From NCBI GenBank assembly GCA_016930635.1, contig JAFGGI010000019.1:9929-73928 (forward strand): a stretch of DNA of 64,000 bases. The letters are read 5' to 3'. Of this stretch, positions 1 through 64,000 are shown in pieces. The stretch's first letter is position 1; the number at the start of each line of letters is the position of its first letter. The DNA is from Sedimentisphaerales bacterium. GTDB lineage: Bacteria > Planctomycetota > Phycisphaerae > Sedimentisphaerales > UBA12454. The translations under genes and the position numbers were made by a program. A model generated the notes under the pieces. That model did not search any database and had not been told where the DNA came from. It saw only the letters and a list, made by a program, of their open reading frames with translations.

Positions 1-1098
1 GTAACCAACCCCGGAAGCAGAAGTTATTTCCAGCCGCCTTTTTATCCGGCTGAAACCATAGCTTTAAGAGCGGTATTAAAAAAGGAAATCCAGAACAGGC
101 TTATGCACGACCGCTGGCCTGAATGGCTCGACGTTCCTGATGAATTGAAATATCAGGAGAAAAAACAACAACTTCTGGAACAATATGAAAATTTTCTCGA
201 CCCCCAAAAACACTGGTTCAAACCTGCCTTTCTTCATAAGGCATTGTTAAATACAAAAGTCAGAACAAATCGTATACCAATAGCACTTTATTACAAAGCG
301 ATGTTAAGCGAACTTTCACCCGAACTTAATATGCTCGTTGATAAGGAAATTTTACACTTCTACAATGACTATCCACATAAGGAAAACCTGCCCATATGGC
401 ATAGACTTTTCTCTAAGTACCCTAATAGCACAGAATCCATAGAAGCCCGCTGGCGAAGAGCTTTCCATCTTGCAGGAATGGAACAATTCTCTTTTGCAAA
501 TCAACTTATAGATGAAGCATTGAAAATGGCTGAAAGAGAGTCAATTAAGATGATTGCGATATCAACAGATGAGCCGGAAAAAATATTTCGAAAACCACAA
601 ACCACTGTCATTACAGAATTCGAACTGAAAAAAATACAAAGAAAACTCGAATACCTGCAGCATTTAATCAGCAGTGAAAATCTCGGTAATGACGATAAAA
701 CCCCACAGTTGCTGGCACAGTTTATTCTGCTAAATCCTCATGATCCGATTTTCGAGATACATCTCGAAAATCTCTTGCAGCAGGCAGGAGAAAAAAGTCC
801 TCTCATTGACAATATATTACTTGCACAAACTATGCTTACTCCGGACGCCGTTCTGAGAGAACAGCGTCTCGGTCAGCTCGCAGATAAATACCCGGGTACT
901 GACGGCGGAATACAGGCAAAATTTGAACAGGCCTGCCTGAAACTATCCATCTGGAAAGAACACGACTTAAGTGAGACAGAAAAACAGGCTTATCTGGTCC
1001 AAGCAAGGGAAGATCTTGAAAATTTTCTCAAAAACCATCCTGACAGTATTTATGCAGATCAAGCCAGCGAGAAACTTTCCGCCCTGCCAAGCCAATAA
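1..1098 (+). CDS. hypothetical protein, 5' end probably outside window
   Basis: ORF track 103..1098. Frame 1 has no stop from nt 1, so the CDS likely continues upstream. Helical, repeat-like composition with no catalytic motif recognised. Confidence 0.5.
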   Translation, partial: VTNPGSRSYFQPPFYPAETIALRAVLKKEIQNRLMHDRWPEWLDVPDELKYQEKKQQLLEQYENFLDPQKHWFKPAFLHKALLNTKVRTNRIPIALYYKAMLSELSPELNMLVDKEILHFYNDYPHKENLPIWHRLFSKYPNSTESIEARWRRAFHLAGMEQFSFANQLIDEALKMAERESIKMIAISTDEPEKIFRKPQTTVITEFELKKIQRKLEYLQHLISSENLGNDDKTPQLLAQFILLNPHDPIFEIHLENLLQQAGEKSPLIDNILLAQTMLTPDAVLREQRLGQLADKYPGTDGGIQAKFEQACLKLSIWKEHDLSETEKQAYLVQAREDLENFLKNHPDSIYADQASEKLSALPSQ

Positions 1099-1135
1099 TC
1101 CACTATTATTTACAAATTGACCTATTTTGCCCAGT

Positions 1136-1164
1136 TTGACTTTCCTGCGGTATTGTAGTATAAT
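1136..1164 (+). promoter_or_regulatory. sigma-70-type promoter TTGACT-17 nt-TATAAT
   Basis: TTGACT at 1136-1141, 17-nt spacer, TATAAT at 1159-1164. The -10 ends 6 nt before the ATG at 1171 and no SD is visible. Confidence 0.5.
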
Positions 1165-1170
1165 AGACCC

Positions 1171-2220
1171 ATGATGCAAAGCAGGATAAATATAGACAGT
1201 AACGATAAAAATGGGAAAATACTGTTAATAGGCCGGGCTGAAACAACCGCTGTTGACACTTCTAATTGTCCATCGATACAGTTCCAGAGATGTCTCAATA
1301 TACCTGATGCTATTGTTGCTGCATCAACAAATGATTTCTGTATTATTGCAATGGTAGCAGAGGATTTTGGTGAAAGCACCATCCTGTCGCTTAGAACTAT
1401 CAGAAAAGTAACCCCAAATTCAAAAATTTTTCTGCTTACACAAATGTGGCAGGAGCCGAAGGTGGTCGAGTTTGTCCGTTCATCAAGCAACGGAACAAAA
1501 CTCGCCGACGACTACTACATTCTGCCCGTAAGTTTCACACTTCTTACAACTGACAGTGAACAGTCCACAAATAAGCAGTCTGAAGCCGAATTGCTGACTC
1601 AACAAAGAAAGCGTATTGAGATACTTGAAAAGCTTGTTATGGAAGATGAGTTGACTGGTGTTAAAAACAGAAGATTTGTCAGAGAGTTCTTACGGCAGAT
1701 TACCAATCAGGCTCAGAAAGAATCTCTGCATGTCACACTGCTTGTCTTTGACATAGATAACTTCAAACAATATAACGACCTTTATGGACATCCTGTAGGA
1801 GATAACATCTTGAAGCAGGCTGCGGTCCTGATGCAAAAAAGCTGCAGAAAGCAGGATGTCGTAGGCAGAATAGGCGGAGATGAATTTGCCGTTGTATTCT
1901 GGAATTTGCCCACCGACAAGTCTGTCTCTCTTGATGATAAATCCAGAGAAGAAAGAAGACGTCTTGAAAGTGAACATCCTACACAGGTAATAAACATTTG
2001 CGAAAGATTCAGGAGTGAGCTCAAAAAAACGGATCTTCCCGCACTCGGTGCAGAAGGCAAGGGCACCTTGACTATAAGCGGCGGCCTGGCAACATTTCCA
2101 CGTGACGGCTCAACCGTAGATGAGCTTTTCAATCAGGCTGACCAGGCATTACTGGAAGCAAAACGCAGCGGCAAAAACCGCGTCTATCTCGTTGGGGAAG
2201 AAAAGCAAGAGGCAAAATAA
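1171..2220 (+). CDS. diguanylate cyclase (GGDEF domain) with N-terminal receiver-like region
   Basis: Typical GGDEF-domain sequence: LTGVKNRR...LLVFDIDNFKQYNDLYGHPVGD...GRIGGDEFAVVF. Confidence 0.85.
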   Translation: MMQSRINIDSNDKNGKILLIGRAETTAVDTSNCPSIQFQRCLNIPDAIVAASTNDFCIIAMVAEDFGESTILSLRTIRKVTPNSKIFLLTQMWQEPKVVEFVRSSSNGTKLADDYYILPVSFTLLTTDSEQSTNKQSEAELLTQQRKRIEILEKLVMEDELTGVKNRRFVREFLRQITNQAQKESLHVTLLVFDIDNFKQYNDLYGHPVGDNILKQAAVLMQKSCRKQDVVGRIGGDEFAVVFWNLPTDKSVSLDDKSREERRRLESEHPTQVINICERFRSELKKTDLPALGAEGKGTLTISGGLATFPRDGSTVDELFNQADQALLEAKRSGKNRVYLVGEEKQEAK

Positions 2221-2240
2221 GATTCTTCAATCTGCTTTTC

Positions 2241-3443
2241 TCACGGCCTTATAACTTCCGACGGACCAGCAAGTTTATATTTTACGCCCCGCCAATTTAT
2301 CGTTCTGCCAAAAGCAGAGGAAGCAATACAGAAAAACATAAGCCATGACCAGAATGGACTGCCTATAATATCTACCCTGGAGGCAGCTTTCATTTTCTCT
2401 GTCTCTGCAGGCAGAAGCTTTGGTATCATTTTCTGACGTAAAAATGCCCTTGTTAACTGGCCTGTAAAGAAAACTATCGGCACTATTACAAAGGCATCCC
2501 AATTTTCTACGCCCTTATACCAAAAGAAAAATGTCAATATACCGAATCCCCACAATCCTAAAATGGAAAATATACTGCTCAGGAAACCAAACCACCATGT
2601 TCCCGGAACAGTAACTTTTGTAATAATATACTGCCGTCTGGCAAATTCAAAAAGGCCGGGCCAGGTGGTTTCTTCAAAAGAAGCGACAAAACAGCCTGGA
2701 GCGAGAGCAACACGCTTTTTGACCCTTTTTACTTCTCTGGTAATCGTAAGGTCATCACTTGCTGCCTTTTGCCATATCTTATCAATCCCAAGCTCTCTAA
2801 AAAGAGAAACACGTATCGCCATTGAGCCTCCCCAGGCACAATTAAACATTGTCGGGCCAAGCATCTCGGCAACTTTGGCATTTAATGCAGACAGTGCCAG
2901 CGTTGCGAGATTATTCTTCAACGGCACATACAAACGATAGCCGGTTGATACGCCATATTTTTCCTTACGCAGCGGATAAACAAGACTGCTCAACCAGTTT
3001 TCATGAACACAAATATCGGAATCAGCAAATGCAAAAACTTCAACATCATCATCCGCACTGTTACATGCACAAAGAAGATTATGCAGTTTTTGACTTCCCT
3101 GACCGGCCAGGCCGGCTACAACAACCCTTATCTTAAATGCCTTTGAACTGCTCTGGAGCTGTCCTTTAAGCTCAAGCAAATGATTATAAGCAGGGTCATG
3201 GTCGCTTTCGGTCACGAATATTATCTCGAAATCGCTGTAATCAAGCTGATAAAACGAACGAATATTCCTGTCGAAGGCAGTGTCAAGCCCCTTGCAGGGC
3301 ACTATCAATGCGACTTTAGGAAGGAAGGTAACGTGCTTTTCAGCAAATTTCCTCAAAACATATCTATAGTGGCGGAAGATTTGAACAATAAATAAAATCT
3401 GCAGCGTGATAAAGATTATCGCTATCGTAGATAAAAAGATCAT
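2241..3443 (-). CDS. family 2/21 glycosyltransferase, membrane-bound (ceramide glucosyltransferase/HpnI-like)
   Basis: N-terminal TM segment, VALIVPCKG..., FADSD motif and C-terminal TM segments. Precise subfamily not resolved. Confidence 0.6.
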   Translation of the reverse strand: MIFLSTIAIIFITLQILFIVQIFRHYRYVLRKFAEKHVTFLPKVALIVPCKGLDTAFDRNIRSFYQLDYSDFEIIFVTESDHDPAYNHLLELKGQLQSSSKAFKIRVVVAGLAGQGSQKLHNLLCACNSADDDVEVFAFADSDICVHENWLSSLVYPLRKEKYGVSTGYRLYVPLKNNLATLALSALNAKVAEMLGPTMFNCAWGGSMAIRVSLFRELGIDKIWQKAASDDLTITREVKRVKKRVALAPGCFVASFEETTWPGLFEFARRQYIITKVTVPGTWWFGFLSSIFSILGLWGFGILTFFFWYKGVENWDAFVIVPIVFFTGQLTRAFLRQKMIPKLLPAETEKMKAASRVDIIGSPFWSWLMFFCIASSAFGRTINWRGVKYKLAGPSEVIRP

Positions 3444-3452
3444 ATCAGACTT

Positions 3453-4301
3453 TCAGTAAATACCCGCGATAGGCACAAGAGAGTCGACTAATTTTTGTAT
3501 GGTATATTGACAAGTAAGATCTATATGCATCAGATGGCCATGATTATGCTGTGAATCTATAATAATAAGGTTTTTATTATTGCTCATCCAGCCGGTTTCC
3601 TGTACCTGATGGCCAAGCACGAAAAAATCAATATCAAGTTTATCAGCCATAAAATCAAGAGTTTCCTGGCTATGTCCTCTGCCCCAGGTCAGCAGATAAG
3701 CTGAATTAGGTCTTACAATATCATTTATTTTCAATTTTCTGACAAAGATTGAAAAGTCAAATTTTTCAAGCATTCTGTTTGCAGGCAGTGAATGCGATAT
3801 CCATATTCGGTTAGCGGTTTTAACTGCTAAAGGTTGTGAAAAAAGAAATTTTTCGATCGCACTTTCCACATCAAACACCCGGTCACCAAAACGCCTTTGC
3901 ATTGCAGCCCGCATCGCTGCGTTCATTTCCTTACCGCCCTTCATAACTTCGTTGTTGTTTATAAAGGCAGTATCATGATTTGCGAGAATAAAATGCACCC
4001 TGTCCGGATAATATATTTTCAGTTTGACAGCATCAGCCAGCACTTCAAATGACAGACAGCCGCCCTGTTCATCTTCAAGTCCGCCATGTATTATCTCCTG
4101 AAGTATCAGATGCCTGTCAGGATTTTTATCTAATGCGGCATAATTTACTACTCGCTCAAAATTGCGACGATGGCCGTGGATATCGCCGGCAATAACCATA
4201 TCACCCTTATCCGGCCCCACTATCAAATTATGTCGTCTGCAGCTGTCCTTATGGTTAGCTTCCATACCAATCTGCAGTAAATCTATAAAATTCTGCGTCA
4301 T
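3453..4301 (-). CDS. metallophosphoesterase, PPP-like Ser/Thr phosphatase
   Basis: GDIHGH and LANHD metallophosphoesterase motifs. 4-nt overlap with the upstream kinase gene. Confidence 0.7.
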   Translation of the reverse strand: MTQNFIDLLQIGMEANHKDSCRRHNLIVGPDKGDMVIAGDIHGHRRNFERVVNYAALDKNPDRHLILQEIIHGGLEDEQGGCLSFEVLADAVKLKIYYPDRVHFILANHDTAFINNNEVMKGGKEMNAAMRAAMQRRFGDRVFDVESAIEKFLFSQPLAVKTANRIWISHSLPANRMLEKFDFSIFVRKLKINDIVRPNSAYLLTWGRGHSQETLDFMADKLDIDFFVLGHQVQETGWMSNNKNLIIIDSQHNHGHLMHIDLTCQYTIQKLVDSLVPIAGIY

Positions 4302-5140
4302 TCCTGCCCGCCTAATTTCTTGGCAAAAATATTATGGATTAAAAGATCAAGCCTTGAAATCACCTGCGCCATTGAACTTGGACGCTGTTCCGGCTCCTCT
4401 TTAACACAGTCCATCACAATTTTCGAAACTCCAAGAGGAATTCTGCGATAGAGCTGGTGTGGTGCAGGAAAATCCCGCTGGCCAAGCATCGCAGATAAGT
4501 CATTTGTCTGCGGTATAAGCGTCGGCACATTCTTACCCGTCATCGCCCAGTACATAGTTGCCCCAAGATTAAATATGTCAGTCCTCCCGTCAAGGTGCAT
4601 CCTTTTAACCTGCTCCGGCGCGATATAATCAGGAGTGCCCTGTATCCTCGGCTTGATTGTACCGATTTTACAGCCCTGACCAAGGTCAATTATCTTAATA
4701 GCACCGGATTCGCTTATCAGTATATTGTTCGGTTTGATATCACAGTGAATATATCCCTGCTGATGCATGGCATTAAGGCCCGTAGCAACCATACGAAATA
4801 CCAACAGAACATCACCTAAACTCAGATTCCTGGATTTTTCGAGAGATTCACCTTCAAACATCTCCATGGTAAGTAACAATTCTTTAACCTGGAGCATTTT
4901 GCGGATCTTAATCAGTTTGCCGCATTTACGAAGGTATGGATGCTGAACTACCTTTGAAACCTTGTATTCATTCGTTATCTGCTCAAAAATTCTGGTATCT
5001 TCGGGCTTTTCATAAATTGCGCGTTTAAGCGCAATTGTATTGCCGGTTTCTTCATCCAGCGCAAGATAAATTATGCTTCGGGCACCAGTGCCAAGCTTCC
5101 TGATTATCGTAAAACCATCTAATTCGAGTCTGTCGGCCAT
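4298..5140 (-). CDS. serine/threonine protein kinase (kinase domain only)
   Basis: Hanks-type kinase motifs: GTGARSIIY...ALK, HCDIKPNNILI, DLG, GTPDYIAPE. Confidence 0.9.
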   Translation of the reverse strand: MADRLELDGFTIIRKLGTGARSIIYLALDEETGNTIALKRAIYEKPEDTRIFEQITNEYKVSKVVQHPYLRKCGKLIKIRKMLQVKELLLTMEMFEGESLEKSRNLSLGDVLLVFRMVATGLNAMHQQGYIHCDIKPNNILISESGAIKIIDLGQGCKIGTIKPRIQGTPDYIAPEQVKRMHLDGRTDIFNLGATMYWAMTGKNVPTLIPQTNDLSAMLGQRDFPAPHQLYRRIPLGVSKIVMDCVKEEPEQRPSSMAQVISRLDLLIHNIFAKKLGGQE

Positions 5141-5351
5141 TATTGATATTATAGCAATTTAAACATATTTGAAAATAAACTTCACCACCCCTGAAATATC
5201 CCTATAAAAGACATCTCAAGTTCAGAAAGTCGGGTATAATACCCTAAATTTACCTATTTGTCCAGTCTTTCTCGTTTTTTTACCGATATAAATACAGTTA
5301 TACTTGACATATCGGCTAAAATCTGGAGAATTCTTGCTGCTTTTTGGTTAT

Positions 5352-5424
5352 TCCCCGATAGCTCAATTGGTAGAGCGAGCGGCTGTTAACCGCTAGGTCG
5401 TAGGTTCGAACCCTACTCGGGGAG
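5352..5424 (+). tRNA. tRNA-Asn (GTT)
   Basis: Manual cloverleaf: acceptor TCCCCGA/TCGGGGA, D arm GCTC/GAGC, anticodon arm AGCGG-CTGTTAA-CCGCT, T arm GTAGG-TTCGAAC-CCTAC, discriminator G. 73 nt. Confidence 0.95.
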
Positions 5425-5642
5425 CTTTATATTGGGTCGCTAAACTAAGCGACCCAACTGTTAACAACAAAGGCCGCCGGCGAAAACCTGTGGCCTTTTT
5501 CTTTTAAGTCCTTTTCTATAAAGACTTAGTGGCAATTCCCATGTTGCTGCCAAATCTCACCTGTTCGAAACCGAGAGTCAAGCAGCCCGATCTGAACTCG
5601 TGGTTTCCGGATCGCACCCCGATTCTAACGCGAAAACTCTCT
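5422..5642 (+). repeat. direct repeat copy A (tRNA-Asn 3' flank)
   Basis: Aligns with 16237-16458. By manual alignment the first 56 nt are identical, with ~24 substitutions and one 1-nt indel over 221 nt. Confidence 0.9.
5468..5505 (+). terminator. rho-independent terminator after tRNA-Asn
   Basis: Hairpin AAAGGCCGCCGG...CCTGTGGCCTTT followed by a T-run. Preserved in repeat copy B. Confidence 0.7.
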
Positions 5643-5921
5643 ATCTCTCTATTTGAGGCATCCCCGAATGGTTAACAGGAAAGTTAGATATGAGCCGCAT
5701 GAGAGACTTTGCGAAATGGGGCTTTTTCAGAGAGTGCTAAAACTCTCTCTGTCTCTGCGATCTTTCATCATAAGATGGGCTAAACGGCTTTGTTCTTTCC
5801 TGAACAAGGCCTATTTTTGTCTTTTCATGGAGAGAAACAGAGAAACTTGGCGGGTTTGTGTTTTCTAAAAAATCGCGTATAATTGTGGCTTTCATTTAAC
5901 CAAATAAATTCGTGATATATT

Positions 5922-7259
5922 ATGAAAAAAGAATTCCAGAAAAGCCAGTTTTTCGCCATTTATACTCGCCAGTCGAGAGAGTCCGGGCTGGATATGAATT
6001 CCTGTCAGGCCCAGTATGATATCTGCCTGAACCACGCCAAAAAACACCGCCCTTATATCTACTGGGTTGCTGAGCGTTTTGATGATGAAGGCTTTTCCGG
6101 GGCAACTCTGGATCGGCCTGCCCTGAATCGTCTTCGAGAGAAGATCAAAGAAAGGCGATTTACCCATGTCTTCATAACTTATCTTGACCGGCTCAGCCGT
6201 AGCCTGACAGATACTGCTATGCTGCTTGAGGAATTCCAAAAAGCTGGAATAAAACTGCATGTTGTCAAAATGCCCCAATTCAATACAGAAGTTCAGGGCA
6301 ATTTCTTGAGCAGCCTTCTGGCATCTTTTGCGGAATTTGAAAGGGATCTGATTAAGGAGCGAATAGCCTCTTCAAGAGAGCACCTAAAAGCCTATGGCCG
6401 CAGATTGGCAGGTCGTATTCCGTTTGGCTATGATACTGATCCTGCCACGAAGCAATTGATCGTTAATAAGGAGGAATCCGCTCAGGTGCAAAAGATATTT
6501 GCAATGGCCTGCGAGGGCAAAACTCCTTCTGGAATTACAGCTATTATCAATAAAAGAGGCTGGCGAACCAAAAGGCATATAGCCAAAAGCAGCGGCAAAG
6601 CAAGCGGTAATAATCACTGGCTGCCCCGGCAGATTGGAGCCATACTGAGAAATCCTGTCTATGTTGGTAAATTCAAAGACGGAAACTCTGCTCGTCACGG
6701 TGGACATGAAGCTATCATTGAGCCGGATCAGTTTGAAAAAGTTCAGCAGATAATTGACAGCCGTCGAACAAAAGATGTTTATGGGAAGCGATCAAAACGC
6801 AAGCATGACGAATTCCTTTTACGAGGCAAGATTATCTGCCCTAAGTGCGGGCGAAAGCTAACGACCGATACCGCCAACAAGAAACAAACCAATCGGAAAG
6901 GTGGCATCACTTACCGCTATTATCGCTGCCGTTCTACTGCTGGCGGCAAACCTCCCTGTAAAGATGTGCGGTATTCCGCCTATGAACTGGAACGGCTTGT
7001 CTGTGATGCTATGGGAGATGCAAAGTTCTGGCAGAAGATCAAGAAAGTCATGCCCAATGAAGCGGATACACTGAATAGGATGTTTACGATTTGGTCTTTG
7101 CTGGATGAATCTGTTCGGCAGGAGTTTATCCCCGACATCATCGAAGAAATCAGGTTGACCGAAAAAGACCAGATCCAAATCAGCTGCTACTCTGACCTAT
7201 TGAGTAGGTTCCCAATTTACAAGGGTATGCCGAAAACAGATTCGCTAAACAGTATATAA
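5922..7259 (+). CDS. large serine recombinase (resolvase/invertase N-domain + recombinase domain + zinc ribbon)
   Basis: N-terminal FAIYTRQSRE (catalytic Ser context), DRLSRS and FAEFERDLIKERI motifs. Later CPKCG...YYRCRS zinc ribbon. 445 aa. Confidence 0.9.
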   Translation: MKKEFQKSQFFAIYTRQSRESGLDMNSCQAQYDICLNHAKKHRPYIYWVAERFDDEGFSGATLDRPALNRLREKIKERRFTHVFITYLDRLSRSLTDTAMLLEEFQKAGIKLHVVKMPQFNTEVQGNFLSSLLASFAEFERDLIKERIASSREHLKAYGRRLAGRIPFGYDTDPATKQLIVNKEESAQVQKIFAMACEGKTPSGITAIINKRGWRTKRHIAKSSGKASGNNHWLPRQIGAILRNPVYVGKFKDGNSARHGGHEAIIEPDQFEKVQQIIDSRRTKDVYGKRSKRKHDEFLLRGKIICPKCGRKLTTDTANKKQTNRKGGITYRYYRCRSTAGGKPPCKDVRYSAYELERLVCDAMGDAKFWQKIKKVMPNEADTLNRMFTIWSLLDESVRQEFIPDIIEEIRLTEKDQIQISCYSDLLSRFPIYKGMPKTDSLNSI

Positions 7260-7368
7260 TGTGTGGATAATATTCCTGAAAACTGTGCTTGAGATTTGAT
7301 TATAGTCATGATATTGTTTTTATCATTAAATGTTTATTTGTTGCTAAGTCTAGTCCAGTTTGTAGGTT

Positions 7369-7551
7369 ATGAGTAAAGATAAGAATAAAAGAAAGATTGT
7401 TCATACATGTGGCGATTGCACTTTTTGGCTTACTTTGAAATCAAAGAAGCACTCAACAAAAGGTAATTGCAAAAAGTTCCTCTGTAAAAGAAGTTCTGAT
7501 AGCGGTGCCTGTTCGTCATATCACCAAGAAGGTTACCCAGAGAATTCGTAA
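7369..7551 (+). CDS. small Cys-rich hypothetical protein
   Basis: ORF only. Lys/Cys-rich with a CGDC...C..C pattern. No family recognised. Confidence 0.2.
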   Translation: MSKDKNKRKIVHTCGDCTFWLTLKSKKHSTKGNCKKFLCKRSSDSGACSSYHQEGYPENS

Positions 7552-7594
7552 AGTATTTGATTGTTTTCCAAGTTAATTCTTTTAGTTATCTTTT

Positions 7595-7717
7595 TCAAGA
7601 TTCAGTATGTTTTTGGTCAAGTCGATGTATGATACGCCGACACCATAAAACTAAAATAATCTGAAGGATCAGTGCTCCTGCTCCGACTAGAATACCAATT
7701 ATCATATCTTTGCTCAT
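7595..7717 (-). CDS. possible 40-aa single-TM peptide downstream of trkH
   Basis: My translation is MSKDMIIGILVGAGALILQIILVLWCRRIIHRLDQKHTES. The ATG lies 16 nt after the trkH stop. Below the ORF-track cutoff. Confidence 0.3.
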   Translation of the reverse strand: MSKDMIIGILVGAGALILQIILVLWCRRIIHRLDQKHTES

Positions 7718-7732
7718 AAAATCAACCTGATT

Positions 7733-9199
7733 TCATTTTGGTAGAATATCTCTGATTAGTTTTGCTGTTCCTGTTATTATTACAAAAAACTCCAGTCTCC
7801 CTAAGAGCATTCCAAAAATCTCGGCCCACAAAATAACAGGCGAGGCATGTGAGTTGGTTACCCCAACTGATAATCCCACGGTTCCTAGTGCCGATGCAAA
7901 TTCAAACAATGATTCCTTGAGACCTATGCCCGTCGAGGCGATGACAAGGCTGCCGATGATATAAGTGGCCAAATAGAGAAACACAAATGTCCCAATTTGT
8001 TTTATTCTGCCATCACTGATAAAATCTTTTTGCTCTCCCTGCCAGATGTGATTTTCTGAGACAGCGGTTCGGGGCAGAAAAAATCTTTTGATCTCCCAGA
8101 CAAATGATTTATACAGAACATATATTCTGTATTGCTTAATACCGCCTGCAGTCGAACAGGTTCCGCCACCAATTAGCATCAGCATAATCATCAGCAAAAA
8201 ACCAAATGAGTTCCAACTGCCGTAACCAACAGTTGAAAAGCCCGTTGTAGTCAATGCAGTTACAGTCTCAAAAACAGCAACACGAACGCTTTTCGACAGT
8301 GTTGGATATAAGCTTGTACAAACAAGAAAGAATAAAGCAACAGCACAGATCGGGATCAGCAGCAGCATTAAACGAACTTCGCCATTCTTGGAAGCTGCTT
8401 TAGTTTGGCCGTGAAAAAGCAGGTATGCTGTCAAAAAGTTCAAGTTACCCAATATCATCAGTGGTAAAGTTACAGCTTCAACTGAAATGGAATTCCAATG
8501 ACCTATACTGTCCACTTTAGTGGAAAATCCGCCGGTTGATATAGCAGCGAAGGTGTGATTAACCGCATCAAAGAGATCAAGACCGGCAATATAATATGCA
8601 ATTGTACCTATAATTGCATAAGCAGCATAAATCTTCATTACTAGTCTTGCCGATTGGCGTACCTGCGGCACCAGTTGTTGACTTCTGCCTTCTGCAATCC
8701 CCACAGCAGACCCAACAGGACCGACTATCGTAGCAAGCATTATTATGGCCAATCCCGCACCGCCTGCCAACTGCATGATACTTCGCCACAGCAAAATCAA
8801 ATTGCTGGACTGCTCTACATCGACCACCGATAAGCCTGTTGTCGTCCATCCGCTGACAGACTCAAATACAGCTTGTGTAAAACTGAGCTTCTGCAAGGCC
8901 ATAAAAGGCCACGCCGAAAACAGACAGACGATGAGCCAGCTTAAAACAACAATGACCGCACTCTGCTGAATATCAAGTGAGTGATCGTTTCTTTTTCTGA
9001 ACACGAACCACAGGAACACCCCCAATGCCGCCAACCCAATAGCAGGGACAGCCAAGCCCCATATCTGCTTGATTTCTTCAGGATAGAAAAAAAGGCAAAG
9101 CAGCGGCGAAAGCATCAATACACCAGACAAGATAAATATCAGTCCTGTGTAATGGAGTATATTTGAATATGATTGTATAAGTCCGTATTTTTGTTTCAC
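7733..9199 (-). CDS. trkH: TrkH/KtrB-family potassium uptake protein
   Basis: Polytopic membrane protein with four pore-loop glycine motifs (TTTGLS, STGGFS, TTTGFS, GTVGLS). Confidence 0.85.
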   Translation of the reverse strand: MKQKYGLIQSYSNILHYTGLIFILSGVLMLSPLLCLFFYPEEIKQIWGLAVPAIGLAALGVFLWFVFRKRNDHSLDIQQSAVIVVLSWLIVCLFSAWPFMALQKLSFTQAVFESVSGWTTTGLSVVDVEQSSNLILLWRSIMQLAGGAGLAIIMLATIVGPVGSAVGIAEGRSQQLVPQVRQSARLVMKIYAAYAIIGTIAYYIAGLDLFDAVNHTFAAISTGGFSTKVDSIGHWNSISVEAVTLPLMILGNLNFLTAYLLFHGQTKAASKNGEVRLMLLLIPICAVALFFLVCTSLYPTLSKSVRVAVFETVTALTTTGFSTVGYGSWNSFGFLLMIMLMLIGGGTCSTAGGIKQYRIYVLYKSFVWEIKRFFLPRTAVSENHIWQGEQKDFISDGRIKQIGTFVFLYLATYIIGSLVIASTGIGLKESLFEFASALGTVGLSVGVTNSHASPVILWAEIFGMLLGRLEFFVIITGTAKLIRDILPK

Positions 9200-9211
9200 G
9201 ATTTACTTCCC

Positions 9212-9877
9212 TTATACTTTGCTGCCGGTCAGAAATTTTAAAACCTGCCCATGGTTCTCAGGCATTGTGATTAGTACAAGTTGATCCTGTGCATGTAATT
9301 TCGTAGAGCCTCGCGGGATTATAGTACTGCCATTTCTTAAAATACAGGCGATGAGCGAATCAGCAGGAAGCTCTAATTCCATCAGTGAAGTATTAAGAAT
9401 CGGCGAATCGTCTTTTAAAATTACCTCTGTAACATTTACTTTACCTTCCGCTACTGAAAAAAGCCCTACAATATCTTCAAGGCCGGTACGCTGTTCGATA
9501 AGAGAAGATATAATATGTGTCGTTGAAAACGCAGTTGTAACACCAAGCTCATGAAATACTTCTTCGTTATCAGGGTCATTGACTAAAGCAAGTGTTCTTT
9601 CTACGCCATAATTTAACTTCGCCAGCTGGCAGATAACCAGATTGTCCTCATCATTGGGGGTAACAGCCAAAACTGCATCCATTGAAAAAGTCTTTGCGTC
9701 TTTTAGGATCTGTGGGTCTGTTGCATTGCCAAAAACTACCGTTGCCTTTGTTTGCCTTGCAAGCCAGCTGCATTCTTCTTTTTTGCGGTTGATGATGGTC
9801 ACATTATAACCTTTTGAGAAAAACACTTTGGCTAAAAAGTAAACAATCTTGCCGCCGCCTACAATTAATATATCCAT
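9212..9877 (-). CDS. trkA: TrkA/KtrA-type RCK protein (NAD-binding N domain + TrkA-C)
   Basis: MDILIVGGGKIVYFLAK Rossmann motif. The start is moved to the internal ATG at 9877, because the ORF-track extension overlaps the upstream gene. Confidence 0.8.
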   Translation of the reverse strand: MDILIVGGGKIVYFLAKVFFSKGYNVTIINRKKEECSWLARQTKATVVFGNATDPQILKDAKTFSMDAVLAVTPNDEDNLVICQLAKLNYGVERTLALVNDPDNEEVFHELGVTTAFSTTHIISSLIEQRTGLEDIVGLFSVAEGKVNVTEVILKDDSPILNTSLMELELPADSLIACILRNGSTIIPRGSTKLHAQDQLVLITMPENHGQVLKFLTGSKV

Positions 9878-9888
9878 ATTCACACCGT

Positions 9889-10320
9889 TTAACTTTCCGG
9901 ATTTTGTTTTAAGCTTGTTATCATTTTTTCTGCCGCCATAGTAGTTGGGCAGACACATTCAATACCTATTGCTTTGCAGAAAGACTCTTTATCGGGATCA
10001 ATAATTCTGACAAATACTTTTGGGACATTGAATCTGTTTTTAGCTATCTGGGCAGCCATGATGTTCACATTTTCATCATGGGTTGCACCAATTACGACAT
10101 CGGCCTTATCAATTTTTGCTTGCTTAAGAACGCCAAGCTCAGTTGCATCACCTTCTATTCTGAACCCGCTGAACTGATCCGGAGTTAATGCATCAAAAGC
10201 AGTTGTGCTGATATCTACCACGACAATGCTGTGCCCTTCATTGCTTAGTTTATTTGCAAGTAATGAACCGAGCCTGCCGCATCCAATTACAACAATATAT
10301 AAATTATGATTCGAAGTCAT
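9889..10320 (-). CDS. TrkA-N (RCK N-domain only) protein
   Basis: Rossmann-type RCK_N sequence VVIGCGRLGSLLANKL. 143 aa with no C-domain. Confidence 0.75.
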   Translation of the reverse strand: MTSNHNLYIVVIGCGRLGSLLANKLSNEGHSIVVVDISTTAFDALTPDQFSGFRIEGDATELGVLKQAKIDKADVVIGATHDENVNIMAAQIAKNRFNVPKVFVRIIDPDKESFCKAIGIECVCPTTMAAEKMITSLKQNPES

Positions 10321-10335
10321 CTTCTATGCCCGTAA

Positions 10336-11022
10336 TTAATAGGATGTTTTTTCATCGATTTTAATTTTCTCATCCGCATTGAGATTTGCATGAGTAGATC
10401 TGCTTAAATTATCCTGGGCTGGCTTATAAGTTGAGTCAAGTGAGAGAGCTGCCCTGTAATTTTTTTGACCTTCAAGTCTGTCGCCCTGTATTTCGCACAA
10501 TGCACCTAAAAAATTAAACGCATCAGGCCGAGATGGCTCCAGCGATATAGCTTTTTTGACATGCTCAACAGCTGCTTCCAAATGGTTGTCTTTAACACAT
10601 TGCTTGGCTAGTTTCAGACATGAATCATAATCTTGCTTTTTATCTTTGCCGTTTGACTCTCTTTGAATAAATTTAGAAACCAATTCCCTGATCTCTTTAG
10701 GAGTAAAAGGCTTCTGGATGAAATCAACAGCACCTTGCTTCATTGCCTCTACCGCCGAATCAATCGTGCCATGAGCGGTAACAATTATAATTTTGACATC
10801 AGGCCTATCCTTGCTGAGTCTGTCAAGTACCTGCATGCCATCAATTCCCGGCATGCGTAAATCAAGCAGTACAAGCCCGAAATCACCGTCTTCGAGTTTT
10901 GATAAAGCTTCCTCACCGTTTACAGCTGTGTCAATTTCAACATCCATATCCTCTAAGGACTGGGTAACAGTCATTCGGATATTTTTTTCGTCATCCACGA
11001 TAAGTATTTTGTTCGCTTTCAT
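10336..11022 (-). CDS. response regulator, receiver domain fused to TPR-like C-terminus
   Basis: KILIVDDEKNIR...LVLLDLRMPG...IIVTAHG receiver motifs. The ATG at 11022 is preceded by GGAGG; the ORF-track N-extension is rejected. Confidence 0.85.
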   Translation of the reverse strand: MKANKILIVDDEKNIRMTVTQSLEDMDVEIDTAVNGEEALSKLEDGDFGLVLLDLRMPGIDGMQVLDRLSKDRPDVKIIIVTAHGTIDSAVEAMKQGAVDFIQKPFTPKEIRELVSKFIQRESNGKDKKQDYDSCLKLAKQCVKDNHLEAAVEHVKKAISLEPSRPDAFNFLGALCEIQGDRLEGQKNYRAALSLDSTYKPAQDNLSRSTHANLNADEKIKIDEKTSY

Positions 11023-11042
11023 ATTAATACCTCCGATTAAAG

Positions 11043-12896
11043 TTAGCCTGCTACAGGAACAGTAAATGTAAAAGTGCTTCCATGATCGGGCTGTGAATCT
11101 ACCCATATCGTTCCGCCATGAGCCCGAACAATTTCTTTGCATATTGCCAATCCTAATCCGGTTCCGCCAAGTGCCTTTTCAGTTTTTACCTGAACAAATT
11201 TATCAAATATTCTTGATTGATATTCATAAGGAATTCCTGCCCCATTATCTGCAACAGAGATGTGTATCTGAGAACCCACTTCTTCTGCCGACAATTTAAT
11301 AAAGCCGTTAGCTTCTGTATAGCGCAAGGAATTTGAAATAAGATTGGTCAAAACCCATGTTATCTTGTTAACGTCAGCTTCAATATTGGGCAAATCAGGA
11401 ATGGACTCGTAGGACAAATCAATGTTTTTTTCCTCAGCCTGGTTTTTTAGCACTGCGACAGCCTTTTCAAGAAGCAATTCAACTGGAACTGAATCAAAAT
11501 CAATATCCATTTTACCTGCCTCTATCTTTGAAATATCCAGCAGGTCATTAACAAGTGCTTTAAGTCTTTGAACTTCTTCATCAGCTGCCAAAAGCAGTTC
11601 AGCCTCTTTTGAGTTCAGTTTATCAATAGCTTTTTCCCTTAAAAGAGAAATGCTCATCCCCATGCTTGTAAGCGGTGTTCTCAATTCATGAGAAGCAGCC
11701 ATCACGAACTCAGTCTTTAATCTGTCCAGTTCCTTCAGGCGGGTAACATCACGAAGAAGCAAAACCATACTGACCACCGATTCTTTTCCTATAATTACCG
11801 GGGTTGCGGAAAAAAGAAAATACCGCTGCACTTGACCGCTTTCAATTGTCAGTATGTTGGCATTGGGGTCTTGATCTTTTTTGACGATTCCTGCCTCCAA
11901 AGCCTGTTTAAGATAATTATAGAGCTTCTCATCCTTTGTAATTTCAAGCAGGTGGCTGCCTTTGATTTCATCAGAAGTCTTTTTGAAAATATCCGCTGCT
12001 GTAGGATTAATATCTTCAATTTTCAGTTCAGAATTTAATACGATCAGTCCGTCATCAATACTTCGAATAATGGCTTCACTCTTGTGTTTTTCGCTAAGTA
12101 TTTGCTTAACATTCAAATCACGATAGGCTTTTAATTTTTTAACCATTAGGTTAAAATCATTAGCCATCACTCCAAGTTCGTCACGTGAGTTGGCTTTTAC
12201 CTGAATATCATAATCACCTTCAGAAATTTTTTGAGTGGCATTGATTATCTGGTGAACCGGTTTTACGATAAGTCCCGCTAGCAGAAGACTGAATCCAAGT
12301 CCTGTAATAACAGAAACCGAACCGGCTGTAAAAACAGACCAGAATGCCCGATCAGCGACACTGTTAGCCCTGCTGCTGGCATTGAACATTGTTTCCTGAT
12401 TAATTTCTCTAAGCTTAACACACTCAGCCCTTACATCTTTAAAGGATGGAAGTACTGTCTCGTGATAGTATTCTGCCGCCTTGCTCGTATCGGTTTCTAC
12501 TATTGAGCTTAGATTAGTAAAAAAGATCAAATACTCTGAATAACCGTCACTGATCTTTTTAATAACAGATTCTTCGCCTGAGATTGTTATATTATCTCTG
12601 GCTCTGCCCAGCCATTGAAGAAAGTGACTCTCATTTTCACGAAACTGCTTTAATGCCTCATTCGGATAGTTCAACATGAGAAGCAGGATGGCACTGTCCT
12701 GCCTTTCAATTGAATCAACCATGTTCTCTGCTGCTAAAATACTTTTGTAATTTTCCCTGAGGATAGCATCAGCGGCATTGCCAAGGCGAACCATATTTAT
12801 CAAAGACCATACAATTACCGCAATAATAAGGCACAGTGCCAGACTATAACCGATCAGTATCTTTTTTCTTAATGTCCAGTATATCTTGCGTTCCAT
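11043..12896 (-). CDS. sensor histidine kinase (2 TM, periplasmic helical domain, HAMP, PAS, HisKA, HATPase_c)
   Basis: HAMP region, H-box SHELRTPLTS, DNGAGIP and GGTGLGLAICKEIV. Confidence 0.9.
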   Translation of the reverse strand: MERKIYWTLRKKILIGYSLALCLIIAVIVWSLINMVRLGNAADAILRENYKSILAAENMVDSIERQDSAILLLMLNYPNEALKQFRENESHFLQWLGRARDNITISGEESVIKKISDGYSEYLIFFTNLSSIVETDTSKAAEYYHETVLPSFKDVRAECVKLREINQETMFNASSRANSVADRAFWSVFTAGSVSVITGLGFSLLLAGLIVKPVHQIINATQKISEGDYDIQVKANSRDELGVMANDFNLMVKKLKAYRDLNVKQILSEKHKSEAIIRSIDDGLIVLNSELKIEDINPTAADIFKKTSDEIKGSHLLEITKDEKLYNYLKQALEAGIVKKDQDPNANILTIESGQVQRYFLFSATPVIIGKESVVSMVLLLRDVTRLKELDRLKTEFVMAASHELRTPLTSMGMSISLLREKAIDKLNSKEAELLLAADEEVQRLKALVNDLLDISKIEAGKMDIDFDSVPVELLLEKAVAVLKNQAEEKNIDLSYESIPDLPNIEADVNKITWVLTNLISNSLRYTEANGFIKLSAEEVGSQIHISVADNGAGIPYEYQSRIFDKFVQVKTEKALGGTGLGLAICKEIVRAHGGTIWVDSQPDHGSTFTFTVPVAG

Positions 12897-12940
12897 TGCT
12901 TAAATTCCTTGCACAAAAAAAATTCTATATGATTTTATAA

Positions 12941-12957
12941 ATGCAAACGGCATGCCT
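12941..12957 (-). promoter_or_regulatory. sigma-54 (-24/-12) promoter
   Basis: The minus strand reads aGGCATGccgtTTGCAt, which matches TGGCAC-N5-TTGCW with correct GG/GC spacing. About 45 nt upstream of the kinase ATG. Confidence 0.75.
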
Positions 12958-13011
12958 AAAATAAACCGATTTTTTGGCTTGAAACAGCGATTGCCAGCGA
13001 TAAACCTTGTG

Positions 13012-13056
13012 AAATGCAAAGTGGGAAGAATGCAACCTTGCAAAATGCAAGGTGGG
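13012..13056. promoter_or_regulatory. putative enhancer (UAS) for the NtrC-type activator
   Basis: AAATGCAA(A/G)GTGGG repeated 31 nt apart (13012 and 13043), flanking the inverted repeat TGCAA-CC-TTGCA (13031-13042). 55-115 nt upstream of the sigma-54 promoter. Confidence 0.5.
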
Positions 13057-13086
13057 TTTGAGATTGAAAAGTAAAAGGGAATGTGA

Positions 13087-14448
13087 TTATATATCGTAGG
13101 CTTTACGTTTCCGCCAGAGGGTTGCCTGATCAATACCAAGGATATCCGCTGCTTCCTGTAGTGATTTTGTGGAAGCTAAAATACGCCGGATGTGTTCTTC
13201 CTCGACTTTATCCAAAGAAATATTGTCACCCAATTTTGCGTGGGTTTTAGCAGGTCTAATAGTTTCGGGAAGATTTTCAATACTGATCGCATCTAATTTG
13301 CATAAAATTACTGCCCGCTCAATTACATTTCGCAGTTCACGAATATTACCCGGCCAACAGTGTTGTTTCAGTGCAGATAATGCATCTTCCGTAAATCCGG
13401 CGATGCTTTTATGATTTTGGCTGTTGAAAAACGCCAGCATATTTTCAGCCATATTTTGGACATCATCAGGCCTTTCACTCAAGGGCGGTATAAATATCTC
13501 AAAAACATTTAGGCGATAATAAAGGTCTTCGCGAAAACGTCCATCTTGTACAGCCTGTTGCAAATCAACATTTGTGGCAGCAATGATCCTTATATCGGCA
13601 GTCAATGTGCGATGATCGCCTACACGTTCATATTCTTTTTCCTGAATAAAACGTAAAAGTTTTGGCTGTAAAGTTAACGGTAGGTCTGCGATTTCATCAA
13701 GCAGAATTGTGCCTCCCTGGCACATGGCAATCCGGCCCGGATTATCTTTTATTGCCCCTGTAAAAGCTCCTTTAACATGACCGAATAACTCACTTTCCAA
13801 TAGTTCAGATTGCAATGCCGGACATGAAATCACTCCGAAAGGTTTATCGCTTCGGTTGCTCCATGAATGTATAGCTTTTGCCAACACGGTTTTACCGGTT
13901 CCACTGGGGCCTCTTAATAATACAATTGCATCGGATTCTGCCACCTGATGGGCCTGCTCTACAGCTTTTTGCATCGTGGCATATTTGCTGGAAAACATTG
14001 GTTCCGGTCCGGACTGTGTAAGATCATGCTGAAGCTGAGAAATATGCTGCTCCATGGATTGAACCTGTTGTATTCTGTTGAGGATGATAGCTACATTTTC
14101 AGGATCAAAAGGTTTAGGGATATAGTCGATAGCGCCTTTTTGAATAGCTTCTACAGCAGTGTCAATAGATGCATATGCAGTGATAACCACTATTTTTGCC
14201 CATGGTGCGGCTGTTTTGACATCAGGGATCAAATCCAGACCATTTGTTTGCCCCAGCCTCAAGTCTAAAAACACAAGATCGAAAACTTCTGTGCCGATCT
14301 CATTTAGGGCATCCTTGGCATTGCTCACCGCTTTTACATAGTGCCCCTCGCCCTCAAGGTAAATCCCCAGAGTTTTACGTATATTCGCTTCGTCATCTAC
14401 TATTAGAATCCGAAGAGCTAGCGGTATATTTCTTTCATGCATTGACAT
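13087..14448 (-). CDS. sigma-54-dependent response regulator (NtrC/Fis family: REC + AAA+ + HTH)
   Basis: Receiver motifs, Walker A GPSGTGKT, GAFTGA loop, ESELFGH and C-terminal Fis-type HTH. Confidence 0.92.
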   Translation of the reverse strand: MSMHERNIPLALRILIVDDEANIRKTLGIYLEGEGHYVKAVSNAKDALNEIGTEVFDLVFLDLRLGQTNGLDLIPDVKTAAPWAKIVVITAYASIDTAVEAIQKGAIDYIPKPFDPENVAIILNRIQQVQSMEQHISQLQHDLTQSGPEPMFSSKYATMQKAVEQAHQVAESDAIVLLRGPSGTGKTVLAKAIHSWSNRSDKPFGVISCPALQSELLESELFGHVKGAFTGAIKDNPGRIAMCQGGTILLDEIADLPLTLQPKLLRFIQEKEYERVGDHRTLTADIRIIAATNVDLQQAVQDGRFREDLYYRLNVFEIFIPPLSERPDDVQNMAENMLAFFNSQNHKSIAGFTEDALSALKQHCWPGNIRELRNVIERAVILCKLDAISIENLPETIRPAKTHAKLGDNISLDKVEEEHIRRILASTKSLQEAADILGIDQATLWRKRKAYDI

Positions 14449-14701
14449 TTATATTCATAATCCGTGTTTGTTAAGGAAAATATTTTATCATAAACTTCTT
14501 ATATATCAATAACTAAGATTCTATTTCGCTTGGGCTTTTATCAGTCGCTAATCACAACCACAAAAACCGGTAAGATTCAAGTCCGTTATTCATGATTATC
14601 AAGAATATTCGGTTTACGAATATCTGCCGAAATCGGATTGACTTAACAAATGTTAGAATTCACATTTGCTGCAATTCTGGAACAAATCCTCGTATGCAAA
14701 A

Positions 14702-15874
14702 CTACGATCCAACAAGTTCGGAAGTATTGCTGAAATTCAGCATGTGCGTTGTTTCAGATTGGGTTTCCATTTCGCCTGCATAAACAACCGAACCGGGCAA
14801 GGCCTCATCGAACCGATTGCAGAAATGCTTCAATTCCTTAGTCATATCCGGTGAATATGTCATCGCTGCCTTGATTTCGACAGGTTTTAGCTGTCGATGC
14901 TGGCGTATGATCAGGTCAACTTCATGGCCTTTGGTGTCCCGATAAAAATACAGGTTCGGCATCTGTCCTGCATTGAGTCTGGCCTTGAGAGCCTCGACAA
15001 CAACCATATTCTCGAAAAGATTCCCCATAAGAGGATCACGTGCGATTTGTTTGGCTGTTTCTATTTCCAACAGCCATGCGACCAGTCCGGGCTCTGTGAA
15101 ATACAGCTTGGGTGTCTTGATGGCACGCTTGTTGGCGTTTTCGAACCATGGCGGCAGTCGGAAAATGATAAACGAGGACTCAAGCACCGAAAGCCACTCA
15201 TTCAACGATGAGCGCGATACCCCGACATCACCTGCCAATGAACTGATATTGATAACCTGTCCGACCCGGCCAGCCAGTACCCGCATAAACTTTTCAAATA
15301 ACAGTAAGTCACGAATTGCAGCAAGCTGACGGAGGTCTCTCTCGATATAGTTCTGGAAATACTCCGAGTAAAGCGTTGTCGGGCGAATATCCTCGTGATA
15401 AAGACGAGGCATGAAACCCTTGAACAATATTTCATCTCTTTCAATCTTTACTCCTGCACTCTTCAGTTCTGCCAATGACAGAGGCAGTAATCTAAGCAAG
15501 GCAGTACGGCCAGCAAGCGATTGGCTTACTGCCGCTGCAAGCCCCATCTGATGACTGCCGGTGAGGATATATTGGCCCCGCTTACTTGTCTGGTCAGCGT
15601 AAACCTGTATATAGGAGAGAAGTTCGGGGGCACGCTGGACTTCGTCAATAATAACCGGTGCGGGATATGCACTAAAAAAAGCCTTCGGATCGCTTTGGGC
15701 CAATTTACGGACATCCGGCAATTCCAGATTGGCATAGGCGTATCCCTGACAGTACCGTTTGGCAAGCGAAGTTTTTCCGGACTGCCTGGGGCCGGTAATA
15801 GTCACCACCGGATACTCTTTACATACCCGGCTAAGTTCAACCTCTATCGAGCGATTTATCCATTTTATAGCCAT
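14702..15874 (-). CDS. AAA ATPase with DUF4143-type C-terminal nuclease-like domain
   Basis: Walker A GPRQSGKTS, IIDEVQ, and C-terminal EVDLI...VEIK (PD-(D/E)xK-like). Paralogue of 37547-38779. Start set at the internal ATG (MAIKWINR). Confidence 0.7.
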   Translation of the reverse strand: MAIKWINRSIEVELSRVCKEYPVVTITGPRQSGKTSLAKRYCQGYAYANLELPDVRKLAQSDPKAFFSAYPAPVIIDEVQRAPELLSYIQVYADQTSKRGQYILTGSHQMGLAAAVSQSLAGRTALLRLLPLSLAELKSAGVKIERDEILFKGFMPRLYHEDIRPTTLYSEYFQNYIERDLRQLAAIRDLLLFEKFMRVLAGRVGQVINISSLAGDVGVSRSSLNEWLSVLESSFIIFRLPPWFENANKRAIKTPKLYFTEPGLVAWLLEIETAKQIARDPLMGNLFENMVVVEALKARLNAGQMPNLYFYRDTKGHEVDLIIRQHRQLKPVEIKAAMTYSPDMTKELKHFCNRFDEALPGSVVYAGEMETQSETTHMLNFSNTSELVGS

Positions 15875-16195
15875 AAGCTTATCCTTTGTATTGGGATATC
15901 TTTTTAATTTCTTATAAGGCCAATCATAGCATATATGGAACATATTGCAAGGTTTAGTTATCAATATATCCCACTATTGCCATTTCAGAAAAGTCTCATT
16001 TTTCTGCTATTATGAACAAAATGACGACAGATGTTAGTTTCTATCATTAGCTTATATCGGATATTTTGCTACCTTTACTTTGCAATTTATCCCATATTTC
16101 TTGTTTTCAGCTTAGGGGTTAACAGTCTGAAAATGATAGAATTTGAGAAATTGATGAGATTGTAAGGCGTTATATAGTAAGTGGTTATGTATTTG

Positions 16196-16236
16196 GGCTG
16201 TTAACCATTCGGTCGAAAACCAGGAAGTATGTTTTT
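16196..16236 (+). other. degenerate tRNA-Asn anticodon-arm/3'-half fragment
   Basis: GGCTGTTAACC is identical to tRNA positions 5381-5391 and lies at the same 34-nt offset from the start of the direct repeat. The following bases are only partly conserved (GGTCG retained). Confidence 0.55.
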
Positions 16237-16458
16237 GAGCTTTATATTGGGTCGCTAAACTAAGCGACCCAACTGTTAACAACAAAGGCCGCAGGATAAA
16301 ACCTGTGGCCTTTTTCTTTTAAGTGCCTTTCTATAAAGACTTAGCGAACATTCCCCTGTTGTTCCAAAATCTCACCTGTTCGAAACCGAAAATATAGCTG
16401 TTCGATCTGAACTCGTGGTTTCCGGATCGAACCTTGATTCTAACTCGAAACACTCTCT
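16237..16458 (+). repeat. direct repeat copy B
   Basis: Aligns with 5422-5642, including both hairpins. Confidence 0.9.
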
Positions 16459-16520
16459 GTTTCTCTACAAAACTAAAACCGCATGGTTAACAACACTTCT
16501 TCAAAAAAACTCTTGACAAA

Positions 16521-17675
16521 TTGCAGACTATGAGTAGCATGACTTGTATAAATAACAGTTATGAAAAGTTAAGTATAAGATTAAAGATGACCCTAAAAAT
16601 AGACAATCGTTGCGATATTAATAACCGGAAAATTTTACCAACCAGTACGGTAGGTAGAGGTAAAACGGTATCAATTAAATCAAAACCATCTTTTGAGACT
16701 TGGAGTGACCAATATGTGTCATTGTATTTGGGAAATAGTTTAGAATTTTATAATGTTTGGACACCACCAACGGTTATAGTTTCTGATGGAGCTTATGGAA
16801 TTCTTGGATTTGAAGGCGATACTTCTGACCATTTGGGGCTGCCCGATTGGTATGAACAACACATCAAAGCATGGTCAAAATATGCATTACCTGAAACAAC
16901 GCTATGGTTTTGGAATTCGGAAATAGGATGGGCGGCTGTACACCCAATTCTGGAAAAATATGGTTGGAGATATCAAAATTGCAACATTTGGAACAAGGGT
17001 AAAGCTCATATTGCTGGCAATGTAAACACTCAAAAAATCAGACGCTTTCCTGTTGTAAGTGAAGTTTGCGTTCAATACACTTTTGAGGTAAAAATCGATG
17101 GATTGATTTTAAAACAATGGTTAAAAAAAGAATGGCAAAGAACAGGGCTACCACTTAAAAAAGCAAATGAGGCTTGTGGAGTTCGTGATGCAGCCGTTAG
17201 AAAATATTTAGACCAAGGCCATCTTTGGTACTACCCTCCACCTGAAATGTTTATTTTGTTACAGGAATATGCAAATAAATTTGGAGCCCCAGAAGGCCGA
17301 CCCTATTTTTCCTTAGATGGAAAGAGTCCTTGTTCAAAAAAAAAATGGTCAAAAATGAGAGCCAAATTTAAATGCCCACATGGATTTACAAATATATGGG
17401 ATAGAAATCCAACTAATGGCAAGGAAAGGATCAAATCCCCCAATGGCAAGGCAGCCCATTTAAACCAAAAACCTTTAGACCTGATGGAATTAATTATCGA
17501 ATCCTCTAGTTCTGTTGGCGACGTTATTTGGGAACCATTTGGAGGTTTATTTTCAGCGAGTCTTGCTGCAACTCAAATAAAACGCCATGCCTTTGCTGCT
17601 GAAATAGATAGCACATATTTTCAATTAGGAGTTGAAAGGTTTACTACAAATTTTCAGGGGCAAAAGTTATTTTGA
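16521..17675 (+). CDS. DNA methyltransferase (N4/N6, beta-class order) of a type II R-M system
   Basis: HLNQKPLDLMELII (HxxQKP-type motif) followed by EPFGGLFSAS (motif I-like). N-terminal VIVSDGAYG sits where DPPY/SPPY is expected. Start uncertain: TTG 16521, or ATG 16530/16587. Confidence 0.65.
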   Translation: MQTMSSMTCINNSYEKLSIRLKMTLKIDNRCDINNRKILPTSTVGRGKTVSIKSKPSFETWSDQYVSLYLGNSLEFYNVWTPPTVIVSDGAYGILGFEGDTSDHLGLPDWYEQHIKAWSKYALPETTLWFWNSEIGWAAVHPILEKYGWRYQNCNIWNKGKAHIAGNVNTQKIRRFPVVSEVCVQYTFEVKIDGLILKQWLKKEWQRTGLPLKKANEACGVRDAAVRKYLDQGHLWYYPPPEMFILLQEYANKFGAPEGRPYFSLDGKSPCSKKKWSKMRAKFKCPHGFTNIWDRNPTNGKERIKSPNGKAAHLNQKPLDLMELIIESSSSVGDVIWEPFGGLFSASLAATQIKRHAFAAEIDSTYFQLGVERFTTNFQGQKLF

Positions 17676-18552
17676 ATTTTTCGTGGAGAGTTGAAGACAG
17701 GCTGCTTTCGCTTCCTCGGAAAAGTAACTGACTCCACTCTTGTATTGACTTACCATGAATTTGTTTTAAGAGAACTTTTGATTTGAAGGCTTCAATTTGG
17801 GAGTGATTTATCCTGTCCATTTTAGCGAAATTGGTATCTAGCCTATAAGGGTATTTTGCTATCAATTCACGAAGTTTAATCTGATACTCCCTCGTAGGTT
17901 TATAATGACTACCATCAGCACCCCATGATTCCACAATTTTTTTTGCAGATTCAAACTGCTTTGGGTTACCTTGCCATTTATAACCATTTGTATTAGTCTG
18001 TTGTAGATTTCGAGTACGGGAAGTAGTGTCCTCCGGCTCTAAAACCAAATAATCTGGTGGATTGTGATAGTGTTCATCTCTTGCTTCAGCAATTGATAGA
18101 CCAGAGAATACACAAACATCAATAATTTCAGGATATCCAAATATTAAATTCTCTGGCAACCAAGCAAGCATGACAACGTGTGTTTTATCTTGCCCGAAAT
18201 GATTTTGGGAATCCTTGAAGCGTGCTGTGATCTCGGTTGCAAGAGGAAACCAAGCCTTAATTTCGAAACCCGGAGGCGGATCAATATCCCCTTCAAAAAG
18301 AGCGTCTGGAAAATCTGGGTCTTGGCGTTTCCAACTCCCAATAGATTTAAATTCATCGAGTGTATTTAAAAACTCAATTGTATTAAACTCAATAAGATTT
18401 CCAAGAATCGGTGAAAGCTTTGAAACAACTTTAGATAAGTTTAGAGCAAAAGCCATGGAATGAGGCTTGCCGATAATTAAAGAATCAAACCTATGCCCTT
18501 TGAGTCTTTGCAAGTGCTCACTCGCAATCTGAATGGCTTCCTGTGTATTCAT
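17644..18552 (-). CDS. putative type II restriction endonuclease
   Basis: Co-transcribed with and 4-nt overlapped by the controller gene; convergent with the methyltransferase. PD...(E)IK-like motif (PDFPD...GFEIKAW). Confidence 0.55.
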   Translation of the reverse strand: MNTQEAIQIASEHLQRLKGHRFDSLIIGKPHSMAFALNLSKVVSKLSPILGNLIEFNTIEFLNTLDEFKSIGSWKRQDPDFPDALFEGDIDPPPGFEIKAWFPLATEITARFKDSQNHFGQDKTHVVMLAWLPENLIFGYPEIIDVCVFSGLSIAEARDEHYHNPPDYLVLEPEDTTSRTRNLQQTNTNGYKWQGNPKQFESAKKIVESWGADGSHYKPTREYQIKLRELIAKYPYRLDTNFAKMDRINHSQIEAFKSKVLLKQIHGKSIQEWSQLLFRGSESSLSSTLHEKFKITFAPENL

Positions 18553-18800
18553 TTTTTCTTCTCAGAAAGTGTTAACAATTGGATTACACTTACATCAAGA
18601 GCGTGAGCTAATAACTCCAAAGAACTTAATGTAACATTACGTTCAGATCTTTCAACAGACCCAACATAGGTTCGATGCAAACCTGACAGTTCCGCTAATT
18701 TTTCCTGAGATAAATTTCGTTCCCGTCTTAGCTCGCGAATATTCTTGGCAAGAATATCTGCAATTTCTTTTGATGGTTTTCGAAAAGTTTTATTTTCCAT
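18549..18800 (-). CDS. controller (C) protein, XRE-family HTH
   Basis: 83-aa HTH protein (LSQEKLAELSGLHRTYVGSVERSERN), located immediately upstream of the nuclease gene. Confidence 0.8.
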   Translation of the reverse strand: MENKTFRKPSKEIADILAKNIRELRRERNLSQEKLAELSGLHRTYVGSVERSERNVTLSSLELLAHALDVSVIQLLTLSEKKK

Positions 18801-18850
18801 ATAGCAACTCTAATATAAAATTTTATGAGACAAATTATCATCAAATGCAC

Positions 18851-18876
18851 CCTATAAGTCTACAGACTATAAGTGG
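18851..18876 (-). promoter_or_regulatory. C-box operator
   Basis: The minus strand reads cACTtatAGTC-tgta-GACTtatAGg, matching the GACT-N3-AGTC x2 architecture of C-protein operators. 50-75 nt upstream of the C gene. Confidence 0.75.
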
Positions 18877-19186
18877 CATTTCGGGCGAAATATTATGCTT
18901 ATATTGTTGGTCATAGAAAATAATATTACCAGAAATGAATGTTTTTTCTAAAACCGCTGGTTAACAGCTTTTCGAGACATCAACTTTCTCTGAGCTATAC
19001 ACTCGAGTTCGGATCGATGTGCGATCCTGACTCGCTTTCTGGCGGACGTGCGGGAAATTGATGGATAAGTCGTTATCAGATAAGCTTTAATCTGGTGGTT
19101 AACAGGTTCAAAATCGGGTGCTTGAAATAATCTCAAATGCATGTGTTAGAATCGGTTGGGTTCGGGGAGTTTCAGTAAAAAAAGGC

Positions 19187-19216
19187 CATCCTATGACGGC
19201 CTTTTTCGCTAAATAT
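19187..19216 (-). terminator. rho-independent terminator downstream of the ELWxxDGT gene
   Basis: On the minus strand, GGCCGTC-atag-GATGGCC hairpin followed by T7. Confidence 0.7.
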
Positions 19217-19233
19217 CACAATAAATAAGTTTC

Positions 19234-22050
19234 TTAAGCACCTGCCAGCCAATTATCGCATACAATCTTCAAATCGGTAAAATCGATTCCTCCGTCACCA
19301 TTGCATTCTGCACCACCGCAGACGCCGCATTTTGTCTCAAGCCAATAGTTCGCAAATATAGCAAGATCGATCATATTCACTTTGCCATCAAAGTTGGCAT
19401 CTGCATCCAGGCTGTCCGGATAATAAATCCACAACTCAAGTCCGGACATATAATGATTTGCAGCGAAGAAAATTGCATCATCTGCAACAGTAAATCTTCC
19501 AGGGCCTGAACTGCCGTAGGAATCTATATCTGCAACTCTGACAGTTCCGGCTTCGGTTCCGTCACTTTTCCAAAACTCCCATCCATAGGTATCATCATAT
19601 GCCGTGAAGAATACCATATCGCCCCAGGCTATTAAATCCTGCGGTGAGCCTTCGCCGGGACTGATATCCTTGACAAGTACGGTACCCACATCTGTTCCAT
19701 CGCTTTTCCATAACTCTGTCTCGCCGCCTATCTCATCAGCAGCGAAGAATAACGTACCATTTACATCTGTAAGCGAATTAGCCCACCAGGTCGAAGAGTC
19801 AACGACCACAGTGTTAGGTTCGGTCCCATCGGTTTTCCATACCACATAATACGAGCCGTCATAAGCCACGAAGAAAATAATACCACCTGACTCTACCATA
19901 TTGCTCGGGTTGGACCCCCACGAGCCGGACATTAAATCTTTTACAATCACCGTACCGGCTGCGGTCCCATCGCTCTTCCATAACTCACTGCCATGTGTTC
20001 CATCATCAGCTTTAAAGTACAACGTATTATTAATATAGGCCAGAGCCTGCGGTGTCGAATCTCCTGATGGATTAATATCCTTGATCATTACCGTACCGGC
20101 TGAAGTACCATCACTTTTCCATAATTCCCTGCCGTGTGTATCATCGATAGCCGAGAAAAATAATACACTATTCCCATTAATAAATGATGAGGGCCAGGAG
20201 TGGTCTAAAGTATTGATATTCTTGACCATTGTTGTACCAGGAGCCGTTCCGTCACTTTTCCACAACTCATATCCATTAACATTATCATCGGCACCAAAAA
20301 ACAGCGTGCCGCCTACATTCGTCATACCATACGGCATAGAACTGCCTGTTAAATTGATATTTTTGACCATTGCAGTACCCCCTGCCGTTCCGTCGCTCTT
20401 CCACAGTTCTACTCCATTGGTGTCATCGGTAGCAGCAAAATATAATACCGAGCCGATTTTAGCCATATCAGTTTCTGTAAAAGCATCGCCGGCGGTATTA
20501 ATATCTTTAATCAGCACTGTGCCGGCATCTGTACCATCGCTTTTGTAAAGCTCTTTTCCATATATTCCATCATCAGCAACAAACATCAATGTATTATCTA
20601 CTTCTTTAAGATAGTTAGGCGATGCAGAATCAGTAGCTTCGGCAATATCTTTGACCATTACCGTACCGGCCAAGGTGCCGTCGCTCTTCCATAATTCTAT
20701 TCCATCAGGACCATTATCAGCTGCGAAGAAAATAGTCCCGCTGATATTAATAAGATTAGCCAGCGATGAACTGCCTGAAGGATTAATATTTTTTACCATT
20801 ACCGTTCCCAGAACCGTTCCATCACTTTCCCATAATTCTGCCCCATTGCTACCATCATCAGCTCTGCAATATAATAACCCTCCCATTTGGGCCAGACTTG
20901 ATGGTGATGAACTGCCCGGACCCGGATTAATATCATGGACTATTGCCGTTGCAATTGCTGTTCCGTCACTTTTCCAGAGTTCTGTTCCATTCGTTCCATT
21001 ATCAGATGCAAAATATACCGTCCCGCTGATATTGAGCAGACCTGATGGTGACGAACTGGCTGAGCCGGGATTAATATCCATAACCATTACCGTGCCGGCT
21101 GTAGTTCCATCACTTTTCCACAACTCGATCCCATTAGAACCATTATTAGCAGGAAACAAAATCTCAGTGCCTTTAACTGTTATATCAGAGATCGCCGAGC
21201 TGCCTGTGCCGGGATTAATATCCTTGACCAATACCGTACCGGCTGAGGTGCCGTCACTTTTCCACAATTCCCAGCCGTTCGGACCGTTATTGGCAATAAA
21301 TACCAGTGTGCCGTTAAAGTCTGTCAGGTCCGAAGCCATCGAAGGAGACCCCGGCGTAGGATTAATATCCTTGACCATTACAGTACCGGGTGCGGTTCCG
21401 TCACTCTTCCACAATTCCCTGGAAGCAACCGAACCATCATCGGCAACAAAAAACAACGTACTGCCTACTGCCGTCAGATGCATAGGCGACGAGCCGGACG
21501 TGCCGGGATTAATATCTGCAAGCATTCCTGTCCCTCCCGATGTGCCGTCACTTACCCATAACTCCTGGCCGGAGGTACCATCTGTAGCTGCAAAGTAGAG
21601 AAGAGAACCCATAGCGGTCAGGTAAGATATTTGCGCATTACCCGACGGATAGATATCCGTGACCATCACCGTACCCAATGCAGTTCCGTCGCTTTTCCAT
21701 AGTTCATAGCCGTTTACTCCATCGCTGTCAGCGGCAAAGAATAACGTACTGCCCACGTTCGTCAAATGACGAGGATTTGAACCTATAAATGAAGTAGTAT
21801 TAATATTCTTAACCATCACAGTACCCGCTTGGGTACCGTCACTTTTCCATAATTCTTCTCCATTTACATAATCATTAGCCACGAAAAACAGTGTGCCTCC
21901 TATATTGACACACTCTTTCGGTCCTGAATCATAAGAATCCAAATTAATGTCTTTTACCAGCCAAGGCGGTGTGCCCCATACACTACTGCCAATAACTAAC
22001 AGGAAAATTACAAAGAGAATATCTGTTTTAATTGAAAATCGAATACCCAT
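19234..22050 (-). CDS. secreted ELWxxDGT-repeat protein with dockerin-like C-terminus
   Basis: Signal peptide, 17 copies of the (E)LW(K)SDGTxxGT core at ~52-55 aa period, and a C-terminal DGKVNMIDLAIFANYW / GDGGIDFTDLKIVCDNWLAG module. Confidence 0.85.
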   Translation of the reverse strand: MGIRFSIKTDILFVIFLLVIGSSVWGTPPWLVKDINLDSYDSGPKECVNIGGTLFFVANDYVNGEELWKSDGTQAGTVMVKNINTTSFIGSNPRHLTNVGSTLFFAADSDGVNGYELWKSDGTALGTVMVTDIYPSGNAQISYLTAMGSLLYFAATDGTSGQELWVSDGTSGGTGMLADINPGTSGSSPMHLTAVGSTLFFVADDGSVASRELWKSDGTAPGTVMVKDINPTPGSPSMASDLTDFNGTLVFIANNGPNGWELWKSDGTSAGTVLVKDINPGTGSSAISDITVKGTEILFPANNGSNGIELWKSDGTTAGTVMVMDINPGSASSSPSGLLNISGTVYFASDNGTNGTELWKSDGTAIATAIVHDINPGPGSSSPSSLAQMGGLLYCRADDGSNGAELWESDGTVLGTVMVKNINPSGSSSLANLINISGTIFFAADNGPDGIELWKSDGTLAGTVMVKDIAEATDSASPNYLKEVDNTLMFVADDGIYGKELYKSDGTDAGTVLIKDINTAGDAFTETDMAKIGSVLYFAATDDTNGVELWKSDGTAGGTAMVKNINLTGSSMPYGMTNVGGTLFFGADDNVNGYELWKSDGTAPGTTMVKNINTLDHSWPSSFINGNSVLFFSAIDDTHGRELWKSDGTSAGTVMIKDINPSGDSTPQALAYINNTLYFKADDGTHGSELWKSDGTAAGTVIVKDLMSGSWGSNPSNMVESGGIIFFVAYDGSYYVVWKTDGTEPNTVVVDSSTWWANSLTDVNGTLFFAADEIGGETELWKSDGTDVGTVLVKDISPGEGSPQDLIAWGDMVFFTAYDDTYGWEFWKSDGTEAGTVRVADIDSYGSSGPGRFTVADDAIFFAANHYMSGLELWIYYPDSLDADANFDGKVNMIDLAIFANYWLETKCGVCGGAECNGDGGIDFTDLKIVCDNWLAGA

Positions 22051-22199
22051 AACACTAACCTCCTTTTCTCATCTGGCCGAAAAATATTGAAAACCCTCTG
22101 CAGCAGTTCTCTCAAGTTTGCAGCAATTCAAAAGGAGTGATAAGACTTATTTCAGCTATCCTCCTCAAGAATCGCTCAAAATATGTGATGTCCTATAAT

Positions 22200-22238
22200 A
22201 TAACCGTTTTTGCCCTATATGCAAAGAAAAACGGTTAT
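22200..22238. repeat. perfect 12-bp inverted repeat (hairpin) between two secreted-protein genes
   Basis: ATAACCGTTTTT (22200-22211) and AAAAACGGTTAT (22227-22238), with a 15-nt loop. Confidence 0.6.
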
Positions 22239-22281
22239 GGAGGGATTTTATGCTCTTTTTAACCTTTTAGGAGTATTTACT

Positions 22282-23553
22282 TTATTGTGTCCCTGCCAGC
22301 CAGTCGGCAGCCATTAAAGCAAAATCTTCAAAATCAACATCACCATCGCCATCAAGATCACCATCATAGCCAGGCAACGGATAGGTATCCGAAATTGTAT
22401 TGCCGCCGCCATCGAGACAATTGCCTTCTATCTGATTAAAAGCAAAATATCTCAATACGCCGTTTCTAACTTTATAATTTCCAAAGACAGCGGTATCAAA
22501 AATTGTCGTATAACTTGCATCGTCATATATTCCGCCGCCATAAGCATAGATACCGCTGGCAGAGTTGGAACATGCTGAGTTGCCACTTATAGTACAATTT
22601 CTAATAGTCGCATTGTTGCTGTCGGAAAAATACATTGCCCCGCCATAAGAGTAAGAATAGGCCGTGGATGAAGAAGCAACGGTAGCATTAGCGGTATTAG
22701 CACTGAATGTGCAGTCGGTAATAGTCAGATTGCTGTCACGACAGGAAATTGCACCGCCGAAAGAATAGGCTCTTGAATAGGAATAAGCCGTCGAGGTAAA
22801 TGAAGCTGCTGAGTTGCCGTTAAACTCGCAACCGGTAATAGTAGGATTCCCGTAACTGCAATATATCGCCCCGCCATATGAATAAGATTTTGTTGCAACT
22901 GAATTCGGCGTATATGTATATGAATAGGCCAGATTAGCACTAAAAACACAGTTTGTGATAGTTATATCACTGAAGTAACAGTATATCGCTCCGCCGTAGG
23001 AATAGGCATCTGATAATTCCCGGGATGAAGTCATATTTCCGCTGAACGTACAATTTGTAACTGTGGGACTGCCGAGTTGGCAGTACATTCCGCCGCCGCT
23101 GGCCTGAGTATCCGCAGGGGAAAGGATGTTTCCGCTTATAATGCAGTTAGTAATTGTCGGGCTGCTGTACTGACAATATATTCCGCCGCCGAGATATCCG
23201 CCGCCGTTCGTTATGAAAAAACCGTTCAATACTGTATTAGTATCCTCACCAGAGTCAAATCTAACACAACTATCAATGCCGTTGCCGTCGATGATCGTAC
23301 TTAAAACTATATCTGAATCAGTTGGACTGCTGCTTTGAAGGGTTACCGCCTTGCCTGAGAAATCAATATTTTCAACATATGTACCCGGCATAACGGTAAT
23401 AACATCCCCATTATTTGAATCATTTATGGCTAACTGAATACTGCTGTAATCTGCAGGGCCGTCATCATCGACGGTATACTCCACTGCAAAAACAGATACA
23501 GTAATTAACAATACAATTGACACTATCAGCGCAAAATAAGACTCAGTCGGCAT
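22282..23553 (-). CDS. secreted parallel beta-helix protein with Pmp-type GGAI/FxxN repeats and dockerin-like tail
   Basis: Repeated YGGAIYC...ITNCxFSxN units. C-terminal DGDLDGDGDVDFEDFALMAADWLAG. Start set at the ATG at 23553, which is preceded by AAGGAGGG. Confidence 0.8.
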   Translation of the reverse strand: MPTESYFALIVSIVLLITVSVFAVEYTVDDDGPADYSSIQLAINDSNNGDVITVMPGTYVENIDFSGKAVTLQSSSPTDSDIVLSTIIDGNGIDSCVRFDSGEDTNTVLNGFFITNGGGYLGGGIYCQYSSPTITNCIISGNILSPADTQASGGGMYCQLGSPTVTNCTFSGNMTSSRELSDAYSYGGAIYCYFSDITITNCVFSANLAYSYTYTPNSVATKSYSYGGAIYCSYGNPTITGCEFNGNSAASFTSTAYSYSRAYSFGGAISCRDSNLTITDCTFSANTANATVASSSTAYSYSYGGAMYFSDSNNATIRNCTISGNSACSNSASGIYAYGGGIYDDASYTTIFDTAVFGNYKVRNGVLRYFAFNQIEGNCLDGGGNTISDTYPLPGYDGDLDGDGDVDFEDFALMAADWLAGTQ

Positions 23554-23615
23554 TATCACCCTCCTTAGGGACATTTGTAGGTTACATCGAAATACATATG
23601 TTTAGACAGACCATT

Positions 23616-23644
23616 ATTATATATTAATGGTCCTATAAAATCAA
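23616..23644 (-). promoter_or_regulatory. sigma-70-type promoter TTGATT-17-TATAAT
   Basis: The minus strand reads TTGATT ttataggaccattaata TATAAT, upstream of the beta-helix gene. Confidence 0.5.
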
Positions 23645-23703
23645 GCTGGCGCAGCATTTATGCCGGTTTAAAGGGGTAAAAACGCCAATTTGAGGTGATT
23701 ATT

Positions 23704-25659
23704 TTATGCCTCTGCAGAGCTTGTAACAGGCGGATCCTCAACCTTTTGATTTGTGGCAAGCGGCAAAGTAAACCATATTGTCGTGCCATGCTCATAGACA
23801 GACCTTATGCCCATTTGGCCTCCGTGTCTTTCAACTATCTTCTTGCAGACAGTCAGGCCGATGCCGACACTTTCCTCGGTTTCGCTGTCTATATGCTGCA
23901 GGCGTTTGAAGGGGTCAAAGACATTGCCGAGCTGTTCTTCCCTGATGCCCATTCCGTTGTCCTCTATCTCTATACGCACGGTCTGGTCATCTTCTTTAAA
24001 TGCCTGTACAATAATCTCCAGCGGAACATCCTCTTTCCTGAATCTTAAACCGTTTGCTATAATCTGCTCCATAACCTGATGCAGTTTAACAGGACATCCG
24101 CTGATTACAGGTAATTTTCTGGGGACCGAAATAACAGCATGCATCTGTTCAATCTCATCTGCCAGGCTTATACTTCTTATATTCTCCATAACCAGATTCA
24201 AATCAATATCCTCAAATTCCATTTTTTCCACGGAGACCTGCAAATAAAGTCTGAGCCCTTTAACCATCTGCTCAATTTTCATAGCACCATCAATCATAAA
24301 GCTGAGATTTTCCTGCTGGTCGGTATCCAGCTTACCTGTCAGCGACCTGGCCAGGAGCCTTCCGAACATGGATATTTTTCTGACCGGTTCCCGCAAATGA
24401 TGAGAGGTAATAAAAGCGAACTGCTCGAGCTCCTGATTAGCTACAGTAAGCCTTTTAATCGTCGTTTCCAACTCTGTATTGAGTTTCTGCAGTTCAGCTT
24501 GTGTTTTCTTGCGTTCGGCAACTTCTTTGCGTAATTCGGAAGTGCGTTTTGCCACATCAAGTTCCTTTTGATTATAGGCCTGCTGTAGTTTTTCCTCGAT
24601 CTTTTTCTGCTGCTCCATCTTATCGTACAGGTCCATATATGTACCTGCCAGTTTTGATTCGGCACGGAGCATATATAAATGAGACAGCAACCACGACACC
24701 GCTCCTGCCGCTACGGCTATGGAAGTCAGCATCATTATAAACACTTCCATTGCCGATCTTATCGGCGTCATATCCTTTAGAACAACGATATCACCGATAT
24801 GTATATGAGCTGCGTTAACCAGCGGGATAAAGCCGCCTTTGTAACTGCGGTCTGTAATTGCTGTGCTGAACAAAGAATCATTATTCCGTTCAAGAACCTT
24901 TCTTGCCTTGTAAAGAGATTTCTCTGAAATGTCTTCAAGTGTAGCTCCCGCTATTACCTTGTCGGATAATAAATCCCAATTAGCATTTTCCCTGCCTATC
25001 ATTCGCATGCCCTGTTCCCAATTGGCACGCTGGAGGCACTCTTTATCAACAGTTATCAATAATTCAACATCAAGAACTTCCTTCAACACCGGCAGGATAT
25101 ACCCGATATCTTCGCCTATTTCGATATAACCGCTCAATTCACCGTTTATGACCCATGGATGTACAACACGAACTGTCAGCGTACCATACGGATCGAACTC
25201 CGTACCCCATACAGGACGCTGCCATTTTTCAGCCTGGTTCACTGTAGGTCTTGTAACAGTATCGCCGTGCCTGGCAGGATTATGTACCCGCAGGAAGCAA
25301 TTCTTATCGAGATCGTGGAAGTAGAGATGCGTTACTTTACCTTTGGAATAGATACCGTTTAAAATCGGTTTGGACAATTCCAGTAATTTAGCACGGTTCT
25401 TTTTAAGCCAGGCCGATTTTAATCCCTCATCTTCCTTAATGAAATCAAACAGGCCATCCATTTCCTGCGTATGTGTATTTACATACCTGTTATAAAGCAG
25501 ACGTGCTCCCTCAATTTCTATCTGCAGCTTGTCAGTGTTACTGCGCCACTGCAGCCAGGAAACACCAATAACTGAGGAACTCAGCAGTATCAGAATTGTC
25601 AGCACTATCGGCAACAGCACTGGTATTCTGATCTTCATTTTTTTGCCATCAGTCTGCAT
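23704..25659 (-). CDS. sensor histidine kinase (extracytoplasmic sensor domain, coiled coil, HisKA, HATPase_c)
   Basis: TM segment, ~280-aa periplasmic region, second TM, coiled coil, H-box FITSHHLREPVRK, then DNGMGI and VGIGLTVCKKIV. Confidence 0.85.
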   Translation of the reverse strand: MQTDGKKMKIRIPVLLPIVLTILILLSSSVIGVSWLQWRSNTDKLQIEIEGARLLYNRYVNTHTQEMDGLFDFIKEDEGLKSAWLKKNRAKLLELSKPILNGIYSKGKVTHLYFHDLDKNCFLRVHNPARHGDTVTRPTVNQAEKWQRPVWGTEFDPYGTLTVRVVHPWVINGELSGYIEIGEDIGYILPVLKEVLDVELLITVDKECLQRANWEQGMRMIGRENANWDLLSDKVIAGATLEDISEKSLYKARKVLERNNDSLFSTAITDRSYKGGFIPLVNAAHIHIGDIVVLKDMTPIRSAMEVFIMMLTSIAVAAGAVSWLLSHLYMLRAESKLAGTYMDLYDKMEQQKKIEEKLQQAYNQKELDVAKRTSELRKEVAERKKTQAELQKLNTELETTIKRLTVANQELEQFAFITSHHLREPVRKISMFGRLLARSLTGKLDTDQQENLSFMIDGAMKIEQMVKGLRLYLQVSVEKMEFEDIDLNLVMENIRSISLADEIEQMHAVISVPRKLPVISGCPVKLHQVMEQIIANGLRFRKEDVPLEIIVQAFKEDDQTVRIEIEDNGMGIREEQLGNVFDPFKRLQHIDSETEESVGIGLTVCKKIVERHGGQMGIRSVYEHGTTIWFTLPLATNQKVEDPPVTSSAEA

Positions 25660-25904
25660 TTCTACTTTTCCATTCGGTATTTATATACATTATGCCTGTA
25701 AAGACAGACCTACCAGTTATGTTTTTCGGCTGGACCTAAGTTGGTCTTAACTACAAACAGGCTTTGCGGTTATCGTCTGAAATGCATTCATATTGGGTTA
25801 AGTTAACCAAGGATTTATAGGACGAAAATTTGTGTTTTAATATCAGGTGTATAACAGAGTCGCCAGAGTCCTATAATAATAAAGGAATTTATTTGATATA
25901 TCTT

Positions 25905-27515
25905 CTATGGATTATAGTATTGTTCGTCAGTTTTAAGCCAATTTTCCACAAAGACAGTGTAATCAATAGCATTTATAACACCATCAGGCACAACATCTGT
26001 ATCACCTGCAGCACTTAGCCAGTCAGATGCCAACTGACCTAAATCAAGCCAGTCCACTATATAGTCAACATTAAAATCACAAGTCAATGGACCAAGTCTT
26101 TCGAATACCATACCATAATCGCGTGTTTTTGAAGTAGTATTTGTAAGAGTGATTTCATACTCACCTGCCAATTCGAGCAGTATATCCATCTTAGTCAGAT
26201 TATTAAGCGCATCAGTTTCCCAATACACCTCCGTACCGCATGGATCTGTAACAGTTATATCTATATTAAACTTAGTTCCTGATTCATCATAATATTTCCA
26301 AGACTGCGCTTGCCACTGTCTTGTAACCTCTCTGTTCCATGCAACTGTCATAACTAACCGTTCTCTTCGCTGGGCATTTACGAGATATGTATGCACCTGA
26401 GAATCGCCCAGTACATCATACGCCCAGCCTCTCACAGCATCTGTCGAATTTCCTGCAACAAGCTGGTCAGCAGATAATGTAAGATATGCACGATATGCGT
26501 CAATCCTGCCGTAGCCTCGATGCGGATGCCAAGTCTGATTAGCAGGGTCTGTAAAATTGCCGTTTTTATCTAATATGTTCGGAAAAGTCGAATTAACGAT
26601 TACAGCTCTTATAACCTCACTATAACCATCATTTAATGCAGGGCTTTGGTTCGCATATTCAAGCAGCAAAGCTGCAATACCGCCGGTCTGAGGAACAGCA
26701 AAACTTGTAGCGCCGTCTTTAATGGTGTTATAATAGGCCACATCACTCCAGACAGAAGTTGTGGTCTGGCTGCTGCCCGGGCAGGATATGTCCGGTTTAT
26801 TTCTTCCGTCAACAGTAGGACCGGTAGCTGACATATTTCCAATCCTGATATAAAAATCATTCGGTTCATCGATCAGTGCCGCTGTTGTAATACCGTTGTA
26901 TATATCACCAAAAATGTAAGGATGTGATGCATTATTACCGCTGGCTAATGCAAAGATAACATCTCCGGTATTTGCAAAATAATCATACATCAAACTATAA
27001 TCACTCGATCCATCCGCCTCACCAGCCAATGCCACGGCAGTTACAATCACCTTACAGCCATATGTATTAATTAATGCTTCCAAGGCATTTTCAACATAAC
27101 TCATTGATATATTGCATGCATCGTTAACAACCCTTGCTGAATAAAGATCACAGCCCGGTGCCGTGCCGATACTATCCAAATAACCTGTCCAGCCTCTGCT
27201 TGCAATAATACCTGCAACCCATGTATCATGGCCGGTAATGAGACCTCCCATATAATTTACCCCGCTTGTAGAATAATCATAATTGAAAACATGAGGACCG
27301 TTGGAATCGTTAAATGCCTGGTGGGTATCTCGGACATTGCGTACAGCAATCAGCCCAATATTTATTCCTGCTCCGGTGATGTTAATATCGTGAAGTGCCT
27401 GACAATTGGAACCATCTGCCGCTGTCGAGCCGTGCAGAGCATAAACACTTGTGCAAAACAGCAAGACCAGCAGCAATATTATAGGACTAATTCTATATAA
27501 ATACAGTCTTCTCAC
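25905..27515 (-). CDS. secreted subtilisin-like (S8) serine peptidase with dockerin-like tail
   Basis: GHDTWVAGIIAS (His motif), LASGNNA (oxyanion Asn), GATSFAVPQTGG (Ser motif). GTG start. The catalytic Asp position is not obvious. Confidence 0.75.
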   Translation of the reverse strand: MRRLYLYRISPIILLLVLLFCTSVYALHGSTAADGSNCQALHDINITGAGINIGLIAVRNVRDTHQAFNDSNGPHVFNYDYSTSGVNYMGGLITGHDTWVAGIIASRGWTGYLDSIGTAPGCDLYSARVVNDACNISMSYVENALEALINTYGCKVIVTAVALAGEADGSSDYSLMYDYFANTGDVIFALASGNNASHPYIFGDIYNGITTAALIDEPNDFYIRIGNMSATGPTVDGRNKPDISCPGSSQTTTSVWSDVAYYNTIKDGATSFAVPQTGGIAALLLEYANQSPALNDGYSEVIRAVIVNSTFPNILDKNGNFTDPANQTWHPHRGYGRIDAYRAYLTLSADQLVAGNSTDAVRGWAYDVLGDSQVHTYLVNAQRRERLVMTVAWNREVTRQWQAQSWKYYDESGTKFNIDITVTDPCGTEVYWETDALNNLTKMDILLELAGEYEITLTNTTSKTRDYGMVFERLGPLTCDFNVDYIVDWLDLGQLASDWLSAAGDTDVVPDGVINAIDYTVFVENWLKTDEQYYNP

Positions 27516-27535
27516 CTTCCCTTCCTTCCTCGCGT

Positions 27536-27564
27536 ATTATAGCATAAATCGATTAAAAAATCAA
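27536..27564 (-). promoter_or_regulatory. sigma-70-type promoter TTGATT-17-TATAAT
   Basis: The minus strand reads TTGATT ttttaatcgatttatgc TATAAT, 20 nt upstream of the GTG start of the S8 peptidase. Confidence 0.5.
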
Positions 27565-27612
27565 TGTGTAAGGGAAATTGGCTTAAAAGATAAACTTTTC
27601 TGTTTTTTATCT

Positions 27613-28245
27613 TTACTGCCCGGGTTGTTTGAGTTCTTCTACCTTTGGCAGGTCTTTTAATGAGTTTAAACCGAATACTTCGAGGAATTTTTTTGTTGTG
27701 CCGTAAAGGAGAGGCCTGCCGAGGATCTCGGCTTTGCCGACTATTTTGACAAGACCTTTGTAAATAAGCGAGCGTATCATTTCGCCGCAGGCAACACCGC
27801 GAATTGCTTCCACATCTGCTCTGATTACAGGCTGCTTATAAGCAATAATAGCAAGGGTCTCCAGCGCAGCAGGAGAAAGTTTGGTTTCTCCCCTCTGACG
27901 TAAAAGTTTTCTAAGCCAGTTATTATAGTCCGGCAGCGTCATCATCTGGAAACCGCCTGCGATCTCTTCTATTCTGAATGCCCTGCCGCTTCGACCATAC
28001 TGCTCATTAAGCCTTTCGATACACTCTCTGATTTGTGAAGGCGGTCCGTTAAATTCAGAAATAGCGCCAATCCGCTCGGCAGAGAGCGGTTCATCAGAAG
28101 CAAAAAGTACCGCCTCGATCACCGATTCGGTGGTTATTTCCTGTGAAGGAGTACTCGACGCCGTGCCGGCATCGGCTAAACTACCATCTTCGTAATCTAT
28201 CAACTCCTGGTGCTGTTCAATTTCTTCGCTCATACCTTCGTCCAT
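27613..28245 (-). CDS. scpB: segregation and condensation protein B
   Basis: VIEAVLFASDEPLS..., winged-helix ScpB pattern, acidic N-terminus. Confidence 0.85.
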   Translation of the reverse strand: MDEGMSEEIEQHQELIDYEDGSLADAGTASSTPSQEITTESVIEAVLFASDEPLSAERIGAISEFNGPPSQIRECIERLNEQYGRSGRAFRIEEIAGGFQMMTLPDYNNWLRKLLRQRGETKLSPAALETLAIIAYKQPVIRADVEAIRGVACGEMIRSLIYKGLVKIVGKAEILGRPLLYGTTKKFLEVFGLNSLKDLPKVEELKQPGQ

Positions 28246-29330
28246 TCAAAGGGGTCTTTATCTTTCTTACTGATGATGATTTTAACATCTTTCAGATTTT
28301 TTTGTAGTTCTTTTGCAACTTTTTTAAGTATAAATCTCTCCGAAACGCTGTGGCCCAGACACACAACCGTCATCCCGGCTTCCTGGGCCGCAAGTGCCTG
28401 GTGATGCTTTATCTCGCCAGTCAGATAAAGGTCGCATTTAGCTGCAATTACATTCATTATCAATTTACTGCACGAACCGGCACAAACCGCGGCTTTTTTT
28501 ACTGTCCGTCTCTTTGGTCCGACAATTCCCGCTGCCCTGGCTCCGGTAACAGCCTTGATTTTCTTTAGTATCATACTCAACTGCACCGGCTTTTCGAGTA
28601 ACCCTATCCTGCCGAGCCCGATTTTGTCCTCAACATCATACAATTTTATAACATCAAAGGCCGGCGTCTCATAAGGATGGGCCTTTCTCATCACCTTTAC
28701 AACATCAGCTATTTTCCCAGCAGGTACTATCGACTCAAATCGTATCTCATCGACTTTTTCGAGTTTACCTTTTTTGCCAATTGCAGGTTTAGCACCTTTC
28801 AGCGGCAAAAATGTCCCCTCGCCTGCACTGCGAAAACTGCAATGGCTGTAATTGCCTATCGCCCCTGCGCCAGCCTTGAAAATCGCATCAGCAACCTTTT
28901 CAAGTGAATCAACCGGAACAAAAACTACAAGCTTATAATTATCATGACCACCCTGGACAAAATCTCCAATAGGTTGCGGATTTTTTATTCCGACAATCTC
29001 TGCAAGTCCGTCATTTACTCCGCCACTGGCTACATCAAGCGCGGTATGTATCGAATAGACACTTAGCCCATTGCGGATAAGCTCGTAAACAACCAAATCA
29101 CTGGTAATATTTTTCAAGCCATCCCAGATAACCGGATGATAACTTATAATAAAATTACAGCCTGCCTGCTTAGCTTCTTTTACAACATCTTTTGTTATAT
29201 CAATCGTCAGCAGGATTTTCTTGGCCGTCGAACTGCTGTCGCCGATAAGCAGGCCGGTATTGTCCCAGTCCTGTGCAAGATTAGGCGGGGCAAGCTTTTC
29301 AATTACCGTAATAATGTCTTTAATTCTCAT
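28230..29330 (-). CDS. Nif3-family dinuclear metal centre protein (YqfO-like, with inserted domain)
   Basis: N-terminal DWDNTGLLIGD, and C-terminal LYLTGEIKHHQALAA...GHSVSE. Confidence 0.85.
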   Translation of the reverse strand: MRIKDIITVIEKLAPPNLAQDWDNTGLLIGDSSSTAKKILLTIDITKDVVKEAKQAGCNFIISYHPVIWDGLKNITSDLVVYELIRNGLSVYSIHTALDVASGGVNDGLAEIVGIKNPQPIGDFVQGGHDNYKLVVFVPVDSLEKVADAIFKAGAGAIGNYSHCSFRSAGEGTFLPLKGAKPAIGKKGKLEKVDEIRFESIVPAGKIADVVKVMRKAHPYETPAFDVIKLYDVEDKIGLGRIGLLEKPVQLSMILKKIKAVTGARAAGIVGPKRRTVKKAAVCAGSCSKLIMNVIAAKCDLYLTGEIKHHQALAAQEAGMTVVCLGHSVSERFILKKVAKELQKNLKDVKIIISKKDKDPFEWTKV

Positions 29331-30184
29331 TATTCTTTCCTTGAACAGTATTGATTGAAAAATTCTGTATAAAGAGCAGCTATTTTCTTTGTCATCGTAC
29401 CAGGCTTTGCATTTCCAACATCGTGTGCTTCAATTTTTATTACAGGCATTACCTGCATTATAACATTTGTAATAAAAACTTCATCTGCCGCGAGCAGTTC
29501 TTCAATACCAAACTCTTCCTGACAAACTTTTATCAAATTTTTCTCAGCAAGGTTCAGTACTGTTTTCCTTGCGATGCCGGGCAGGACACCAACTTCCAGC
29601 GAAGGCGTAAAAAGAACCGAATCTTTCACGACAAACACATTGCTCACACATCCTTCAGCCAATCTGCCGTCGATCGTAAACCACAACGCCTCGGCGGCGT
29701 GTTTGTGATGAGCCATTCCCAAAGCAGATATCCTTGAAAAATAGCTTGTCGTCTTGTGCCCTGCTAATATATCTGCGGGATTCTGCCTGTAAGAGTTCAG
29801 CACAACCATAATTCCTTTATCGTAATACTCCTTCGGATAAGGGTCGAACTTAACAGCAGTGACAAGCAGTGTCGGCTCGGGATTTTCGCCGCTGACAGCC
29901 CCGCTTGTTGCAGTCAGACGTATCCGGGCATCTTTGAGTTTATTTGCATTTAAAGTTTCATAGACTGCTTTAGCAAAAAATTTCTTGTCGCCTCGCAGAT
30001 TTATTTTTAATTTAGCAGCACTGTCAAAGAGCCTGTCCAGATGGTCATCCAGTGCAAAAACGACACCGTTTGAAGCTCTCATAGTCTCAAACAGCCCAGC
30101 CCCATATAAAAATCCGCCATCCGAGCAGCTTATTGAAGCTTCAGAGCTTTCTACTATTTGGTTATTCAAAAAAATCTTGCTCAT
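29330..30184 (-). CDS. pabC: aminodeoxychorismate lyase / class IV aminotransferase
   Basis: Class IV fold motifs (FETMRA..., LPGIARKTVL). Adjacent to pabB. Confidence 0.75.
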   Translation of the reverse strand: MSKIFLNNQIVESSEASISCSDGGFLYGAGLFETMRASNGVVFALDDHLDRLFDSAAKLKINLRGDKKFFAKAVYETLNANKLKDARIRLTATSGAVSGENPEPTLLVTAVKFDPYPKEYYDKGIMVVLNSYRQNPADILAGHKTTSYFSRISALGMAHHKHAAEALWFTIDGRLAEGCVSNVFVVKDSVLFTPSLEVGVLPGIARKTVLNLAEKNLIKVCQEEFGIEELLAADEVFITNVIMQVMPVIKIEAHDVGNAKPGTMTKKIAALYTEFFNQYCSRKE

Positions 30185-30185
30185 T

Positions 30186-31757
30186 TTACTCCTGAACTGC
30201 TTTTATTCCTGCAAGTAATGCTTTTGCTTTGATAAGTGTCTCTTCCCATTCAGCCTGCGGGATAGAATCGGCTACAATGCCACCGCCGGTCTGAGCAAAA
30301 GCGGTATTTCCCTTTATGATAATTGTTCTTATGACGATATTCAAGCAGGCGTTGCCTTTCAGGTCTATCCAGCCGATACAGCCCGTATAAAGACCTCTCG
30401 CCGTCGGTTCAAGTTCATTGATTATCTTCATCGCGCTTATTTTCGGAGCACCGGTAATTGAACCGCCCGGGAAAATAGCTTTTAGAATATCAACAAAATC
30501 TATTTTTTCTTTCAGTCTGCCCTGAATTGTCGCAACCGCATGAAAAACTGTTGCAAATGTCTCTATATCACGTCTTTTTACAACTTTAATCGTGCCGGGT
30601 TTGCAAATCCTGCCCAAATCGTTCCGCTCAAGGTCGATTATCATATCAAGCTCTGCTTTTTCCTTCTCGTTGGCAATGAGCTCGGCGCAATTTTCTTTAT
30701 TAATTTTTTCGTCATCTGTTCTCGGTCTTGTACCCTTGATTGGACAGGTTGTAATTGTGCCGTTATTTATACTTATAAAAAGCTCAGGCGATGCGCTTAC
30801 GATCTGGAAATCACCTGCATCTATATATGCTGAGTACGGGCTGGGGTTAAATTTGTTTTGCCAGAGGAAAAGCTTATAAGCATCTGCATTGAAATCAGCA
30901 CTGAACCGCTGAGAGAAATTTATCTGATAGACATCGCCGTCGTAGATATACTTTTTTGTCTTTGCGATAGCATCGAGGTAATAGTCCTTTGTTATATTAG
31001 ACTTGAAATCTTTATTTATTTGGTTAGCTCCCAACTTTACGTTGGGAGTCTGGCCGCCGTTTGCGGCGGCCGCTAAACAAGTTTCCAGTTTTTTGATCTT
31101 TTCTTCACCTGTTGTTTTATCATTCGGCAGTTCAATCGCAAAAAGGTGGAAACAATTCTCTATATGGTCGAAACAGATAACCTTGTCATAAAAACATAAC
31201 CTTATTAACGGCAAACAGATATCGTCTTCCGCAGTCGGGATATTTTCGATGTGTCTGTTGAGGTCGTAGCTGAAAAAGCCGAGCCAGCCGCCCGTAAAAA
31301 CTCCCTCAATACCTGAATTCATCTTTGGAGTTGAGATTGCTTCGTCCACCTTAAGGTGTCCTCGCAATGACAAATTAGAGTCTCTTATGTCATTGCGAGA
31401 CCTGCGAAGCAGGTCGTGGCAATCTCTTTCTTCAAGATGATATTTATTTAGAACAGCTTTTAATTTCTCTAAGGGTTTTTTTTCAGTGTTTAAACATTCG
31501 AAAACTTCGACAGGCTCAGCGGCAAAATAGCTGTATCTATTTCTGTCAGAATTAAATTCTGCTGCGCCGAGAATCGCAGGATTATTGAGAGTTGAAAAGT
31601 ACCGCACCAAACTCTGAAGTTTAACATTTGCTGATATGCTTTTATAAACTAATCGGCAATAACTTTTCTTCTCTATACCTAAAGCAGAAAACCCGCCGTG
31701 AAACGGCGGGCTAAATATTTTTGAATTCGTGTTAGTTTGTGTTAATTCGTGGCTCAT
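30186..31757 (-). CDS. pabB: aminodeoxychorismate synthase component I
   Basis: Chorismate-binding domain with PIKGT (Lys typical of PabB rather than TrpE), FPGGSITGAPK and GGGIVADS. Confidence 0.85.
   Translation of the reverse strand: MSHELTQTNTNSKIFSPPFHGGFSALGIEKKSYCRLVYKSISANVKLQSLVRYFSTLNNPAILGAAEFNSDRNRYSYFAAEPVEVFECLNTEKKPLEKLKAVLNKYHLEERDCHDLLRRSRNDIRDSNLSLRGHLKVDEAISTPKMNSGIEGVFTGGWLGFFSYDLNRHIENIPTAEDDICLPLIRLCFYDKVICFDHIENCFHLFAIELPNDKTTGEEKIKKLETCLAAAANGGQTPNVKLGANQINKDFKSNITKDYYLDAIAKTKKYIYDGDVYQINFSQRFSADFNADAYKLFLWQNKFNPSPYSAYIDAGDFQIVSASPELFISINNGTITTCPIKGTRPRTDDEKINKENCAELIANEKEKAELDMIIDLERNDLGRICKPGTIKVVKRRDIETFATVFHAVATIQGRLKEKIDFVDILKAIFPGGSITGAPKISAMKIINELEPTARGLYTGCIGWIDLKGNACLNIVIRTIIIKGNTAFAQTGGGIVADSIPQAEWEETLIKAKALLAGIKAVQE
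31334..31427. repeat. palindromic (MITE/REP-like) element embedded in frame in pabB
   Basis: Outer arms GAGATTGC/GCAATCTC, inner perfect 12-bp arms CTCGCAATGACA/TGTCATTGCGAG, plus an ACCTGC-gaa-GCAGGT hairpin. Confidence 0.7.
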
Positions 31758-32845
31758 TATAAACTTTCAAGCCGAAGTTTTTTATCGTATTCAATCAATC
31801 CTGCGATAAGTTCATCCATCCCGCCAGCCATAACCTTATCGAGATTGTAAAGCGAAAGGTTTATCCGATGATCTGTAACACGGTTTTGTGGATAATTATA
31901 TGTCCTTATTTTTTCGGAGCGGTCGCCGGAGCCTATCATAGTCTTTCTCGTCTTGTCTCTCTGGGCCCGTTCGATACGCTGGTAATGTTCGTAAACCCTG
32001 CTTCTAAGCAGCCGCCATGCTTTGGCTCGATTTTTATGCTGACTCTTTTCTTCCCGCATACTGACCATTATACCGGTCGGCTTATGTTCGAGTTTTATCG
32101 CACTGTTGAGTTTGTTAACACTTTGGCCGCCGGGGCCGCCTGCCCTGCTGACATGTTCAATAACATCATCAGGTTTTATATCAACTTCCAGCTCTTCCGG
32201 CTCAGGCAAAACGGCAACAGTAACCGCAGAGGTATGCACCCTGCCCTGGGCTTCGGTCTGGGGCACGCGCTGCACCCTGTGTCCACCGCCTTCGTATCCA
32301 AGATGTGCCCAGACATTCGGGCCTTTTATATTAAAGATGACCTCGCGGAATCCGCCAAGCTCACTAGCGCTGAAGTCGAGCTGTTCGACTTTCCATCTTT
32401 GTTTTTCCGCATAACGGATATACATCTCGTATAAGTCGCGGGCAAAAAGTGCCGCTTCATCTCCTCCGGTCCCTGCCCGTATTTCCACTATGACCGAACC
32501 TATCGCCGCATCATCAGCCATTACAAGTGAATCTTTAATTTGTTCCAGCAGCTCCGTCTTTTTTGCTTCAAGACCGGTTATCTCTTCGGCGGCAAGAGCT
32601 TTCATATCAGAGTCGGATTCGCTGTCATCTAAAATTGCCTGAGCCTCGGCGATATCTGAAAGCAGCTTCTTATAATTTCGATAGTTCGTTACCGTTGTCC
32701 GGAGCTTGCCCTGCTCTTTTGTGATGGAAACAAATTTCCTCGGATCCGTAGCCACCTCAGGGTCTCCGAGCTGTTGTTGGAGCTCGCAGAATCTTCCGTT
32801 AAGCTCATCAAGTTTTTTTATAAGTGCTGAATCAGTTTCGCTCAT
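31757..32845 (-). CDS. prfA: peptide chain release factor 1
   Basis: GGQ motif (GPGGQSVNK) and RVQRVPQTEAQGRVHTSA (PxT-type RF1 recognition region). Confidence 0.95.
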   Translation of the reverse strand: MSETDSALIKKLDELNGRFCELQQQLGDPEVATDPRKFVSITKEQGKLRTTVTNYRNYKKLLSDIAEAQAILDDSESDSDMKALAAEEITGLEAKKTELLEQIKDSLVMADDAAIGSVIVEIRAGTGGDEAALFARDLYEMYIRYAEKQRWKVEQLDFSASELGGFREVIFNIKGPNVWAHLGYEGGGHRVQRVPQTEAQGRVHTSAVTVAVLPEPEELEVDIKPDDVIEHVSRAGGPGGQSVNKLNSAIKLEHKPTGIMVSMREEKSQHKNRAKAWRLLRSRVYEHYQRIERAQRDKTRKTMIGSGDRSEKIRTYNYPQNRVTDHRINLSLYNLDKVMAGGMDELIAGLIEYDKKLRLESL

Positions 32846-32936
32846 AGGATCGGCCTAAACAATCCAAAAAAAATACGCCGCCGGTACATAATTCTGTTTG
32901 AATAAGACCAACAGCGTAGTTTGTAAATCAAAAAAT

Positions 32937-33188
32937 CTAATTTTCTTTTTTATCTTGTGCCTTGTTGTCCTTTTTTGCTTTGTCCATATAGGTTTGACCG
33001 TATTTTTGCTTGAAACGCTCGATCCGTCCTGCCGTATCAACGAATTTCTGCTTGCCTGTATAGAACGGATGGCACATTGAGCATATTTCAGCGTGGATTT
33101 CCTTGACCGTACTGCGGGTCTCGAAACTGTTTCCGCAGCCGCATTTGACCTTTACTGTCTGATAATTAGGATGTATGTCTTTTTTCAT
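32937..33188 (-). CDS. rpmE: 50S ribosomal protein L31 (Cys-containing form)
   Basis: MKKDIHPNY...CGCG...[13 protein letters not shown]. Confidence 0.95.
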
Positions 33189-33316
33189 TTTTTAATACCT
33201 TAAATATAGAGCGAGGTATTATACATTTTTCCCAGACCAATGCAAGAACTCTTTAAATAACTCTTTTTTCTATTAAAAAACCCTATTTTAAAGCCTCCCA
33301 AGCCAGTTAGCCGCCT

Positions 33317-33398
33317 GCCCCGTTAGAGACAAGCAGCTCTAAGACGGTTATCAGGCATTACGTATGTCCTGTCTCTAACGGGGCTTGTCAAAAGCCCC
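33317..33398. repeat. 15-bp perfect inverted repeat plus overlapping second hairpin upstream of dapB
   Basis: GCCCCGTTAGAGACA (33317-33331) and TGTCTCTAACGGGGC (33370-33384). GGGGCTT/AAGCCCC (33380-33398) overlaps the right arm. Confidence 0.7.
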
Positions 33399-33441
33399 GG
33401 ATTAGCTTATACTTACGCCGAATTTGTGGAAAGGACGTAAA

Positions 33442-34239
33442 ATGAAACCAAAACTGATTATCGTTGGCGCAGCCGGCAGAATGGGCAGAAGGATTCTATA
33501 CCTCGCCGGCCAATCGCAGAATTTTGATATAATCGGAGCAGTTGAAGATAAAAATTGTCCTGATATAGGAGCCGATGCCGGTCTGCTGGCAGGCCTGGGA
33601 CAGAACGATATCAAGATAAGCTCAGATTTTCCACCTGCCGGCGATGTGGTAATAGATTTTTCACTGCCCGCAGCTTTCAATAATACCATGGATTATTGCC
33701 TTGCCAATAATTGCGCACTTGTGATGGGTACAACAGGTCTATCTGATGAGCAGATCAAAAAAGTAGATAACGCCGCAAAAAAGATCCCTCTCATCCAGGC
33801 AACAAATATGGGAGTTGGAATGAATCTGCTTTTTGAACTCGTCGGTATAATCGCACAAAAATTAGGTGACGAATATGATATTGAAATTACTGAAGCACAT
33901 CATCGTTTCAAAAAAGACTCTCCCAGCGGTTCAGCTATAACGCTTGCCGAGAGAATAGCTGCTGCGACAGATAAAAAAATTCCTGATTGTCTTGACATAG
34001 GCAGGAAAGGTAAAGATGTCCCTCGCAAAAAAGGTTCTATCGGAATACAGGCAGTCAGATTAGGCGACACCGTAGGCGAGCATTCGGTAATGTTCGGCAC
34101 ATTAGGAGAAACTATAACGATATCGCACAGTGCTCACAGCAGAGACACCTTCGCATCAGGAGCAATAAGAGCTGCCGGCTGGCTGGCCAGCAAAGATGCA
34201 GGAAGATACTCAATGGCCGATGTGCTGGGTCTTAAATAG
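33442..34239 (+). CDS. dapB: 4-hydroxy-tetrahydrodipicolinate reductase
   Basis: KLIIVGAAGRMG NAD(P) motif and EAHHRFKKDSPSGSA catalytic motif. Start set at ATG 33442 rather than the upstream GTG. Confidence 0.92.
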   Translation: MKPKLIIVGAAGRMGRRILYLAGQSQNFDIIGAVEDKNCPDIGADAGLLAGLGQNDIKISSDFPPAGDVVIDFSLPAAFNNTMDYCLANNCALVMGTTGLSDEQIKKVDNAAKKIPLIQATNMGVGMNLLFELVGIIAQKLGDEYDIEITEAHHRFKKDSPSGSAITLAERIAAATDKKIPDCLDIGRKGKDVPRKKGSIGIQAVRLGDTVGEHSVMFGTLGETITISHSAHSRDTFASGAIRAAGWLASKDAGRYSMADVLGLK

Positions 34240-35179
34240 CCTTACTGCCCAATAATGCAAAAGTTATCATTACTGAATTGAAGATGCAGTGTACAAATAT
34301 TGCCCGCAAGAGCGACCCACTTTTTTCATAAGCATAGCCCATAGCGATTGATAAAATCAACAATGCGGGCAGATGCATCAGCGGATGAAGCAATGAAAAG
34401 ATTACCGAGGCCATGAAGATACTTCGCCAGGGACTATAACCGATATTTCGAAAATAGGTTTGCACAAGTCCTCTGAAAACAAGTTCTTCAAACACAGGCG
34501 TTATGACCGCCGCGAAAAAAATCATAAAAATTCTCAGGCCTATTTGATCACCTTCGAGTATTACTACCAGCCCTTCATTTTGCTGCATATGGAATTCAGC
34601 CCCTTTAATAATAGTGCCGAACATTGCCACCAGACGAAGCGACCCTGTAGCCAGCGGCCAGACCGTCAGGAATACCAATGCAGCTGCGCCAATATCTTTT
34701 AAAATTCCTTTTTTGCGCAAGCCAAAGCCAGCCAGACCTGCTGCAAAATATTTCCGTACCGCACCAAGAATAAAAACGATAAGAACCACATCTATTAAAG
34801 CAATAATCAAATATGTAATAAACTCCTGCTCCCATTTGGGCAAATGCTCTGTAAGTTCTCTGGACATATCTGCCGCAACCATATACATACCAAGCCAGCC
34901 GCAAACAACCGCAGCGGGAATATAATAAGGCATGGAATTATATCGGAAAACCGCCCTGTCAAGCTCCTTTGAGCCGAATTCGCGTGTAGTCGCCCAATAA
35001 GCAAATAATGCCAGACCGGCGGCAACTAAAATGAACATAGCAGCAGATATATAGATGTTATATCCATAACCTAATAAGCCGGTCAACAGCAAATTATTGA
35101 CAAAAAACACAAAACACCTCCAACGGCTGCGCCGCGAAAATGGAAAGCTGAGAGTCGAAAGTTGAGCATTAAAGGGCAC
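34232..35179 (-). CDS. CPBP-family intramembrane glutamic endopeptidase (CAAX protease-like)
   Basis: Polytopic, with EELVFRG, SLLH and HCIFNS motifs. Confidence 0.8.
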   Translation of the reverse strand: MPFNAQLSTLSFPFSRRSRWRCFVFFVNNLLLTGLLGYGYNIYISAAMFILVAAGLALFAYWATTREFGSKELDRAVFRYNSMPYYIPAAVVCGWLGMYMVAADMSRELTEHLPKWEQEFITYLIIALIDVVLIVFILGAVRKYFAAGLAGFGLRKKGILKDIGAAALVFLTVWPLATGSLRLVAMFGTIIKGAEFHMQQNEGLVVILEGDQIGLRIFMIFFAAVITPVFEELVFRGLVQTYFRNIGYSPWRSIFMASVIFSLLHPLMHLPALLILSIAMGYAYEKSGSLLRAIFVHCIFNSVMITFALLGSKAI

Positions 35180-35284
35180 AACTTGCCTTTTTCTATGCCC
35201 TAAATCCTAAACCCAAAACCCTGCTATTGCATAAGCTGCCCTTTTGTATTAAATTAGGCCTGTCTTTTCAAGGAATTTCGGCAT

Positions 35285-36556
35285 ATGGCTCTTGATATAT
35301 TTAAAATTTCAGGTCCAGTAAGGCTAACCGGCGAAGTTACCATCAGCGGGTCCAAAAATGCTGCCCTGCCGATAATAGCGGCAACAATCCTTGCTCCAGG
35401 CAAAAGCACCTTATGCGGTGTTCCAAACCTCAGCGATATCAAAGTAATGTGCCAACTAGTCGAAAATCTCGGCTGTAAAGCGAGTATCGACAACGGCACG
35501 GTAACTATTGACTCAACAAATATTGATAATCCTTTCGGCGATTACGAAATTGTCAGAAAAATGCGGGCAAGTGTTTGCATCCTCGGCCCCCTTCTTGGAC
35601 GCTGCGGCAAAGTCGAGGTCTCAATGCCGGGCGGATGTGCGATCGGATACAGACCTGTCGATATTCATCTGCGCGGTTTGAGAGAACTGGGAGCAAAAAT
35701 TGAACTTAAAAATGGTTATATAGTTGCTCACGCAAACGGCGGGCTTAAAGGTGCAAATATATTTCTCGGCGGACCTTTCGGTTCAAGTGTCCTTGCTACC
35801 GCAAATGTCCTGTCAGCATCAGTCCTTGCAAAAGGAAAAACTATTATTGACTCAGCAGCCTGCGAGCCGGAGATAACAGATCTTGCAAAATGTCTTAAAA
35901 AAATGGGAGCAAAAATCAGCGGCATAGGTTCACCCCAGCTTACAATAAAGGGAGTAAAAAAACTCAAACCGATCGAGCATACGGTAATACCGGATAGAAT
36001 CGAGGCGGGAACCTTTCTTGCGGCCGCTGCGATAACCAAGGGCAATTTGAAACTTAAAAACAGCAGAGTCGATCATCTTATGGCTGTTATCGATAAGCTC
36101 AGAAGTATGAATGTTACTGTCGAACAAACCAAAGATGGTTGTGAAGTTGTTTCCAACAGTCTGAGCAAACCAACAGATATTACAACGCTGCCGTATCCCG
36201 GATTTCCAACAGATTTGCAGGCACAATTCATGGCCTGCCTATGTCTGGCAAAGGGAAACAGTGTAATTTCTGAAAAAATCTTTCCGGACAGATTTATGCA
36301 TGTATCGGAATTGAGCAGAATGGCTGCAAATCTCAGAAAAGAAGGTCCGCATGTAATAGTCAGCGGCGTAGAAAAGCTGATTGCCGCCCCGGTAATGGCT
36401 TCTGACCTGAGGGCTTCAGCAGCTCTTGTCCTTGCCGCTCTGGCTGCTCAGGGCGAAACTATTGTAAATCGTGTTTATCATATAGACAGAGGTTATGAAA
36501 AAATCGAGGAAAAACTAAATGCCTGTGGTGCAAAAATCGAGCGTCAGAGCATATAA
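35285..36556 (+). CDS. murA: UDP-N-acetylglucosamine 1-carboxyvinyltransferase
   Basis: ISGSKNAALP, full-length EPSP/MurA fold pattern, ...IDRGYEKIEEKL. Confidence 0.95.
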   Translation: MALDIFKISGPVRLTGEVTISGSKNAALPIIAATILAPGKSTLCGVPNLSDIKVMCQLVENLGCKASIDNGTVTIDSTNIDNPFGDYEIVRKMRASVCILGPLLGRCGKVEVSMPGGCAIGYRPVDIHLRGLRELGAKIELKNGYIVAHANGGLKGANIFLGGPFGSSVLATANVLSASVLAKGKTIIDSAACEPEITDLAKCLKKMGAKISGIGSPQLTIKGVKKLKPIEHTVIPDRIEAGTFLAAAAITKGNLKLKNSRVDHLMAVIDKLRSMNVTVEQTKDGCEVVSNSLSKPTDITTLPYPGFPTDLQAQFMACLCLAKGNSVISEKIFPDRFMHVSELSRMAANLRKEGPHVIVSGVEKLIAAPVMASDLRASAALVLAALAAQGETIVNRVYHIDRGYEKIEEKLNACGAKIERQSI

Positions 36557-36558
36557 AA

Positions 36559-36849
36559 CTAATTCTTAGGAACAATTTTTCTCCATAATGCACACTCACT
36601 TGAGCTTCCATGAATATTCACAGACCAAGACTGTCCTTGCTGTCGTTCAACAAGAATACCTTCAAATTTTGCTATCAAATGACCAATCTGCCGATGTACT
36701 GTGAGAGTTATATTATTACCCTGATAACCCGAACAGAAATTTAAATAATCATCTGAATAATTCTTAATTAGCTCATCAACTACAAAATGGCTGTCAAAAT
36801 AATAACCCGGTTTTACTTCCTGTAAGATTTTTTCGATACAGTTTTTCAT
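36559..36849 (-). CDS. hypothetical protein (96 aa)
   Basis: ORF only. Follows the 154-aa ORF on the minus strand after a 23-nt gap. Confidence 0.4.
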   Translation of the reverse strand: MKNCIEKILQEVKPGYYFDSHFVVDELIKNYSDDYLNFCSGYQGNNITLTVHRQIGHLIAKFEGILVERQQGQSWSVNIHGSSSECALWRKIVPKN

Positions 36850-36872
36850 AAATTTTTCCTTCTATTAAAAAG

Positions 36873-37313
36873 TTATTGTTCTCCTCTTCCTGGGTTAAAC
36901 CCAAACAAACATACACAAATTTCTTTGGCAATAGGCAAAGCAATCTGTGTTCGTTCATCAATTCTGCCAGGGTTTGCCCACCTTCTTAACCTTTTTTCAG
37001 TAACGCTGGTAAGAAACTCTCTGGAGTTACCTGTTTCTAAAACCTGATAGCGGAGTTCCCTGCACAACATTAAAGCAACCTGTTGTTTTTCCAAACTTTC
37101 GATAAGCTCTCTAAGCCTGTTAACATCAAAATCTTCTTTCAGTTTCAAGTTCTCAGCCTTATCCGAAGTGATTCTAACGGTCTGCTCCGAAAAAACAGTA
37201 ATATCAGGTATTAAAGCTTTTAAGAGTTCAGCTGTTCCAATTCCCAACTTTCCTGCAACAAACTCAAGTCGACCATACTGGCTATCTGTTAATTCAATAT
37301 TTAATTTCTTCAT
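36873..37313 (-). CDS. hypothetical protein with possible N-terminal ribbon-helix-helix
   Basis: KKLNIELTDSQYGRLEFVAGKLGIGTAELLKALI resembles the RHH/CopG pattern. Start chosen at the ATG preceded by GGAG; alternatives are 37325 and 37337. Confidence 0.4.
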   Translation of the reverse strand: MKKLNIELTDSQYGRLEFVAGKLGIGTAELLKALIPDITVFSEQTVRITSDKAENLKLKEDFDVNRLRELIESLEKQQVALMLCRELRYQVLETGNSREFLTSVTEKRLRRWANPGRIDERTQIALPIAKEICVCLFGFNPGRGEQ

Positions 37314-37546
37314 ATCATTCTCCATAAAAACCACCAATTTGCCATTTATTTATCGCCTATTAGCTGTCAATTATATAACTATACTATTTATTGTCAAATA
37401 AAAAAAATGGAAAATATAGTTTTATCAGCCAATCACAGCAGAAAATTTCACAAATAGGTTAAGATTAGCCCAAAATTGGCAGATTTAATCAATAACCATA
37501 GAGATAATACTTGATATTTGATGATATGATCATTAGAATTCAGGTT

Positions 37547-38779
37547 ATGTATAAAGAACGAATTATTACAAGTCGTTTAAAAAAACTATTCGACTCTTTT
37601 CCCTCTGTGGTCATTTTAGGCGCCAGACAGGTTGGGAAAAGTACGTTAGTACAGCATGTCTTTCCGAAATTAGATTATTTTGTTTTTGACCCTGTAATAG
37701 ATATGGGCAATGCAAGAAGCGATCCTGACTTATTTCTCGACAATCATCCCGCTCCTGTCATTCTTGATGAAATCCAGTATGCCCCGGAACTTGCGGCTGC
37801 TATAAAACGCCGAATCGACAAAACACAACAACCCGGCCAGTACCTCATAACTGGCAGTCAGCAGTGGGCTGTTATGAAATCTATTTCTGACAGTCTGGCA
37901 GGAAGAGCAGTTTTCCTCAATCTGGAAAGTTTTAGTCTTCGTGAAATTTACGAACAAACCTCTAAAGAATGTTGGCTCCAGCGATGGCTGGAAAATGACA
38001 GCGATCTTATAAAAAACAAACCAATATATCTGGAAACAAAAAAAACTCTATACGAGCATCTATGGCAGGGCTGGCTGCCGGGAGCAGGCAAAATCGATTC
38101 AGAACTCATTCAGGATTTTTATAACTCATATCTGCAAACATATATCGAACGCGATGCCCGCCTAATTTCAGACACCGCTGACTGGCAACAATTTGGAAGA
38201 TTCGTCCAATTAATCGCTGCTCTCACAGCACAGGAAATAAATTATTCCCAACTCGGCAGAGAATTATCAATAACTCCTCAGACTGCGCAACGCTGGCTGG
38301 CAACTCTTACGGCAACTTTTCAATGGTTTGAAATACCTGCATATCATGGAAATACCCTCAAAAGAATCAGTAATAAACCAAAAGGTTTTTTTGCCGACAC
38401 AGGATTGGCCTGCGCACTACAAATGATTTCTTCACCCAAGGCTCTCAGCGGCAATCCGCTGTTGGGAGCATTATTTGAAACTGCTGTTATCGGAGAATTA
38501 CGAAAACTATATAACAGCTTCTCTTCGCCTGCCGGGTTGTGTCACTGGAGAAGTCATAGTGGAGGAGAGGTCGATGTCATTCTTGAAAGAGATGGTAGAT
38601 TTTTTCCGATTGAAATCAAAGCCACGACAAAACCTTCAAAAAATGATTGTCGTGGAATAACCGCCTTTCGTAAAACATATCCTGACCTGAGTATCGCACC
38701 GGGACTTATCATTTGTGCCTGTGAAACCTTCCAACAACTCACAGAAAATGATTATGCTATTCCATGGAATACTATATAA
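37547..38779 (+). CDS. AAA ATPase with DUF4143-type nuclease-like C-terminus (paralogue of 14702-15874)
   Basis: Walker A GARQVGKST, ILDEIQ, and C-terminal GGEVDVILE...PIEIK. Confidence 0.7.
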   Translation: MYKERIITSRLKKLFDSFPSVVILGARQVGKSTLVQHVFPKLDYFVFDPVIDMGNARSDPDLFLDNHPAPVILDEIQYAPELAAAIKRRIDKTQQPGQYLITGSQQWAVMKSISDSLAGRAVFLNLESFSLREIYEQTSKECWLQRWLENDSDLIKNKPIYLETKKTLYEHLWQGWLPGAGKIDSELIQDFYNSYLQTYIERDARLISDTADWQQFGRFVQLIAALTAQEINYSQLGRELSITPQTAQRWLATLTATFQWFEIPAYHGNTLKRISNKPKGFFADTGLACALQMISSPKALSGNPLLGALFETAVIGELRKLYNSFSSPAGLCHWRSHSGGEVDVILERDGRFFPIEIKATTKPSKNDCRGITAFRKTYPDLSIAPGLIICACETFQQLTENDYAIPWNTI

Positions 38780-38832
38780 ATATAGATATTGTTTGCAAAA
38801 TAATCCCACATCCTGTATGATTCTGAACTCTT

Positions 38833-40065
38833 ATGACTGAAAAAATAGACACATATAAGCTGTCTAACGGGATGACTGTTCTCGGTATTCCAATGGCATC
38901 GGTGCAGTCAGCTGCAATCGGTTTATTGCTGCCGGCCGGAGCTGCCACAATACCGGACGGATGCTGCGGGGCAGGAACCATAATAGCCGACTGGATATTC
39001 AGAGGAACAAAAGACAAGACAAACAGAGAGCTTGCAGATGCACTCGACGGACTGGGACTGCTAAGAAACAGTAACGTTGAATCAAAGCATATCGCTTTAT
39101 CGGCAGCTTTAGATGCAAGTAATCTGTTAGAAGCAATTGAGCTTTATGCTCAGATGATACTTAATCCGGCTCTCGACAGCGAGCAGTTCGAATACTCAAA
39201 ACAACTTGCACTGCAGGGGCTGCTCAGTCTCGAAGATGATCCCCGGCACGAGACAATGCTTTTGCTAAAAGAGCATTTCTATCCCGACCCTCTGGGCAGG
39301 AATACCGCAGGTAAAAAGGAAGATCTGCAAAATCTTACCGCAGAAAAAACCAAACAGATAATATCGGAAAATTTCGATCTTTCTCAGACTATCCTTGCTA
39401 TCGCAGGAAAATATGACATTCAAAAGCTTCGTCCACTTACTGAAAAGCTGTTCGCCGGCGAAAAGCCGAAAAGCAAAAAGGAAATAAACACAAAAGAACC
39501 ACTTCTCGATTATCATCATCATCCGCATGACGGATCGCAGGTACATATCGGGATAATGACTCAAAGTGCAACACCGCAAAGTGGTGATTATTATAACGCA
39601 AGAGTCGCAACTGCAATACTTTCCGGCGGAATGAGTTCAAGATTATTTGAGGAAGTCAGAGAAAAAAGAGGTTTGTGTTACATTGTAAGTGCCGGCTACC
39701 ACTGCTTAAAAGAAACCGCAGGCATAGCCTGTTATGCAGGCACAACACCAGACAAGGCACAGGAAACATATGATGTTATAATAAAAGAGTTCAGACGGCT
39801 CGCTGAAGATATCGACGCCGATGAGCTGCAAAGGGCAAAAATAGGTCTTAAAAGCGGCCTTGTAATGCAAAGTGAATCGACAATGGCACGTGCGCAAGCT
39901 GCTGCAACAGATCATTACATCCTTGGAAAAGTCAGAAATCTTGAAGAAATACTACAAAATATAGACAAAACCAGTATTAAAAGCATTGTTGATTTTCTGA
40001 AAAATAATCCTTTTGAAAACTTCTGCTCTGTAACTACAGGGCCAGTAAAAATAAAACCTGTATAA
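38833..40065 (+). CDS. M16-family peptidase subunit lacking the HxxEH zinc motif
   Basis: M16 fold pattern (SRLFEEVREKRGLCY), but no HxxEH in the N-terminal region. Confidence 0.75.
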   Translation: MTEKIDTYKLSNGMTVLGIPMASVQSAAIGLLLPAGAATIPDGCCGAGTIIADWIFRGTKDKTNRELADALDGLGLLRNSNVESKHIALSAALDASNLLEAIELYAQMILNPALDSEQFEYSKQLALQGLLSLEDDPRHETMLLLKEHFYPDPLGRNTAGKKEDLQNLTAEKTKQIISENFDLSQTILAIAGKYDIQKLRPLTEKLFAGEKPKSKKEINTKEPLLDYHHHPHDGSQVHIGIMTQSATPQSGDYYNARVATAILSGGMSSRLFEEVREKRGLCYIVSAGYHCLKETAGIACYAGTTPDKAQETYDVIIKEFRRLAEDIDADELQRAKIGLKSGLVMQSESTMARAQAAATDHYILGKVRNLEEILQNIDKTSIKSIVDFLKNNPFENFCSVTTGPVKIKPV

Positions 40066-40067
40066 AA

Positions 40068-41288
40068 ATGGAATTTAAGCATAAAAAACTTGTAAACGGT
40101 CTTAACGTCATAGGCGAGGTTAATAAACACGCTCTCTCTGCCGCGATAGGCTTCTTCGTCAGAACAGGCAGCAGGGATGAAACAGATGATATCAGCGGTG
40201 TAAGTCACTTCCTCGAACATATGCTTTTCAAAGGCACTGATAATATATCGGCACATGAGGTTAATCGAATTTTCGATGACCTCGGGGCACAATATAATGC
40301 TCACACTACCGAAGAAAATACTGTTTATTATGCCGCAGTTCTGCCCGAACAACTTCAGGAAGTCACAAAATTATGGTGCCAGCTAATGAGACCCAGTTTG
40401 AGGGATGAAGACTTCGATATCGAAAAAAATGTTATTCTCGAAGAAATCGCCATGTATAAGGACTACCCGCAATTCGAGGTTATCGAAAAATGCAGAAATC
40501 TGCACTTCGGATCACATCCATGCGGAAGAAGTGTACTGGGCACTGTAGAAAGTATAACAGCACTGACAAGCGGACAAATGAGAGAATACTTTGAGAGCAG
40601 ATATTCACCGGATAACATCACTGCTGTAATTGCAGGTAATTTTGATTTCGAAAAAATATGTCAATACATAGAAGCCGGATGCGGAAACTGGCAGCCTAAA
40701 GAAGCCGGGCGAAAAATCGAATATTTTGCCGGCACTGCCAAAAGAAACTATGAAAGGAAACATAATCTGTTCTGCAGGCATATCTGCCTGGCCAGCCCAA
40801 CTGTTTCATATCAGGATGAAAGAAGCTATGTCGCAACATTGCTGGCTAAAATCATAGGAGACAGCACAGACTCACGATTTTTCTGGCAGCTTGTTGACAC
40901 TGCTATCGCCGAAACCGCAACAATGCATTGTGATGCGATGGACGGGGTGGGAGCCTTTTTCAGCTATATCAGAAGCAGTGAGGAAAACGGTCCAAAGGTT
41001 CTGCAGATTACTGAGCAGATTTTCGAATCAGTCCGGCAAGAAAAGATCTCCGCTCAGGAGCTGCAAAGAGCCAAGAACAAAGTCCTGTCCGGCATGACTA
41101 TTAAAAACGAAATTCCTATGGGCAGACTCATCGAACTGGGAATCAACTGGGTATATCTGAATAAGTATCGACCAATCGAAGAGGAAATACAGCGGATAAA
41201 AGATGTAACGCTCGATGATTTAACCGCCCTTTTGGCAGATTATCCGCTTGTACCATTTACCGAATTTTCTCTTGGGCCGGAAAATTAA
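40068..41288 (+). CDS. M16-family zinc peptidase (catalytic subunit)
   Basis: HFLEHMLFKGT inverted zinc-binding motif. Confidence 0.85.
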   Translation: MEFKHKKLVNGLNVIGEVNKHALSAAIGFFVRTGSRDETDDISGVSHFLEHMLFKGTDNISAHEVNRIFDDLGAQYNAHTTEENTVYYAAVLPEQLQEVTKLWCQLMRPSLRDEDFDIEKNVILEEIAMYKDYPQFEVIEKCRNLHFGSHPCGRSVLGTVESITALTSGQMREYFESRYSPDNITAVIAGNFDFEKICQYIEAGCGNWQPKEAGRKIEYFAGTAKRNYERKHNLFCRHICLASPTVSYQDERSYVATLLAKIIGDSTDSRFFWQLVDTAIAETATMHCDAMDGVGAFFSYIRSSEENGPKVLQITEQIFESVRQEKISAQELQRAKNKVLSGMTIKNEIPMGRLIELGINWVYLNKYRPIEEEIQRIKDVTLDDLTALLADYPLVPFTEFSLGPEN

Positions 41289-41376
41289 AATATCGAAATT
41301 ATAACACCCCTAAAAAAACACACTTATAACACCTGATAAAAAACTGTTTTTCCTTGCAATATTCTCTTTTTATGAT

Positions 41377-41874
41377 ATGATAGCAGCGATTCAAGGATGG
41401 TTTATGGAAAACGGCAGTTACAACAAGCAAATGGAACAAGATATTCAAAACCTCACAGAAGATGTCCGGCAACAGAATAATCCATCTAAATCTCAAAAAC
41501 AAAAAACTCCTGCTCGCACTATGCCTACATTAGAGGAAATCACAGGGCACAAAAATCCAGAAACACATTCTCCTCTTCAAAGCAATAACAGTAAGGAGTT
41601 CGTTCATCAAATGGTTGAAAAGATCGGCCGTGCTCAACCGGAGGACCGCTCAAGTCAAATGCCTTCACTTAACCTGGCTGACAAGATACTGGCCCAGCAG
41701 AGAAAAATTGCGGCACTCAAGAGAAAATCGCCTCCGGAAAATAATAATCAGCCGTCCAGCAAACCTGAGCCTGTACACATAAACTCCATGCCGTCACCAC
41801 CGGCTTCACCTCAGCAGAAGATCATCGCTGATATTGTCGCAAAGCAAATCGTTGCTTTATCTGTGGAAAGATAA
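41377..41874 (+). CDS. hypothetical Pro/Gln/Ser-rich protein
   Basis: ORF only, low-complexity sequence. Confidence 0.35.
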   Translation: MIAAIQGWFMENGSYNKQMEQDIQNLTEDVRQQNNPSKSQKQKTPARTMPTLEEITGHKNPETHSPLQSNNSKEFVHQMVEKIGRAQPEDRSSQMPSLNLADKILAQQRKIAALKRKSPPENNNQPSSKPEPVHINSMPSPPASPQQKIIADIVAKQIVALSVER

Positions 41875-42095
41875 GCTGTCGTTAAGTCATCTCTTCTTAG
41901 CCAACTACAAAACGTCCGTATTTATTTTCAGGATTATTATCGGACAAAATCAGATTTTGCCTCAAACAATAACTGTTAATCAAAGACTGCTTCAGTCAGT
42001 TGTCATAAATGCCGATTCAACCGGCTGTAGCAGTCTATAGTTTATAAGTATTTTAAAGCCGATTGCCCGTTTTATTTATTTTGAAAGAGTAAATA

Positions 42096-42263
42096 ATGAG
42101 GACTGTAATTAAAAGATTTTTAAACGATGAGAAAGGCCTGGAGACTATCGAGTATGCTATTATTTCCGGCCTTATTACAGTTGGCGCAATAGCTACAATT
42201 GCCAGCGTTGGTACCTGGGTAAGTACAAGGTTTAACGAAGTACTGACTGCCCTTAATCCTTAA
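42096..42263 (+). CDS. flp: Flp-family type IVb pilin (55 aa), copy 1
   Basis: My translation is MRTVIKRFLNDEKGLETIEYAIISGLITVGAIATIASVGTWVSTRFNEVLTALNP, with the G/xxxxEY processing motif. Below the ORF-track cutoff. Confidence 0.9.
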   Translation: MRTVIKRFLNDEKGLETIEYAIISGLITVGAIATIASVGTWVSTRFNEVLTALNP

Positions 42264-42550
42264 TTCAACAACATCAACACTTTTATCCACTTAAAACACT
42301 ATTCATTTTATCGGGCTATCCACCATAGCCTGGCGAGTCACTGTAAGATTATTATCGGACAATTATCCGAATTTTAATTCAAATAATCATTAGTTAATAT
42401 CCGCTAAGTTCAGATACCTGCCACAAATGCCGATTCAATTGTCCATAAGGACCGCTGACAATATGTCTCTAATTGCAGCCGGTTTAGGTCCATAGTTTAA
42501 AGGTATTTTAAAACTGAACGTTCGTTTTATTGATTTTGAAAGGAAAAAAA

Positions 42551-42718
42551 ATGAGAACTGTTCTTAAAAGATTAGTCAACGATGAGAAGGGGCTGGAAAC
42601 TGTTGAGTATGCTATTATTGCCGGTCTTATTGTAGTCGGCGTCATAGCAACAATTGCCAGCATCGGTACATGGGTAAACACAAAGTTCGGTGAACTGTTA
42701 ACCGCACTTAGTTCTTAA
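42551..42718 (+). CDS. flp: Flp-family pilin (55 aa), copy 2
   Basis: MRTVLKRLVNDEKGLETVEYAIIAGLIVVG... Start set at the ATG after the GGAAAAAAAA region; the ORF-track extension is rejected. Confidence 0.9.
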   Translation: MRTVLKRLVNDEKGLETVEYAIIAGLIVVGVIATIASIGTWVNTKFGELLTALSS

Positions 42719-42737
42719 TCCTGGTGTACATAAACAG

Positions 42738-43304
42738 ATGTTTTCTAACGTTGAACAAATGACAACTGCAACTCAGTGGGGCATCGTTATTGGTGCCTCA
42801 CTGATTGCAGCCGTTACAGACTTGCGAACAAGACGCATCCCAAATATGCTCACCTTTCCGCTGCTTATAGCAGGATTGGTCTGGGCAGGCTGGGCAAACG
42901 GTCTCTGGGGCGTAGCTAATGCAGCCGGTGCATGTTTATGGCTTGCATTTCCGTTTTTGTTATTATTCATTTTCGCCGGCGGAGGTGCCGGTGACGCCAA
43001 GCTTATGGGAGCAATCGGAGTTTGGCTGGGCATTTCTGAAGGAACCATCGTATTAGTATGCGTTATGATAGCGGGCATTATCATATCTTTATGCAAAGCA
43101 GCAATACATCAAAAACTTAAGCTGGTCCTTACGAATGTATTTATATCCGTATACACATCTATTATTTATGCCCTCAGTCATAATACAAAACCGTTAGTTG
43201 TTAATCAGAACAGCTGTGCCGTCAGCACCGACACACTGACAATTCCATACGGTATAGCAATTTTTGCAGGCGTTTGCATAGCAGGAAGTTTGAGGTTGAT
43301 ATGA
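42738..43304 (+). CDS. cpaA: prepilin peptidase (A24 family, CpaA/TadV)
   Basis: TDLRTRRIPN and GGGAGDAKLMGAIG aspartyl motifs. Confidence 0.85.
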   Translation: MFSNVEQMTTATQWGIVIGASLIAAVTDLRTRRIPNMLTFPLLIAGLVWAGWANGLWGVANAAGACLWLAFPFLLLFIFAGGGAGDAKLMGAIGVWLGISEGTIVLVCVMIAGIIISLCKAAIHQKLKLVLTNVFISVYTSIIYALSHNTKPLVVNQNSCAVSTDTLTIPYGIAIFAGVCIAGSLRLI

Positions 43305-43717
43305 ACATAAAATTGATAAAACAGACATGGAAAAAAGGTGCAGCAGCAGTTGAAGCGGCTATATTGTTTCCTCTGCTTTTACTGTTGACCTTTGCCATCA
43401 TTGAGTATGGCTGGCTATTTCTAAATGCCAATCTTGTAACTAATGCTGCTCGACACGGAGCACGTATTGCAGTCCTTCCGAATTCCACCAGCACTGATGT
43501 AACAAGCGCTATTTCGGATTTGATGAGCACTGCCAATATCACCGGCTACAGCGTAACAATTACTCCATCCGATCTTGCATCATTAACCGTCGGTCAGATT
43601 GTTACCGTGCAGATTACCGTGCCGTGGCAGCAAATAGCAATAATAAACAGTCCTTTTTTGCCAATGCCGACAACCGACTTGCAGGCTTCTGTCTCAATGG
43701 CAAAAGAAGGGCCGTAA
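43301..43717 (+). CDS. tadE: TadE-like pseudopilin
   Basis: KKGAAAVEAAILFPLLLLLTFAIIEYG TadE motif. ATGA overlap with cpaA. Confidence 0.8.
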   Translation: MNIKLIKQTWKKGAAAVEAAILFPLLLLLTFAIIEYGWLFLNANLVTNAARHGARIAVLPNSTSTDVTSAISDLMSTANITGYSVTITPSDLASLTVGQIVTVQITVPWQQIAIINSPFLPMPTTDLQASVSMAKEGP

Positions 43718-43779
43718 CGGCAACAAATTAATGTGGTTAATTTAATATACTTAATTTTTGAATAGGCAGGTGAGATAAA

Positions 43780-44757
43780 ATGAAATGGTCTATTGTATTT
43801 CTGGTAGCGTTAGGATTATTCGCAGCAATTTCAGCATCAGTATTAGTCGGTGCACTACGCGGACTTCCCGCCAGTGCCAGCGCCAGCGATTCATCCTCAA
43901 AAGATGAGGTGATCGTCGCTGCAAAACCACTGATCGCAATGTCTGCAATTGGTCCAAATGATATAAGCATACAAAATGTTTCGAAGGATAATCTGCCGGA
44001 AGGATACTTCTCCGAGCCCGTAGAGGTTATCGGCAGAATCCTCGCTGTATCCGTCGCACAGGATCAGATCTTAACACAGACCTGTCTTGTAAAAGAGGGA
44101 GACAGGGCCAGATTAGCAGCGGCTATCCCACACGGAATGCGTGCTATTACCATGAATTTTCCGAATACCTCCACTACTGGCGGTCTTTTGTATCCCGGCT
44201 GCATTGTCGATATCCTGGCATCTTTTCGCCTGCCGTCGAAAAATCGGGGCAAAGGCAAGGCAATATCTACAACTTTGCTTCAGGGTATTCAGGTGCTCGC
44301 TGTGGAAAACAGCTCTATAGTATCCAAAGATGATGAAGGCGAAAAAGATAAGGAAGAAGCATCTTATTCTGGCCCGGGAGGTAAAAAACTTGTAGTCACT
44401 TTAATGGTAAACTCAAGACAGGCCGAGGCCCTGCAGTTGGCCCGGGAGTACGGCACTGTATCAATTGTAATGAGAAATCCTCTTGATAAGTCACCTGTTA
44501 ACAGTGACTCAACTGTATTGAACGAAGGAAAACTGGCAAAGTCCGGCTCTGCGCTGACTCCTGCAGGCTTAACCCAGGACGGGAAAATAGACCTGTTGAG
44601 AAAAGTAGGCGAACATTCAGCACAAAATAATCTGCTGGACGAATTAGACGAAAACTCAGAACATCTCCCGCCAGAGATGTGGAATGTAACTGTGATTCGC
44701 GGCAAAGAAGTTGAAGTGCAAAAGGTTGATTCTCCAGATGAGGAAGATGACTATTAA
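43780..44757 (+). CDS. cpaB: Flp pilus assembly protein CpaB
   Basis: N-terminal TM, SAF-like region VIVAAKPL, RcpC/CpaB pattern. Confidence 0.8.
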   Translation: MKWSIVFLVALGLFAAISASVLVGALRGLPASASASDSSSKDEVIVAAKPLIAMSAIGPNDISIQNVSKDNLPEGYFSEPVEVIGRILAVSVAQDQILTQTCLVKEGDRARLAAAIPHGMRAITMNFPNTSTTGGLLYPGCIVDILASFRLPSKNRGKGKAISTTLLQGIQVLAVENSSIVSKDDEGEKDKEEASYSGPGGKKLVVTLMVNSRQAEALQLAREYGTVSIVMRNPLDKSPVNSDSTVLNEGKLAKSGSALTPAGLTQDGKIDLLRKVGEHSAQNNLLDELDENSEHLPPEMWNVTVIRGKEVEVQKVDSPDEEDDY

Positions 44758-44825
44758 AATGATAATACGTAAATAGACGCCTAATAAACTTTAGTCGTTT
44801 ATTGAGGTAAGTTGGAGATAAAAAA

Positions 44826-45230
44826 ATGGAAAATTATGAAATTATTCGTGAGTTTCTGGATTATTTGAAATTTGAAAAATACTTCTCTCAGCATACAGCA
44901 AAGGGTTATCATGCTGACCTCAAGCAGTTCTGTCGGTATATAAACAGCCGGCAGGATCACTGCTCATACAACCTCTCAGGCAATGAGCAGTCAGATTCCG
45001 CAACTGTGCAGCCAGAAATAAAGATAGAACAACTTCTTCTCTCGGCAACACCTGAGACCATCCGTACTTATATGGCTGCTTTAAATGACAAGCAATATTC
45101 GCAATCAACTATTGCCCGGAAGCTGGCAACATTGAGAAGCTTTTATAAATTTCTAGTCAAACGCGGCTACATAAGCAACAACCCTGTTACAGCGATAAGA
45201 ACACCCAGGCAGGACAAAAACTTGAAAAAT
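44826..45230 (+). pseudogene. XerC/XerD-type tyrosine recombinase N-terminal (core-binding/SAM-like) domain fragment; catalytic domain absent
   Basis: FLDYLKFEKYFSQHTAKGYHADLKQF...TIARKLATLRSFYKFLVKRGYISNNPV matches the core-binding domain. Has its own GGAG SD, and no stop before the secretin ORF. Confidence 0.7.
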
Positions 45231-45306
45231 ATAATAGCAATAGGAACGCCTGAGCAGGATAAGAACCTGAAAAACAAAAAAGATTATTATTTGGTGAATA
45301 GTACTA

Positions 45307-46811
45307 TGCTAAAAAATAAATTACTATTAAAGACCAAACGGATTGGTGCCCGGCAAATAGTCAGCGCTTTTATTTGCCTGTTTATGACTTGTTTACTTGT
45401 ATATGCCGGCAACGTGAACCTGGCTGATGAGGTCACACCGCTGGGTACTATAGTAATAAATGCCGGGGAATCAAAAATTATAAGAACACAGTTCCCGACA
45501 GTACGTGTGGCAGTTACAAATCCTAAAACTGTCGACGTGAAAGTGCTAACGCCCTACCAGCTTATGCTGCAGGGACTGGAGGTTGGGGAAACAGATGTTA
45601 TTGTCTGGTCCAAAGATGAGGGAGATCTCCAGCAATGGAAAGTCCTTGTTGTAATGAACATATCAACATACGCAGATAAGCTGAAGGAACTGTTCCCCAA
45701 ATGTTCTTTAGAGGTAAGCCAATCGGGCGGTACTCTTATAGTAAGAGGGTTGTTGAGAAGTGCAGACCAGGTCAGACAGCTTCACGATTACCTTGATAAG
45801 TCTGAAGTTACATATATCGATATGACAAGTGTTGCCGGCACTCAGCAGGTTCAGTTAGATGTGAAGGTTGCTGAGGTAAGCCGAACAATATGGCGGTCTT
45901 TCGGTGTAAATGCCCTTTATACCGGTGAAAATCACTTCGGGGGATCCCGTGTAGGTTCATCCAGCGGAGGAGCCCTGGTACCGTCAATTGGGATAGGTCC
46001 CCCGGAAGATACAGTTATTGGGACAAAGGCACCTACAAGTTATGCAATTAACTCAGATATCGTTGCAAGTTCTCTGGTCACTATTTTTGCCGGTATTCCC
46101 CGTTATAACTTTGAAGTATTTATTCAGACACTGGCTGAGAATCAATACTTAAAAATGCTGGCTAATCCGACTTTAGTTGCATTAAGCGGCGAAGAATCCA
46201 GCTTCCTTGCCGGCGGAGAGTTCCCGATACCTGTCGTCCAGGGTGGAAGCGGAGGAAGCTCTATTTCTGTTGAATACCGGGAATATGGTGTTCGCTTGAA
46301 TTTCAGACCAATTGTCCTCGGTGACGGCACTATCCGCCTGTTCGTTGCTCCTGAAGTAAGCGAACTAACCGATGTTGGAGTTATCATTGAAGGTTACAGC
46401 GTACCTTCATTATTGACAAGAAAAGTTGAAACAACTTTAGAACTTAAAAGCGGACAAACCTTCGCTATGGCAGGTTTAATAAAAGATGATATTGAGTCGA
46501 TAAGGGATCGTGTGCCTGGTCTTTCAAACATTCCTGTCCTGGGTACACTATTTCGTTCTACACGTTATAAGAAGAAAGAAACCGAACTTGTCGTACTCGT
46601 AACCGTTTCTTTAGTGGAACCTATTTCTTCATCAAATGTTAGACCTCTGCCGGGCTTTATGCATGCTGAGCCGAATGACTGGGATTTTTATATTGACGGC
46701 TATACTGAAAGTCAGGGGCCGCCAAATGTCCATCCTGAAGATGCCCAAAAGCTGAAAGAGCTTGGCATAGATGATCTCCTGGGGCCTGGTGCATGGGAAT
46801 CCTATAAATAG
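45307..46811 (+). CDS. cpaC: Tad secretin (CpaC/RcpA)
   Basis: Internal ATG followed by a signal-like MLKNKLLLKTKRIGARQIVSAFICLFMTCLLVYAG. BON-like N-domains and secretin C-domain (SGQTFAMAGL...VPGLSNIPVLGTLFRS). Confidence 0.85.
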
Positions 46812-46835
46812 AGTCGTAGAGATAAATAAGGACAA

Positions 46836-48008
46836 ATGATTACACAGACGCACAACATATTATTGCTGACAAAGGACAATTCCGCTGTAGATATGCTGCA
46901 TTCGGTTCTGGAAAAAAGCCAGAATATAGTATTGTCCGGCATATGTCAGGAATTTTCTGAACTTACTTCATATCTAAAGGATATTAAGTTTCAGACGATT
47001 ATTGTTGATATCGACCCGGATCCGCTGAGAATTCTGACCAAGGTCGGAACGATTACAGCTATGTATCCGGAACTGCGCATAGTAGTCATTTCAAACAGTT
47101 TCAGCAATGAACTGATCCTGCACGCAATGCACGCCGGGGCAAGACATTATCTGCTTAAAAGCTCTATTGAAAAAGAGCTTGAAAAAGTGCTGGGACAGAT
47201 ACTCTCTGAAGGCCGTAAAAGTGAGTCAAAACAAGGCTCAATAATATCTGTCATCCCTGTCAGCGGGGGCTGCGGCGCAACGACAGTAGCAGTCAATCTT
47301 GCCAACGAAATACGAATAGCCTCATCTGAAGAAATATTATTAGTTGATATGGACAGCTATTATGCAACAGTTGCATTGCATCTTGGAATATCCACCCAGT
47401 ACGGCATCTCAGATATCCTGTCTCATGAAGATATGATCGATGAAAACTTATTGAAATCCTGCTCATATAACTATATGACCGATTTTCATATATTGACAAA
47501 CAAGGCGATTATAAGTTCGCCTGAACTGAATCCGCCCAGGTATGACAACCTTACCTCTATTCTGGAAGTATGTAAAAATGCTTACAAATATACAGTAATT
47601 GACACTCCTTCCCGTCTGGATAAGGATGTTCTGGAAAAAATACTTGACCTAAGCGACAATATACTGGTCGTATTCCATGCCACCGTAAAAGATTTGAAGC
47701 TGGCGCAGTACCTTATATCATCTGTTCAGTTTCTTACCGCGCCGAATAAGATAATCCCCCTGGCAAATAACTTTGACAAACGAAATTCACTGATAAAACT
47801 GGAAGACTGTAAACAGGCATTGGGAATAGAGCATATCCACAGCATATGCAGCGAACCTCAAAAGGCGCTTAATGCTTTTAATCTCAGCCAGCCTCTTGCA
47901 CAATTCGCAGCCAAGTCAAAAATGCGCCAGGATCTGCAGCAACTTGCTTTAGCTCTAATAGGCGTTGAAGAACCAAATAAAAAAGAAACTATTTTGGGAA
48001 CTAAATAA
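46836..48008 (+). CDS. tadZ: TadZ/CpaE (receiver-like N domain + ParA/MinD-like domain)
   Basis: Receiver-like N-terminus. P-loop region reads VSGGCGATTVAVNLA, deviating from KGGxGKT. Confidence 0.75.
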   Translation: MITQTHNILLLTKDNSAVDMLHSVLEKSQNIVLSGICQEFSELTSYLKDIKFQTIIVDIDPDPLRILTKVGTITAMYPELRIVVISNSFSNELILHAMHAGARHYLLKSSIEKELEKVLGQILSEGRKSESKQGSIISVIPVSGGCGATTVAVNLANEIRIASSEEILLVDMDSYYATVALHLGISTQYGISDILSHEDMIDENLLKSCSYNYMTDFHILTNKAIISSPELNPPRYDNLTSILEVCKNAYKYTVIDTPSRLDKDVLEKILDLSDNILVVFHATVKDLKLAQYLISSVQFLTAPNKIIPLANNFDKRNSLIKLEDCKQALGIEHIHSICSEPQKALNAFNLSQPLAQFAAKSKMRQDLQQLALALIGVEEPNKKETILGTK

Positions 48009-49342
48009 TGGAACTAAAAGAAGGTCAAAACAGAAAATTGACCCTGCAGAGGTTAAAAGCAGAGGTTCATCGGAAGCTGCTTGAAGTATTAAATCTGAAC
48101 GAAGCCAGGAGAGTTTCTATAGAGCAGCTAAAGGAAGAATGCTTCAGCAAAGTCAGCGCTCTGCTGGACGAACAGCAGTTCCCGATATCAGGGCCGGAAA
48201 AACAACAACTGCTGCACGACATTATGGACGAGGTCTTCGGATTTGGACCTTTAGGTACACTTTTGAGAGATCCTTCCGTTAGTGATATTTTAGTGAACGG
48301 CCCGTTCCAGATATACGTTGAACGAAGCGGCCTGCTCGAACTTACAGACTTATCCTTTGCCGACGATGACCATTTGATGCGGGTGATTCAGCGAATCGGA
48401 ACTACCGTAGGCCGACGAATTGACGAAAGCACTCCAATGCTCGACGCTCGTCTGCTGGACGGCTCCCGTGTAAACGCAATTATACCCCCCCTTGCGATAG
48501 ACGGACCTGCGTTGAGTATCAGACGTTTCAGCGGAATCCCTATTGATATCAAGAAACTAATCGAAATAGAATCTATAGCTGAAGAGATGGCCTTTTTCAT
48601 CGAGGCCTGTGTCCAGTGCAAAATGAATGTCCTGATATCAGGAGGAACCGGTACTGGTAAAACTACCATACTCAACGCCCTGTCAAGGTGGATACCTCAG
48701 GGAGAACGTGTGGTAACAATAGAAGATGCAGCGGAATTAAAGCTGCAGCGGGATCACGTCGTACGTCTTGAGACAAGACCCCCTAATGTAGAAGGCGAAG
48801 GAACCATCACCCAGAGGGATCTGCTGCGAAATACCTTGAGAATGAGGCCTGACAGAATCATCATCGGTGAGGTTCGCGGTGCAGAAGCTATCGATATGCT
48901 CCAGGCAATGAATACCGGACACGAAGGCTCAATGACCACGGTACATGCCAACAGTCCGCGTGATGCTATGAGAAGACTGGAAAATATGGCCAGTCTGGCA
49001 GGAGTAAATTTCCCGCTGAAGGCAATTCGCGAGCAGATAAGCTCTGCGATAAACATTTTAGTCCATTTGCAGAGAATGACCGGCGGCCAGAGAAAAGTCG
49101 TCAGTGTTGCTGAAATAACAGGAATGGAAATGGATACGATCTGCCTTCACGATATCTTCCGTTTCGTCCAGGATGGAGTCGATGATGAAGGCAAAGCCAA
49201 AGGACATTTCGAAGCGTGCGGCGTCTGCCCTCAGATATTAAACAGGCTAAAGGAAAAAGGTATGAAAATGCCGCCCGATATGTTCCAGCACAAGATTATC
49301 GGAAAAAGTGTAAAAAAGAAAGAAGCAGTAAAAGTTCGATAA
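48008..49342 (+). CDS. cpaF: Tad pilus ATPase CpaF/TadA
   Basis: Walker A GGTGTGKTT, Asp and His boxes, IIGEVRG. Confidence 0.92.
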   Translation: MELKEGQNRKLTLQRLKAEVHRKLLEVLNLNEARRVSIEQLKEECFSKVSALLDEQQFPISGPEKQQLLHDIMDEVFGFGPLGTLLRDPSVSDILVNGPFQIYVERSGLLELTDLSFADDDHLMRVIQRIGTTVGRRIDESTPMLDARLLDGSRVNAIIPPLAIDGPALSIRRFSGIPIDIKKLIEIESIAEEMAFFIEACVQCKMNVLISGGTGTGKTTILNALSRWIPQGERVVTIEDAAELKLQRDHVVRLETRPPNVEGEGTITQRDLLRNTLRMRPDRIIIGEVRGAEAIDMLQAMNTGHEGSMTTVHANSPRDAMRRLENMASLAGVNFPLKAIREQISSAINILVHLQRMTGGQRKVVSVAEITGMEMDTICLHDIFRFVQDGVDDEGKAKGHFEACGVCPQILNRLKEKGMKMPPDMFQHKIIGKSVKKKEAVKVR

Positions 49343-49366
49343 TAACCAAAGGATACGGTAAATATT

Positions 49367-50350
49367 ATGAGTCCTGACAAATTAGTAAATGTCGTTATTA
49401 TGTTGCTCGTATTCGGGTTGATTTTCTCTGTTTGGGGAATCTGTATCTGCCTATGGATAGTACAATATCTCCGCAAGGCCCGTTCTGCCCGTGCAAAACT
49501 GGGGCTGGATGACAAGCAGGAAGGCGAAGACGAATCAAGCATGCTGAGATTATGGTTCGACTCATACGAAGAGAAAAAACCGACTAAAGCAGTAAAGAAA
49601 AAATCTCTGGCTGTATACCTGGATAAAATGATAGCCCAAACCGGCTGGCATGCTTCGGTCAGGACAATTATATTAAGAATTTTGGCAGCAATCGGTTTGA
49701 CCTCTGTAATAGCATATTTTGTAAGCGGCGATATTGTTGTAGGATTTGGTGCCGCTGCAGTAGCTATATTTATTGCATGGACTTTTATACAAAAAAGAAT
49801 TGCCAAACAAACCGCCCTGTTTGAAAGGCAATTGGCTGATGCATTAGGTATATCCTCCCGTGCACTTCGTGCGGGTCATCCGCTGGTTGAAACTTTCCAG
49901 TTAATTGCTGACGAGATAGGCGAGCCTTTAGGGGATATCTTTGCCAGAATATGCCAGGAACAGTCTCTGGGCCTTGGCTTAAAGGACTCTATACGAAATG
50001 TAGCAGAGACTACCTATAACAACGAACTGAAACTTTTTGCAACTGCGATCTCTATACAGTTTCAAAGCGGAGGCAATCTGGCCGACCTGATGGACAGGTT
50101 GGCATCTGTTATCCGGGCCAGAATGAGATTAAATCGGCGTATTCGTGTTATAACGGCACAGACTCAATTCAGCAAAAAAGTGCTGATCGCACTGCCTATT
50201 ATGCTTTTCTTCCTGCTCAATGTGGTAAATGCCGAATATATGCAGCCGTTATATAACACTGTGGCCGGCAAAGCAATGCTGATAATCGGAAGTGCCAGCG
50301 TATTAATGGGAACATGGATGATGAACCGTCTTTCTGCAATAAAGCTTTAG
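49367..50350 (+). CDS. tadB: TadB inner-membrane platform protein
   Basis: T2SSF-type domain and position in the locus. Confidence 0.8.
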   Translation: MSPDKLVNVVIMLLVFGLIFSVWGICICLWIVQYLRKARSARAKLGLDDKQEGEDESSMLRLWFDSYEEKKPTKAVKKKSLAVYLDKMIAQTGWHASVRTIILRILAAIGLTSVIAYFVSGDIVVGFGAAAVAIFIAWTFIQKRIAKQTALFERQLADALGISSRALRAGHPLVETFQLIADEIGEPLGDIFARICQEQSLGLGLKDSIRNVAETTYNNELKLFATAISIQFQSGGNLADLMDRLASVIRARMRLNRRIRVITAQTQFSKKVLIALPIMLFFLLNVVNAEYMQPLYNTVAGKAMLIIGSASVLMGTWMMNRLSAIKL

Positions 50351-50366
50351 AATAAGAAAGTATAAG

Positions 50367-51296
50367 ATGAATATTTCAAGCTCTGAAATTATAATTCCGG
50401 TACTTACATTTTTATCCGTTGTAACCCTCGGCGGATTAATTATGTTCATCCAGGCCAATAGAAAGAAATCATTGGCAATGAAAATGCTGCAGCATGAAGA
50501 TGCTCTTCCAGGACAAACCGGTGAAGGTGATGTGAAAAAGAAAGATGCTCTTCTGGAAATTTTCGAAAAAATAGGAAATTTCGTCTCCCACGGCCAGACC
50601 ACAACAACTCTTTCAGAACAGCTTATACGTGCCGGATATCATAGTAAATCCGCCTCGGCGATGTACACAGGTGTCAAAATGCTGCTGTTCTTTGTCGGAA
50701 TGGTAATGACCGCATGTATGGTTATAAATATCAACATTAATCTTATAACAAAAATGACTCTCATTTTTGTCGGCGGTGTCGTCTTCTTCTTTTTGCCTAA
50801 TGCCAAAATAATGGTGCAGTTCAAAAAACGCAGCCGTGAGATCAATCGATACCTGCCAGAGGCAATAGACCTGCTTGAAATATGCGTCTCTTCCGGAATA
50901 GGCCTGGATATGGCCTGGAACATCGTTTCCAACGAAATAAAACAGGTCTGCCCTATTCTGGCCGGTGCGATGGATATCAGCAATTTTGAAATGCATTTAG
51001 GTGCAAGCAGAGTAACCGCATTAAAACACATGGCAGCACGTACCGGCGTCGATGCTCTGTCTTCACTGGCAGCTATACTTGTTCAAACCGAAAGGTTCGG
51101 CACAAGTATCGGCTCGACACTGCAGGTATTTGCCACGTCAATGAGAGAAGAAAGAAATTTCGCCGTGGAAGAAAATGCGGAAAAAATGGCGGTAAAGCTG
51201 ATTATTCCGATGGTATTGTTTATTTTCCCGGCAGCCGTTATCACCGTAGTAGGACCGGCTGCTATTGTTATAGCAAAAGTAATGATGACACAATAA
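50367..51296 (+). CDS. tadC: TadC inner-membrane platform protein
   Basis: T2SSF-type domain and position in the locus. Confidence 0.8.
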   Translation: MNISSSEIIIPVLTFLSVVTLGGLIMFIQANRKKSLAMKMLQHEDALPGQTGEGDVKKKDALLEIFEKIGNFVSHGQTTTTLSEQLIRAGYHSKSASAMYTGVKMLLFFVGMVMTACMVINININLITKMTLIFVGGVVFFFLPNAKIMVQFKKRSREINRYLPEAIDLLEICVSSGIGLDMAWNIVSNEIKQVCPILAGAMDISNFEMHLGASRVTALKHMAARTGVDALSSLAAILVQTERFGTSIGSTLQVFATSMREERNFAVEENAEKMAVKLIIPMVLFIFPAAVITVVGPAAIVIAKVMMTQ

Positions 51297-51331
51297 TTGA
51301 CAAAAGAAAATTTAATTAAGGATATTAAATC

Positions 51332-51793
51332 ATGAAAGTATACAAAGTCATAGTTGTTTGCCTGGCTGTTATCGCCTTGGCTGGTTGTTCGGAAAACACT
51401 CAAAAGAGTCACGACACCCATGAACTTAACAGCGAGCTAATAAGGGCCTACAGCCAAATTTCTATTAACAACGCGATTGTCTCACGACACACACTGTTCC
51501 CCTACCACTTCGTTGACAACAGTGCCGAGCTGAACGAACTCGGCAAAAACGATCTGGGCGTGTTAATAAAACACTATAAGGACAATCCGGGGACATTGAA
51601 TATAACTCAGGGTGACGCTACGGATAAGATCTATCTTGCGAGAGTTACAGGTATTATCGAAAAGCTGGGTGATGCCGGTGTCGATAAAAGCAAGATGATC
51701 ATTTTAGACGGCATACAGGGCGGCCGCGGCATGCCTTCAGAAGAAGTCTTAGCTATTTTGCAGGAGGAAGTTACGAATAGTCAAAGTGAATAA
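51332..51793 (+). CDS. lipoprotein of the Tad locus (CpaD-like position)
   Basis: Lipobox LAGC at residues 17-20. No further family call. Confidence 0.5.
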   Translation: MKVYKVIVVCLAVIALAGCSENTQKSHDTHELNSELIRAYSQISINNAIVSRHTLFPYHFVDNSAELNELGKNDLGVLIKHYKDNPGTLNITQGDATDKIYLARVTGIIEKLGDAGVDKSKMIILDGIQGGRGMPSEEVLAILQEEVTNSQSE

Positions 51794-51812
51794 TTATATA
51801 AGGGATTGAGTT

Positions 51813-52475
51813 ATGAAAACTATAACGAAAAAATCAGGTTATCTCAGACAGGTTATAATAATGAGTATTATCTGCCTGGTTGGCCTGTGCGGCTGTAAGG
51901 AATCTGCACAAAAAAGAAAAATGCCAAAAAACAAACCTTTAGGCCCCGACTATTCAAATGTCAAATTCGAACAGGCTAAAGACCCTGCACCAACAGTCAA
52001 AACACTCTATGTTATGGCAGGTATTCTTCAAAATCAGGGCCAATACGCCAAAAGCGAAGCTGTGATGAAAAGTATTATTCATCAGTATCCTAAATCACTG
52101 CCTGCTTACAACCACCTGGCTCAGATGCAATTACAGCAGGGACGAAAAAAAGAGGCAATCGAAACAATGCAAAAAGGTTTGGCTATATATCCCGATGATA
52201 CAACACTGATAAACAATATCGGGATATGCTGGCTGATCTGCAACGAATATGAAAAAGCCCTGGAAATGTTTACCAAAGCAGCCGACATCGTACCTCAAAG
52301 CAAGAGATATCGCGCAAATGCCGCTTTGACATTGTCGCTGATGGAACGCTACGATGAATCATTAGCTCTCTTTGAGCAGATACTGCCGAAGAAAGATGCG
52401 ATTTATAATGTGAATGCAATTCGTAAAAATAAAATGATTGGCCCTCCTCGCTTAAGGGGAATGGAGGCCGGCTGA
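51813..52475 (+). CDS. tadD: TPR lipoprotein TadD
   Basis: Lipobox LCGC, TPR repeats, position in the locus. Confidence 0.7.
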   Translation: MKTITKKSGYLRQVIIMSIICLVGLCGCKESAQKRKMPKNKPLGPDYSNVKFEQAKDPAPTVKTLYVMAGILQNQGQYAKSEAVMKSIIHQYPKSLPAYNHLAQMQLQQGRKKEAIETMQKGLAIYPDDTTLINNIGICWLICNEYEKALEMFTKAADIVPQSKRYRANAALTLSLMERYDESLALFEQILPKKDAIYNVNAIRKNKMIGPPRLRGMEAG

Positions 52476-52517
52476 TAAATCATAAAAAATTGAATTATTT
52501 GAAGAGATATTTTTGAT

Positions 52518-52973
52518 ATGTTGTTCAGAAATATAAAACGCGAACGGAGAAAGGAAAAAAGAAACTACTGCAGCTGGCCTATCTGGTTTGCCGCTAACCG
52601 CAGCAACAGATTCTTCTACGGTGATATCATAGATTACTCCTCTGATTCTCTATCACTAATCTGCAAAAGCGGCACAGTTGCCCTGCATCCAGGCTGTATG
52701 ATAAAGATATACTTCGGCTACTCAAATTCCACCCTCAAAAAATCCCACGGCGTCGAAATGTTCTCATGCGAAGGGAATATTTACAGGGTTGACAACCTGG
52801 GCAGACAGTTTTTACATCGAAACAGCCGAATCGCCGTCAGGTTAGACCGGCAGCTGCCTTTCGCCGCATGCCGGATCAAGGCACTAAAGGTTATATTTGA
52901 GGTTATGGAAGAGCCTAACTCTAATAAACAAGAGCAGTTATGCTCAGCAGGAATAAGCACCGAGTCCGACTAA
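52518..52973 (+). CDS. PilZ-like domain protein
   Basis: N-terminal RKEKR (RxxxR) followed ~30 aa later by DYSSDS (D-x-S-x-x-S in place of DxSxxG). Confidence 0.45.
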   Translation: MLFRNIKRERRKEKRNYCSWPIWFAANRSNRFFYGDIIDYSSDSLSLICKSGTVALHPGCMIKIYFGYSNSTLKKSHGVEMFSCEGNIYRVDNLGRQFLHRNSRIAVRLDRQLPFAACRIKALKVIFEVMEEPNSNKQEQLCSAGISTESD

Positions 52974-53023
52974 TATATTGTATACTTTGTATAGAAGGAC
53001 TCCTTTTTTAGGAGGGTTGTAAG

Positions 53024-54394
53024 ATGAAGGAGCTAAAGAAAAATAAGCATTCGCAATCAAAATTCTCCATCCGCAATGGCATAGTATATGTATGGGCAAT
53101 AATTGTTTTACTGCTGCTTTTAACAACTACCGGTTTATCCCTTGATATTGGAAAAGTTATTTACGTAGGTCATCAACTGCAAAATGCCGCCGATGCTGCC
53201 GCTCTTGCCGGTGCCCGTGTGGTAAAATACAATCAGCCATTAGCCTGCCAGGAAGCTGCTGAAACCGCTCTGCAAAATGCCGCCAACGGACAAAATATTC
53301 AGCTTTCATCCGAAGATATTGTCGTAGGCCGTTACAACTTAGCAACAGGCACCTTCACTCCGACTACCATCGCTGCCAACGCTATACAGGTTACCGCCAA
53401 ACTCACTGACGATTCGGCAACAGGTCCGGTTTCTCTGAATTTTGGTTCTATATTTAATATCAACACCTGCAATCTTACCCGTACTGCAATCGCATACGGC
53501 GCCGGAGGAACCGGTGCAGGTATGATTTCCCTGGCACGTGATGGTATCGGATTATCCATCAACGGCGATATACATCTTACAGTAGAGGACGGCGCTATTC
53601 TGGTTAATTCCGAAGATGATGACGCTGTACGTATTATAGGCCAGCCGGATATTAACGCCCTTGAACTGGATGTAGTCGGTGATGTCGATGCTACCGGCGG
53701 ATTTGAATTCGACCCGAATTTCCCGGTAAACACGGGTATGTGGCCAAATCCAGACCCGCTATGTCCCGACCCGTATAATGGTGATTGTCTGCCTGAACCG
53801 GTCTGGGACCCTGATTATGATATGTCCCCTTCTTCCGGAGAAATAATAAGTGTCACCGGCGGAACAGCAGTATTTGAGCCGGGTTATTATTCAGGCGGGT
53901 TCAATTTCACCGGTGGTGATGTAGTATTTAAGCCCGGCATATATATTCTCGATGGTTCAAAAAAATCAGGATTAGTTATAGGCGGAAATACCAACGTCTG
54001 TGCAAAAGGCGTTATGTTCTACGTCGTAGGCGACGGTATTGTAAATATCGACGGCTCAGGCTCTATAGAATTAAGCCCGGTTCAGTTTGATAATGATGAA
54101 TTCTGTGACACCTCTTACAGCTATCCGCCAGGCACCGATTTTAGTTTTGAAGAAGTAGGAATTTATCAAGCTCGTACCAATACGAACGAGGCCACTATAG
54201 TCGGAACAGGTTCGCTGGATCTTAACGGAACATTATATTTTCCTGAGAATCAGCTTAATATCTCTGGTAACGGTGACGGCTTCGGCGATCAGCTCATCGC
54301 TAAAACAATTGAAGTCTCCGGCGGCGGATATATGGTCATCAGATACGACGGCAGGAACCGAACCCCCGCAAACAGGGCTTTTCTCGTCAAATAG
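53024..54394 (+). CDS. tadG: TadG-like pilus-associated protein
   Basis: N-terminal TM plus GLSLDIGKVIYVGHQLQNAADAAALAGA (TadG N-terminal motif). Confidence 0.75.
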   Translation: MKELKKNKHSQSKFSIRNGIVYVWAIIVLLLLLTTTGLSLDIGKVIYVGHQLQNAADAAALAGARVVKYNQPLACQEAAETALQNAANGQNIQLSSEDIVVGRYNLATGTFTPTTIAANAIQVTAKLTDDSATGPVSLNFGSIFNINTCNLTRTAIAYGAGGTGAGMISLARDGIGLSINGDIHLTVEDGAILVNSEDDDAVRIIGQPDINALELDVVGDVDATGGFEFDPNFPVNTGMWPNPDPLCPDPYNGDCLPEPVWDPDYDMSPSSGEIISVTGGTAVFEPGYYSGGFNFTGGDVVFKPGIYILDGSKKSGLVIGGNTNVCAKGVMFYVVGDGIVNIDGSGSIELSPVQFDNDEFCDTSYSYPPGTDFSFEEVGIYQARTNTNEATIVGTGSLDLNGTLYFPENQLNISGNGDGFGDQLIAKTIEVSGGGYMVIRYDGRNRTPANRAFLVK

Positions 54395-54661
54395 CAAACA
54401 AATCTTTCGAAATACCCGCCAAAAACGGCTTGGCCTATGCAATAAAAACAGCTAAAGGCTGAATTGCAACCTCTTATGTATAAAGCGTTTACGGAAAATT
54501 TTCTACTGAAGTTTTTTTAAGATTTTTCCGGTGTATCCTCAGAATATTTACTATGCTCTATATAGAAGAAGGGTAGTTTTTAAGAGAGGGTTTACAAGGT
54601 AATAGGCAATACATCGTTTAAGCGTTTTTAACCCTGAACTCAAATTTGAAAGGGGAAGAAA

Positions 54662-54829
54662 ATGAAAGCTTTTCTGAAAAACCTGTTCAACGAGGAAAGA
54701 GGCTTGGAAACAGTCGAATATGCTATTATCGCCGGCCTGATTGTAGTTGGCGTTATAGCAACGATTGCAAGCATCGGCACATGGGTCAACACAAAGTTTG
54801 GTGAATTACTCACAGCTCTTAGCTCTTAG
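54662..54829 (+). CDS. flp: Flp-family pilin (55 aa), copy 3
   Basis: My translation is MKAFLKNLFNEERGLETVEYAIIAGLIVVGVIATIASIGTWVNTKFGELLTALSS. Below the ORF-track cutoff. Confidence 0.9.
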   Translation: MKAFLKNLFNEERGLETVEYAIIAGLIVVGVIATIASIGTWVNTKFGELLTALSS

Positions 54830-54887
54830 TTCCGGCGAATATTAGCAATTCCAAAACTAATATCCGACAGGGCTAACAGTTCTCTTT

Positions 54888-54923
54888 CAGGACTGGTGAA
54901 ATACTCGCCAGTCCTGTTTTTTT
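54888..54923 (+). terminator. rho-independent terminator after flp copy 3
   Basis: CAGGACTGG...CCAGTCCTG stem followed by T7. Confidence 0.8.
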
Positions 54924-54935
54924 GTAATGATATGC

Positions 54936-55211
54936 TTATGCTTTGTAGAGTTTATACAAGCCCAGGCCTGCAATACTGAACAAAAGAGGCATAGCAGCTA
55001 TTACGACTCCTGCCATTACGCCCCCTCCGACGATATTGCCTATCACAGCCAGGCCGGAGGTTAACGCGGCATCTTCTATTGTGCCGTTGACAGAACCGGA
55101 CAGAATATCAGAAACAGATATTGCGGTTATCCAGATAATACCTGTAAGTATTGATGCCGCTGCTGAGATTCCGTTTAATTTAGATGTTGCCATTTCTTCT
55201 TCCGAGCCCAT
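54936..55211 (-). CDS. small Gly/Ala-rich membrane protein
   Basis: ORF with two or three hydrophobic segments. No family recognised. Confidence 0.4.
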   Translation of the reverse strand: MGSEEEMATSKLNGISAAASILTGIIWITAISVSDILSGSVNGTIEDAALTSGLAVIGNIVGGGVMAGVVIAAMPLLFSIAGLGLYKLYKA

Positions 55212-55373
55212 TTAAATATGGATTATACAATATCTTATTATACCATTTTTTACGCTGAAAATCAAGCAAAATCATAGCCTATTTGGCCTTATGGATCTGC
55301 TATGAGCAGCCATTTTAGGTATGAAAAAACGGCCGGGACACATTAAAAAACGCAATCCCGGCCGGTAAAAACT

Positions 55374-55448
55374 TAGCCCCAAGGGGATTTGAACCCCTGT
55401 CGCCGGGTTGAAAACCCGGTGTCCTAGACCTGCCTAGACGATGGGGCC
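55374..55448 (-). tRNA. tRNA-Glu (TTC)
   Basis: Manual fold of the reverse complement: GGCCCCA TC GTCT...AGGAC A CCGGG-TTTTCAA-CCCGG CGAC AGGGG-TTCAAAT-CCCCT TGGGGCT A. Confidence 0.9.
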
Positions 55449-55525
55449 ATCATAAGTTTTGAGTTATACGTCTTTAGTTTCAAGTTGACAAACAAGTTAA
55501 CTCAAAACTCAACACTAAAAACTTA

Positions 55526-55699
55526 TTATGCCATTTCTATGGCTTCGACAGAACATTCATCGACGCAAACACCGCAGTCAACACAGGCATCAGCATCAAC
55601 TTCCGCCTTACCATCAACCATTTTTATCGCTTCAGCTGGACAGGCCTCAATACATGCCTCACAGCCTGTGCATTTATCTCTATCTACTTTTGCCGGCAT
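55526..55699 (-). CDS. 2x[4Fe-4S] ferredoxin (57 aa)
   Basis: My translation is MPAKVDRDKCTGCEACIEACPAEAIKMVDGKAEVDADACVDCGVCVDECSVEAIEMA, with two CxxCxxCxxxC clusters. Missed by the >=60 aa ORF track. Confidence 0.85.
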   Translation of the reverse strand: MPAKVDRDKCTGCEACIEACPAEAIKMVDGKAEVDADACVDCGVCVDECSVEAIEMA

Positions 55700-55900
55700 A
55701 ACCTAACTCCTTTCAAAAAATCAAATCATTAATACAAAATTAATACAGTTTGAGGCGAAAATAGTACAAAAGTCCAGCCATTTTAACAATAGAAAATTTG
55801 CTAAAATCTCAACAAAATTAAAAAACCAGTTATATTATAACCCCTTTTTAATAAAGGATTAATCTCATATCAAACATATCCTGAGCATAAAAAAGCAGGG

Positions 55901-58297
55901 CTAATCCGGGTTTTTCTGCTCTGCTGTGGTCTCTTCGGGCACATTCTGCTCAATTTGTTCGCTGCTATCGCTCTCATCAATTCCAACATCCCCCATAAGT
56001 ATGGCAGCTAATTCCCTTACAATAGGCTCTGAGTCATTTTTAGCTGTCCAGCCCAAAACTGATGAAAATTTCTCGTCCTGGTTCCCGGCAAGCGTGAAAA
56101 CAGCCATCAGTCTTACAGGCCAGTTGGGATTATTCAATTCTTCAGAAACCGCCTCTGTAAGCCGATAATCCAGTTTCAGCTTCAACATCGTTGCCATTGT
56201 CTGTACTTTTAAAACCCAATCATCCTCGGCCAGACATCGGGCAAGTGCCGAACTTAAAAGCTCCGGCTCAGCATACATAAACCTATAGGCCGGTCCTGTC
56301 TGCCTGAATTTCTGTTGTTCGGCAAGCAAACCCGCAAAAAGCTGAGCAGATTTCGCCTTTTGGCCCTGATGCCCCTTCTTGATAGCATCAAGCCTCTGCT
56401 GCAAATAGCGAGTATTGAGCTTGAGTTTACGGCGTTGCAGAATCACCTCTACAGGTTTCAGGATAGGTGTATCTTTTACCTGACCATCGGCTGATATCTG
56501 CGGATCAAGATAAGCTGTATATTTGAGATTCAACTGGGCCTGAGGATGATAATCCAGAATACGTTTCACCCTGCCGGTATCCAGCCTAAGCGGAATAAAC
56601 AAGGCATTGCCCGGCCGGATCTCATATGACGGCCGGACAGTTTTTACAATTAAAGCCGGTATCTGCTCGTTTAAATCACCGCTTATCTGCACATCAATCC
56701 GTATATTACCTTTTATCATCGCATCCGGACATACAACTATCGGTTCTGAGTAATGATTTATTATCGCAAGATTACCTGTGATTTGACTGCCGTAGGAAAA
56801 TGTAGAACCTTTGATATTAAATTCCATAGATACCATCTTGTCAGGTTCAACAAACGGGCCGAAAAAGGATTGTCCAAAATCCTTCTGCAGCATCATTTTA
56901 AACTCTGTCATATCCGGCGGCGACTCATAGTCAGGATCTATCTCTTTAAGTTTTTCATCTGCCTGTTTTGCCTCAAAACTCCCCGGTGAAGCCATAAATA
57001 CCTTTTTCAATAATTCTTTGGCCGATTCTGTTTCTCCCTTTTTCGCAAGAAGTATTCCTTTGGCAAGATCAGATATCTGAGTTGCAGTCTCGATTTTTTC
57101 AAGTAACGGCTCAGCAATCTCATTTTGGTTGTTTTTCACAAGCGCATAAGCAAAAAGTGAAGCAGCACCGGGCGAATTTGGTTCCGCATCATATACCTTC
57201 GTCGCCCAGGTCAAATCCTCCTGTGAATTAACATCTGCAATAAAATTAAAGTACCAGGTATAATCCTCCATTTCTGAAAATGATGCTTTTCGCTGACCGG
57301 TAAGAATTTTTTCCGCGCAAGATTCTACCCTGTCAACTATAGTTTTATGGCTTTGCCGGTCATTATTCTGTAACGCCGCTGCCGAGGCAATTGCTTCAAT
57401 ACGCACATCAAATATATCCATACTCCGAAGCTGGGCGGCCATTTGCTGGCACTTACCATATTGCCCGGCATTATAACAACTAAGTACCCATGGCCTGTAA
57501 AGGTCAGGCCCGAGAGTCTGCTGCCCTTTTAGATATTTAACCAGGTCAGCACAGTATCTATATGCCTCGACGGCAGGTTCATAAAGACCCACTAATTCAC
57601 AATGCTGCGCAAAAGAATATACCGAGTCAAAATCGAGCGGATCAGCTCTTACTGCAAAACGTAAATTCTCAAGATAAGCCATATCGGGCAGTTGTTTATC
57701 GTTCATTTCCGCAAGCTCAACAAGCTTGGCAAAAACAAGGCGATTATACTTGTTCGAAGTAAATGCCTGTATCAGATACCCCTGAGCCTCTGCAGAGTCA
57801 GCAGTTTCGGCTTTTAAAAATCCAATCTGGGCAGAAAGGTCTGAGGCAAACATTTCATTCTTATGCTGAAGCTTATGATATAACTTTAAAAGCAGTTCCT
57901 CACGTTCTTCTCTGGTATCAAGTCTCTCGAGCAGATATCCAACAGCCTTTGATGTTATCTCAAGATCGCTCGAACGGTCAACATACTCTGTAAGCGCTAA
58001 TTCAACGGCATCTGACATATTTTCATCCGGATTCTGCCATACGATATTAATAATATCCGGCAAAACATAATCTGCTTTGCTGTCAAGCCTGACGGCGCTG
58101 TTGAAAAATATAATCACCTGCTTAGTCGCAGCAAAGTCAATCTGCTGATCGGCGTAAAGTTCATAACCGATATCATAAAAAGTTCTGGCGGTCAGAGAGG
58201 ATGACAACTCCTCCTGCTCTGCAATGACAGAGCCACTGCACAGATAGAAAATAATCGAAAAGACCAATATCAGAACTTTTGTTTTTTTGCCGAACAT
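55901..58297 (-). CDS. secreted/periplasmic TPR- and HEAT-like repeat protein
   Basis: Signal peptide and helical-repeat composition. C-terminal HEAT-like WPVRLMAVFTL...EPIVRELAA. Confidence 0.55.
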   Translation of the reverse strand: MFGKKTKVLILVFSIIFYLCSGSVIAEQEELSSSLTARTFYDIGYELYADQQIDFAATKQVIIFFNSAVRLDSKADYVLPDIINIVWQNPDENMSDAVELALTEYVDRSSDLEITSKAVGYLLERLDTREEREELLLKLYHKLQHKNEMFASDLSAQIGFLKAETADSAEAQGYLIQAFTSNKYNRLVFAKLVELAEMNDKQLPDMAYLENLRFAVRADPLDFDSVYSFAQHCELVGLYEPAVEAYRYCADLVKYLKGQQTLGPDLYRPWVLSCYNAGQYGKCQQMAAQLRSMDIFDVRIEAIASAAALQNNDRQSHKTIVDRVESCAEKILTGQRKASFSEMEDYTWYFNFIADVNSQEDLTWATKVYDAEPNSPGAASLFAYALVKNNQNEIAEPLLEKIETATQISDLAKGILLAKKGETESAKELLKKVFMASPGSFEAKQADEKLKEIDPDYESPPDMTEFKMMLQKDFGQSFFGPFVEPDKMVSMEFNIKGSTFSYGSQITGNLAIINHYSEPIVVCPDAMIKGNIRIDVQISGDLNEQIPALIVKTVRPSYEIRPGNALFIPLRLDTGRVKRILDYHPQAQLNLKYTAYLDPQISADGQVKDTPILKPVEVILQRRKLKLNTRYLQQRLDAIKKGHQGQKAKSAQLFAGLLAEQQKFRQTGPAYRFMYAEPELLSSALARCLAEDDWVLKVQTMATMLKLKLDYRLTEAVSEELNNPNWPVRLMAVFTLAGNQDEKFSSVLGWTAKNDSEPIVRELAAILMGDVGIDESDSSEQIEQNVPEETTAEQKNPD

Positions 58298-58421
58298 TCT
58301 TAAATTTATATAAAGCTTTCCTTAACTTTTATATCGACCATAACTGTTTATAAATGCAGTATTTATACAACAAGGCCGGCATTACTGAGCCTTTGATTGT
58401 TTCCTGGTACTTTAACCTGTT

Positions 58422-59999
58422 TCATTTAAGCAACTTACGTCCGGTTACCAGTGAAAGCATCTCAGCCTTCAACAGTACTGCCCCTATTGTATATAATATC
58501 ACTGCTGTAACAACTGCCGCTGCTAACTGTACGATTCGCGGCAAAGAATGTGCTGAATTCATTACAAAAAGCGAAACAGCAAACATTACCAGGGTAATAA
58601 TCAAAGTCTTTATAAATTCAACAACCACGCCGTCAAATATTTTTCTACCGAGTTTACCTGCCAGACTTTTCAACAGTATCACAACCTGCAGATAGGAACA
58701 AAACGCCGTTGACAGTGCCAGGCCGGCAGCACCCAGAGGCCAAATAAGAATAAGATTTAAAACAACATTGATCACTACCGCAATAAATGCGCTTTGAGCA
58801 GGCTTTTTTGATTCGTGCAGTGAGTAAAATGCTCTCGTACATATCTGCTGCATAAAAAAACCCGCCAGGCCGATGGAATAAAATGTTAATATAAAGGCTG
58901 TAGAGGTTGTATCTGCTGAACTGAATTTACCTCTCTCAAAAATTAAACTTACCAGGGGTTGACGTACCAGAATCAGACCGGCCGTTGCCGGCAGAGCTAC
59001 AAACATTGCGCCCTTAATCCCTTTGGCTATAGTATTACAAAGAGCATCTATGTTATTTTTTGCAGCATCCGAACTCATCACCGGAAAAATAGCTGTCGCA
59101 AGACTTATTCCAAGTACTCCAAGAGGAAACTGATACAGCCTTTGTGAATAAAAAAGCTGTGAGACCGCACCTTCCCACATCGGATACTGTATTTCCCTGC
59201 CAAACCATCCGAATGCCGCCCCTTTCTGGGCTGAACCAGAAAACCACGCCGCTATCGAAACATCCGCTAATGTATTTATCTGTGTCACTGTCAGTCCGAA
59301 GATCATCGGGGCCATCAATAATATCATCTTTTGGAATTCTTCCGTTTTTACCTGCCAGGAAGGTCTTATCAAAACCCCATGCATTCTCAACGGTATGAAT
59401 TGTACAGCCAGTTGCACAATTCCTGCCACTAAAACTATACAAGCTACAAAATATAACTGGCTTTGTGGTTTCATCGATAAAACCCAGCCGCTGAAAAACA
59501 GCGAACCTATTATAAATATGTTTAAAATTAAGGGGGCAACAGCAGGCATTGCAAAGTGTTTATGGGCATTGAGCAGTCCTGCTGTTATTGCCACAAGACA
59601 TATCAATATCATATAAGGCAGCATCAGGCCGCTAAGCGATAACTTCATCGCTGTAGCCGGCAGCGGCGAGAAAAAAGAGTACCATCCCCAGATAACAGCC
59701 TCCCCTACCAGTACAATACAGGCCAGGATAACAAACACTACTGTAAAAGTTGTCGACGCCAGTACATCTGCTGACTTTCGGTCAATCTCAAGCTGTCGAC
59801 TGTATATGGGTATTAATGAACTCGATGCCGCCCCCTCGCCAAATAATCTTCTTGCCAGATTAGGTATCATAAAAGCGATAACCCATCCATCCATCAGCCC
59901 GGTGGCACCGAAGAAAAACGCAAAAGCCATATCCCGGCACATACCAAGTACCCGGCTTACAATCGTAAGAACAACAAGTTGTCTAAATCCCTTGAACAT
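58422..59999 (-). CDS. murJ: lipid II flippase MurJ
   Basis: N-terminal VSRVLGMCRDMAFAFFFGATGLMDGWVIAFMIPNLARRLFGEGA. 14-TM MOP family pattern. Confidence 0.9.
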   Translation of the reverse strand: MFKGFRQLVVLTIVSRVLGMCRDMAFAFFFGATGLMDGWVIAFMIPNLARRLFGEGAASSSLIPIYSRQLEIDRKSADVLASTTFTVVFVILACIVLVGEAVIWGWYSFFSPLPATAMKLSLSGLMLPYMILICLVAITAGLLNAHKHFAMPAVAPLILNIFIIGSLFFSGWVLSMKPQSQLYFVACIVLVAGIVQLAVQFIPLRMHGVLIRPSWQVKTEEFQKMILLMAPMIFGLTVTQINTLADVSIAAWFSGSAQKGAAFGWFGREIQYPMWEGAVSQLFYSQRLYQFPLGVLGISLATAIFPVMSSDAAKNNIDALCNTIAKGIKGAMFVALPATAGLILVRQPLVSLIFERGKFSSADTTSTAFILTFYSIGLAGFFMQQICTRAFYSLHESKKPAQSAFIAVVINVVLNLILIWPLGAAGLALSTAFCSYLQVVILLKSLAGKLGRKIFDGVVVEFIKTLIITLVMFAVSLFVMNSAHSLPRIVQLAAAVVTAVILYTIGAVLLKAEMLSLVTGRKLLK

Positions 60000-60042
60000 T
60001 TGTTAATTTTATATACTTAACAGGAGTATTTTGCAATGACTA

Positions 60043-60798
60043 TCAACCATTAAACTTCTTCTGTCCCGCAACCGCTAAAACAAACGCAAAAACCTTTTGG
60101 GCCCCTGCCTCTTTTAGAGCTCTGGCACATTCATTTAATGTCGCTCCGGTTGTCTTAATATCATCAAAAAGACAGATAGTCTTATCCTTAAAATCGTGAT
60201 TTTTGCGGACGGCAAAGGCTCCTTTGACATTTTTTCTTCTCGCATACGGACTCAGACCAGCCTGTTCGCCGGTATAGCGGGTTCGAACAAGGTCTGTATT
60301 GAACGCGGCACTGCCAAAATCCAGCCTTTTAGCAATAAGTGCAGATTGATTGAATCCCCTTTTAAATCTTCTCCGCCAGTGCATCGGCACCGGCACAACA
60401 TAATCTATATTATCATTAAAATTCGCTCGCTCGATTGCATCCTGTCCGATACTTACCAGAGGTCTGAGCAGTTCAGTTCGGTCGGACAGTTTGAATTTAA
60501 TAATAAGATTTCTCAGTGCCCCCCGATATATACCAAGACAACTTATCGAATCAAAGTGAAACTCTTCCTGGTTGCATTGAGCACAGCCATTGGGCAGTCG
60601 GCCAAAAACACTCATCTCCCTGCCGCAGCGCAGACAGTGTGAATCAACAATACAAAAACTTAATTCCTGCCAGCAATCGGCGCAAAAATGCTTGTCCTCT
60701 TCACAAATATTAGTACCGCACAGCCGGCAGTAATCCTGCCAGGCAACCTGTCGCAAATTCCTGATTAAATTTCCAGTTGAGGTCAAAATCCTTTTCAC
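60043..60798 (-). CDS. comF: ComF-family phosphoribosyltransferase protein
   Basis: N-terminal Cys4 zinc-finger pairs. C-terminal PRTase motif ICLFDDIKTTGATL. Confidence 0.85.
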   Translation of the reverse strand: MKRILTSTGNLIRNLRQVAWQDYCRLCGTNICEEDKHFCADCWQELSFCIVDSHCLRCGREMSVFGRLPNGCAQCNQEEFHFDSISCLGIYRGALRNLIIKFKLSDRTELLRPLVSIGQDAIERANFNDNIDYVVPVPMHWRRRFKRGFNQSALIAKRLDFGSAAFNTDLVRTRYTGEQAGLSPYARRKNVKGAFAVRKNHDFKDKTICLFDDIKTTGATLNECARALKEAGAQKVFAFVLAVAGQKKFNG

Positions 60799-60813
60799 AA
60801 AGATAATTATAAG

Positions 60814-60893
60814 CCCCGTCAGAAAAAAAGCAAAGACACAATTTCCTTACTATAGAACGCCTGTGACAATAAGATTACAGTTTTCTAACGGGG
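60814..60893. repeat. inverted repeat related to the 33317-33384 element
   Basis: CCCCGTCAGAAAA (60814-60826) versus TTTTCTAACGGGG (60881-60893), 12 of 13 complementary. The left end GCCCCGTyAGArAmAAGCA is shared with 33317. Confidence 0.6.
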
Positions 60894-60923
60894 TAAAAAA
60901 CAATGAGGAAAAATAAAGAATAT

Positions 60924-61700
60924 TCAGAATGGTATCTCTTTGCTGAATCTGCCTATCTTCATATCCGGCATTCTGACGTCATAGCTGTTCTTTTCCGCAC
61001 CTGCTTTATTTACATGGCCATCACCATACAAAATATTCGCTTTCTCCCTGTGTCTGAAATGCACATATTGGCCTCCTGTTTTTTCAACATAGTGCCATTC
61101 TTCAATCATTGGGCTGGTCGGACTGGCAGGAGACTGGAAAGTATTTACCTGCGCACTGTCTGTAAAAATAACTACATTACTCACGCCGCCATTATAACTG
61201 TCAAAGTCCACGACTTTTTTATGGCTCGAGTTAACTAAATCAACGAATAACTTGCTGTTAGCTCCATATGTCATCCATTTACTGCTGTATTTTGGTTTAT
61301 ATCTGCCGTCGCCATAAGGAAATGCCGGACATATCTCAACTGAATCGTACTGTTCTATATATGGGTACAGCCTGGCACGTTCCCTAAACAACTGACGCTT
61401 ACCTTCCGGAAGAGAAAAACTGCTGCCCGGCTCAAAACCAAAATACCATAATACTCCCAGCTGCCCGGCATCATCAAAAGCGTATTCGGCCAGAGGGAAA
61501 ACTTTTCGGTCATGGTCTTCAAGATACATCATGAATGCCAGACCAAACTGACCCAGATTTGAAGAGCACATCACCATCTTAGCTTGTTGTCGTGCACTGG
61601 CCATTACCGGGACAAAAATCGAAACCAGAAGTGCCATTATAGAAATCACAACTAAAATCTCTACCAGCGTAAAACCTTTATTTGTATTGTCCTTCAGCAT
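60924..61700 (-). CDS. prepilin-type N-terminal cleavage/methylation protein with H-X9-DG (DUF1559) domain
   Basis: KGFTLVEILVVISIMALL prepilin motif. C-terminal HREKANILYGDGH (H-X9-DG). Start set at internal ATG 61700, 1 nt after the upstream stop. Confidence 0.85.
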   Translation of the reverse strand: MLKDNTNKGFTLVEILVVISIMALLVSIFVPVMASARQQAKMVMCSSNLGQFGLAFMMYLEDHDRKVFPLAEYAFDDAGQLGVLWYFGFEPGSSFSLPEGKRQLFRERARLYPYIEQYDSVEICPAFPYGDGRYKPKYSSKWMTYGANSKLFVDLVNSSHKKVVDFDSYNGGVSNVVIFTDSAQVNTFQSPASPTSPMIEEWHYVEKTGGQYVHFRHREKANILYGDGHVNKAGAEKNSYDVRMPDMKIGRFSKEIPF

Positions 61701-61701
61701 A

Positions 61702-62865
61702 CTAATACCATCTCGCTGTTTGGCCCCATTGTTTTGCAAGTACTGCAAAATCTTTTAAATCGACAATTCCATCCCTGTTGATATCACCTCTGATATACTC
61801 ACCCTGCAGTAAATAATCTTCAGTCATCAGCATAATATCATAGTAATCGACGATGCCGTCTCCATCCAGATCCGCAGACCAATTGCTCATAGATTCAACC
61901 GCAAATGTCTGCAGCTCATAATCTCCATAGCCTGGAGGTATCATGCCCGAGTCAAATTCGCTTTTTCCATAATACATAACACCGTTGATAATATCAGCAG
62001 CAATCCCGCAAAAACGCCATTGAGGTTTTGGGAAACCATACGGATTGGCGTATATGTCGCCGTCTATTTCGATAACATTAAAATCGTTCGGTTCATTTGT
62101 CGGTATAATCTTAGCAACCCCGACATAACTGCCTATATAAATGTTATAATCACTGTCGATAACTATTGAATCCGACCCGGCCAGAACCACATCATTCACT
62201 ATAATCTCCGGAACAACTGTAAAATTACTATCCTGCACAAATGTATCTATTTGTCCTCTGCTTATTCTGTGGATATTCACATTGCCCAGACCGCTGCCGT
62301 CGTACATCGGCTTAAAATCAGCCAGGTAAAGATTATCAGCAGCGTCAAAACCTATCGCTCCGGAATTCCTATTGGAAACTTGTACCAATTCTGTTTCATT
62401 GCCATCCCCGGCCATCTTCAGCATATACACCGTATTGTTACTCGCAGCATCTACACCGTTGGCAAAAATCTGGTCGGCCCTGAAACGTGAAGCGATCGAA
62501 TAATAGTTTCTGGTAAGATTTATTTTTTCCTCGGCCGTTTGTCCAACAATATCGGCATATATAACCTTACTGGACAAACCTGTCGGCAATATCGCATCAT
62601 TAAAATCGGTGACAAACGCAAAATCAGCAGGGTCCCACGTAAAACCGGCTCCAGCTCCGGCAAAGATAACTATAAAAGCATCCAGCCCCGGCTCATATCT
62701 ATATAAATTCAGTCCGTTGAAAGCATAAAGACTTTCATCGCCGTAACAAAAATCAATCCTTGTAAACCCGCTGCCGCTTACATTATCAGCAGCAGGTGGA
62801 ATTTGCGCCGCCATCGAAGAACTGGTTACTATTAAAAGAACAATTATGAAAATTTTATTTATCAA
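61702..62865 (-). CDS. secreted propeller-like protein with tandem dockerin-like repeats
   Basis: Signal peptide. Recurrent DxxxN(L/I)Y(L/I) strands (DAADNLYLADF, DSDYNIYIGSY). C-terminal DLDGDGIVDYYD...DINRDGIVDLKDFAVLAKQW. Confidence 0.6.
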   Translation of the reverse strand: MINKIFIIVLLIVTSSSMAAQIPPAADNVSGSGFTRIDFCYGDESLYAFNGLNLYRYEPGLDAFIVIFAGAGAGFTWDPADFAFVTDFNDAILPTGLSSKVIYADIVGQTAEEKINLTRNYYSIASRFRADQIFANGVDAASNNTVYMLKMAGDGNETELVQVSNRNSGAIGFDAADNLYLADFKPMYDGSGLGNVNIHRISRGQIDTFVQDSNFTVVPEIIVNDVVLAGSDSIVIDSDYNIYIGSYVGVAKIIPTNEPNDFNVIEIDGDIYANPYGFPKPQWRFCGIAADIINGVMYYGKSEFDSGMIPPGYGDYELQTFAVESMSNWSADLDGDGIVDYYDIMLMTEDYLLQGEYIRGDINRDGIVDLKDFAVLAKQWGQTARWY

Positions 62866-63635
62866 ATTTCCGCTTTCCTTCTTCTTAAAAATACAGCTCC
62901 CGCAAGCATAGCAAATATCGTCGCCGGCTCCGGTACAACATCTGCAAAACCTGCTACATCTGCGATACCACTGTCGTCGGCAATATCAGTGACACGAACA
63001 TACATTATCCAGTCTAAAGGTTCACTCAGCCCTATTGCATTTGATATATCAACCTGTGCTCCGCCGCAGCCGCCGAGAAAATCCGCTTCCACCTCCCCCG
63101 GTAGTCTATTCATATATGGTACATCTGCAGGTGTAGCGTGAAAAAAATTTCCCGCCGATGCCGTGTAGGGATAAAGGGCATCCGCATAAGTATCCGCTAT
63201 TTCATAAAATAAAACTCCATCCTGGCTGACTTCTATTTTGGCAGGTTCAAAAAATGCTCCGGCAATTCTGCCTTCATTTTCATAATCACATGCAAAAAAA
63301 CTGTTTCCAAATACAAGCAGGTCGGTGCCATACTCAACATCTAATGGATTATTCATAACCTGATGGTCAAACGCAATTGTTATCGACCCGCCATTGCCCA
63401 GGCTGACTACATCAGTTTCTTTATAAGGAGCCGACGTTATTGATATCGGCCAGGTGTATCCTTCATAGCTGTCCTCGGCGGGCGGTGCACCGAGAACAAC
63501 TGAAGGATCATTATAATTTGGCTCAGCCCCGAAGCCCTGGCTGAAGTTCACAACTGAATCGGCATAAGGTGTGGCTTTTGATATCATACAACACATAAAC
63601 ATAACCATCAAAAAAACAACTGCCTGACATCTCAT
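62862..63635 (-). CDS. PEP-CTERM-anchored secreted protein
   Basis: Signal peptide. C-terminal VPEPATIFAMLAGAVFLRRRK (PEP-CTERM sorting signal). AGGAGG SD. Confidence 0.8.
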   Translation of the reverse strand: MRCQAVVFLMVMFMCCMISKATPYADSVVNFSQGFGAEPNYNDPSVVLGAPPAEDSYEGYTWPISITSAPYKETDVVSLGNGGSITIAFDHQVMNNPLDVEYGTDLLVFGNSFFACDYENEGRIAGAFFEPAKIEVSQDGVLFYEIADTYADALYPYTASAGNFFHATPADVPYMNRLPGEVEADFLGGCGGAQVDISNAIGLSEPLDWIMYVRVTDIADDSGIADVAGFADVVPEPATIFAMLAGAVFLRRRKAEI

Positions 63636-63685
63636 CTTTTCATTCCTCCTAAAGCTGAACCAGGTAAATATAATTAAAAAACAAT

Positions 63686-63720
63686 AAAAAAAACCGCCGT
63701 TCCCGCAAAAGGAACGACGG
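63686..63720 (-). terminator. intrinsic terminator (riboswitch expression platform)
   Basis: On the minus-strand RNA, CCGUCGUUCC/GGAACGGCGG stem (one G-U) followed by U8. On the plus strand the same position would be a C-A mismatch. Confidence 0.75.
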
Positions 63721-63761
63721 CTTTAATCTTCCACAAATAACACCCATACAAGGTATATTCG

Positions 63762-63961
63762 CTGGTGTTCCTTACGCGAGAACTCTCAACAAACTACTGA
63801 TTACAGACAGGTTTTCTGACTTGCGTCTCGACGAAAGAACCCTTCCCATTCAAAAAGAACAGTGGGACAATTTCTCTCGGCCTTTTCGATACAACTCGAA
63901 ACAACGCTTACAGCGGCGCGACCGCCACGGATTTTCACCGTGTTCCCTTTTCTGCAACCAG
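63762..63961 (-). ncRNA. cobalamin (B12) riboswitch
   Basis: The minus strand reads AAGGGAACACGGTGAAAATCCGTGGCGGTCGCGCCGCTGTAAGC ... GTCCCACTG...ATGGGAAGGG ... GCAAGTCAGAAAACCTGTC (B12-box-like). Possible P1 CTGGT/ACCAG. Confidence 0.85.
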
Positions 63962-63991
63962 ATATAATTTTTTCAAAGAACAATTTGTAAA
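63962..63991 (-). promoter_or_regulatory. sigma-70-type promoter for the riboswitch transcript
   Basis: The minus strand reads TTTACA-18 nt-TTATAT immediately upstream of the riboswitch 5' end. Confidence 0.45.
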
Positions 63992-64000
63992 ATAACAACT

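What the first reader, a model, noticed from the sequence alone, without database searches (positions are those of the whole stretch)
5352..16458. ~10.8-kb segment at tRNA-Asn bounded by ~221-nt imperfect direct repeats and carrying a large serine recombinase
Seen in sequence: 5422-5642 and 16237-16458 align end to end. By my manual alignment the first 56 nt are identical and there are ~24 substitutions plus one 1-nt indel overall, roughly 89% identity. Copy A starts inside the last 3 nt of tRNA-Asn. Both copies keep the same two hairpins. A 445-aa large serine recombinase gene lies 280 nt inside copy A. A CT-rich motif CTCTCT(A/G)T(C/T)TCTC recurs near the left end, at ~5636 and ~5742 forward and 5831-5846 reversed, and again in copy B at 16454-16467. 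Inference: this is an integrated island, or tandem related islands, using the tRNA-Asn locus. The divergence between the repeats argues against a fresh target duplication. It fits better with an old insertion or with two related elements in tandem. tRNA targeting is more typical of tyrosine integrases, so a serine-recombinase island here would be unusual.
Basis: partly seen in the sequence, partly recalled or inferred. Interest (0 to 1): 0.65.

Follow-up and report, generated by a model that had tools for sequence, protein, structure and literature searches.

The report
Serine-recombinase islands stacked at tRNA-Asn
The two 221-base repeats are the matching left ends of two related mobile elements inserted one after the other at the 3' end of a tRNA-Asn gene, driven by a large serine recombinase from a widespread, barely described clade that targets tRNA genes, which was long thought to be the preserve of tyrosine integrases.

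Summary
tRNA-Asn lies at 5352-5425. The repeats 5422-5642 and 16237-16458 share an identical first 56 nt and differ by 24 substitutions and 1 indel. The recombinase gene is intact.

The host is a Sedimentisphaerales (Planctomycetota) MAG. Two relatives carry the same flanking genes with nothing between tRNA-Asn and the histidine-kinase gene found here at 23.7 kb. So 5426 to about 23640 is inserted DNA, and the repeat is not host sequence.

Unit 1 (5426-16235) holds the repeat module, the recombinase, a later-acquired 7.4-kb Trk/two-component block, a candidate defence ATPase and a degenerate tRNA-like right arm. Unit 2 (16236 to about 19169) starts with the second repeat module. It has no recombinase and carries a type II restriction-modification cassette.

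Among 78 genome loci encoding relatives of this recombinase (33-92% identity), 25 have tRNA-Asn and 9 have tRNA-Gln just upstream on the same strand. At least nine loci repeat the architecture. In each, identity between the copies begins at the tRNA discriminator (GAG), and a conserved about 20-nt arm sits to its left.

Inferred: crossover at the tRNA 3' end, followed by tandem accretion. The exact crossover is untested; a palindromic core inside the repeat is a rival site. This is a new variant of a known kind.

The parts
5352..5425 (+). tRNA-Asn(GTT), intact. Its last about 22 nt (GGTTCGAACCCTACTCGGGGAG) are the inferred chromosomal half-site (B arm).
   Evidence: homology with the empty-site relatives L094, L096 and L104 ends right after the discriminator G
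5422..5424 (+). GAG at the acceptor end/discriminator: inferred crossover core of the left junction (tRNA | element).
   Evidence: identity between proximal and distal copies begins here in the window and in 8 other loci
5426..5682 (+). Repeat module R, copy A (left end of unit 1). Contains hairpin 1 (5432-5457), GTTAAC 'site a' (5460-5465), terminator-like hairpin 2 (5469-5498), palindromic T-loop-like core ATCTCACCTGTTCGAAACCGA (5553-5574), CT-rich motif (5637-5649) and GGTTAACA site S2 (5670-5677).
   Evidence: RNA fold z = -5.0
5683..5921 (+). Recombinase upstream region: second CT-rich motif (5743-5755), hairpin (5786-5811), inverted CT-rich motif (5831-5843) and a promoter-like site (5896-5923).
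   Evidence: conserved at about 90% in L003-L009 and L015
5922..7259 (+). Large serine recombinase, 445 aa, catalytic motif YTRQS.
   Evidence: Pfam PF00239 4.7e-30, PF07508 1.4e-13, PF13408 7e-9; PDB hits TP901-1, SPbeta SprA, A118 integrases; translation
7222..7262 (+). Left copy of the about 40-nt imperfect direct repeat that flanks the Trk/two-component block.
   Evidence: relatives join 7242 directly to 14610
7263..14607 (-). Secondary cargo block absent from relatives: 60-aa Cys-rich ORF (7369-7551, + strand), TrkH (7733-9199), TrkA (9212-9958), TrkA-N (9889-10320), response regulator-TPR (10336-11142), PAS/HAMP histidine kinase (11043-12896), sigma-54 activator (13087-14448).
14608..14650 (+). 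Right copy of the about 40-nt imperfect direct repeat that flanks the Trk/two-component block.
14702..15964 (-). AAA_14/DUF4143 ATPase, matching the PADLOC candidate defence family PDC-S01. It is the backbone partner of the recombinase in relatives.
   Evidence: E = 2e-99
16150..16235 (+). Right end of unit 1. A conserved right-end region is followed by the pseudo-tRNA arm (16191-16235: GGCTGTTAACCATTCGGTCG...GTATGTTTTTGAG), the inferred element half-site (P arm).
16236..16493 (+). Repeat module R, copy B (left end of unit 2), with core at 16368-16389, CT motif at 16453-16465 and GGTTAACA site S5 at 16485-16492.
16521..18800 (.). Type II restriction-modification cassette: methyltransferase (16521-17675, +), restriction enzyme (17644-18552, -), HTH controller-like protein (18549-18800, -). 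It is bracketed by AAAACCGC(A)TGGTTAACA at 16474-16492 and 18949-18966.
18949..19206 (+). Remnant right part of unit 2: GGTTAACA sites S6 (18959-18966) and S7 (19097-19104), a TTCAAAATCGGG motif, a tRNA-3'-end-like TCGGGGAG (19162-19169) and a terminator hairpin. This is the candidate distal end of the array.
19234..23640 (-). Also absent from the empty-site relatives; membership of the array is unresolved. Contains a 938-aa repeat/dockerin protein and a 430-aa beta-helix protein. Homology with relatives resumes at about 23640, before the histidine-kinase gene 23704-25659.

Best explanation
Window 5426-16235 is an integrative element (unit 1) that encodes a large serine recombinase. It is inserted immediately after the discriminator base of tRNA-Asn and sits in tandem with a second, related unit (16236 to about 19169) that has no recombinase and carries a type II R-M cassette.

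Each unit has the same plan. It begins with a structured left-end module R of about 260 nt, which supplies a terminator-like hairpin for the tRNA and the upstream region of the recombinase gene. It then carries the recombinase and/or cargo. It ends in a right arm that imitates part of the tRNA 3' half and finishes in ...TTTGAG.

The inferred reaction is attP (right arm | R, on a circle) x attB (tRNA 3' end | whatever follows). The crossover lies in or next to the shared GAG. This leaves the tRNA intact and yields tRNA|R...arm|downstream. The chromosomal half-site is the conserved T-arm/acceptor end, and the other half appears free to vary. The tRNA|R junction of a resident unit would therefore still serve as a target, so new units stack in front of old ones.

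The '221-nt direct repeats' are thus the R modules of two related units, about 89% identical, not a target duplication. Unit 1 later gained the 7.4-kb Trk/two-component block between the recombinase and the ATPase.

Shown: the insertion relative to relatives, the junction positions, the family-wide tRNA linkage, and the conserved arm and motifs. Inferred: recombinase activity, the exact crossover, and the order of events.
For: Empty sites: L094 (kinase 91% aa, flanks 81% DNA) has kinase - tRNA-Asn - 55 nt - histidine kinase gene (= window 23704-25659). L104 also has only the tRNA between kinase and HK. L096, L099, L100 and L101 have no R after the tRNA. Homology with the window stops right after ...GGGGAG.

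Same element in other contexts: the L003-L009 contigs show tRNA-Asn ... R - recombinase (91% DNA identity) - ATPase with unrelated upstream flanks. L015 shows ATPase - pseudo-tRNA - a single R - recombinase, which is the attP-type or unit-to-unit junction.

Family linkage: 34 of 78 genome loci with relatives (33-92% aa) have a same-strand tRNA within 5 kb upstream, always Asn (25) or Gln (9). The figure is 30 of 50 where at least 5 kb upstream is available. Four more contigs start inside tRNA-Asn.

Same architecture elsewhere: 145-360-nt direct repeats of 82-95% identity flank a recombinase in L041, L047 (3 copies), L058, L039, L056, L061 and L074, with patchier repeats in L014. Copy spacing is 2.2-7.5 kb, and tandem recombinase genes occur in L039 and L061.

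Junction: in all nine proximal/distal copy pairs compared (eight loci), identity starts at GAG(C). The 18-20 nt to its left in distal copies follow a consensus TGTCAGGG-N4-6-TTTGAG in both the Asn and Gln groups.

Single element: in L010 the pseudo-tRNA arm abuts non-R DNA.

Selection on R: the hairpin is kept by compensatory changes in L014, and R motifs are conserved across phyla.

Recombinase: intact, with the catalytic motif.
Against: No recombination was observed, and no circular junction or excised site from this strain was available. L015 could be a unit-to-unit junction or a chimaeric assembly rather than a circle.

The empty-site relatives are different species (about 81% DNA identity), so they show insertion, not recent mobility.

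Large serine recombinases normally read both half-sites of attB and do not use attL as a target. The tolerance for any right half is assumed.

The mosaic pattern (A-left and B-right are the odd ones out relative to L015 and L003; switch at the 22-nt core) is more directly explained by a crossover inside R.

The pseudo-tRNA's anticodon-arm mimic lies 30-45 nt from the junction, beyond a normal half-site, and is unexplained. No directionality factor was identified. The distal end of unit 2 is degenerate and only tentatively placed at 19169.
Confidence: 0.6

Rival explanations
1. The recombination site lies inside the repeats, at the palindromic T-loop-like core (5553-5574 / 16368-16389). Unit 1 entered by a crossover, recombinase-mediated or homologous, between its own R and the R of a resident unit. 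The true ends of the 10,815-nt segment would then be the two cores, and the repeats would be hybrid attL/attR sites.
For: 17 of the 24 substitutions lie within 25 nt of the invariant 22-nt core. L015 is B-like at 9 of 12 diagnostic sites left of the core and A-like at 13 of 14 right of it. L003 is B-like at 9 of 10 and A-like at 13 of 14. That pattern is what a reciprocal exchange at the core predicts. The motif TCTC..GTTCGAAAC is conserved between the Asn and Gln groups.
Against: The empty sites have no R, so this cannot be the primary insertion mechanism. Differences between copies do not cluster round a core in L041, L047 or L058. The centre of the palindrome is CG, a symmetric dinucleotide unsuited to directional serine recombination. 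Homologous exchange in any of 4-5 identity blocks could give a similar mosaic.
Confidence: 0.17
2. The recombinase acts on the GTTAAC (tRNA-Asn anticodon-loop-like) sites. The island and the R-M cassette would be cassettes bounded by such sites: 5384, 5670, 16117, 16199, 16485, 18959, 19097.
For: GGTTAACA occurs 8 times against 1.8 expected, and 7 of these lie in this region. A 15-nt inverted pair CCGAATGGTTAACAG sits at 5664-5678 and 16197-16211. Direct repeats AAAACCGC(A)TGGTTAACA bracket the R-M cassette. In L041 the sites are exact 18-19-nt inverted copies of the tRNA anticodon arm.
Against: Gln-linked relatives have GTTGACAG at the same places, which does not match the tRNA-Gln anticodon loop. 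L015's junction is A-like through S2, not the S5/S2 hybrid this model predicts. An anticodon-loop crossover would leave a non-functional tRNA, given the pseudo 3' half. GTTAAC is a palindrome.
Confidence: 0.1
3. The repeat is a duplicated functional non-coding module, such as a structured RNA or a terminator-promoter unit, spread by ordinary duplication or homologous recombination. The recombinase would be a passenger or a decayed remnant, and the region would no longer be mobile.
For: R folds far better than shuffles (z = -5.0). Hairpins are conserved, with compensatory changes in L014. GC content is indistinguishable from the flanks. No Rfam family matches.
Against: The recombinase ORF is intact and 89-91% conserved in several unrelated contexts. 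R always travels with this recombinase clade and is absent from tRNA-Asn loci that lack it. The conserved arm abutting the junction is hard to explain without site-specific recombination.
Confidence: 0.06

Closest known systems
Serine-integrase prophages and elements (phiC31, Bxb1, TP901-1, A118/LI, SPbeta SprA)
   Same: Same protein architecture (resolvase catalytic domain with Ser nucleophile, recombinase domain, zinc ribbon), with sequence matches to the solved TP901-1, SprA and A118 structures. The recombinase gene lies close to one end of the element.
   Different: At most 32-36% identity to any phage, plasmid or IMG/VR relative. The target is the 3' end of a tRNA gene rather than a protein gene. 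Units can be as small as 2.2-3.2 kb, with little but the recombinase. The units have a long conserved structured left-end module and a tRNA-mimicking right arm, and they stack in arrays.
Tyrosine-integrase genomic islands in tRNA/tmRNA genes (Islander/TIGER class)
   Same: Insertion at a tRNA gene, an intact tRNA after insertion, tandem arrays at one tRNA, and defence or accessory cargo.
   Different: The recombinase family differs. [quoted passage not shown] Here the tRNA is not split, and the distal 'fragment' is not a displaced copy of the tRNA: it is about 58% identical and is conserved in a non-tRNA form across phyla.
Accretion of ICESt1/ICESt3 with recombinase-less CIMEs in Streptococcus thermophilus (recalled from my own knowledge, not checked in a paper here)
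   Same: A complete element sits in tandem with a related unit that keeps the att-type ends but lacks a recombinase and could be moved in trans.
   Different: Tyrosine integrase, a protein-gene target and short identical repeats.
Tycheposons of Prochlorococcus (bioRxiv 10.1101/2020.12.28.424599)
   Same: Small cargo-carrying elements at tRNA genes that form tandem junctions. 27 of the 937 tycheposons and cryptic elements carry a large serine recombinase instead of a tyrosine recombinase.
   Different: Different hosts. Tycheposons often carry replication or packaging genes. Whether their serine-recombinase members use tRNA sites, or resemble this clade, was not tested.
Paracoccus phage vB_PamS_Pami6 (PMC6536676)
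   Same: A serine recombinase with a predicted tRNA (Met) integration site. Some IMG/VR relatives here also begin with tRNA-Met, Asn or Gln.
   Different: It is a full prophage. Its relationship to this clade was not tested.

Membership tests
Large serine recombinase (serine integrase) | N-terminal resolvase catalytic domain with the serine nucleophile | tested here: met
   PF00239 E = 4.7e-30; motif A-I-Y-T-R-Q-S at residues 12-18, invariant in 28 relatives
Large serine recombinase (serine integrase) | C-terminal recombinase domain plus zinc-ribbon domain | tested here: met
   PF07508 1.4e-13 and PF13408 7e-9; matches to A118 integrase C-terminal domain and SPbeta SprA structures
Large serine recombinase (serine integrase) | Short attP and attB sites with a 2-bp crossover and unidirectional integration; excision needs a directionality factor | not testable with these tools
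   Only junction comparison is possible. The shared core is GAG, with a conserved about 20-nt left arm. No directionality factor was identified.
tRNA-gene genomic island (Islander definition) | Island lies between a tRNA gene and a displaced fragment of that same tRNA in the same orientation | tested here: inconclusive
   A fragment of the right length and orientation is present (16191-16235). However, it is only about 58% identical and is conserved as a non-tRNA sequence in other phyla, so it is probably not a displaced copy.
tRNA-gene genomic island (Islander definition) | Integrase of the tyrosine recombinase family | tested here: not met
   None of the ten main ORFs scanned between 5922 and 18552, nor the 83-aa HTH ORF (18549-18800), is a tyrosine recombinase. 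The only recombinase is the serine type.
Integrated mobile element in general | Related genomes have the same flanks without the segment (empty site) | tested here: met
   L094 and L104: tRNA-Asn lies between the kinase gene and the histidine-kinase gene, with nothing else there
Integrated mobile element in general | The same element occurs in unrelated genomic contexts | tested here: met
   L003-L009: recombinase + ATPase at 91% DNA identity next to tRNA-Asn, with different upstream genes
Integrated mobile element in general | Composition differs from the host | tested here: not met
   GC is 0.38-0.47 inside against 0.40-0.45 outside, with no step at the borders
Tandem array / accretion with a recombinase-less partner | Two or more units share homologous ends, and at least one lacks its own recombinase | tested here: met
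   R_A/R_B are 89% identical. Unit 2 has the R-M genes but no recombinase. Arrays also occur in L047, L039 and L061.

The most novel reading that the evidence does not exclude
This recombinase clade reads only the universally conserved T-arm/acceptor end of tRNA-Asn (or Gln, which shares ...GGTTCGAAYCC...YCGGGGAG) as its chromosomal half-site and tolerates any sequence on the other side. Every insertion therefore regenerates a usable target, and units pile up. The conserved internal sites of the R module (the palindromic T-loop-like core and the GTTRACAG sites) would be secondary recombination points where modules and cargo, such as the R-M cassette bracketed by AAAACCGC(A)TGGTTAACA, are swapped. 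Together this would make a serine-recombinase-based, integron-like platform for small defence cassettes at a tRNA gene.
Probability: 0.2. Interest if true: 0.8.

Novelty: new variant of a known kind. Interest (0 to 1): 0.6.

Why it matters
The standard reference on tRNA-gene islands stated that serine integrases were not known to target tRNA genes (PMC4383910). Only scattered exceptions turned up in the searches made here. This window belongs to a clade found in Planctomycetota, Verrucomicrobiota, Acidobacteriota and deltaproteobacterial lineages that is consistently tied to tRNA-Asn or tRNA-Gln. The clade has its own architecture and carries defence genes: PDC-S01, type II R-M, and AbiE in L010.

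If the inferred half-site is right, these enzymes recognise a sequence present in nearly every bacterium. That would explain their phylogenetic spread and would make them attractive as landing-pad-free integration tools. The result also gives tRNA-island finders a concrete reason to stop excluding serine recombinases, and it predicts a signature for such islands: tRNA | R ... TTTGAG | R.

Tried and rejected
1. Rfam, at gathering and permissive thresholds: nothing but the tRNA in the repeat region.

2. Composition profile: no contrast with the flanks.

4. First taxonomic guess, Candidatus Kuenenia, from the MAG contigs L013 and L015: rejected. The flanking kinase is 100% identical to a Sedimentisphaerales MAG protein and the synteny matches Sedimentisphaerales relatives. 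Those 'Kuenenia' contigs are probably mis-binned, or the element was transferred.

5. Crossover in the anticodon loop: rejected. The element-side sequence is a non-functional 3' half, and the tRNA here is intact with R directly after it.

6. 'A-left + B-right = host attB': rejected as the primary target, because the empty sites have no R.

7. Covariation of the GTTAAC sites with the anticodon: not found in the Gln group.

8. A symmetric +/-35-nt GTTAAC arrangement: not general, because the spacing differs in L010.

9. Phage, plasmid and IMG/VR searches: no close relative.

10. Exact-protein look-ups for the recombinase and the kinase found only short contigs from one run (SRR13394437). The TrkH look-up found nothing on record. 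The break of contig L001 at 7666 remains unexplained.

Full report
**Observation.** tRNA-Asn(GTT) lies at 5352-5425. The segments 5422-5642 and 16237-16458 align end to end. The first 56 nt are identical, followed by 24 substitutions and one 1-nt indel. BLAST gives E = 2.7e-61 between the copies. The 445-aa ORF at 5922-7259 has Resolvase, Recombinase and Zn_ribbon_recom domains and the catalytic YTRQS motif. It matches the solved TP901-1, SPbeta SprA and A118 integrases.

Two features were missed. Copy B is preceded by a 45-nt sequence (16191-16235) that lines up without gaps with the tRNA from the anticodon stem to the 3' end but is only about 58% identical. Both copies are also followed about 30 nt later by CCG.ATGGTTAACA.

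**Contents.** Between the repeats lie the following genes:
- the recombinase;
- TrkH, and two TrkA-type genes;
- a response regulator with TPR repeats;
- a PAS/HAMP histidine kinase;
- a sigma-54 activator;
- an AAA_14/DUF4143 ATPase that matches the PADLOC candidate defence family PDC-S01 (E = 2e-99).

After copy B come a type II methyltransferase, a type II restriction enzyme (E = 5e-47) and a small HTH protein. GC content is flat across all borders.

**Host and empty sites.** The kinase gene left of the tRNA (4298-5140) is 100% identical to a protein of a Sedimentisphaerales MAG and has many orthologues. In L094 (kinase 91% aa; flanks 81% DNA identity over 5.2 kb), the tRNA-Asn 3' end is 55 nt from the stop codon of the gene homologous to window 23704-25659. 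L104 (87%) also has only the tRNA between the kinase gene and that histidine-kinase gene, although the tRNA is inverted there. L096 and L099-L101 (86%) have tRNA-Asn followed at once by other genes.

In every case similarity to the window stops right after ...CTCGGGGAG, the discriminator base. So 5426 to about 23640 is extra DNA in the window, and none of the repeat is ancestral host sequence.

**Close relatives of the element.** Seven contigs (L003-L009) encode a recombinase that is 89% identical in protein and 91% in DNA. It lies downstream of a tRNA-Asn with unrelated upstream genes. In these contigs the recombinase gene is joined directly to the ATPase gene: window 7242 abuts 14610. The 7.4-kb Trk/two-component block is therefore a later insertion into a 3.4-kb backbone. 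It is flanked by an imperfect repeat of about 40 nt (7222-7262 / 14608-14650).

Contig L015 reads ATPase - pseudo-tRNA - one R copy - recombinase, that is, window 15190-16467 fused to 5422-6682. This is the junction expected of a circular unit or of two complete units in tandem.

**The family.** A scan of one genome per species found 78 loci encoding relatives (33-92% aa). They come from Phycisphaerae and other Planctomycetota, Verrucomicrobiota, Acidobacteriota (Bryobacterales), Desulfobacteraceae and Myxococcota.
- Thirty-four loci have a tRNA on the same strand within 5 kb upstream: Asn in 25 and Gln(TTG) in 9, and no other tRNA type. The figure is 30 of the 50 loci with at least 5 kb of upstream sequence.
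- Four further contigs begin inside a tRNA-Asn.
- The window's architecture recurs in L041, L047 (three copies), L058, L039, L056, L061 and L074, and more patchily in L014. Direct repeats of 145-360 nt at 82-95% identity begin at the last bases of the tRNA and enclose a recombinase gene. Copy spacing is 2.2-7.5 kb.
- L039 and L061 carry two recombinase genes in tandem. In L047 each repeat is followed by the same recombinase-upstream sequence.
- The repeat sequences themselves are lineage-specific but share an ordered set of motifs: GTTRAC about 36 nt after the tRNA, TCTC..GTTCGAAAC, GAAYTCTC-N4-TTCTC, GTTRACAG and TTTCGAAATCGG.
- In L014 the first hairpin differs between copies by compensatory changes.

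**Junctions.** When proximal (tRNA|R1) and distal (arm|R2) copies are aligned in nine proximal/distal pairs from eight loci, identity always begins at GAG(C). The 18-20 nt to the left of it in the distal copies follow TGTCAGGG-N4-6-TTTGAG in both the Asn- and Gln-linked groups. The window has ...CCAGGAAGTATGTTTTTGAG. tRNA-Asn and these tRNA-Gln genes share GGTTCGAAYCC...YCGGGGAG at the corresponding place. In L010, a single element with AbiE cargo, the same kind of arm abuts DNA unrelated to R.

This is what one expects of an element half-site (arm) and a chromosomal half-site (the tRNA end) that exchange partners at a short common core.

**Model.** Each unit is R + recombinase and/or cargo + arm. 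The reaction attP (arm|R) x attB (tRNA end|downstream) gives tRNA|R ... arm|downstream and leaves the tRNA whole. R supplies a new terminator-like hairpin. A resident tRNA|R junction keeps the tRNA half-site, so a second unit can enter in front of the first.

The window then reads as tRNA | unit 1 (5426-16235) | unit 2 (16236 to about 19169) | rest. Unit 2 has R_B and the R-M cassette, which is bracketed by AAAACCGC(A)TGGTTAACA at 16474-16492 and 18949-18966. It also has remnants of the recombinase-upstream region and, at 19162-19169, the only other TCGGGGAG in the window, followed by a terminator hairpin. Whether the two surface-protein genes at 19234-23574 belong to the array or are a separate lineage-specific insertion is open.

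The insertion, the junction positions and the conservation are shown. Recombinase activity, the crossover dinucleotide, the tolerance for the right half-site and the order of arrival are inferred.

**An unresolved signal.** Seventeen of the 24 substitutions between A and B lie within 25 nt of an invariant 22-nt palindromic core (5553-5574). Relative to L015 and L003, copy A is deviant on the left of the core and copy B on the right. L015 is B-like at 9 of 12 diagnostic sites on the left and A-like at 13 of 14 on the right. L003 is B-like at 9 of 10 and A-like at 13 of 14.

A reciprocal exchange at the core between two R modules explains this directly. It could be homologous recombination in one of several identity blocks, or a second site-specific activity. 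It cannot be the primary insertion route, because naive sites have no R. The clustering is also not seen in L041, L047 or L058.

The GTTAAC sites are enriched (8 against 1.8 expected). In L041 they are exact inverted copies of the anticodon arm. The Gln group, however, has GTTGACAG at the same positions, with no match to its anticodon loop. These sites look like conserved protein-binding or promoter elements rather than the crossover.

**Comparison with what is known.** The protein is a member of the large serine recombinases: the domain and catalytic-motif tests are met, and site behaviour is untestable here. It is at most 32% identical to any phage or plasmid homologue and at most 36% to any IMG/VR homologue. 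Some of those distant viral relatives also start with tRNA-Asn, Gln or Met.

The island works like a tRNA-gene island but fails the Islander definition on the recombinase family and, probably, on the nature of the distal fragment. [quoted passage not shown] The literature searches turned up only two precedents: a Paracoccus phage with a predicted tRNA-Met site (PMC6536676), and 27 of 937 tycheposons and cryptic elements with a large serine recombinase. The literature search was limited to open-access text and may have missed reports.

**Verdict.** I rate it a new variant of a known kind, with interest 0.6. It is a coherent clade of tRNA-3'-end-targeting serine-recombinase elements, spread across several phyla and barely described, with a distinctive architecture and defence cargo. 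Its mechanism still rests on sequence comparison alone.

Noticed in passing
L028:5689-6094; L003:2098-2965; L006:618-1301; L007:1-612: A GIY-YIG ORF of about 91 aa sits between an intact tRNA-Asn and a second tRNA-like copy. In that copy the 5' side of the anticodon stem-loop is replaced by a short hairpin (GAGCGAG|TCCGCCCGAGGCGGA|TTAACCGC). In L028 the duplicated 3' half is a perfect 41-nt repeat starting at the anticodon. L003, L006 and L007 also have 2-5 tandem 84-nt pseudo-tRNA units upstream of the real tRNA. This looks like a separate small element that inserts in the tRNA-Asn anticodon loop and restores the gene.
   Followed up: partly
L095:7698-9788 (also L097, L098) compared with L096, L099, L100, L101: Contigs sharing an identical kinase protein differ by a 2,016-nt insert. 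The insert carries a 533-aa ORF with no Pfam match and is flanked by two complete tRNA-Asn genes, each with about 35 nt of leader (116 nt, 89% identical).
   Followed up: partly
L104:2600-2674 and L105:17-91: In two relatives the tRNA-Asn gene, with its promoter, is inverted relative to the kinase and histidine-kinase genes when compared with the window, L094 and L095-L101.
   Followed up: no
window 7222-7262 and 14608-14650: The 7.4-kb Trk/two-component block inside unit 1 is bounded by an imperfect repeat of about 40 nt that duplicates the recombinase/ATPase intergenic sequence of relatives. No recombinase of its own is present. A 60-aa Cys-rich ORF (7369-7551) sits at its left edge.
   Followed up: partly
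L013 and L015 (GenBank CAZITB01, 'uncultured Candidatus Kuenenia sp.' MAG): Two short contigs of a Kuenenia-labelled MAG are about 90% identical to this Sedimentisphaerales element. They carry two different recombinase variants (93% identical to each other). Mis-binning or transfer between lineages could explain this.
   Followed up: no
window 5426-5690: The repeat module folds as RNA at -82 kcal/mol against -59 +/- 4.6 for shuffles (z = -5.0). The fold includes a long-range pairing of CUGUUAAC (5458-5465) with the GGUUAACAG site (about 5669-5677). Whether it is transcribed beyond the tRNA terminator is unknown.
   Followed up: partly
window 19520-21888 (within ORF 19234-22050, - strand): Sixteen tandem repeats of about 141-147 nt (47-49 aa) lie in a 938-aa protein with a C-terminal dockerin domain and weak DUF4082 matches. 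Next to it is a 430-aa beta-helix/PMP-repeat protein. Both are absent from the empty-site relatives.
   Followed up: no
window 63789-63992 (- strand): A cobalamin riboswitch (Rfam RF00174, 77.9 bits) lies at the right edge of the window.
   Followed up: no
window 42033-42264, 42488-42719, 54599-54830: A three-copy 232-nt direct repeat family (78% and 62% identity to the reference copy), with a companion 30-nt repeat at 41991-42020 and 42409-42438. Not examined.
   Followed up: no
L001 (Logan SRR13394437 contig = window 5448-7666): The contig's left break is explained by the 56-nt identical stretch of the repeats with k = 31. Its right break at 7666, in the spacer before trkH, has no explanation.
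   Followed up: no
L003:6167-7339 and the same point in L005-L009: In the close relatives the element is cut off just upstream of the ATPase gene (window equivalent 16036). In L003 and L005 the new sequence holds a called DDE_Tnp_1 transposase gene; L006-L008 share the same breakpoint sequence but end too soon to show the gene. The right ends of these elements were not recovered.
   Followed up: partly

What the first reader, a model, noticed from the sequence alone, without database searches (positions are those of the whole stretch)
44826..45309. XerC/XerD-type core-binding domain without catalytic domain, in frame with the Tad secretin
Seen in sequence: the ORF 44826-46811 begins, after a good GGAG SD, with a complete tyrosine-recombinase N-terminal (SAM-like) domain: FLDYLKFEKYFSQHTAKGYHADLKQF...ARKLATLRSFYKFLVKRGYISNNPV. 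There is no catalytic domain. Instead an imperfect 30-nt tandem duplication occurs (45201-45230 and 45246-45275; 22 of 30 nt identical; encoding TPRQDKNLKN and TPEQDKNLKN). The frame then runs, without a stop, into an internal ATG (45307) followed by a signal-peptide-like segment and a full CpaC secretin. Inference: there are three options. It could be the scar of a recombinase-mediated rearrangement inside the tad locus. It could be a stand-alone DNA-binding domain recruited as a tad regulator and translated by readthrough into the secretin frame. Or it could be a genuine fusion acting as a signal anchor. All three are unusual for Tad loci.
Basis: partly seen in the sequence, partly recalled or inferred. 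Interest (0 to 1): 0.6.

Follow-up and report, generated by a model that had tools for sequence, protein, structure and literature searches.

The report
xerC gene fragment captured before Tad secretin
A roughly 500-base copy of the start of the housekeeping recombinase gene xerC sits between two pilus genes of an uncultured Sedimentisphaerales bacterium and reads in frame into the pilus secretin, so it is most likely a one-off gene-fragment capture that annotation software mislabels as an "integrase", not a new pilus regulator.

Summary
ORF 44826-46811 (661 aa) starts with a XerC-type core-binding domain, has no catalytic domain, and runs without a stop into a complete CpaC/RcpA secretin.

- The internal ATG is at 45306, not 45307.
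- The repeat is a 45-nt tandem unit (45186-45230 and 45231-45275, 32/45 identical), not 30 nt.

What it is:
- The closest secretins (69-75% identical) all begin at the residue matching M161.
- Their cpaB-cpaC spacer is 42-61 nt, against 548 nt here. Their conserved leader, TTATTTGGTGAAT…ATG, is retained.
- The extra DNA is xerC's own 5' leader (about 40 nt, including the GGAG) plus codons 1-133.
- A full-length XerC (MBN1787904.1) is annotated 500 accession numbers from this ORF (MBN1787404.1), so it is almost certainly in the same MAG.
- No other protein joins the two parts. This holds for 1.84 billion cluster representatives and for 80 related genomes, where xerC is always full length and never near tad genes.

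Evolution: the fragment changes about twice as fast at amino-acid sites as true XerC, but it has no stop codons and no frameshifts. I cannot decide between neutral drift and weak constraint.

Verdict: a captured gene fragment forming a chimeric ORF. Interest is low to moderate.

The parts
42096..43717 (+). Upstream tad genes: two Flp pilins (42096-42263, 42551-42718), prepilin peptidase CpaA/TadV (42738-43304), TadE-like protein (43274-43717)
   Evidence: Pfam Peptidase_A24 and TadE. Same gene order as relatives L002 and L005.
43780..44757 (+). cpaB/rcpC (325 aa), native gene upstream of the insert
   Evidence: Pfam RcpC and SAF. Syntenic with relatives.
44758..44785 (+). Left remnant of the native cpaB-cpaC spacer. 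The left junction lies somewhere in 44758-44786.
   Evidence: Homology to the native xerC leader starts at about 44786, 'AACTTT'. The exact junction is not resolvable.
44786..44825 (+). xerC-derived 5' leader with GGAG Shine-Dalgarno
   Evidence: About 88% identical to the leader upstream of native xerC in L011 and L013. Also aligns with L008.
44826..45224 (+). xerC-derived codons 1-133: complete core-binding (SAM-like) domain, no catalytic domain
   Evidence: PF02899 E 2.8e-18; TIGR02224 profile positions 2-107 of 295. 68-70% aa identity without gaps to full-length XerC P0371. 75% nt identity to L011 xerC.
45186..45230 (+). Tandem unit 1 (VTAIRTPRQDKNLKN): end of the xerC-derived part
   Evidence: 32/45 nt identical to unit 2. 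Of the 13 differences, 12 are transitions, 8 are synonymous and 5 non-synonymous.
45231..45275 (+). Tandem unit 2 (IIAIGTPEQDKNLKN): second copy of xerC codons ~121-133 plus the junction 'AAAAAC'
   Evidence: Aligns 28/36 to L011 xerC codons IAIRTPKQEKRL; 0 of 500 shuffles reach the score.
45270..45305 (+). Native cpaC leader (AAAAAC…TTATTTGGTGAATAGTACT) retained in front of the secretin start
   Evidence: Aligns with the spacers of L002, L004, L005 and L007. The TTATTTGGTGAAT..TAC.ATG block is conserved.
45306..46811 (+). Native cpaC/rcpA secretin ORF (501 aa)
   Evidence: P0002, P0003, P0004, P0005 and P0007 (63-75% identical) start at the equivalent residue. Pfam T2SS-T3SS_pil_N and Secretin.
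45306..45407 (+). Signal-peptide-like segment MLKNKLLLKTKRIGARQIVSAFICLFMTCLLVYA. It is N-terminal in the native ORF and internal (aa 161-194) in the 661-aa ORF.
   Evidence: Basic n-region, then the most hydrophobic 15-aa stretch of the ORF, then V-Y-A. Judged by inspection; no signal-peptide predictor was available.
44826..46811 (+). Chimeric 661-aa ORF as annotated in GenBank (MBN1787404.1, 'site-specific integrase')
46836..51296 (+). Downstream tad genes: tadZ/cpaE (46836-48008), tadA/cpaF (48008-49342), tadB (49367-50350), tadC (50367-51296)
   Evidence: Pfam AAA_31, Response_reg and TadZ_N for the first gene. Same order and Pfam families as in L001, L002 and L007.

Best explanation
About 440-455 bp from the 5' end of a xerC gene (its leader of about 40 nt with the GGAG ribosome-binding site, plus codons 1-133) was copied into the short cpaB-cpaC spacer of the tad operon. 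This happened in the lineage leading to this Sedimentisphaerales MAG. The right-hand junction lies at about 'CTG|AAAAAC' (45266-45275). A 45-nt piece spanning that junction was then duplicated in tandem.

The copy ended in frame and no stop has arisen, so gene callers join it to cpaC as one 661-aa 'integrase'. The secretin keeps its own conserved leader, start codon (45306) and signal peptide, and is presumably still made from there.

The fragment cannot recombine DNA because it has no catalytic domain. It is transcribed with the operon. It is probably also translated from 44826, acting as an upstream reading frame or N-terminal extension that signal peptidase could remove together with the signal peptide.

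The anatomy, the uniqueness and the xerC origin are shown. How the segment was copied (illegitimate recombination or template switching, from the genome's own xerC lineage or from a related organism), whether it is translated, and the lack of a dedicated function are inferred.
For: Native secretin start is kept.
- The closest secretins start at the residue equivalent to M161.
- Their cpaB-cpaC spacer is 42-61 nt, against 548 nt here.
- Their leader TTATTTGGTGAAT..ATG is retained in front of 45306.

The insert is xerC-derived.
- HMM hits cover only the core-binding domain.
- Aa 1-137 align without gaps to full-length XerC P0371 at 68%.
- The 40 nt upstream match the native xerC leader of L011 and L013 at about 88%.
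- Unit 2 also aligns to xerC codons (28/36; 0 of 500 shuffles reach the score).

An intact xerC exists elsewhere. P0371 is MBN1787904.1 and the chimeric ORF is MBN1787404.1.

The arrangement is unique.
- Only the query itself carries PF02899 plus Secretin among the 120 listed hits.
- No hit among 1.84e9 representatives spans the junction.
- In 80 related genomes xerC is full length (326-363 aa) or cut by a contig end, with no tad gene within 5 kb.

Constraint is relaxed.
- dN is 0.19-0.20 at dS about 1, against 0.06-0.12 for true ortholog pairs.
- There are 6 private changes at 59 clade-invariant residues; controls show 0-3.
- The ratio of non-degenerate to degenerate change is 0.45, against about 0.2 in true orthologs.
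- An open frame is not improbable under neutral drift: P about 0.08-0.29 for K of 0.10-0.15.

The sequence is real: an independent assembly is identical.
Against: The fragment is not a fresh copy. It is only 68-70% identical to the XerC of apparently the same MAG. At the ~20 positions where P0371 and P0372 differ, it matches P0371 at 8 and P0372 at 6 (my count). The copy is therefore either old or foreign.

If it is old, some things are unexpected for a dead remnant:
- It has no frameshift and no stop in 480 nt.
- The differences between the two tandem units are biased towards synonymous changes (8 synonymous, 5 non-synonymous; P about 0.009).

Some selection may therefore act. It could select for an open frame, to avoid polarity on cpaC-tadZABC. 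It could instead select for a harmless, foldable extension.

The mechanism of insertion is not identified. Translation starts were not measured.
Confidence: 0.6

Rival explanations
1. The N-terminal core-binding domain is a functional part of the locus. It would be translated from 44826 as a cytoplasmic DNA-binding module. It would be either fused to the secretin precursor or left as a membrane-anchored piece after signal-peptidase cleavage at VYA|GN, and it would be kept by selection.
For: - The frame is open for 160 codons with no gap relative to XerC.
- One of the strongest SD motifs in the window lies upstream.
- 53 of 59 clade-invariant residues are retained.
- The two tandem units differ mostly at synonymous sites (pS 0.83, pN 0.14, P about 0.009).
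- The ratio of non-degenerate to degenerate change is 0.45, which is below 1.
- The fragment is not a recent copy of the resident xerC.
Against: - It is a singleton. There is no second example among the 120 best secretin hits, 1.84e9 representatives or 80 related genomes.
- The native start, leader and signal peptide of cpaC are intact, so the fusion is not needed.
- The fragment evolves about twice as fast as real XerC and has lost clade-invariant residues: H19Y, E22Q, C27G, K93Q.
- The numbers also fit about 9-13% neutral drift.
- The synonymous bias rests on only 13 differences.
Confidence: 0.2
2. The fragment is the scar of a site-specific, recombinase-mediated event. A mobile element with its own xerC-like integrase would have integrated between cpaB and cpaC and later been largely deleted, leaving the 5' end of its integrase gene.
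For: - Truncated integrase genes are common at the edges of decayed islands (general knowledge).
- A short imperfect direct repeat flanks the insert: ATAGACGCCT at 44773-44782 and ATAGGAACGCCT at 45240-45251 (read).
- The closest metagenomic N-domain (L008) is also truncated, next to a tRNA-Arg.
Against: - The fragment groups with housekeeping XerC. That gene sits in a conserved chromosomal context (DAHP synthase or radical SAM, small ORF, xerC) in L009, L010 and L011.
- It carries that gene's own conserved leader.
- No other element-derived DNA remains. The insert is xerC-derived from end to end.
- The flanking repeat is weak (10 of 12 with an indel), and its right copy lies inside xerC-derived unit 2.
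- The only recombinase in the window is a serine recombinase 39 kb away.
Confidence: 0.08
3. The arrangement is an assembly or binning artefact. Reads from a xerC locus would have been wrongly joined into the tad contig.
For: The source is a metagenome-assembled genome. The fragment is only about 70% identical to the XerC annotated in the same bin.
Against: - Both flanks are syntenic tad DNA, so two independent false joins would be needed.
- There is no shared k-mer-length repeat. Nothing else in the window matches the unit within 3 mismatches.
- An independent Logan assembly of the run gives the identical 6.5-kb contig across both junctions.
Confidence: 0.05

Closest known systems
XerC (TIGR02224), housekeeping tyrosine recombinase of Sedimentisphaerales/Phycisphaerae; closest full-length protein is P0371 = MBN1787904.1
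   Same: Residues 1-133 are a complete core-binding (Phage_int_SAM_1) domain. It is 68-70% identical to P0371 with the same length. The lineage-specific variable loop and the gene's own 5' leader are both recognisable.
   Different: - The whole catalytic domain (PF00589, about 190 aa) is missing.
- The conserved L-P-K-F linker is replaced by L-K-N-I.
- It is not in the xerC chromosomal context.
- It evolves about twice as fast at non-synonymous sites.
CpaC/RcpA secretin of Tad (Flp) pili
   Same: From M161 onward it is an ordinary member. It has a signal-peptide-like start, T2SS-T3SS_pil_N and Secretin domains, and 63-75% identity to P0002, P0003, P0004, P0005 and P0007. It sits between cpaB and tadZ.
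   Different: The annotated ORF carries a 160-aa in-frame upstream extension, which makes the signal peptide internal. No other listed secretin has this.
Chimeric ORFs made by capture of a gene fragment (pseudogene remnants read through into a neighbour). This is a general class, named here from my own knowledge.
   Same: - The event is confined to one lineage.
- The donor gene is intact elsewhere.
- The recipient gene keeps its own start.
- Constraint on the fragment is relaxed.
   Different: The fragment has stayed open and free of frameshifts despite about 30% amino-acid divergence from the closest XerC. Its tandem units differ mostly synonymously. A completely dead remnant of that age would usually show frameshifts.

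Membership tests
XerC/XerD tyrosine recombinase | N-terminal core-binding (SAM-like) domain | tested here: met
   PF02899 E 2.8e-18; TIGR02224 profile positions 2-107.
XerC/XerD tyrosine recombinase | C-terminal catalytic domain (PF00589) with the R-K-H-R-H/W-Y active site | tested here: not met
   No PF00589 hit in the ORF. No tblastn match to XerC catalytic parts anywhere in the window.
XerC/XerD tyrosine recombinase | Whole-protein score above the NCBIfam equivalog cut-off | tested here: not met
   TIGR02224 scores 77.5-81.8 bits against a cut-off of 335.15.
XerC/XerD tyrosine recombinase | Conserved chromosomal neighbourhood in this clade (DAHP synthase or radical SAM, small ORF, xerC) | tested here: not met
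   The neighbourhood is seen in L009, L010 and L011. None of those genes is in the window.
CpaC/RcpA Tad secretin | Secretin domain plus T2SS-T3SS_pil_N domain | tested here: met
   PF00263 E 6e-40; PF13629 E 4e-17.
CpaC/RcpA Tad secretin | Position in a tad operon between cpaB/rcpC and tadZ/cpaE | tested here: met
CpaC/RcpA Tad secretin | Cleavable signal peptide at the N-terminus of the precursor | tested here: inconclusive
   It is N-terminal if translation starts at 45306, as in all relatives. It is internal (aa 161-194) in the 661-aa ORF. It was judged by hydropathy and inspection only.
   Nothing was found beyond the query: among the 120 best secretin hits, among 1.84e9 representatives, where no hit spans the junction, or in 80 related genomes.
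Remnant of an integrated mobile element | Flanking att-type direct repeats and other element DNA | tested here: inconclusive
   There is only a weak 10/12 repeat with an indel (44773-44782 and 45240-45251). No non-xerC insert DNA is present.

The most novel reading that the evidence does not exclude
The captured XerC core-binding domain has been kept by selection as a new protein part. It would be made in fixed proportion with the secretin precursor. It would stay on the cytoplasmic face of the inner membrane, anchored by the uncleaved or cleaved-off signal sequence. It would act there as a DNA- or XerC/XerD-interacting module, for example tying chromosome-dimer resolution or a regulatory site to Tad pilus assembly. 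The open, unshifted frame, the synonymous-biased divergence of the two tandem units and a dN/dS-like ratio below 1 are compatible with this but do not show it.
Probability: 0.1. Interest if true: 0.6.

Novelty: new member of a known kind. Interest (0 to 1): 0.25.

Why it matters
The practical value is for annotation. GenBank names the Tad secretin of this MAG a "site-specific integrase" (MBN1787404.1). That would mislead counts of mobile elements and of secretion systems. The correct model is a 501-aa CpaC starting at 45306, preceded by a xerC fragment.

Biologically, it is a clean and datable example of a housekeeping gene's 5' end (leader, ribosome-binding site and one folded domain) being copied into an operon and read through into an exported protein. 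If the weak signs of constraint hold up in more genomes, it would be a natural case of domain capture in front of a signal peptide. As it stands it is a single event in one uncultured lineage, with no evidence of function.

Tried and rejected
- Other copies of the 30-nt unit, or inverted or direct repeats that could mark a recombination site: none in the window.
- A catalytic domain or the xerC neighbourhood elsewhere in the window: none.
- Unit 2 as native cpaB-cpaC spacer that resembles xerC by chance (a microhomology model): rejected. It aligns to xerC codons of L011 better than unit 1 does, 28/36 with 0 of 500 shuffles reaching the score.
- Unit 2 as homologue of the downstream XerC segment LLETPPxDNWL, as MAFFT suggested: rejected by the same alignment.
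- A family of stand-alone N-domain proteins suggested by the many short hits: rejected. Those proteins are cut by contig ends or have frameshifted tails. That search listed no protein longer than 277 aa, whereas a longer query returned hundreds of full-length XerC.
- Scans of genome and metagenome contigs with the fragment's own peptides: no relative found. This organism is therefore not in those collections.
- DNA of the resident xerC (P0371): not on record. The decisive dS between the fragment and the resident gene could not be computed.
- Rfam scan of 41500-47500: no hit.
- Promoter and terminator scan: nothing on the + strand inside the insert.
- Invariant versus variable column test for constraint: not significant (Fisher P 0.15).
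- Literature searches for stand-alone core-binding domains and for Tad pili in Sedimentisphaerales: nothing relevant.
Full report
**Source and observation**

The window comes from a Sedimentisphaerales (Planctomycetota) metagenome-assembled genome. The ORF in question is GenBank MBN1787404.1, named "site-specific integrase", on an 88.9-kb contig. ORF 44826-46811 is open for 661 codons.

Pfam and NCBIfam place three things in it:
- A XerC-type core-binding domain at residues ~8-114: PF02899, E 2.8e-18; TIGR02224 profile positions 2-107 of 295, 82 bits against a cut-off of 335.
- A T2SS-T3SS_pil_N domain at residues 208-275.
- A Secretin domain at residues 436-597.

There is no catalytic PF00589 domain in the ORF. 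tblastn with XerC catalytic parts finds none anywhere in the 64-kb window.

Comparable local near-repeats occur at only three places in the window outside one repetitive gene.

Two corrections are needed:
- The internal start is ATG 45306-45308, not 45307.
- The repeat is a 45-nt tandem unit: 45186-45230 encodes VTAIRTPRQDKNLKN and 45231-45275 encodes IIAIGTPEQDKNLKN. The units share 32/45 nt.

An independent Logan assembly of run SRR13394437 reproduces 6523 nt across both junctions without a mismatch.

**Where the secretin really starts**

The closest secretins (P0002 to P0005 and P0007; 63-75% identical; 491-512 aa) all begin at the residue equivalent to M161. For example, MSKINSALKTKWIG… aligns with MLKNKLLLKTKRIG….

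In their loci the gap from the cpaB stop to the cpaC ATG is 42-61 nt. Here it is 548 nt. The block just upstream of their ATG, TTATTTGGTGAAT..TAC.ATG, is conserved and is present in front of 45306.

The window therefore holds an ordinary tad operon: flp, flp, cpaA, tadE, cpaB, cpaC, tadZ, tadA, tadB, tadC. It has about 490-500 extra bases in one spacer, and the native secretin gene (45306-46811, 501 aa) is complete.

**What the extra DNA is**

- Residues 1-137 align without a gap to XerC of related Phycisphaerae.
- The 40 nt upstream of 44826, including the GGAG, are about 88% identical to the leader in front of native xerC in the two closest loci, L011 and L013. That leader is itself almost invariant among orthologs.
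- XerC homology ends at residue ~133. The conserved K-L-P-K-F becomes N-L-K-N-I.
- The second tandem unit is also xerC-derived. It aligns 28/36 to the codons for IAIRTPKQEKRL of L011, and 0 of 500 shuffles reach that score.
- Both units end in AAAAA[T/C], which belongs to the native cpaC leader. So the 45-nt duplication happened after the xerC/leader junction was formed.
- The left junction lies between 44758 and 44786 and cannot be placed more exactly.

Native xerC in this clade sits behind DAHP synthase or a radical SAM gene and a small ORF. None of these genes is in the window.

**Is there an intact xerC, and is the fusion found elsewhere?**

A search with a chimeric query (fragment plus a catalytic domain) returned full-length XerC proteins. 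The closest to the fragment is P0371 (328 aa, 68% over 137 aa, no gaps).

P0371 is MBN1787904.1, 500 accession numbers from the chimeric ORF. It is therefore almost certainly from the same MAG, on a 52-kb contig.

The fusion itself is unique:
- Among the 120 best secretin hits, only the query carries PF02899.
- A query spanning the junction (aa 90-260) was run against 1.84 billion cluster representatives. It found proteins matching either the XerC part or the secretin part, and none matching both.
- In 80 species-representative genomes of the clade, xerC is full length (326-363 aa) or cut by a contig end. No tad gene lies within 5 kb of it and no N-terminal-only copy exists.

The many short "XerC" proteins are cut by contig ends or end in frameshifted tails. 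They are not a family of stand-alone domains.

**How the fragment has evolved**

| Measure | Fragment | True XerC orthologs |
|---|---|---|
| dN at dS about 1.0 | 0.19-0.20 (versus L011, L013) | 0.06-0.12 |
| Private changes at 59 residues invariant in 31 clade members | 6 (H19Y, E22Q, C27G, A60T, K93Q, K128R) | 0-3 |
| Non-degenerate sites changed, at sites conserved in eight close orthologs | 12.7% | 6-9% (the six more distant orthologs L008, L016, L017, L020, L022, L023) |
| Degenerate sites changed, same set | 28% | 23-45% (same six orthologs) |
| Ratio of the two | 0.45 | about 0.2 |

Constraint is therefore relaxed but the ratio is not 1.

The figures fit about 9-13% neutral drift after release from a functional gene. 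Under such drift the chance of keeping 160 codons free of stops is roughly 0.1-0.3.

Three things argue against pure decay:
- There is no frameshift in 480 nt.
- The two tandem units differ at 13 positions, of which 12 are transitions, 8 are synonymous and 5 non-synonymous. P is about 0.009 under random placement.
- The fragment is not a recent copy of P0371. At the ~20 positions where P0371 and P0372 differ, it matches P0371 at 8 and P0372 at 6 (my count). In a neighbour-joining tree it forms a long branch at the base of the clade.

So the copy is either old and weakly constrained, or it came recently from an unsampled sister lineage. The DNA of P0371 would settle this, but it was not retrievable.

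A modest, non-specific selection is plausible. An early stop would leave about 500 nt untranslated inside the operon and could be polar on cpaC-tadZABC. A misfolding extension on a secretin precursor could be harmful. This part is inference.

**Most likely working**

The operon transcript carries the fragment. Ribosomes can start at 44826, where the GGAG with 8-nt spacing is among the best SD motifs in the window. They can also start at the native 45306.
- Starting at 45306 gives the normal precursor.
- Starting at 44826 gives a 661-aa precursor in which the signal sequence is internal. It could still insert into the membrane and be cut after VYA, giving the same mature secretin and leaving a cytoplasmic core-binding domain on a membrane anchor.

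Recombinase activity is excluded because the catalytic domain is absent. A dedicated function for the domain is possible but unsupported. I put it at about 0.2, and at 0.1 for the specific novel reading in this report.

**Rivals**

Scar of an integrated element with its own integrase. This is unlikely. The insert is xerC-derived from end to end, it carries the housekeeping gene's leader, and it has only a weak flanking repeat (ATAGACGCCT and ATAGGAACGCCT).

Mis-assembly. This is unlikely. Two false joins would be needed, no long shared repeat exists, and a second assembler gives the same contig.

**Comparison and verdict**

The downstream part is an ordinary CpaC/RcpA secretin. The upstream part is a XerC core-binding domain that fails the membership tests for a recombinase on catalytic domain, whole-protein score and genomic context.

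The whole belongs to the known class of chimeric ORFs created by capture of a gene fragment. It is a new, single example and not a new kind of system. The main practical consequence is that the GenBank product name is wrong.

Interest 0.25.

Noticed in passing
window 5352-16450: A 10.8-kb segment is flanked by direct repeats of about 214-230 nt (5422-5635 and 16237-16450, 89% identical). The first repeat starts at the 3' end of tRNA-Asn (5352-5425). A large serine recombinase (5922-7259; Resolvase + Recombinase + Zn_ribbon_recom) lies just inside. It looks like an integrated island. The cargo includes TrkH/TrkA, a histidine kinase, two response regulators (one of them a sigma-54 activator) and a DUF4143 ATPase.
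   Followed up: partly
L008 184-739: The closest metagenomic relative of the fragment from the first N-domain search (P0121, 60% identical) is itself a truncated xerC. Homology stops after ...DNWLGA (about codon 157), and 15 nt later a tRNA-Arg(CCT) gene begins on the opposite strand (665-739). The contig is only 937 nt, so rearrangement and chimera cannot be told apart.
   Followed up: partly
L011 3414-3457, L013 and L012 upstream of xerC; window 44786-44825: The ~44-nt leader between the small upstream ORF and xerC (AACTTTCGTCGTTTATTGAGGCGATTTGGAGATAAAAAAATG) is almost invariant among orthologs whose synonymous sites differ by dS of about 0.8. That suggests a conserved regulatory or translational element in front of xerC in this clade.
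   Followed up: no
proteins P0228 (854 aa), P0234 (818 aa), P0243, P0255, P0268: These proteins contain 4-6 separate stretches that each match the ARKLATLRSFYKFLV region of the core-binding domain. They may be arrays of repeated SAM-like domains. They turned up in the junction search and were not examined.
   Followed up: no
window 19234-22050 (- strand): A 938-aa ORF is built from 16 tandem repeats of 138-150 nt (46-50 aa; one spacing of 270 nt) at 60-76% identity. It has a C-terminal dockerin type I domain and a weak DUF4082 match.
   Followed up: no
window 42033-42719 and 54599-54830: There are three Flp pilin paralogues: 42096-42263, 42551-42718, and a third about 12 kb downstream ending near 54830. 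The first two have repeated upstream regions (repeat families D3 and D7). The second and third encode nearly identical mature parts.
   Followed up: partly
proteins P0125, P0126, P0128, P0130, P0136, P0137, P0143, P0147: Several xerC genes of Planctomycetota MAGs, some on contigs of 46 kb to 1 Mb, end in frameshifted tails at different positions. In L009 the gene is called as two ORFs (3360-4166 and 4207-4446). These are probably indel errors in the assemblies and not biology.
   Followed up: no

Follow-up and report, generated by a model that had tools for sequence, protein, structure and literature searches.

The closest described counterparts of this locus are found in Bacteroides. BtuH2 (PDB 7BIZ) and the H-domain of BtuG1 (8BLW) belong to surface B12-binding lipoproteins of Bacteroides thetaiotaomicron (PMC8941943, PMC10404256), and BtuG, a seven-bladed beta-propeller, serves as the B12 'lid' of BtuB (PMC6143338, PMC10404256). 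DUF4465 proteins also bind B12 in B. thetaiotaomicron; a common B12-binding function has been reported for the family, and PVC members were selected for testing (PMC13398666). For Planctomycetia, fibre- and crateriform-associated uptake of dextran and GFP has been described, with no genes assigned and no link made to B12 or DUF1559 (Boedeker et al. 2017, PMC5394234).

In the 64-kb stretch of DNA analysed here (the window), a cobalamin riboswitch and a conserved intrinsic terminator are shown to head three translationally coupled genes on the minus strand, g1, g2 and g3. An earlier note on this DNA had proposed the riboswitch and suggested an RF00174 search. The covariance model matched at 63789-63992 (-) over model positions 1-189 of 189, with 77.9 bits and an E-value of 1.6e-18 (gathering score 31.5 bits), and this match is the sole riboswitch across the window. 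Every core string named in that note is present, including the B12 box. In the MFE structure of 63961-63685 (z = -5.3) the aptamer is closed by an 11-bp P1 (63961-63951 with 63807-63797), which bounds a core at 63797-63961 and stands beside a multi-helix aptamer fold. The Rfam alignment past 63961 is poorly paired; because P1 closes at 63961, the note's upper limit at this position is the true 5' edge of the riboswitch. Homologous riboswitches were found at the equivalent position in the related loci L001-L009 and L017-L019.

Next to the aptamer, at 63962-63991 (-), lie the weak promoter-like hexamers TTTACA ... TTATAT / AATTAT. The TTTACA-18-TTATAT pair, previously read as a promoter, is indeed present, but it says little about transcription, as 16 promoter-like sites were found in the region against 9.6 +/- 2.8 in shuffles, such matches being common in AT-rich DNA, and a start ~7 nt past the TTATAT -10 box would truncate P1. 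The alternative spacing TTTACA-16-AATTAT scores 9/12 in a consensus scan.

On the 3' side of the aptamer a hairpin, GUUC-UCGCGUAAG-GAAC (63767-63783, -), is conserved across leaders and is a candidate P13/kissing-loop element; of ten leaders compared, nine keep GUUCUCGCG..GGAAC and L018 reads GUUUCCGCG..GGAAC. The intrinsic terminator follows at 63686-63724 (-), identified by terminator scan, RNAfold and comparison of 10 loci. It has the architecture given in the earlier note, a 10-bp stem (63720-63711 / 63703-63694) with one G-U pair and a U8 tract (63693-63686), the stem being extendable to 63724-63690, and an RNAfold free energy of -23 kcal/mol. Its pairing holds in 100% of the cells in the 10 loci, with compensatory changes in three pairs, consistent with a conserved expression platform, and the riboswitches of five distant loci (L013, L024, L029, L056 and L097) also have a terminator-like hairpin on their 3' side. 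In the nascent-transcript fold the 3' strand of the upstream hairpin, AAGGAAC (63773-63767), pairs with GUUCCUU of the terminator 5' arm and is a candidate anti-terminator. With plentiful corrinoid, the ligand-bound aptamer would stabilise the GUUC..GAAC hairpin, and the terminator would then fold and switch the operon off; under corrinoid scarcity, AAGGAAC would instead occupy the terminator 5' arm by pairing and allow read-through. The RNA sensor family and this off-switch logic are those of E. coli-type riboswitch-controlled btuB/btuFCD uptake, from which the g1-g3 operon differs by having no TonB-dependent receptor.

The downstream layout agrees with the AGGAGG-ATG start and the tight packing described earlier. 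A Shine-Dalgarno sequence AGGAGG (63645-63650, -) lies 9 nt 5' of the g1 ATG (63635), the g1 stop and g2 start overlap by the 4 nt TTGA, the start codon of g2 being TTG, not ATG, and a 1-nt gap separates the g2 stop from the g3 ATG (61700). No BtuF, BtuC or BtuB gene was found within the window.

The arrangement recurs in other genomes. The g3 subfamily has 341 loci in species-representative genomes, mostly of Verrucomicrobiota and Planctomycetota and chiefly of Verrucomicrobiota. Among 80 retrieved g3 loci a same-strand B12 riboswitch was found upstream in 54, and in 48 of the 56 with full 3 kb upstream; at most riboswitch-negative loci the operon genes extend beyond the retrieved DNA. The association spans both phyla. 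As the loci were chosen through g3, its universality in the set is by construction. In all relatives with enough upstream DNA (L001-L005, L007-L009 and L017-L019; protein identity 46-60%) the riboswitch leads g1, g2 and g3, which bears out the suggestion that this synteny might be conserved. It is rare for g3 to be encoded without a secreted partner, which may be a g1-type protein, a DUF4465 (BtuJ-type) B12 binder or a lectin-like protein without an assigned family. At L024 a DUF4465 + PEP-CTERM protein (PF14717, E 1.9e-51) occupies the g1 position between riboswitch and g3, and in L029 and L056 g3 is the first gene after the riboswitch. BtuF- or BtuC-like genes adjoin or sit inside the g3 operon in 12 of the 80 loci, all from PVC genomes.

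The first gene, g1 (62862-63635, -), encodes 257 residues with a signal peptide, a BtuH-type, putatively B12-binding beta-sandwich and a PEP-CTERM anchor. The C-terminus, VPEPATIFAMLAGAVFLRRRK, combines the PEP motif, a TM helix and a basic tail, in line with the earlier assignment; the NCBIfam model TIGR02595 scores 23.4 bits (cut-off 16), while the Pfam model misses with 18.1 vs 20.7. Profile comparison indicates remote homology between g1 and the BtuH/BtuG1-H B12-binding domain of Bacteroides and makes g1 a putative corrinoid binder. With the g1 family profile (A5), the BtuG1 H-domain (8blw_B) scores E 4.1e-9 and BtuH2-B12 (7biz_A) E 1e-3, profile positions 38-234 being covered. The reverse phmmer search gave 38 matches at E <= 0.01, each of them either a g1-family protein or an ORF at the g1 position, and one of these, at L052, a longer riboswitch-proximal ORF; in this search the protein P0076 bridges the groups at E 1.9e-17. 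Common motifs are PGxG, VSLGxGGxIxxxFDHxIxN, DFxVxGNxF, EPxxVxVSxDG and WIxFVR, and both sides share a B12-riboswitch-regulated locus, a signal peptide and predicted surface exposure. The view that none of the three products resembles a B12 transport protein is therefore wrong for g1, whose resemblance to the BtuH domain is homology, more than analogy.

Of the BtuH2 residues that contact B12 (Gln333, Asn399, His476, Tyr510, Trp511, Trp577 and Leu578), Asn399 aligns with the invariant N111 of g1, and Tyr510 possibly with a conserved Tyr/Phe of the family in a gappy region; the Gln333 position is not conserved in the g1 of the window, and His476, Trp511, Trp577 and Leu578 are not alignable. Besides lacking most of these contact residues, g1 differs from BtuH2 and BtuG1-H in its PEP-CTERM anchor, which replaces the lipobox, in having no fused PKD or propeller domain, and in an operon with a pseudopilin as partner and without BtuB or BtuG. 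The AF2 model (pLDDT 91.6) gave weak CBM32/discoidin folds as best Foldseek matches (E ~1e-3), with 7BIZ and 8BLW absent among the best 50 PDB matches. The g1 domain family has ~4,500 cluster representatives, no Pfam model and varied anchors (PEP-CTERM, dockerin, beta-helix). It recurs in B12-riboswitch-regulated transport loci, including the Binatia locus L097, where a g1-family gene lies inside a riboswitch-led canonical btuB-btuF-btuC operon. This distribution and the mainly Verrucomicrobiota range of the pseudopilin subfamily show that the parts are not Planctomycetota-specific. With BtuJ1 and BtuJ2 g1 shares the logic of a small, surface-anchored beta-sandwich binder, yet it is not a DUF4465 protein: g1 lacks any Pfam match, g1, g2 and g3 have no match to PF14717, and in hhalign the PEP-CTERM tail alone aligns between g1 and a DUF4465 protein.

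The second product, g2 (61702-62865, -; 387 aa), is secreted and consists of a six-bladed beta-propeller that ends in a type I dockerin, both parts having been anticipated in the earlier note. Its AF2 model (pLDDT 84, pTM 0.82) matches the six-bladed propellers Drp35/SMP30/Pizza in Foldseek (E ~1e-8). The dockerin is recognised by PF00404 (26.2 bits vs 22.9), has the duplicated Ca-binding loops DLDGDGIVD and DINRDGIVD and matches PDB dockerins at E 6.8e-7. Homologues (n=27) are 46-60% identical. With BtuG, g2 shares its secretion, its beta-propeller fold and a place in a B12-riboswitch operon beside the gene of an H-domain protein; the pairing of H-domain and propeller is also seen in BtuG1. 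As a BtuG it was nevertheless rejected: it has about six blades rather than seven, a dockerin tail, no Cys lipobox and no BtuB nearby, and BtuG is absent from its matches in a PDB sequence search and from its best 50 Foldseek matches. The parallel drawn earlier between the two propellers thus finds no support in sequence or in these structural matches.

The third protein, g3 (60924-61700, -; 258 aa), is a prepilin-type H-X9-DG/DUF1559 pseudopilin, as had been recognised from the DNA. The prepilin cleavage/methylation site KG↓FTLVEILVVISIMALL is followed by a hydrophobic helix and scores above the cut-off with PF07963 (30.5 bits vs 21.2) and TIGR02532 (27.5 vs 16.3), as do DUF1559 (PF07596, 24.0 vs 23.3) and H-X9-DG (TIGR04294, 19.3 vs 19; HREKANILYGDG in the sequence). 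It shares the prepilin motif, the DUF1559 N-terminal region and the H-X9-DG C-terminus with type II secretion (T2SS) pseudopilins, type IV pilins and the H-X9-DG/DUF1559 expansion of PVC bacteria. Homologues are 33-66% identical across most of the length, and g3 is a distinct subfamily with riboswitch control and a conserved motif of its own, DSAQVNTFQxPASPxNPMxEEW. Orthology to GspG, GspH, GspI, GspJ or GspK was rejected, every model scoring below cut-off. No relative of solved structure was found for g3, nor did it show similarity to periplasmic binding proteins.

Collectively, the operon is very probably under riboswitch control and has its role in acquiring corrinoids. PEP-CTERM, dockerin and pilin-like proteins typify adhesion or matrix components, and g2 and the partner protein gX have no B12-related homology, so one might imagine that corrinoid level, for example through producer proximity, merely cues attachment proteins that do not handle B12; with g1 homologous to a crystallographically defined B12-binding domain, DUF4465 B12 binders filling the g1 slot, BtuF/BtuC neighbours of g3 operons and a g1 relative within a btuB-btuFC operon, this is highly improbable. 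The earlier idea of a BtuG/BtuH-like surface capture device that offers a handle on DUF1559 gains support from the conserved linkage and the homology of g1, with binding putative. As a whole, the locus is probably a B12-repressed operon that scavenges corrinoids at the cell surface, with a pseudopilin-linked hand-over. In such a system g1, aided or tethered by g2, would capture corrinoids outside the cell; g3, after assembly by type II secretion or type IV pilus-like machinery, would link capture to outer-membrane passage and to transfer onto a periplasmic BtuF/BtuCD importer whose genes lie elsewhere.

That g3 works in uptake or hand-over, and not in export or display of the binders, we propose tentatively. 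Its canonical prepilin leader, its best NCBIfam match being GspG and its near-constant company of a secreted partner would also suit a cargo-specific pseudopilin, with which the T2SS pushes g1 and g2 (or gX and DUF4465 proteins) across the outer membrane; g3 would then be co-regulated as needed only with them, and B12 would enter via a BtuB encoded elsewhere, as the Binatia g1-type binder beside a TonB-dependent receptor, like BtuH in Bacteroides (PMC8941943), might suggest. However, g3 scores far under the GspG equivalog cut-off (32.6 bits vs 88.85), no recurrent TonB-dependent receptor was found near the 80 g3 loci whereas BtuF/BtuC recur, and the globular motif DSAQVNTFQxPASPxNPMxEE is constant whether the partners are g1 and g2, gX, DUF4465 proteins or others, which is more easily reconciled with a constant ligand or machine than with recognition of cargo. 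We regard such an export role as rather unlikely. It is more doubtful still that g3 never enters a fibre and, held in the inner membrane by its N-terminal helix, presents a corrinoid-binding domain that acts like BtuF or feeds it. The Pfam short name of DUF1559, SBP_bac_10, the 12 loci in which g3 is directly beside BtuF/BtuC genes and its place as first gene in L029 and L056 would agree with this; the G↓FTLVE site with Glu+5 marks proteins that prepilin peptidase processes and that assemble into fibres, periplasmic binding proteins are not among the detectable relatives of g3, and several operons hold both BtuF and g3, making simple redundancy unlikely.

Extending the uptake role of g3, the surface binders (BtuH-like g1, DUF4465, gX) might load g3, and pseudopilin assembly and retraction through a secretin might deliver corrinoid to periplasmic BtuF; by extension, the DUF1559/H-X9-DG paralogues, of which a PVC genome has hundreds, would act as uptake pilins, each specific for its substrate, and not as secretion components. 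This proposal is speculative, and we think it rather unlikely. Fibre uptake in Planctomycetia offers an in-phylum precedent, as cargo there binds pilus-like fibres and enters the periplasm without vesicles.

Corrinoid scavenging shapes microbial communities, and abundant lineages of soil, sediment, freshwater and gut belong to the PVC bacteria, whose B12 uptake is, to our knowledge, essentially undescribed. We found no published description of a riboswitch-g1-g2-g3 operon, and the DUF1559 literature searched comprises a few surveys of genomes, transcriptomes or essential genes, none focused on the family or linking it to B12. In this locus one defined subfamily within the very large and uncharacterised DUF1559/H-X9-DG family is joined to an RNA sensor with ligand specificity, which offers a first functional clue to the family. 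It also extends the BtuH domain, so far seen in gut Bacteroidetes and a few predicted Firmicutes homologues, to a family of thousands, and may point to a way for a 1.3-kDa vitamin to cross the outer membrane independently of a receptor.

Rfam detects a single riboswitch in the 64-kb window, a cobalamin element (RF00174) on the minus strand at 63789-63992, which covers the whole model and contains every core string quoted in the earlier note. Its score of 77.9 bits (E 1.6e-18) exceeds the gathering threshold of 31.5. Folding of the leader 63961-63685 (-; shuffle z = -5.3) gave P1 and a multi-helix aptamer, followed by a small hairpin that is conserved and by a strong terminator. The P1 helix comprises 11 bp (63961-63951 with 63807-63797), and the intrinsic terminator is as had been described, a 10-bp stem with one G-U pair (63720-63711 with 63703-63694, -) followed by U8. 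Across 10 loci, a 13-pair terminator helix shows a standard pair in every cell, with compensatory double changes at 3 pairs. The promoter suggested previously did not hold: its hexamers exist, yet they are indistinguishable from chance (16 promoter-like sites in the region vs 9.6 +/- 2.8 in shuffles), and a transcription start 3' of the suggested -10 box would lose half of P1.

Between aptamer and terminator, the element GUUCUCGCG..GGAAC is kept in 9 of 10 leaders, and the leader of the related locus L018 carries the variant GUUUCCGCG..GGAAC. In the window this element corresponds to the conserved hairpin at 63783-63767 (-). Alternatively, its 3' strand AAGGAAC can pair with the 5' arm of the terminator, GUUCCUU, as it does in the nascent-transcript fold. 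The CGCG loop of the hairpin is complementary to the CGCG of the aptamer GGUCGCGCC loop. Ligand-stabilised docking of the hairpin would leave the terminator free to form, and we infer that switching follows the usual cobalamin-riboswitch logic.

Downstream, AGGAGG (63650-63645, -) precedes the ATG at 63635 of g1, the PEP-CTERM protein gene (62862-63635, -), which is followed by g2, encoding a propeller with a dockerin (61702-62865, -), and g3, encoding an H-X9-DG pseudopilin (60924-61700, -). The tight packing noticed earlier was found again: g1 and g2 overlap by TTGA, in which the TTG start codon of g2 shares bases with the g1 stop, and the ATG of g3 at 61700 comes a single base after the g2 stop. 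The comF-like gene and murJ beyond g3 were considered as operon members and placed outside the unit, because neither the relative L009 nor Verrucomicrobiota retain their synteny and because the 125-nt gap separating g3 from the comF-like gene (60799-60923, -) contains a promoter-like site (TTGCTT-16-TATAAT, by eye). Both genes probably have their own promoter; no terminator was found in this gap, and some read-through from the riboswitch operon may occur.

The 257-residue g1 protein consists of a signal peptide, a domain of ~210 residues covered by no Pfam model, and a PEP-CTERM tail that scores above the TIGR02595 cut-off and below that of Pfam. A first g1 profile (A2) matched one PDB sequence at E <= 10, 7biz_A (E 0.004), which is BtuH2 of Bacteroides thetaiotaomicron with cyanocobalamin bound (PMC8941943); the match falls at the beginning of the C-terminal, B12-binding domain. 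When divergent Verrucomicrobiota sequences were added (profile A5), two PDB matches were obtained, 8blw_B (E 4.1e-9) and 7biz_A (E 1e-3), the latter now spanning profile positions 38-234. Chain B of 8BLW is BtuG1, whose C-terminal 'H-domain' of ~250 residues is a BtuH2 homologue (PMC10404256), and the A5 match falls within this H-domain. In the reverse direction, the BtuG1 H-domain fragment was searched against 2,000 sequences including the g2 and g3 families and decoy ORFs. The 38 matches at E <= 0.01 comprised only members of the g1 family and ORFs occupying the g1 position, including a longer riboswitch-proximal ORF of L052; none was a g2-family, g3-family or decoy sequence. P0076, a member of the g1 family, matches BtuH2 with E 1.9e-17 and the g1 of the window with E 3e-4 in a search of 5.8 billion sequences.

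The motifs PGxG, VSLGxGGxIxxxFDHxIxN, DFxVxGNxF, EPxxVxVSxDG..WY, GGxGxxI and WIxFVR are common to g1 and BtuH. Asn399 of BtuH2, which contacts the B12 phosphate, aligns to the invariant Asn111 of g1, and Tyr510 to a conserved Tyr/Phe; the remaining contact residues are unconserved or cannot be aligned. A Foldseek comparison of the g1 model with the PDB placed no BtuH among its top 50 matches, the best being weak ones to CBM32/discoidin folds. Hence, the link rests on sequence profiles, by which g1 is assigned as a BtuH-domain protein. A DUF4465 identity of g1 was discarded, given the lack of a Pfam match and a profile alignment with a DUF4465 protein in which only the PEP-CTERM tail aligned. 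The g1 domain family counts 4,507 cluster representatives at E <= 1e-3, many of them multidomain, and its anchors (PEP-CTERM, dockerin or, in L009, a beta-helix) interchange freely; BtuH homologues have been described from gut Bacteroidetes and three Firmicutes (PMC8941943). In L009 and L010 (4085-6001) the g1 domain is fused to a Pel9A-like right-handed beta-helix of ~400 residues and lacks a PEP-CTERM end, with riboswitch, g2 and g3 unchanged. Residues 101-151 of g1 also weakly match the Leptospira LIC_13355 lipoprotein family of NCBIfam (E 0.0034, far below cut-off), a family that may represent a further branch of the BtuH-like domains.

The g2 protein (387 residues) starts with a signal peptide and ends in a type I dockerin, with an all-beta body between them; it has 27 full-length homologues with 46-60% identity. 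Its AF2 model is a six-bladed propeller (pLDDT 84, pTM 0.82) with generic matches to Drp35, SMP30 and the designed Pizza proteins (E ~1e-8). The earlier note had drawn a parallel to the propeller of BtuG; neither the top 50 Foldseek matches nor a PDB sequence search tied g2 to BtuG, and this relationship was dropped. A second dockerin-tailed protein of 938 residues (DUF4082 and a type I dockerin) is encoded at 19234-22050 (-) of the window and suggests a wider dockerin-based surface display in the Sedimentisphaerales host.

Counted from its ATG at 61700, the g3 protein is 258 residues long; it combines a canonical prepilin site (KG|FTLVE) with a DUF1559 N-terminal region and an H-X9-DG C-terminus. 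Its profile found no match in the PDB. A second tier of full-length homologues, partly from Verrucomicrobiota, shares 33-43% identity. About 6.5 kb from the operon, the window holds a complete Tad/Flp-type pilus cluster (42738-54394, +) with an A24 prepilin peptidase, TadE, RcpC/CpaB, a secretin, a TadZ-like protein, a T2SSE ATPase, two T2SSF proteins and a TadG-like protein. The first ~120 residues of the secretin ORF (44826-46811, +) match PF02899 (E 1.1e-16), a phage-integrase SAM-like N-terminal domain and an odd partner for a secretin; the ORF is possibly over-extended or fused with an integrase remnant.

The linkage of riboswitch and genes noticed in the window recurs in relatives wherever upstream DNA suffices. 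Contigs of 7 g2 homologues all show the order g1-g2-g3, and RF00174 precedes the operon in L001, L002 (where it is cut), L003, L004, L005, L007, L008 and L009, with 69-89 bits where complete. Directly 5' of the riboswitch, and not behind it, relatives encode a conserved coiled-coil protein of ~240 residues with a C-terminal TM helix (40-69% identity; L001 3923-4660, L003 4016-4741, L007 4129-4845, L009 2835-3599), whose window counterpart would fall just past the window end.

A scan with the patterns D[SC]A[QM]VNx[FW]Q and [NH]P[ML]xEE[FW][YH][YM][VI], based on a g3 alignment (A3) trimmed of the generic pilin N-terminus and covering a single genome for each GTDB species, found g3 relatives at 341 loci. 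The best 80 of these are mostly from Verrucomicrobiota, with some from Planctomycetota, Auribacterota and Omnitrophota. A covariance model built from nine riboswitches placed a B12 riboswitch upstream in 54 of these 80, always on the strand of the gene, and in 48 of the 56 loci with the full 3 kb of upstream DNA; for a random gene, the chance of a riboswitch in the 3 kb upstream would be well below 1%. Re-checked calls were upheld by Rfam (58-125 bits). Sixteen of the 26 negative loci have <3 kb of upstream sequence, and most of the 26 have g1 or gX genes that extend past the beginning of the retrieved stretch.

Besides the Sedimentisphaerales type (riboswitch, g1, g2, g3), the common Verrucomicrobiota form is riboswitch, optionally g1, then gX, a lectin-like partner gene, and g3. 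L013 has the riboswitch (86 bits), a 328-residue gX and the pseudopilin, while in L012 (Verrucomicrobiales) a PEP-CTERM g1-like fragment, gX and the pseudopilin lie on a contig that ends before any riboswitch. gX has no Pfam match, and its legume-lectin similarity is non-significant. Other arrangements behind the riboswitch are a g2-like gene and g3 (L036), g3 and an unknown protein (L029, L056), and a DUF4465 and PEP-CTERM protein (PF14717, E 1.9e-51) with g3 (L024); DUF4465 is the fold of BtuJ1/BtuJ2 (PMC13398666). Across phyla, the shared element is the pseudopilin. Another DUF1559 subfamily, more distant and without the DSAQVNTFQ motif, also lies behind a riboswitch and a dockerin-tailed g1-like gene (L015 6948-7736, ~25% identity to g3); in the similar arrangement of L098, the second gene (6930-7781) encodes 283 residues without a Pfam match.

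In L097 (Candidatus Binatia), a riboswitch (91.6 bits) is followed by genes for a 461-residue protein, a g1-like protein, a TonB-dependent receptor, a 429-residue protein, a BtuF-type binding protein and a FecCD/BtuC permease. This is a canonical B12 import operon containing a g1 relative. Twelve of the 80 PVC loci carry BtuF- or BtuC-like genes next to or within the g3 operon, divergent from the riboswitch (L023-L025), between gX and g3 (L062, L065, L067, L074, L079, L094) or downstream (L055, L071, L086). By phmmer, no BtuB-like gene was found in the fetched loci outside L097, and no TonB-receptor family recurred when 67 large ORFs near the module in the 80 PVC loci were compared with Pfam. 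The 64-kb window holds no BtuB, BtuF or BtuC. ORFs of ~700 codons 3' of g3 were considered as TonB receptors and rejected, as they match DUF5107 with TPR, DUF6600 or pullulanase-like proteins. In one clade, a gene behind the g3-type pseudopilin, in the same orientation, encodes a DUF5107 protein of ~720 residues (L022 3104-5515, L023 4010-6112, L024 3654-5879, L025 3969-6140, L036 2569-4740; TPR-type matches in 3 of 5) and may be a further component of the module. Among the 67 large ORFs neighbouring the module in L017-L096, PF02310 (B12-binding) occurs in 2 and a radical-SAM domain in 3, possibly representing B12-dependent radical-SAM enzymes.

Corrinoid acquisition is by far the best reading of the operon and appears very probable, because a B12 riboswitch, two independent known B12-binding folds beside the pseudopilin, and BtuF/BtuC neighbours coincide. 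The role of g3 may be in corrinoid passage or hand-over. The motif of its globular domain is constant whatever the partner, and this, together with BtuF and BtuC near and receptors absent nearby, leans towards such a role over two alternatives: that g3 is a secretion adaptor exporting the binders, which we consider rather unlikely, or a membrane-tethered periplasmic binder, which seems more doubtful still. A fibre-associated route into the periplasm has been suggested for Planctomycetes (PMC5394234).

In a full-text literature search, no paper joined pseudopilins, prepilins, DUF1559 or PEP-CTERM proteins to a cobalamin riboswitch, and the four papers found to mention DUF1559 survey genomes, transcriptomes or essential genes and do not have the family as their subject. 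In this Sedimentisphaerales MAG (Phycisphaerae, Planctomycetota; 42% G+C), the operon is best read, from its sequence relationships, as a system for capturing B12 at the cell surface that is controlled by a riboswitch and based on a BtuH-type domain. It would differ from known BtuH-type capture systems in its anchor and accessory proteins and, in place of the BtuB-BtuG core of Bacteroides, would employ a dedicated pseudopilin.
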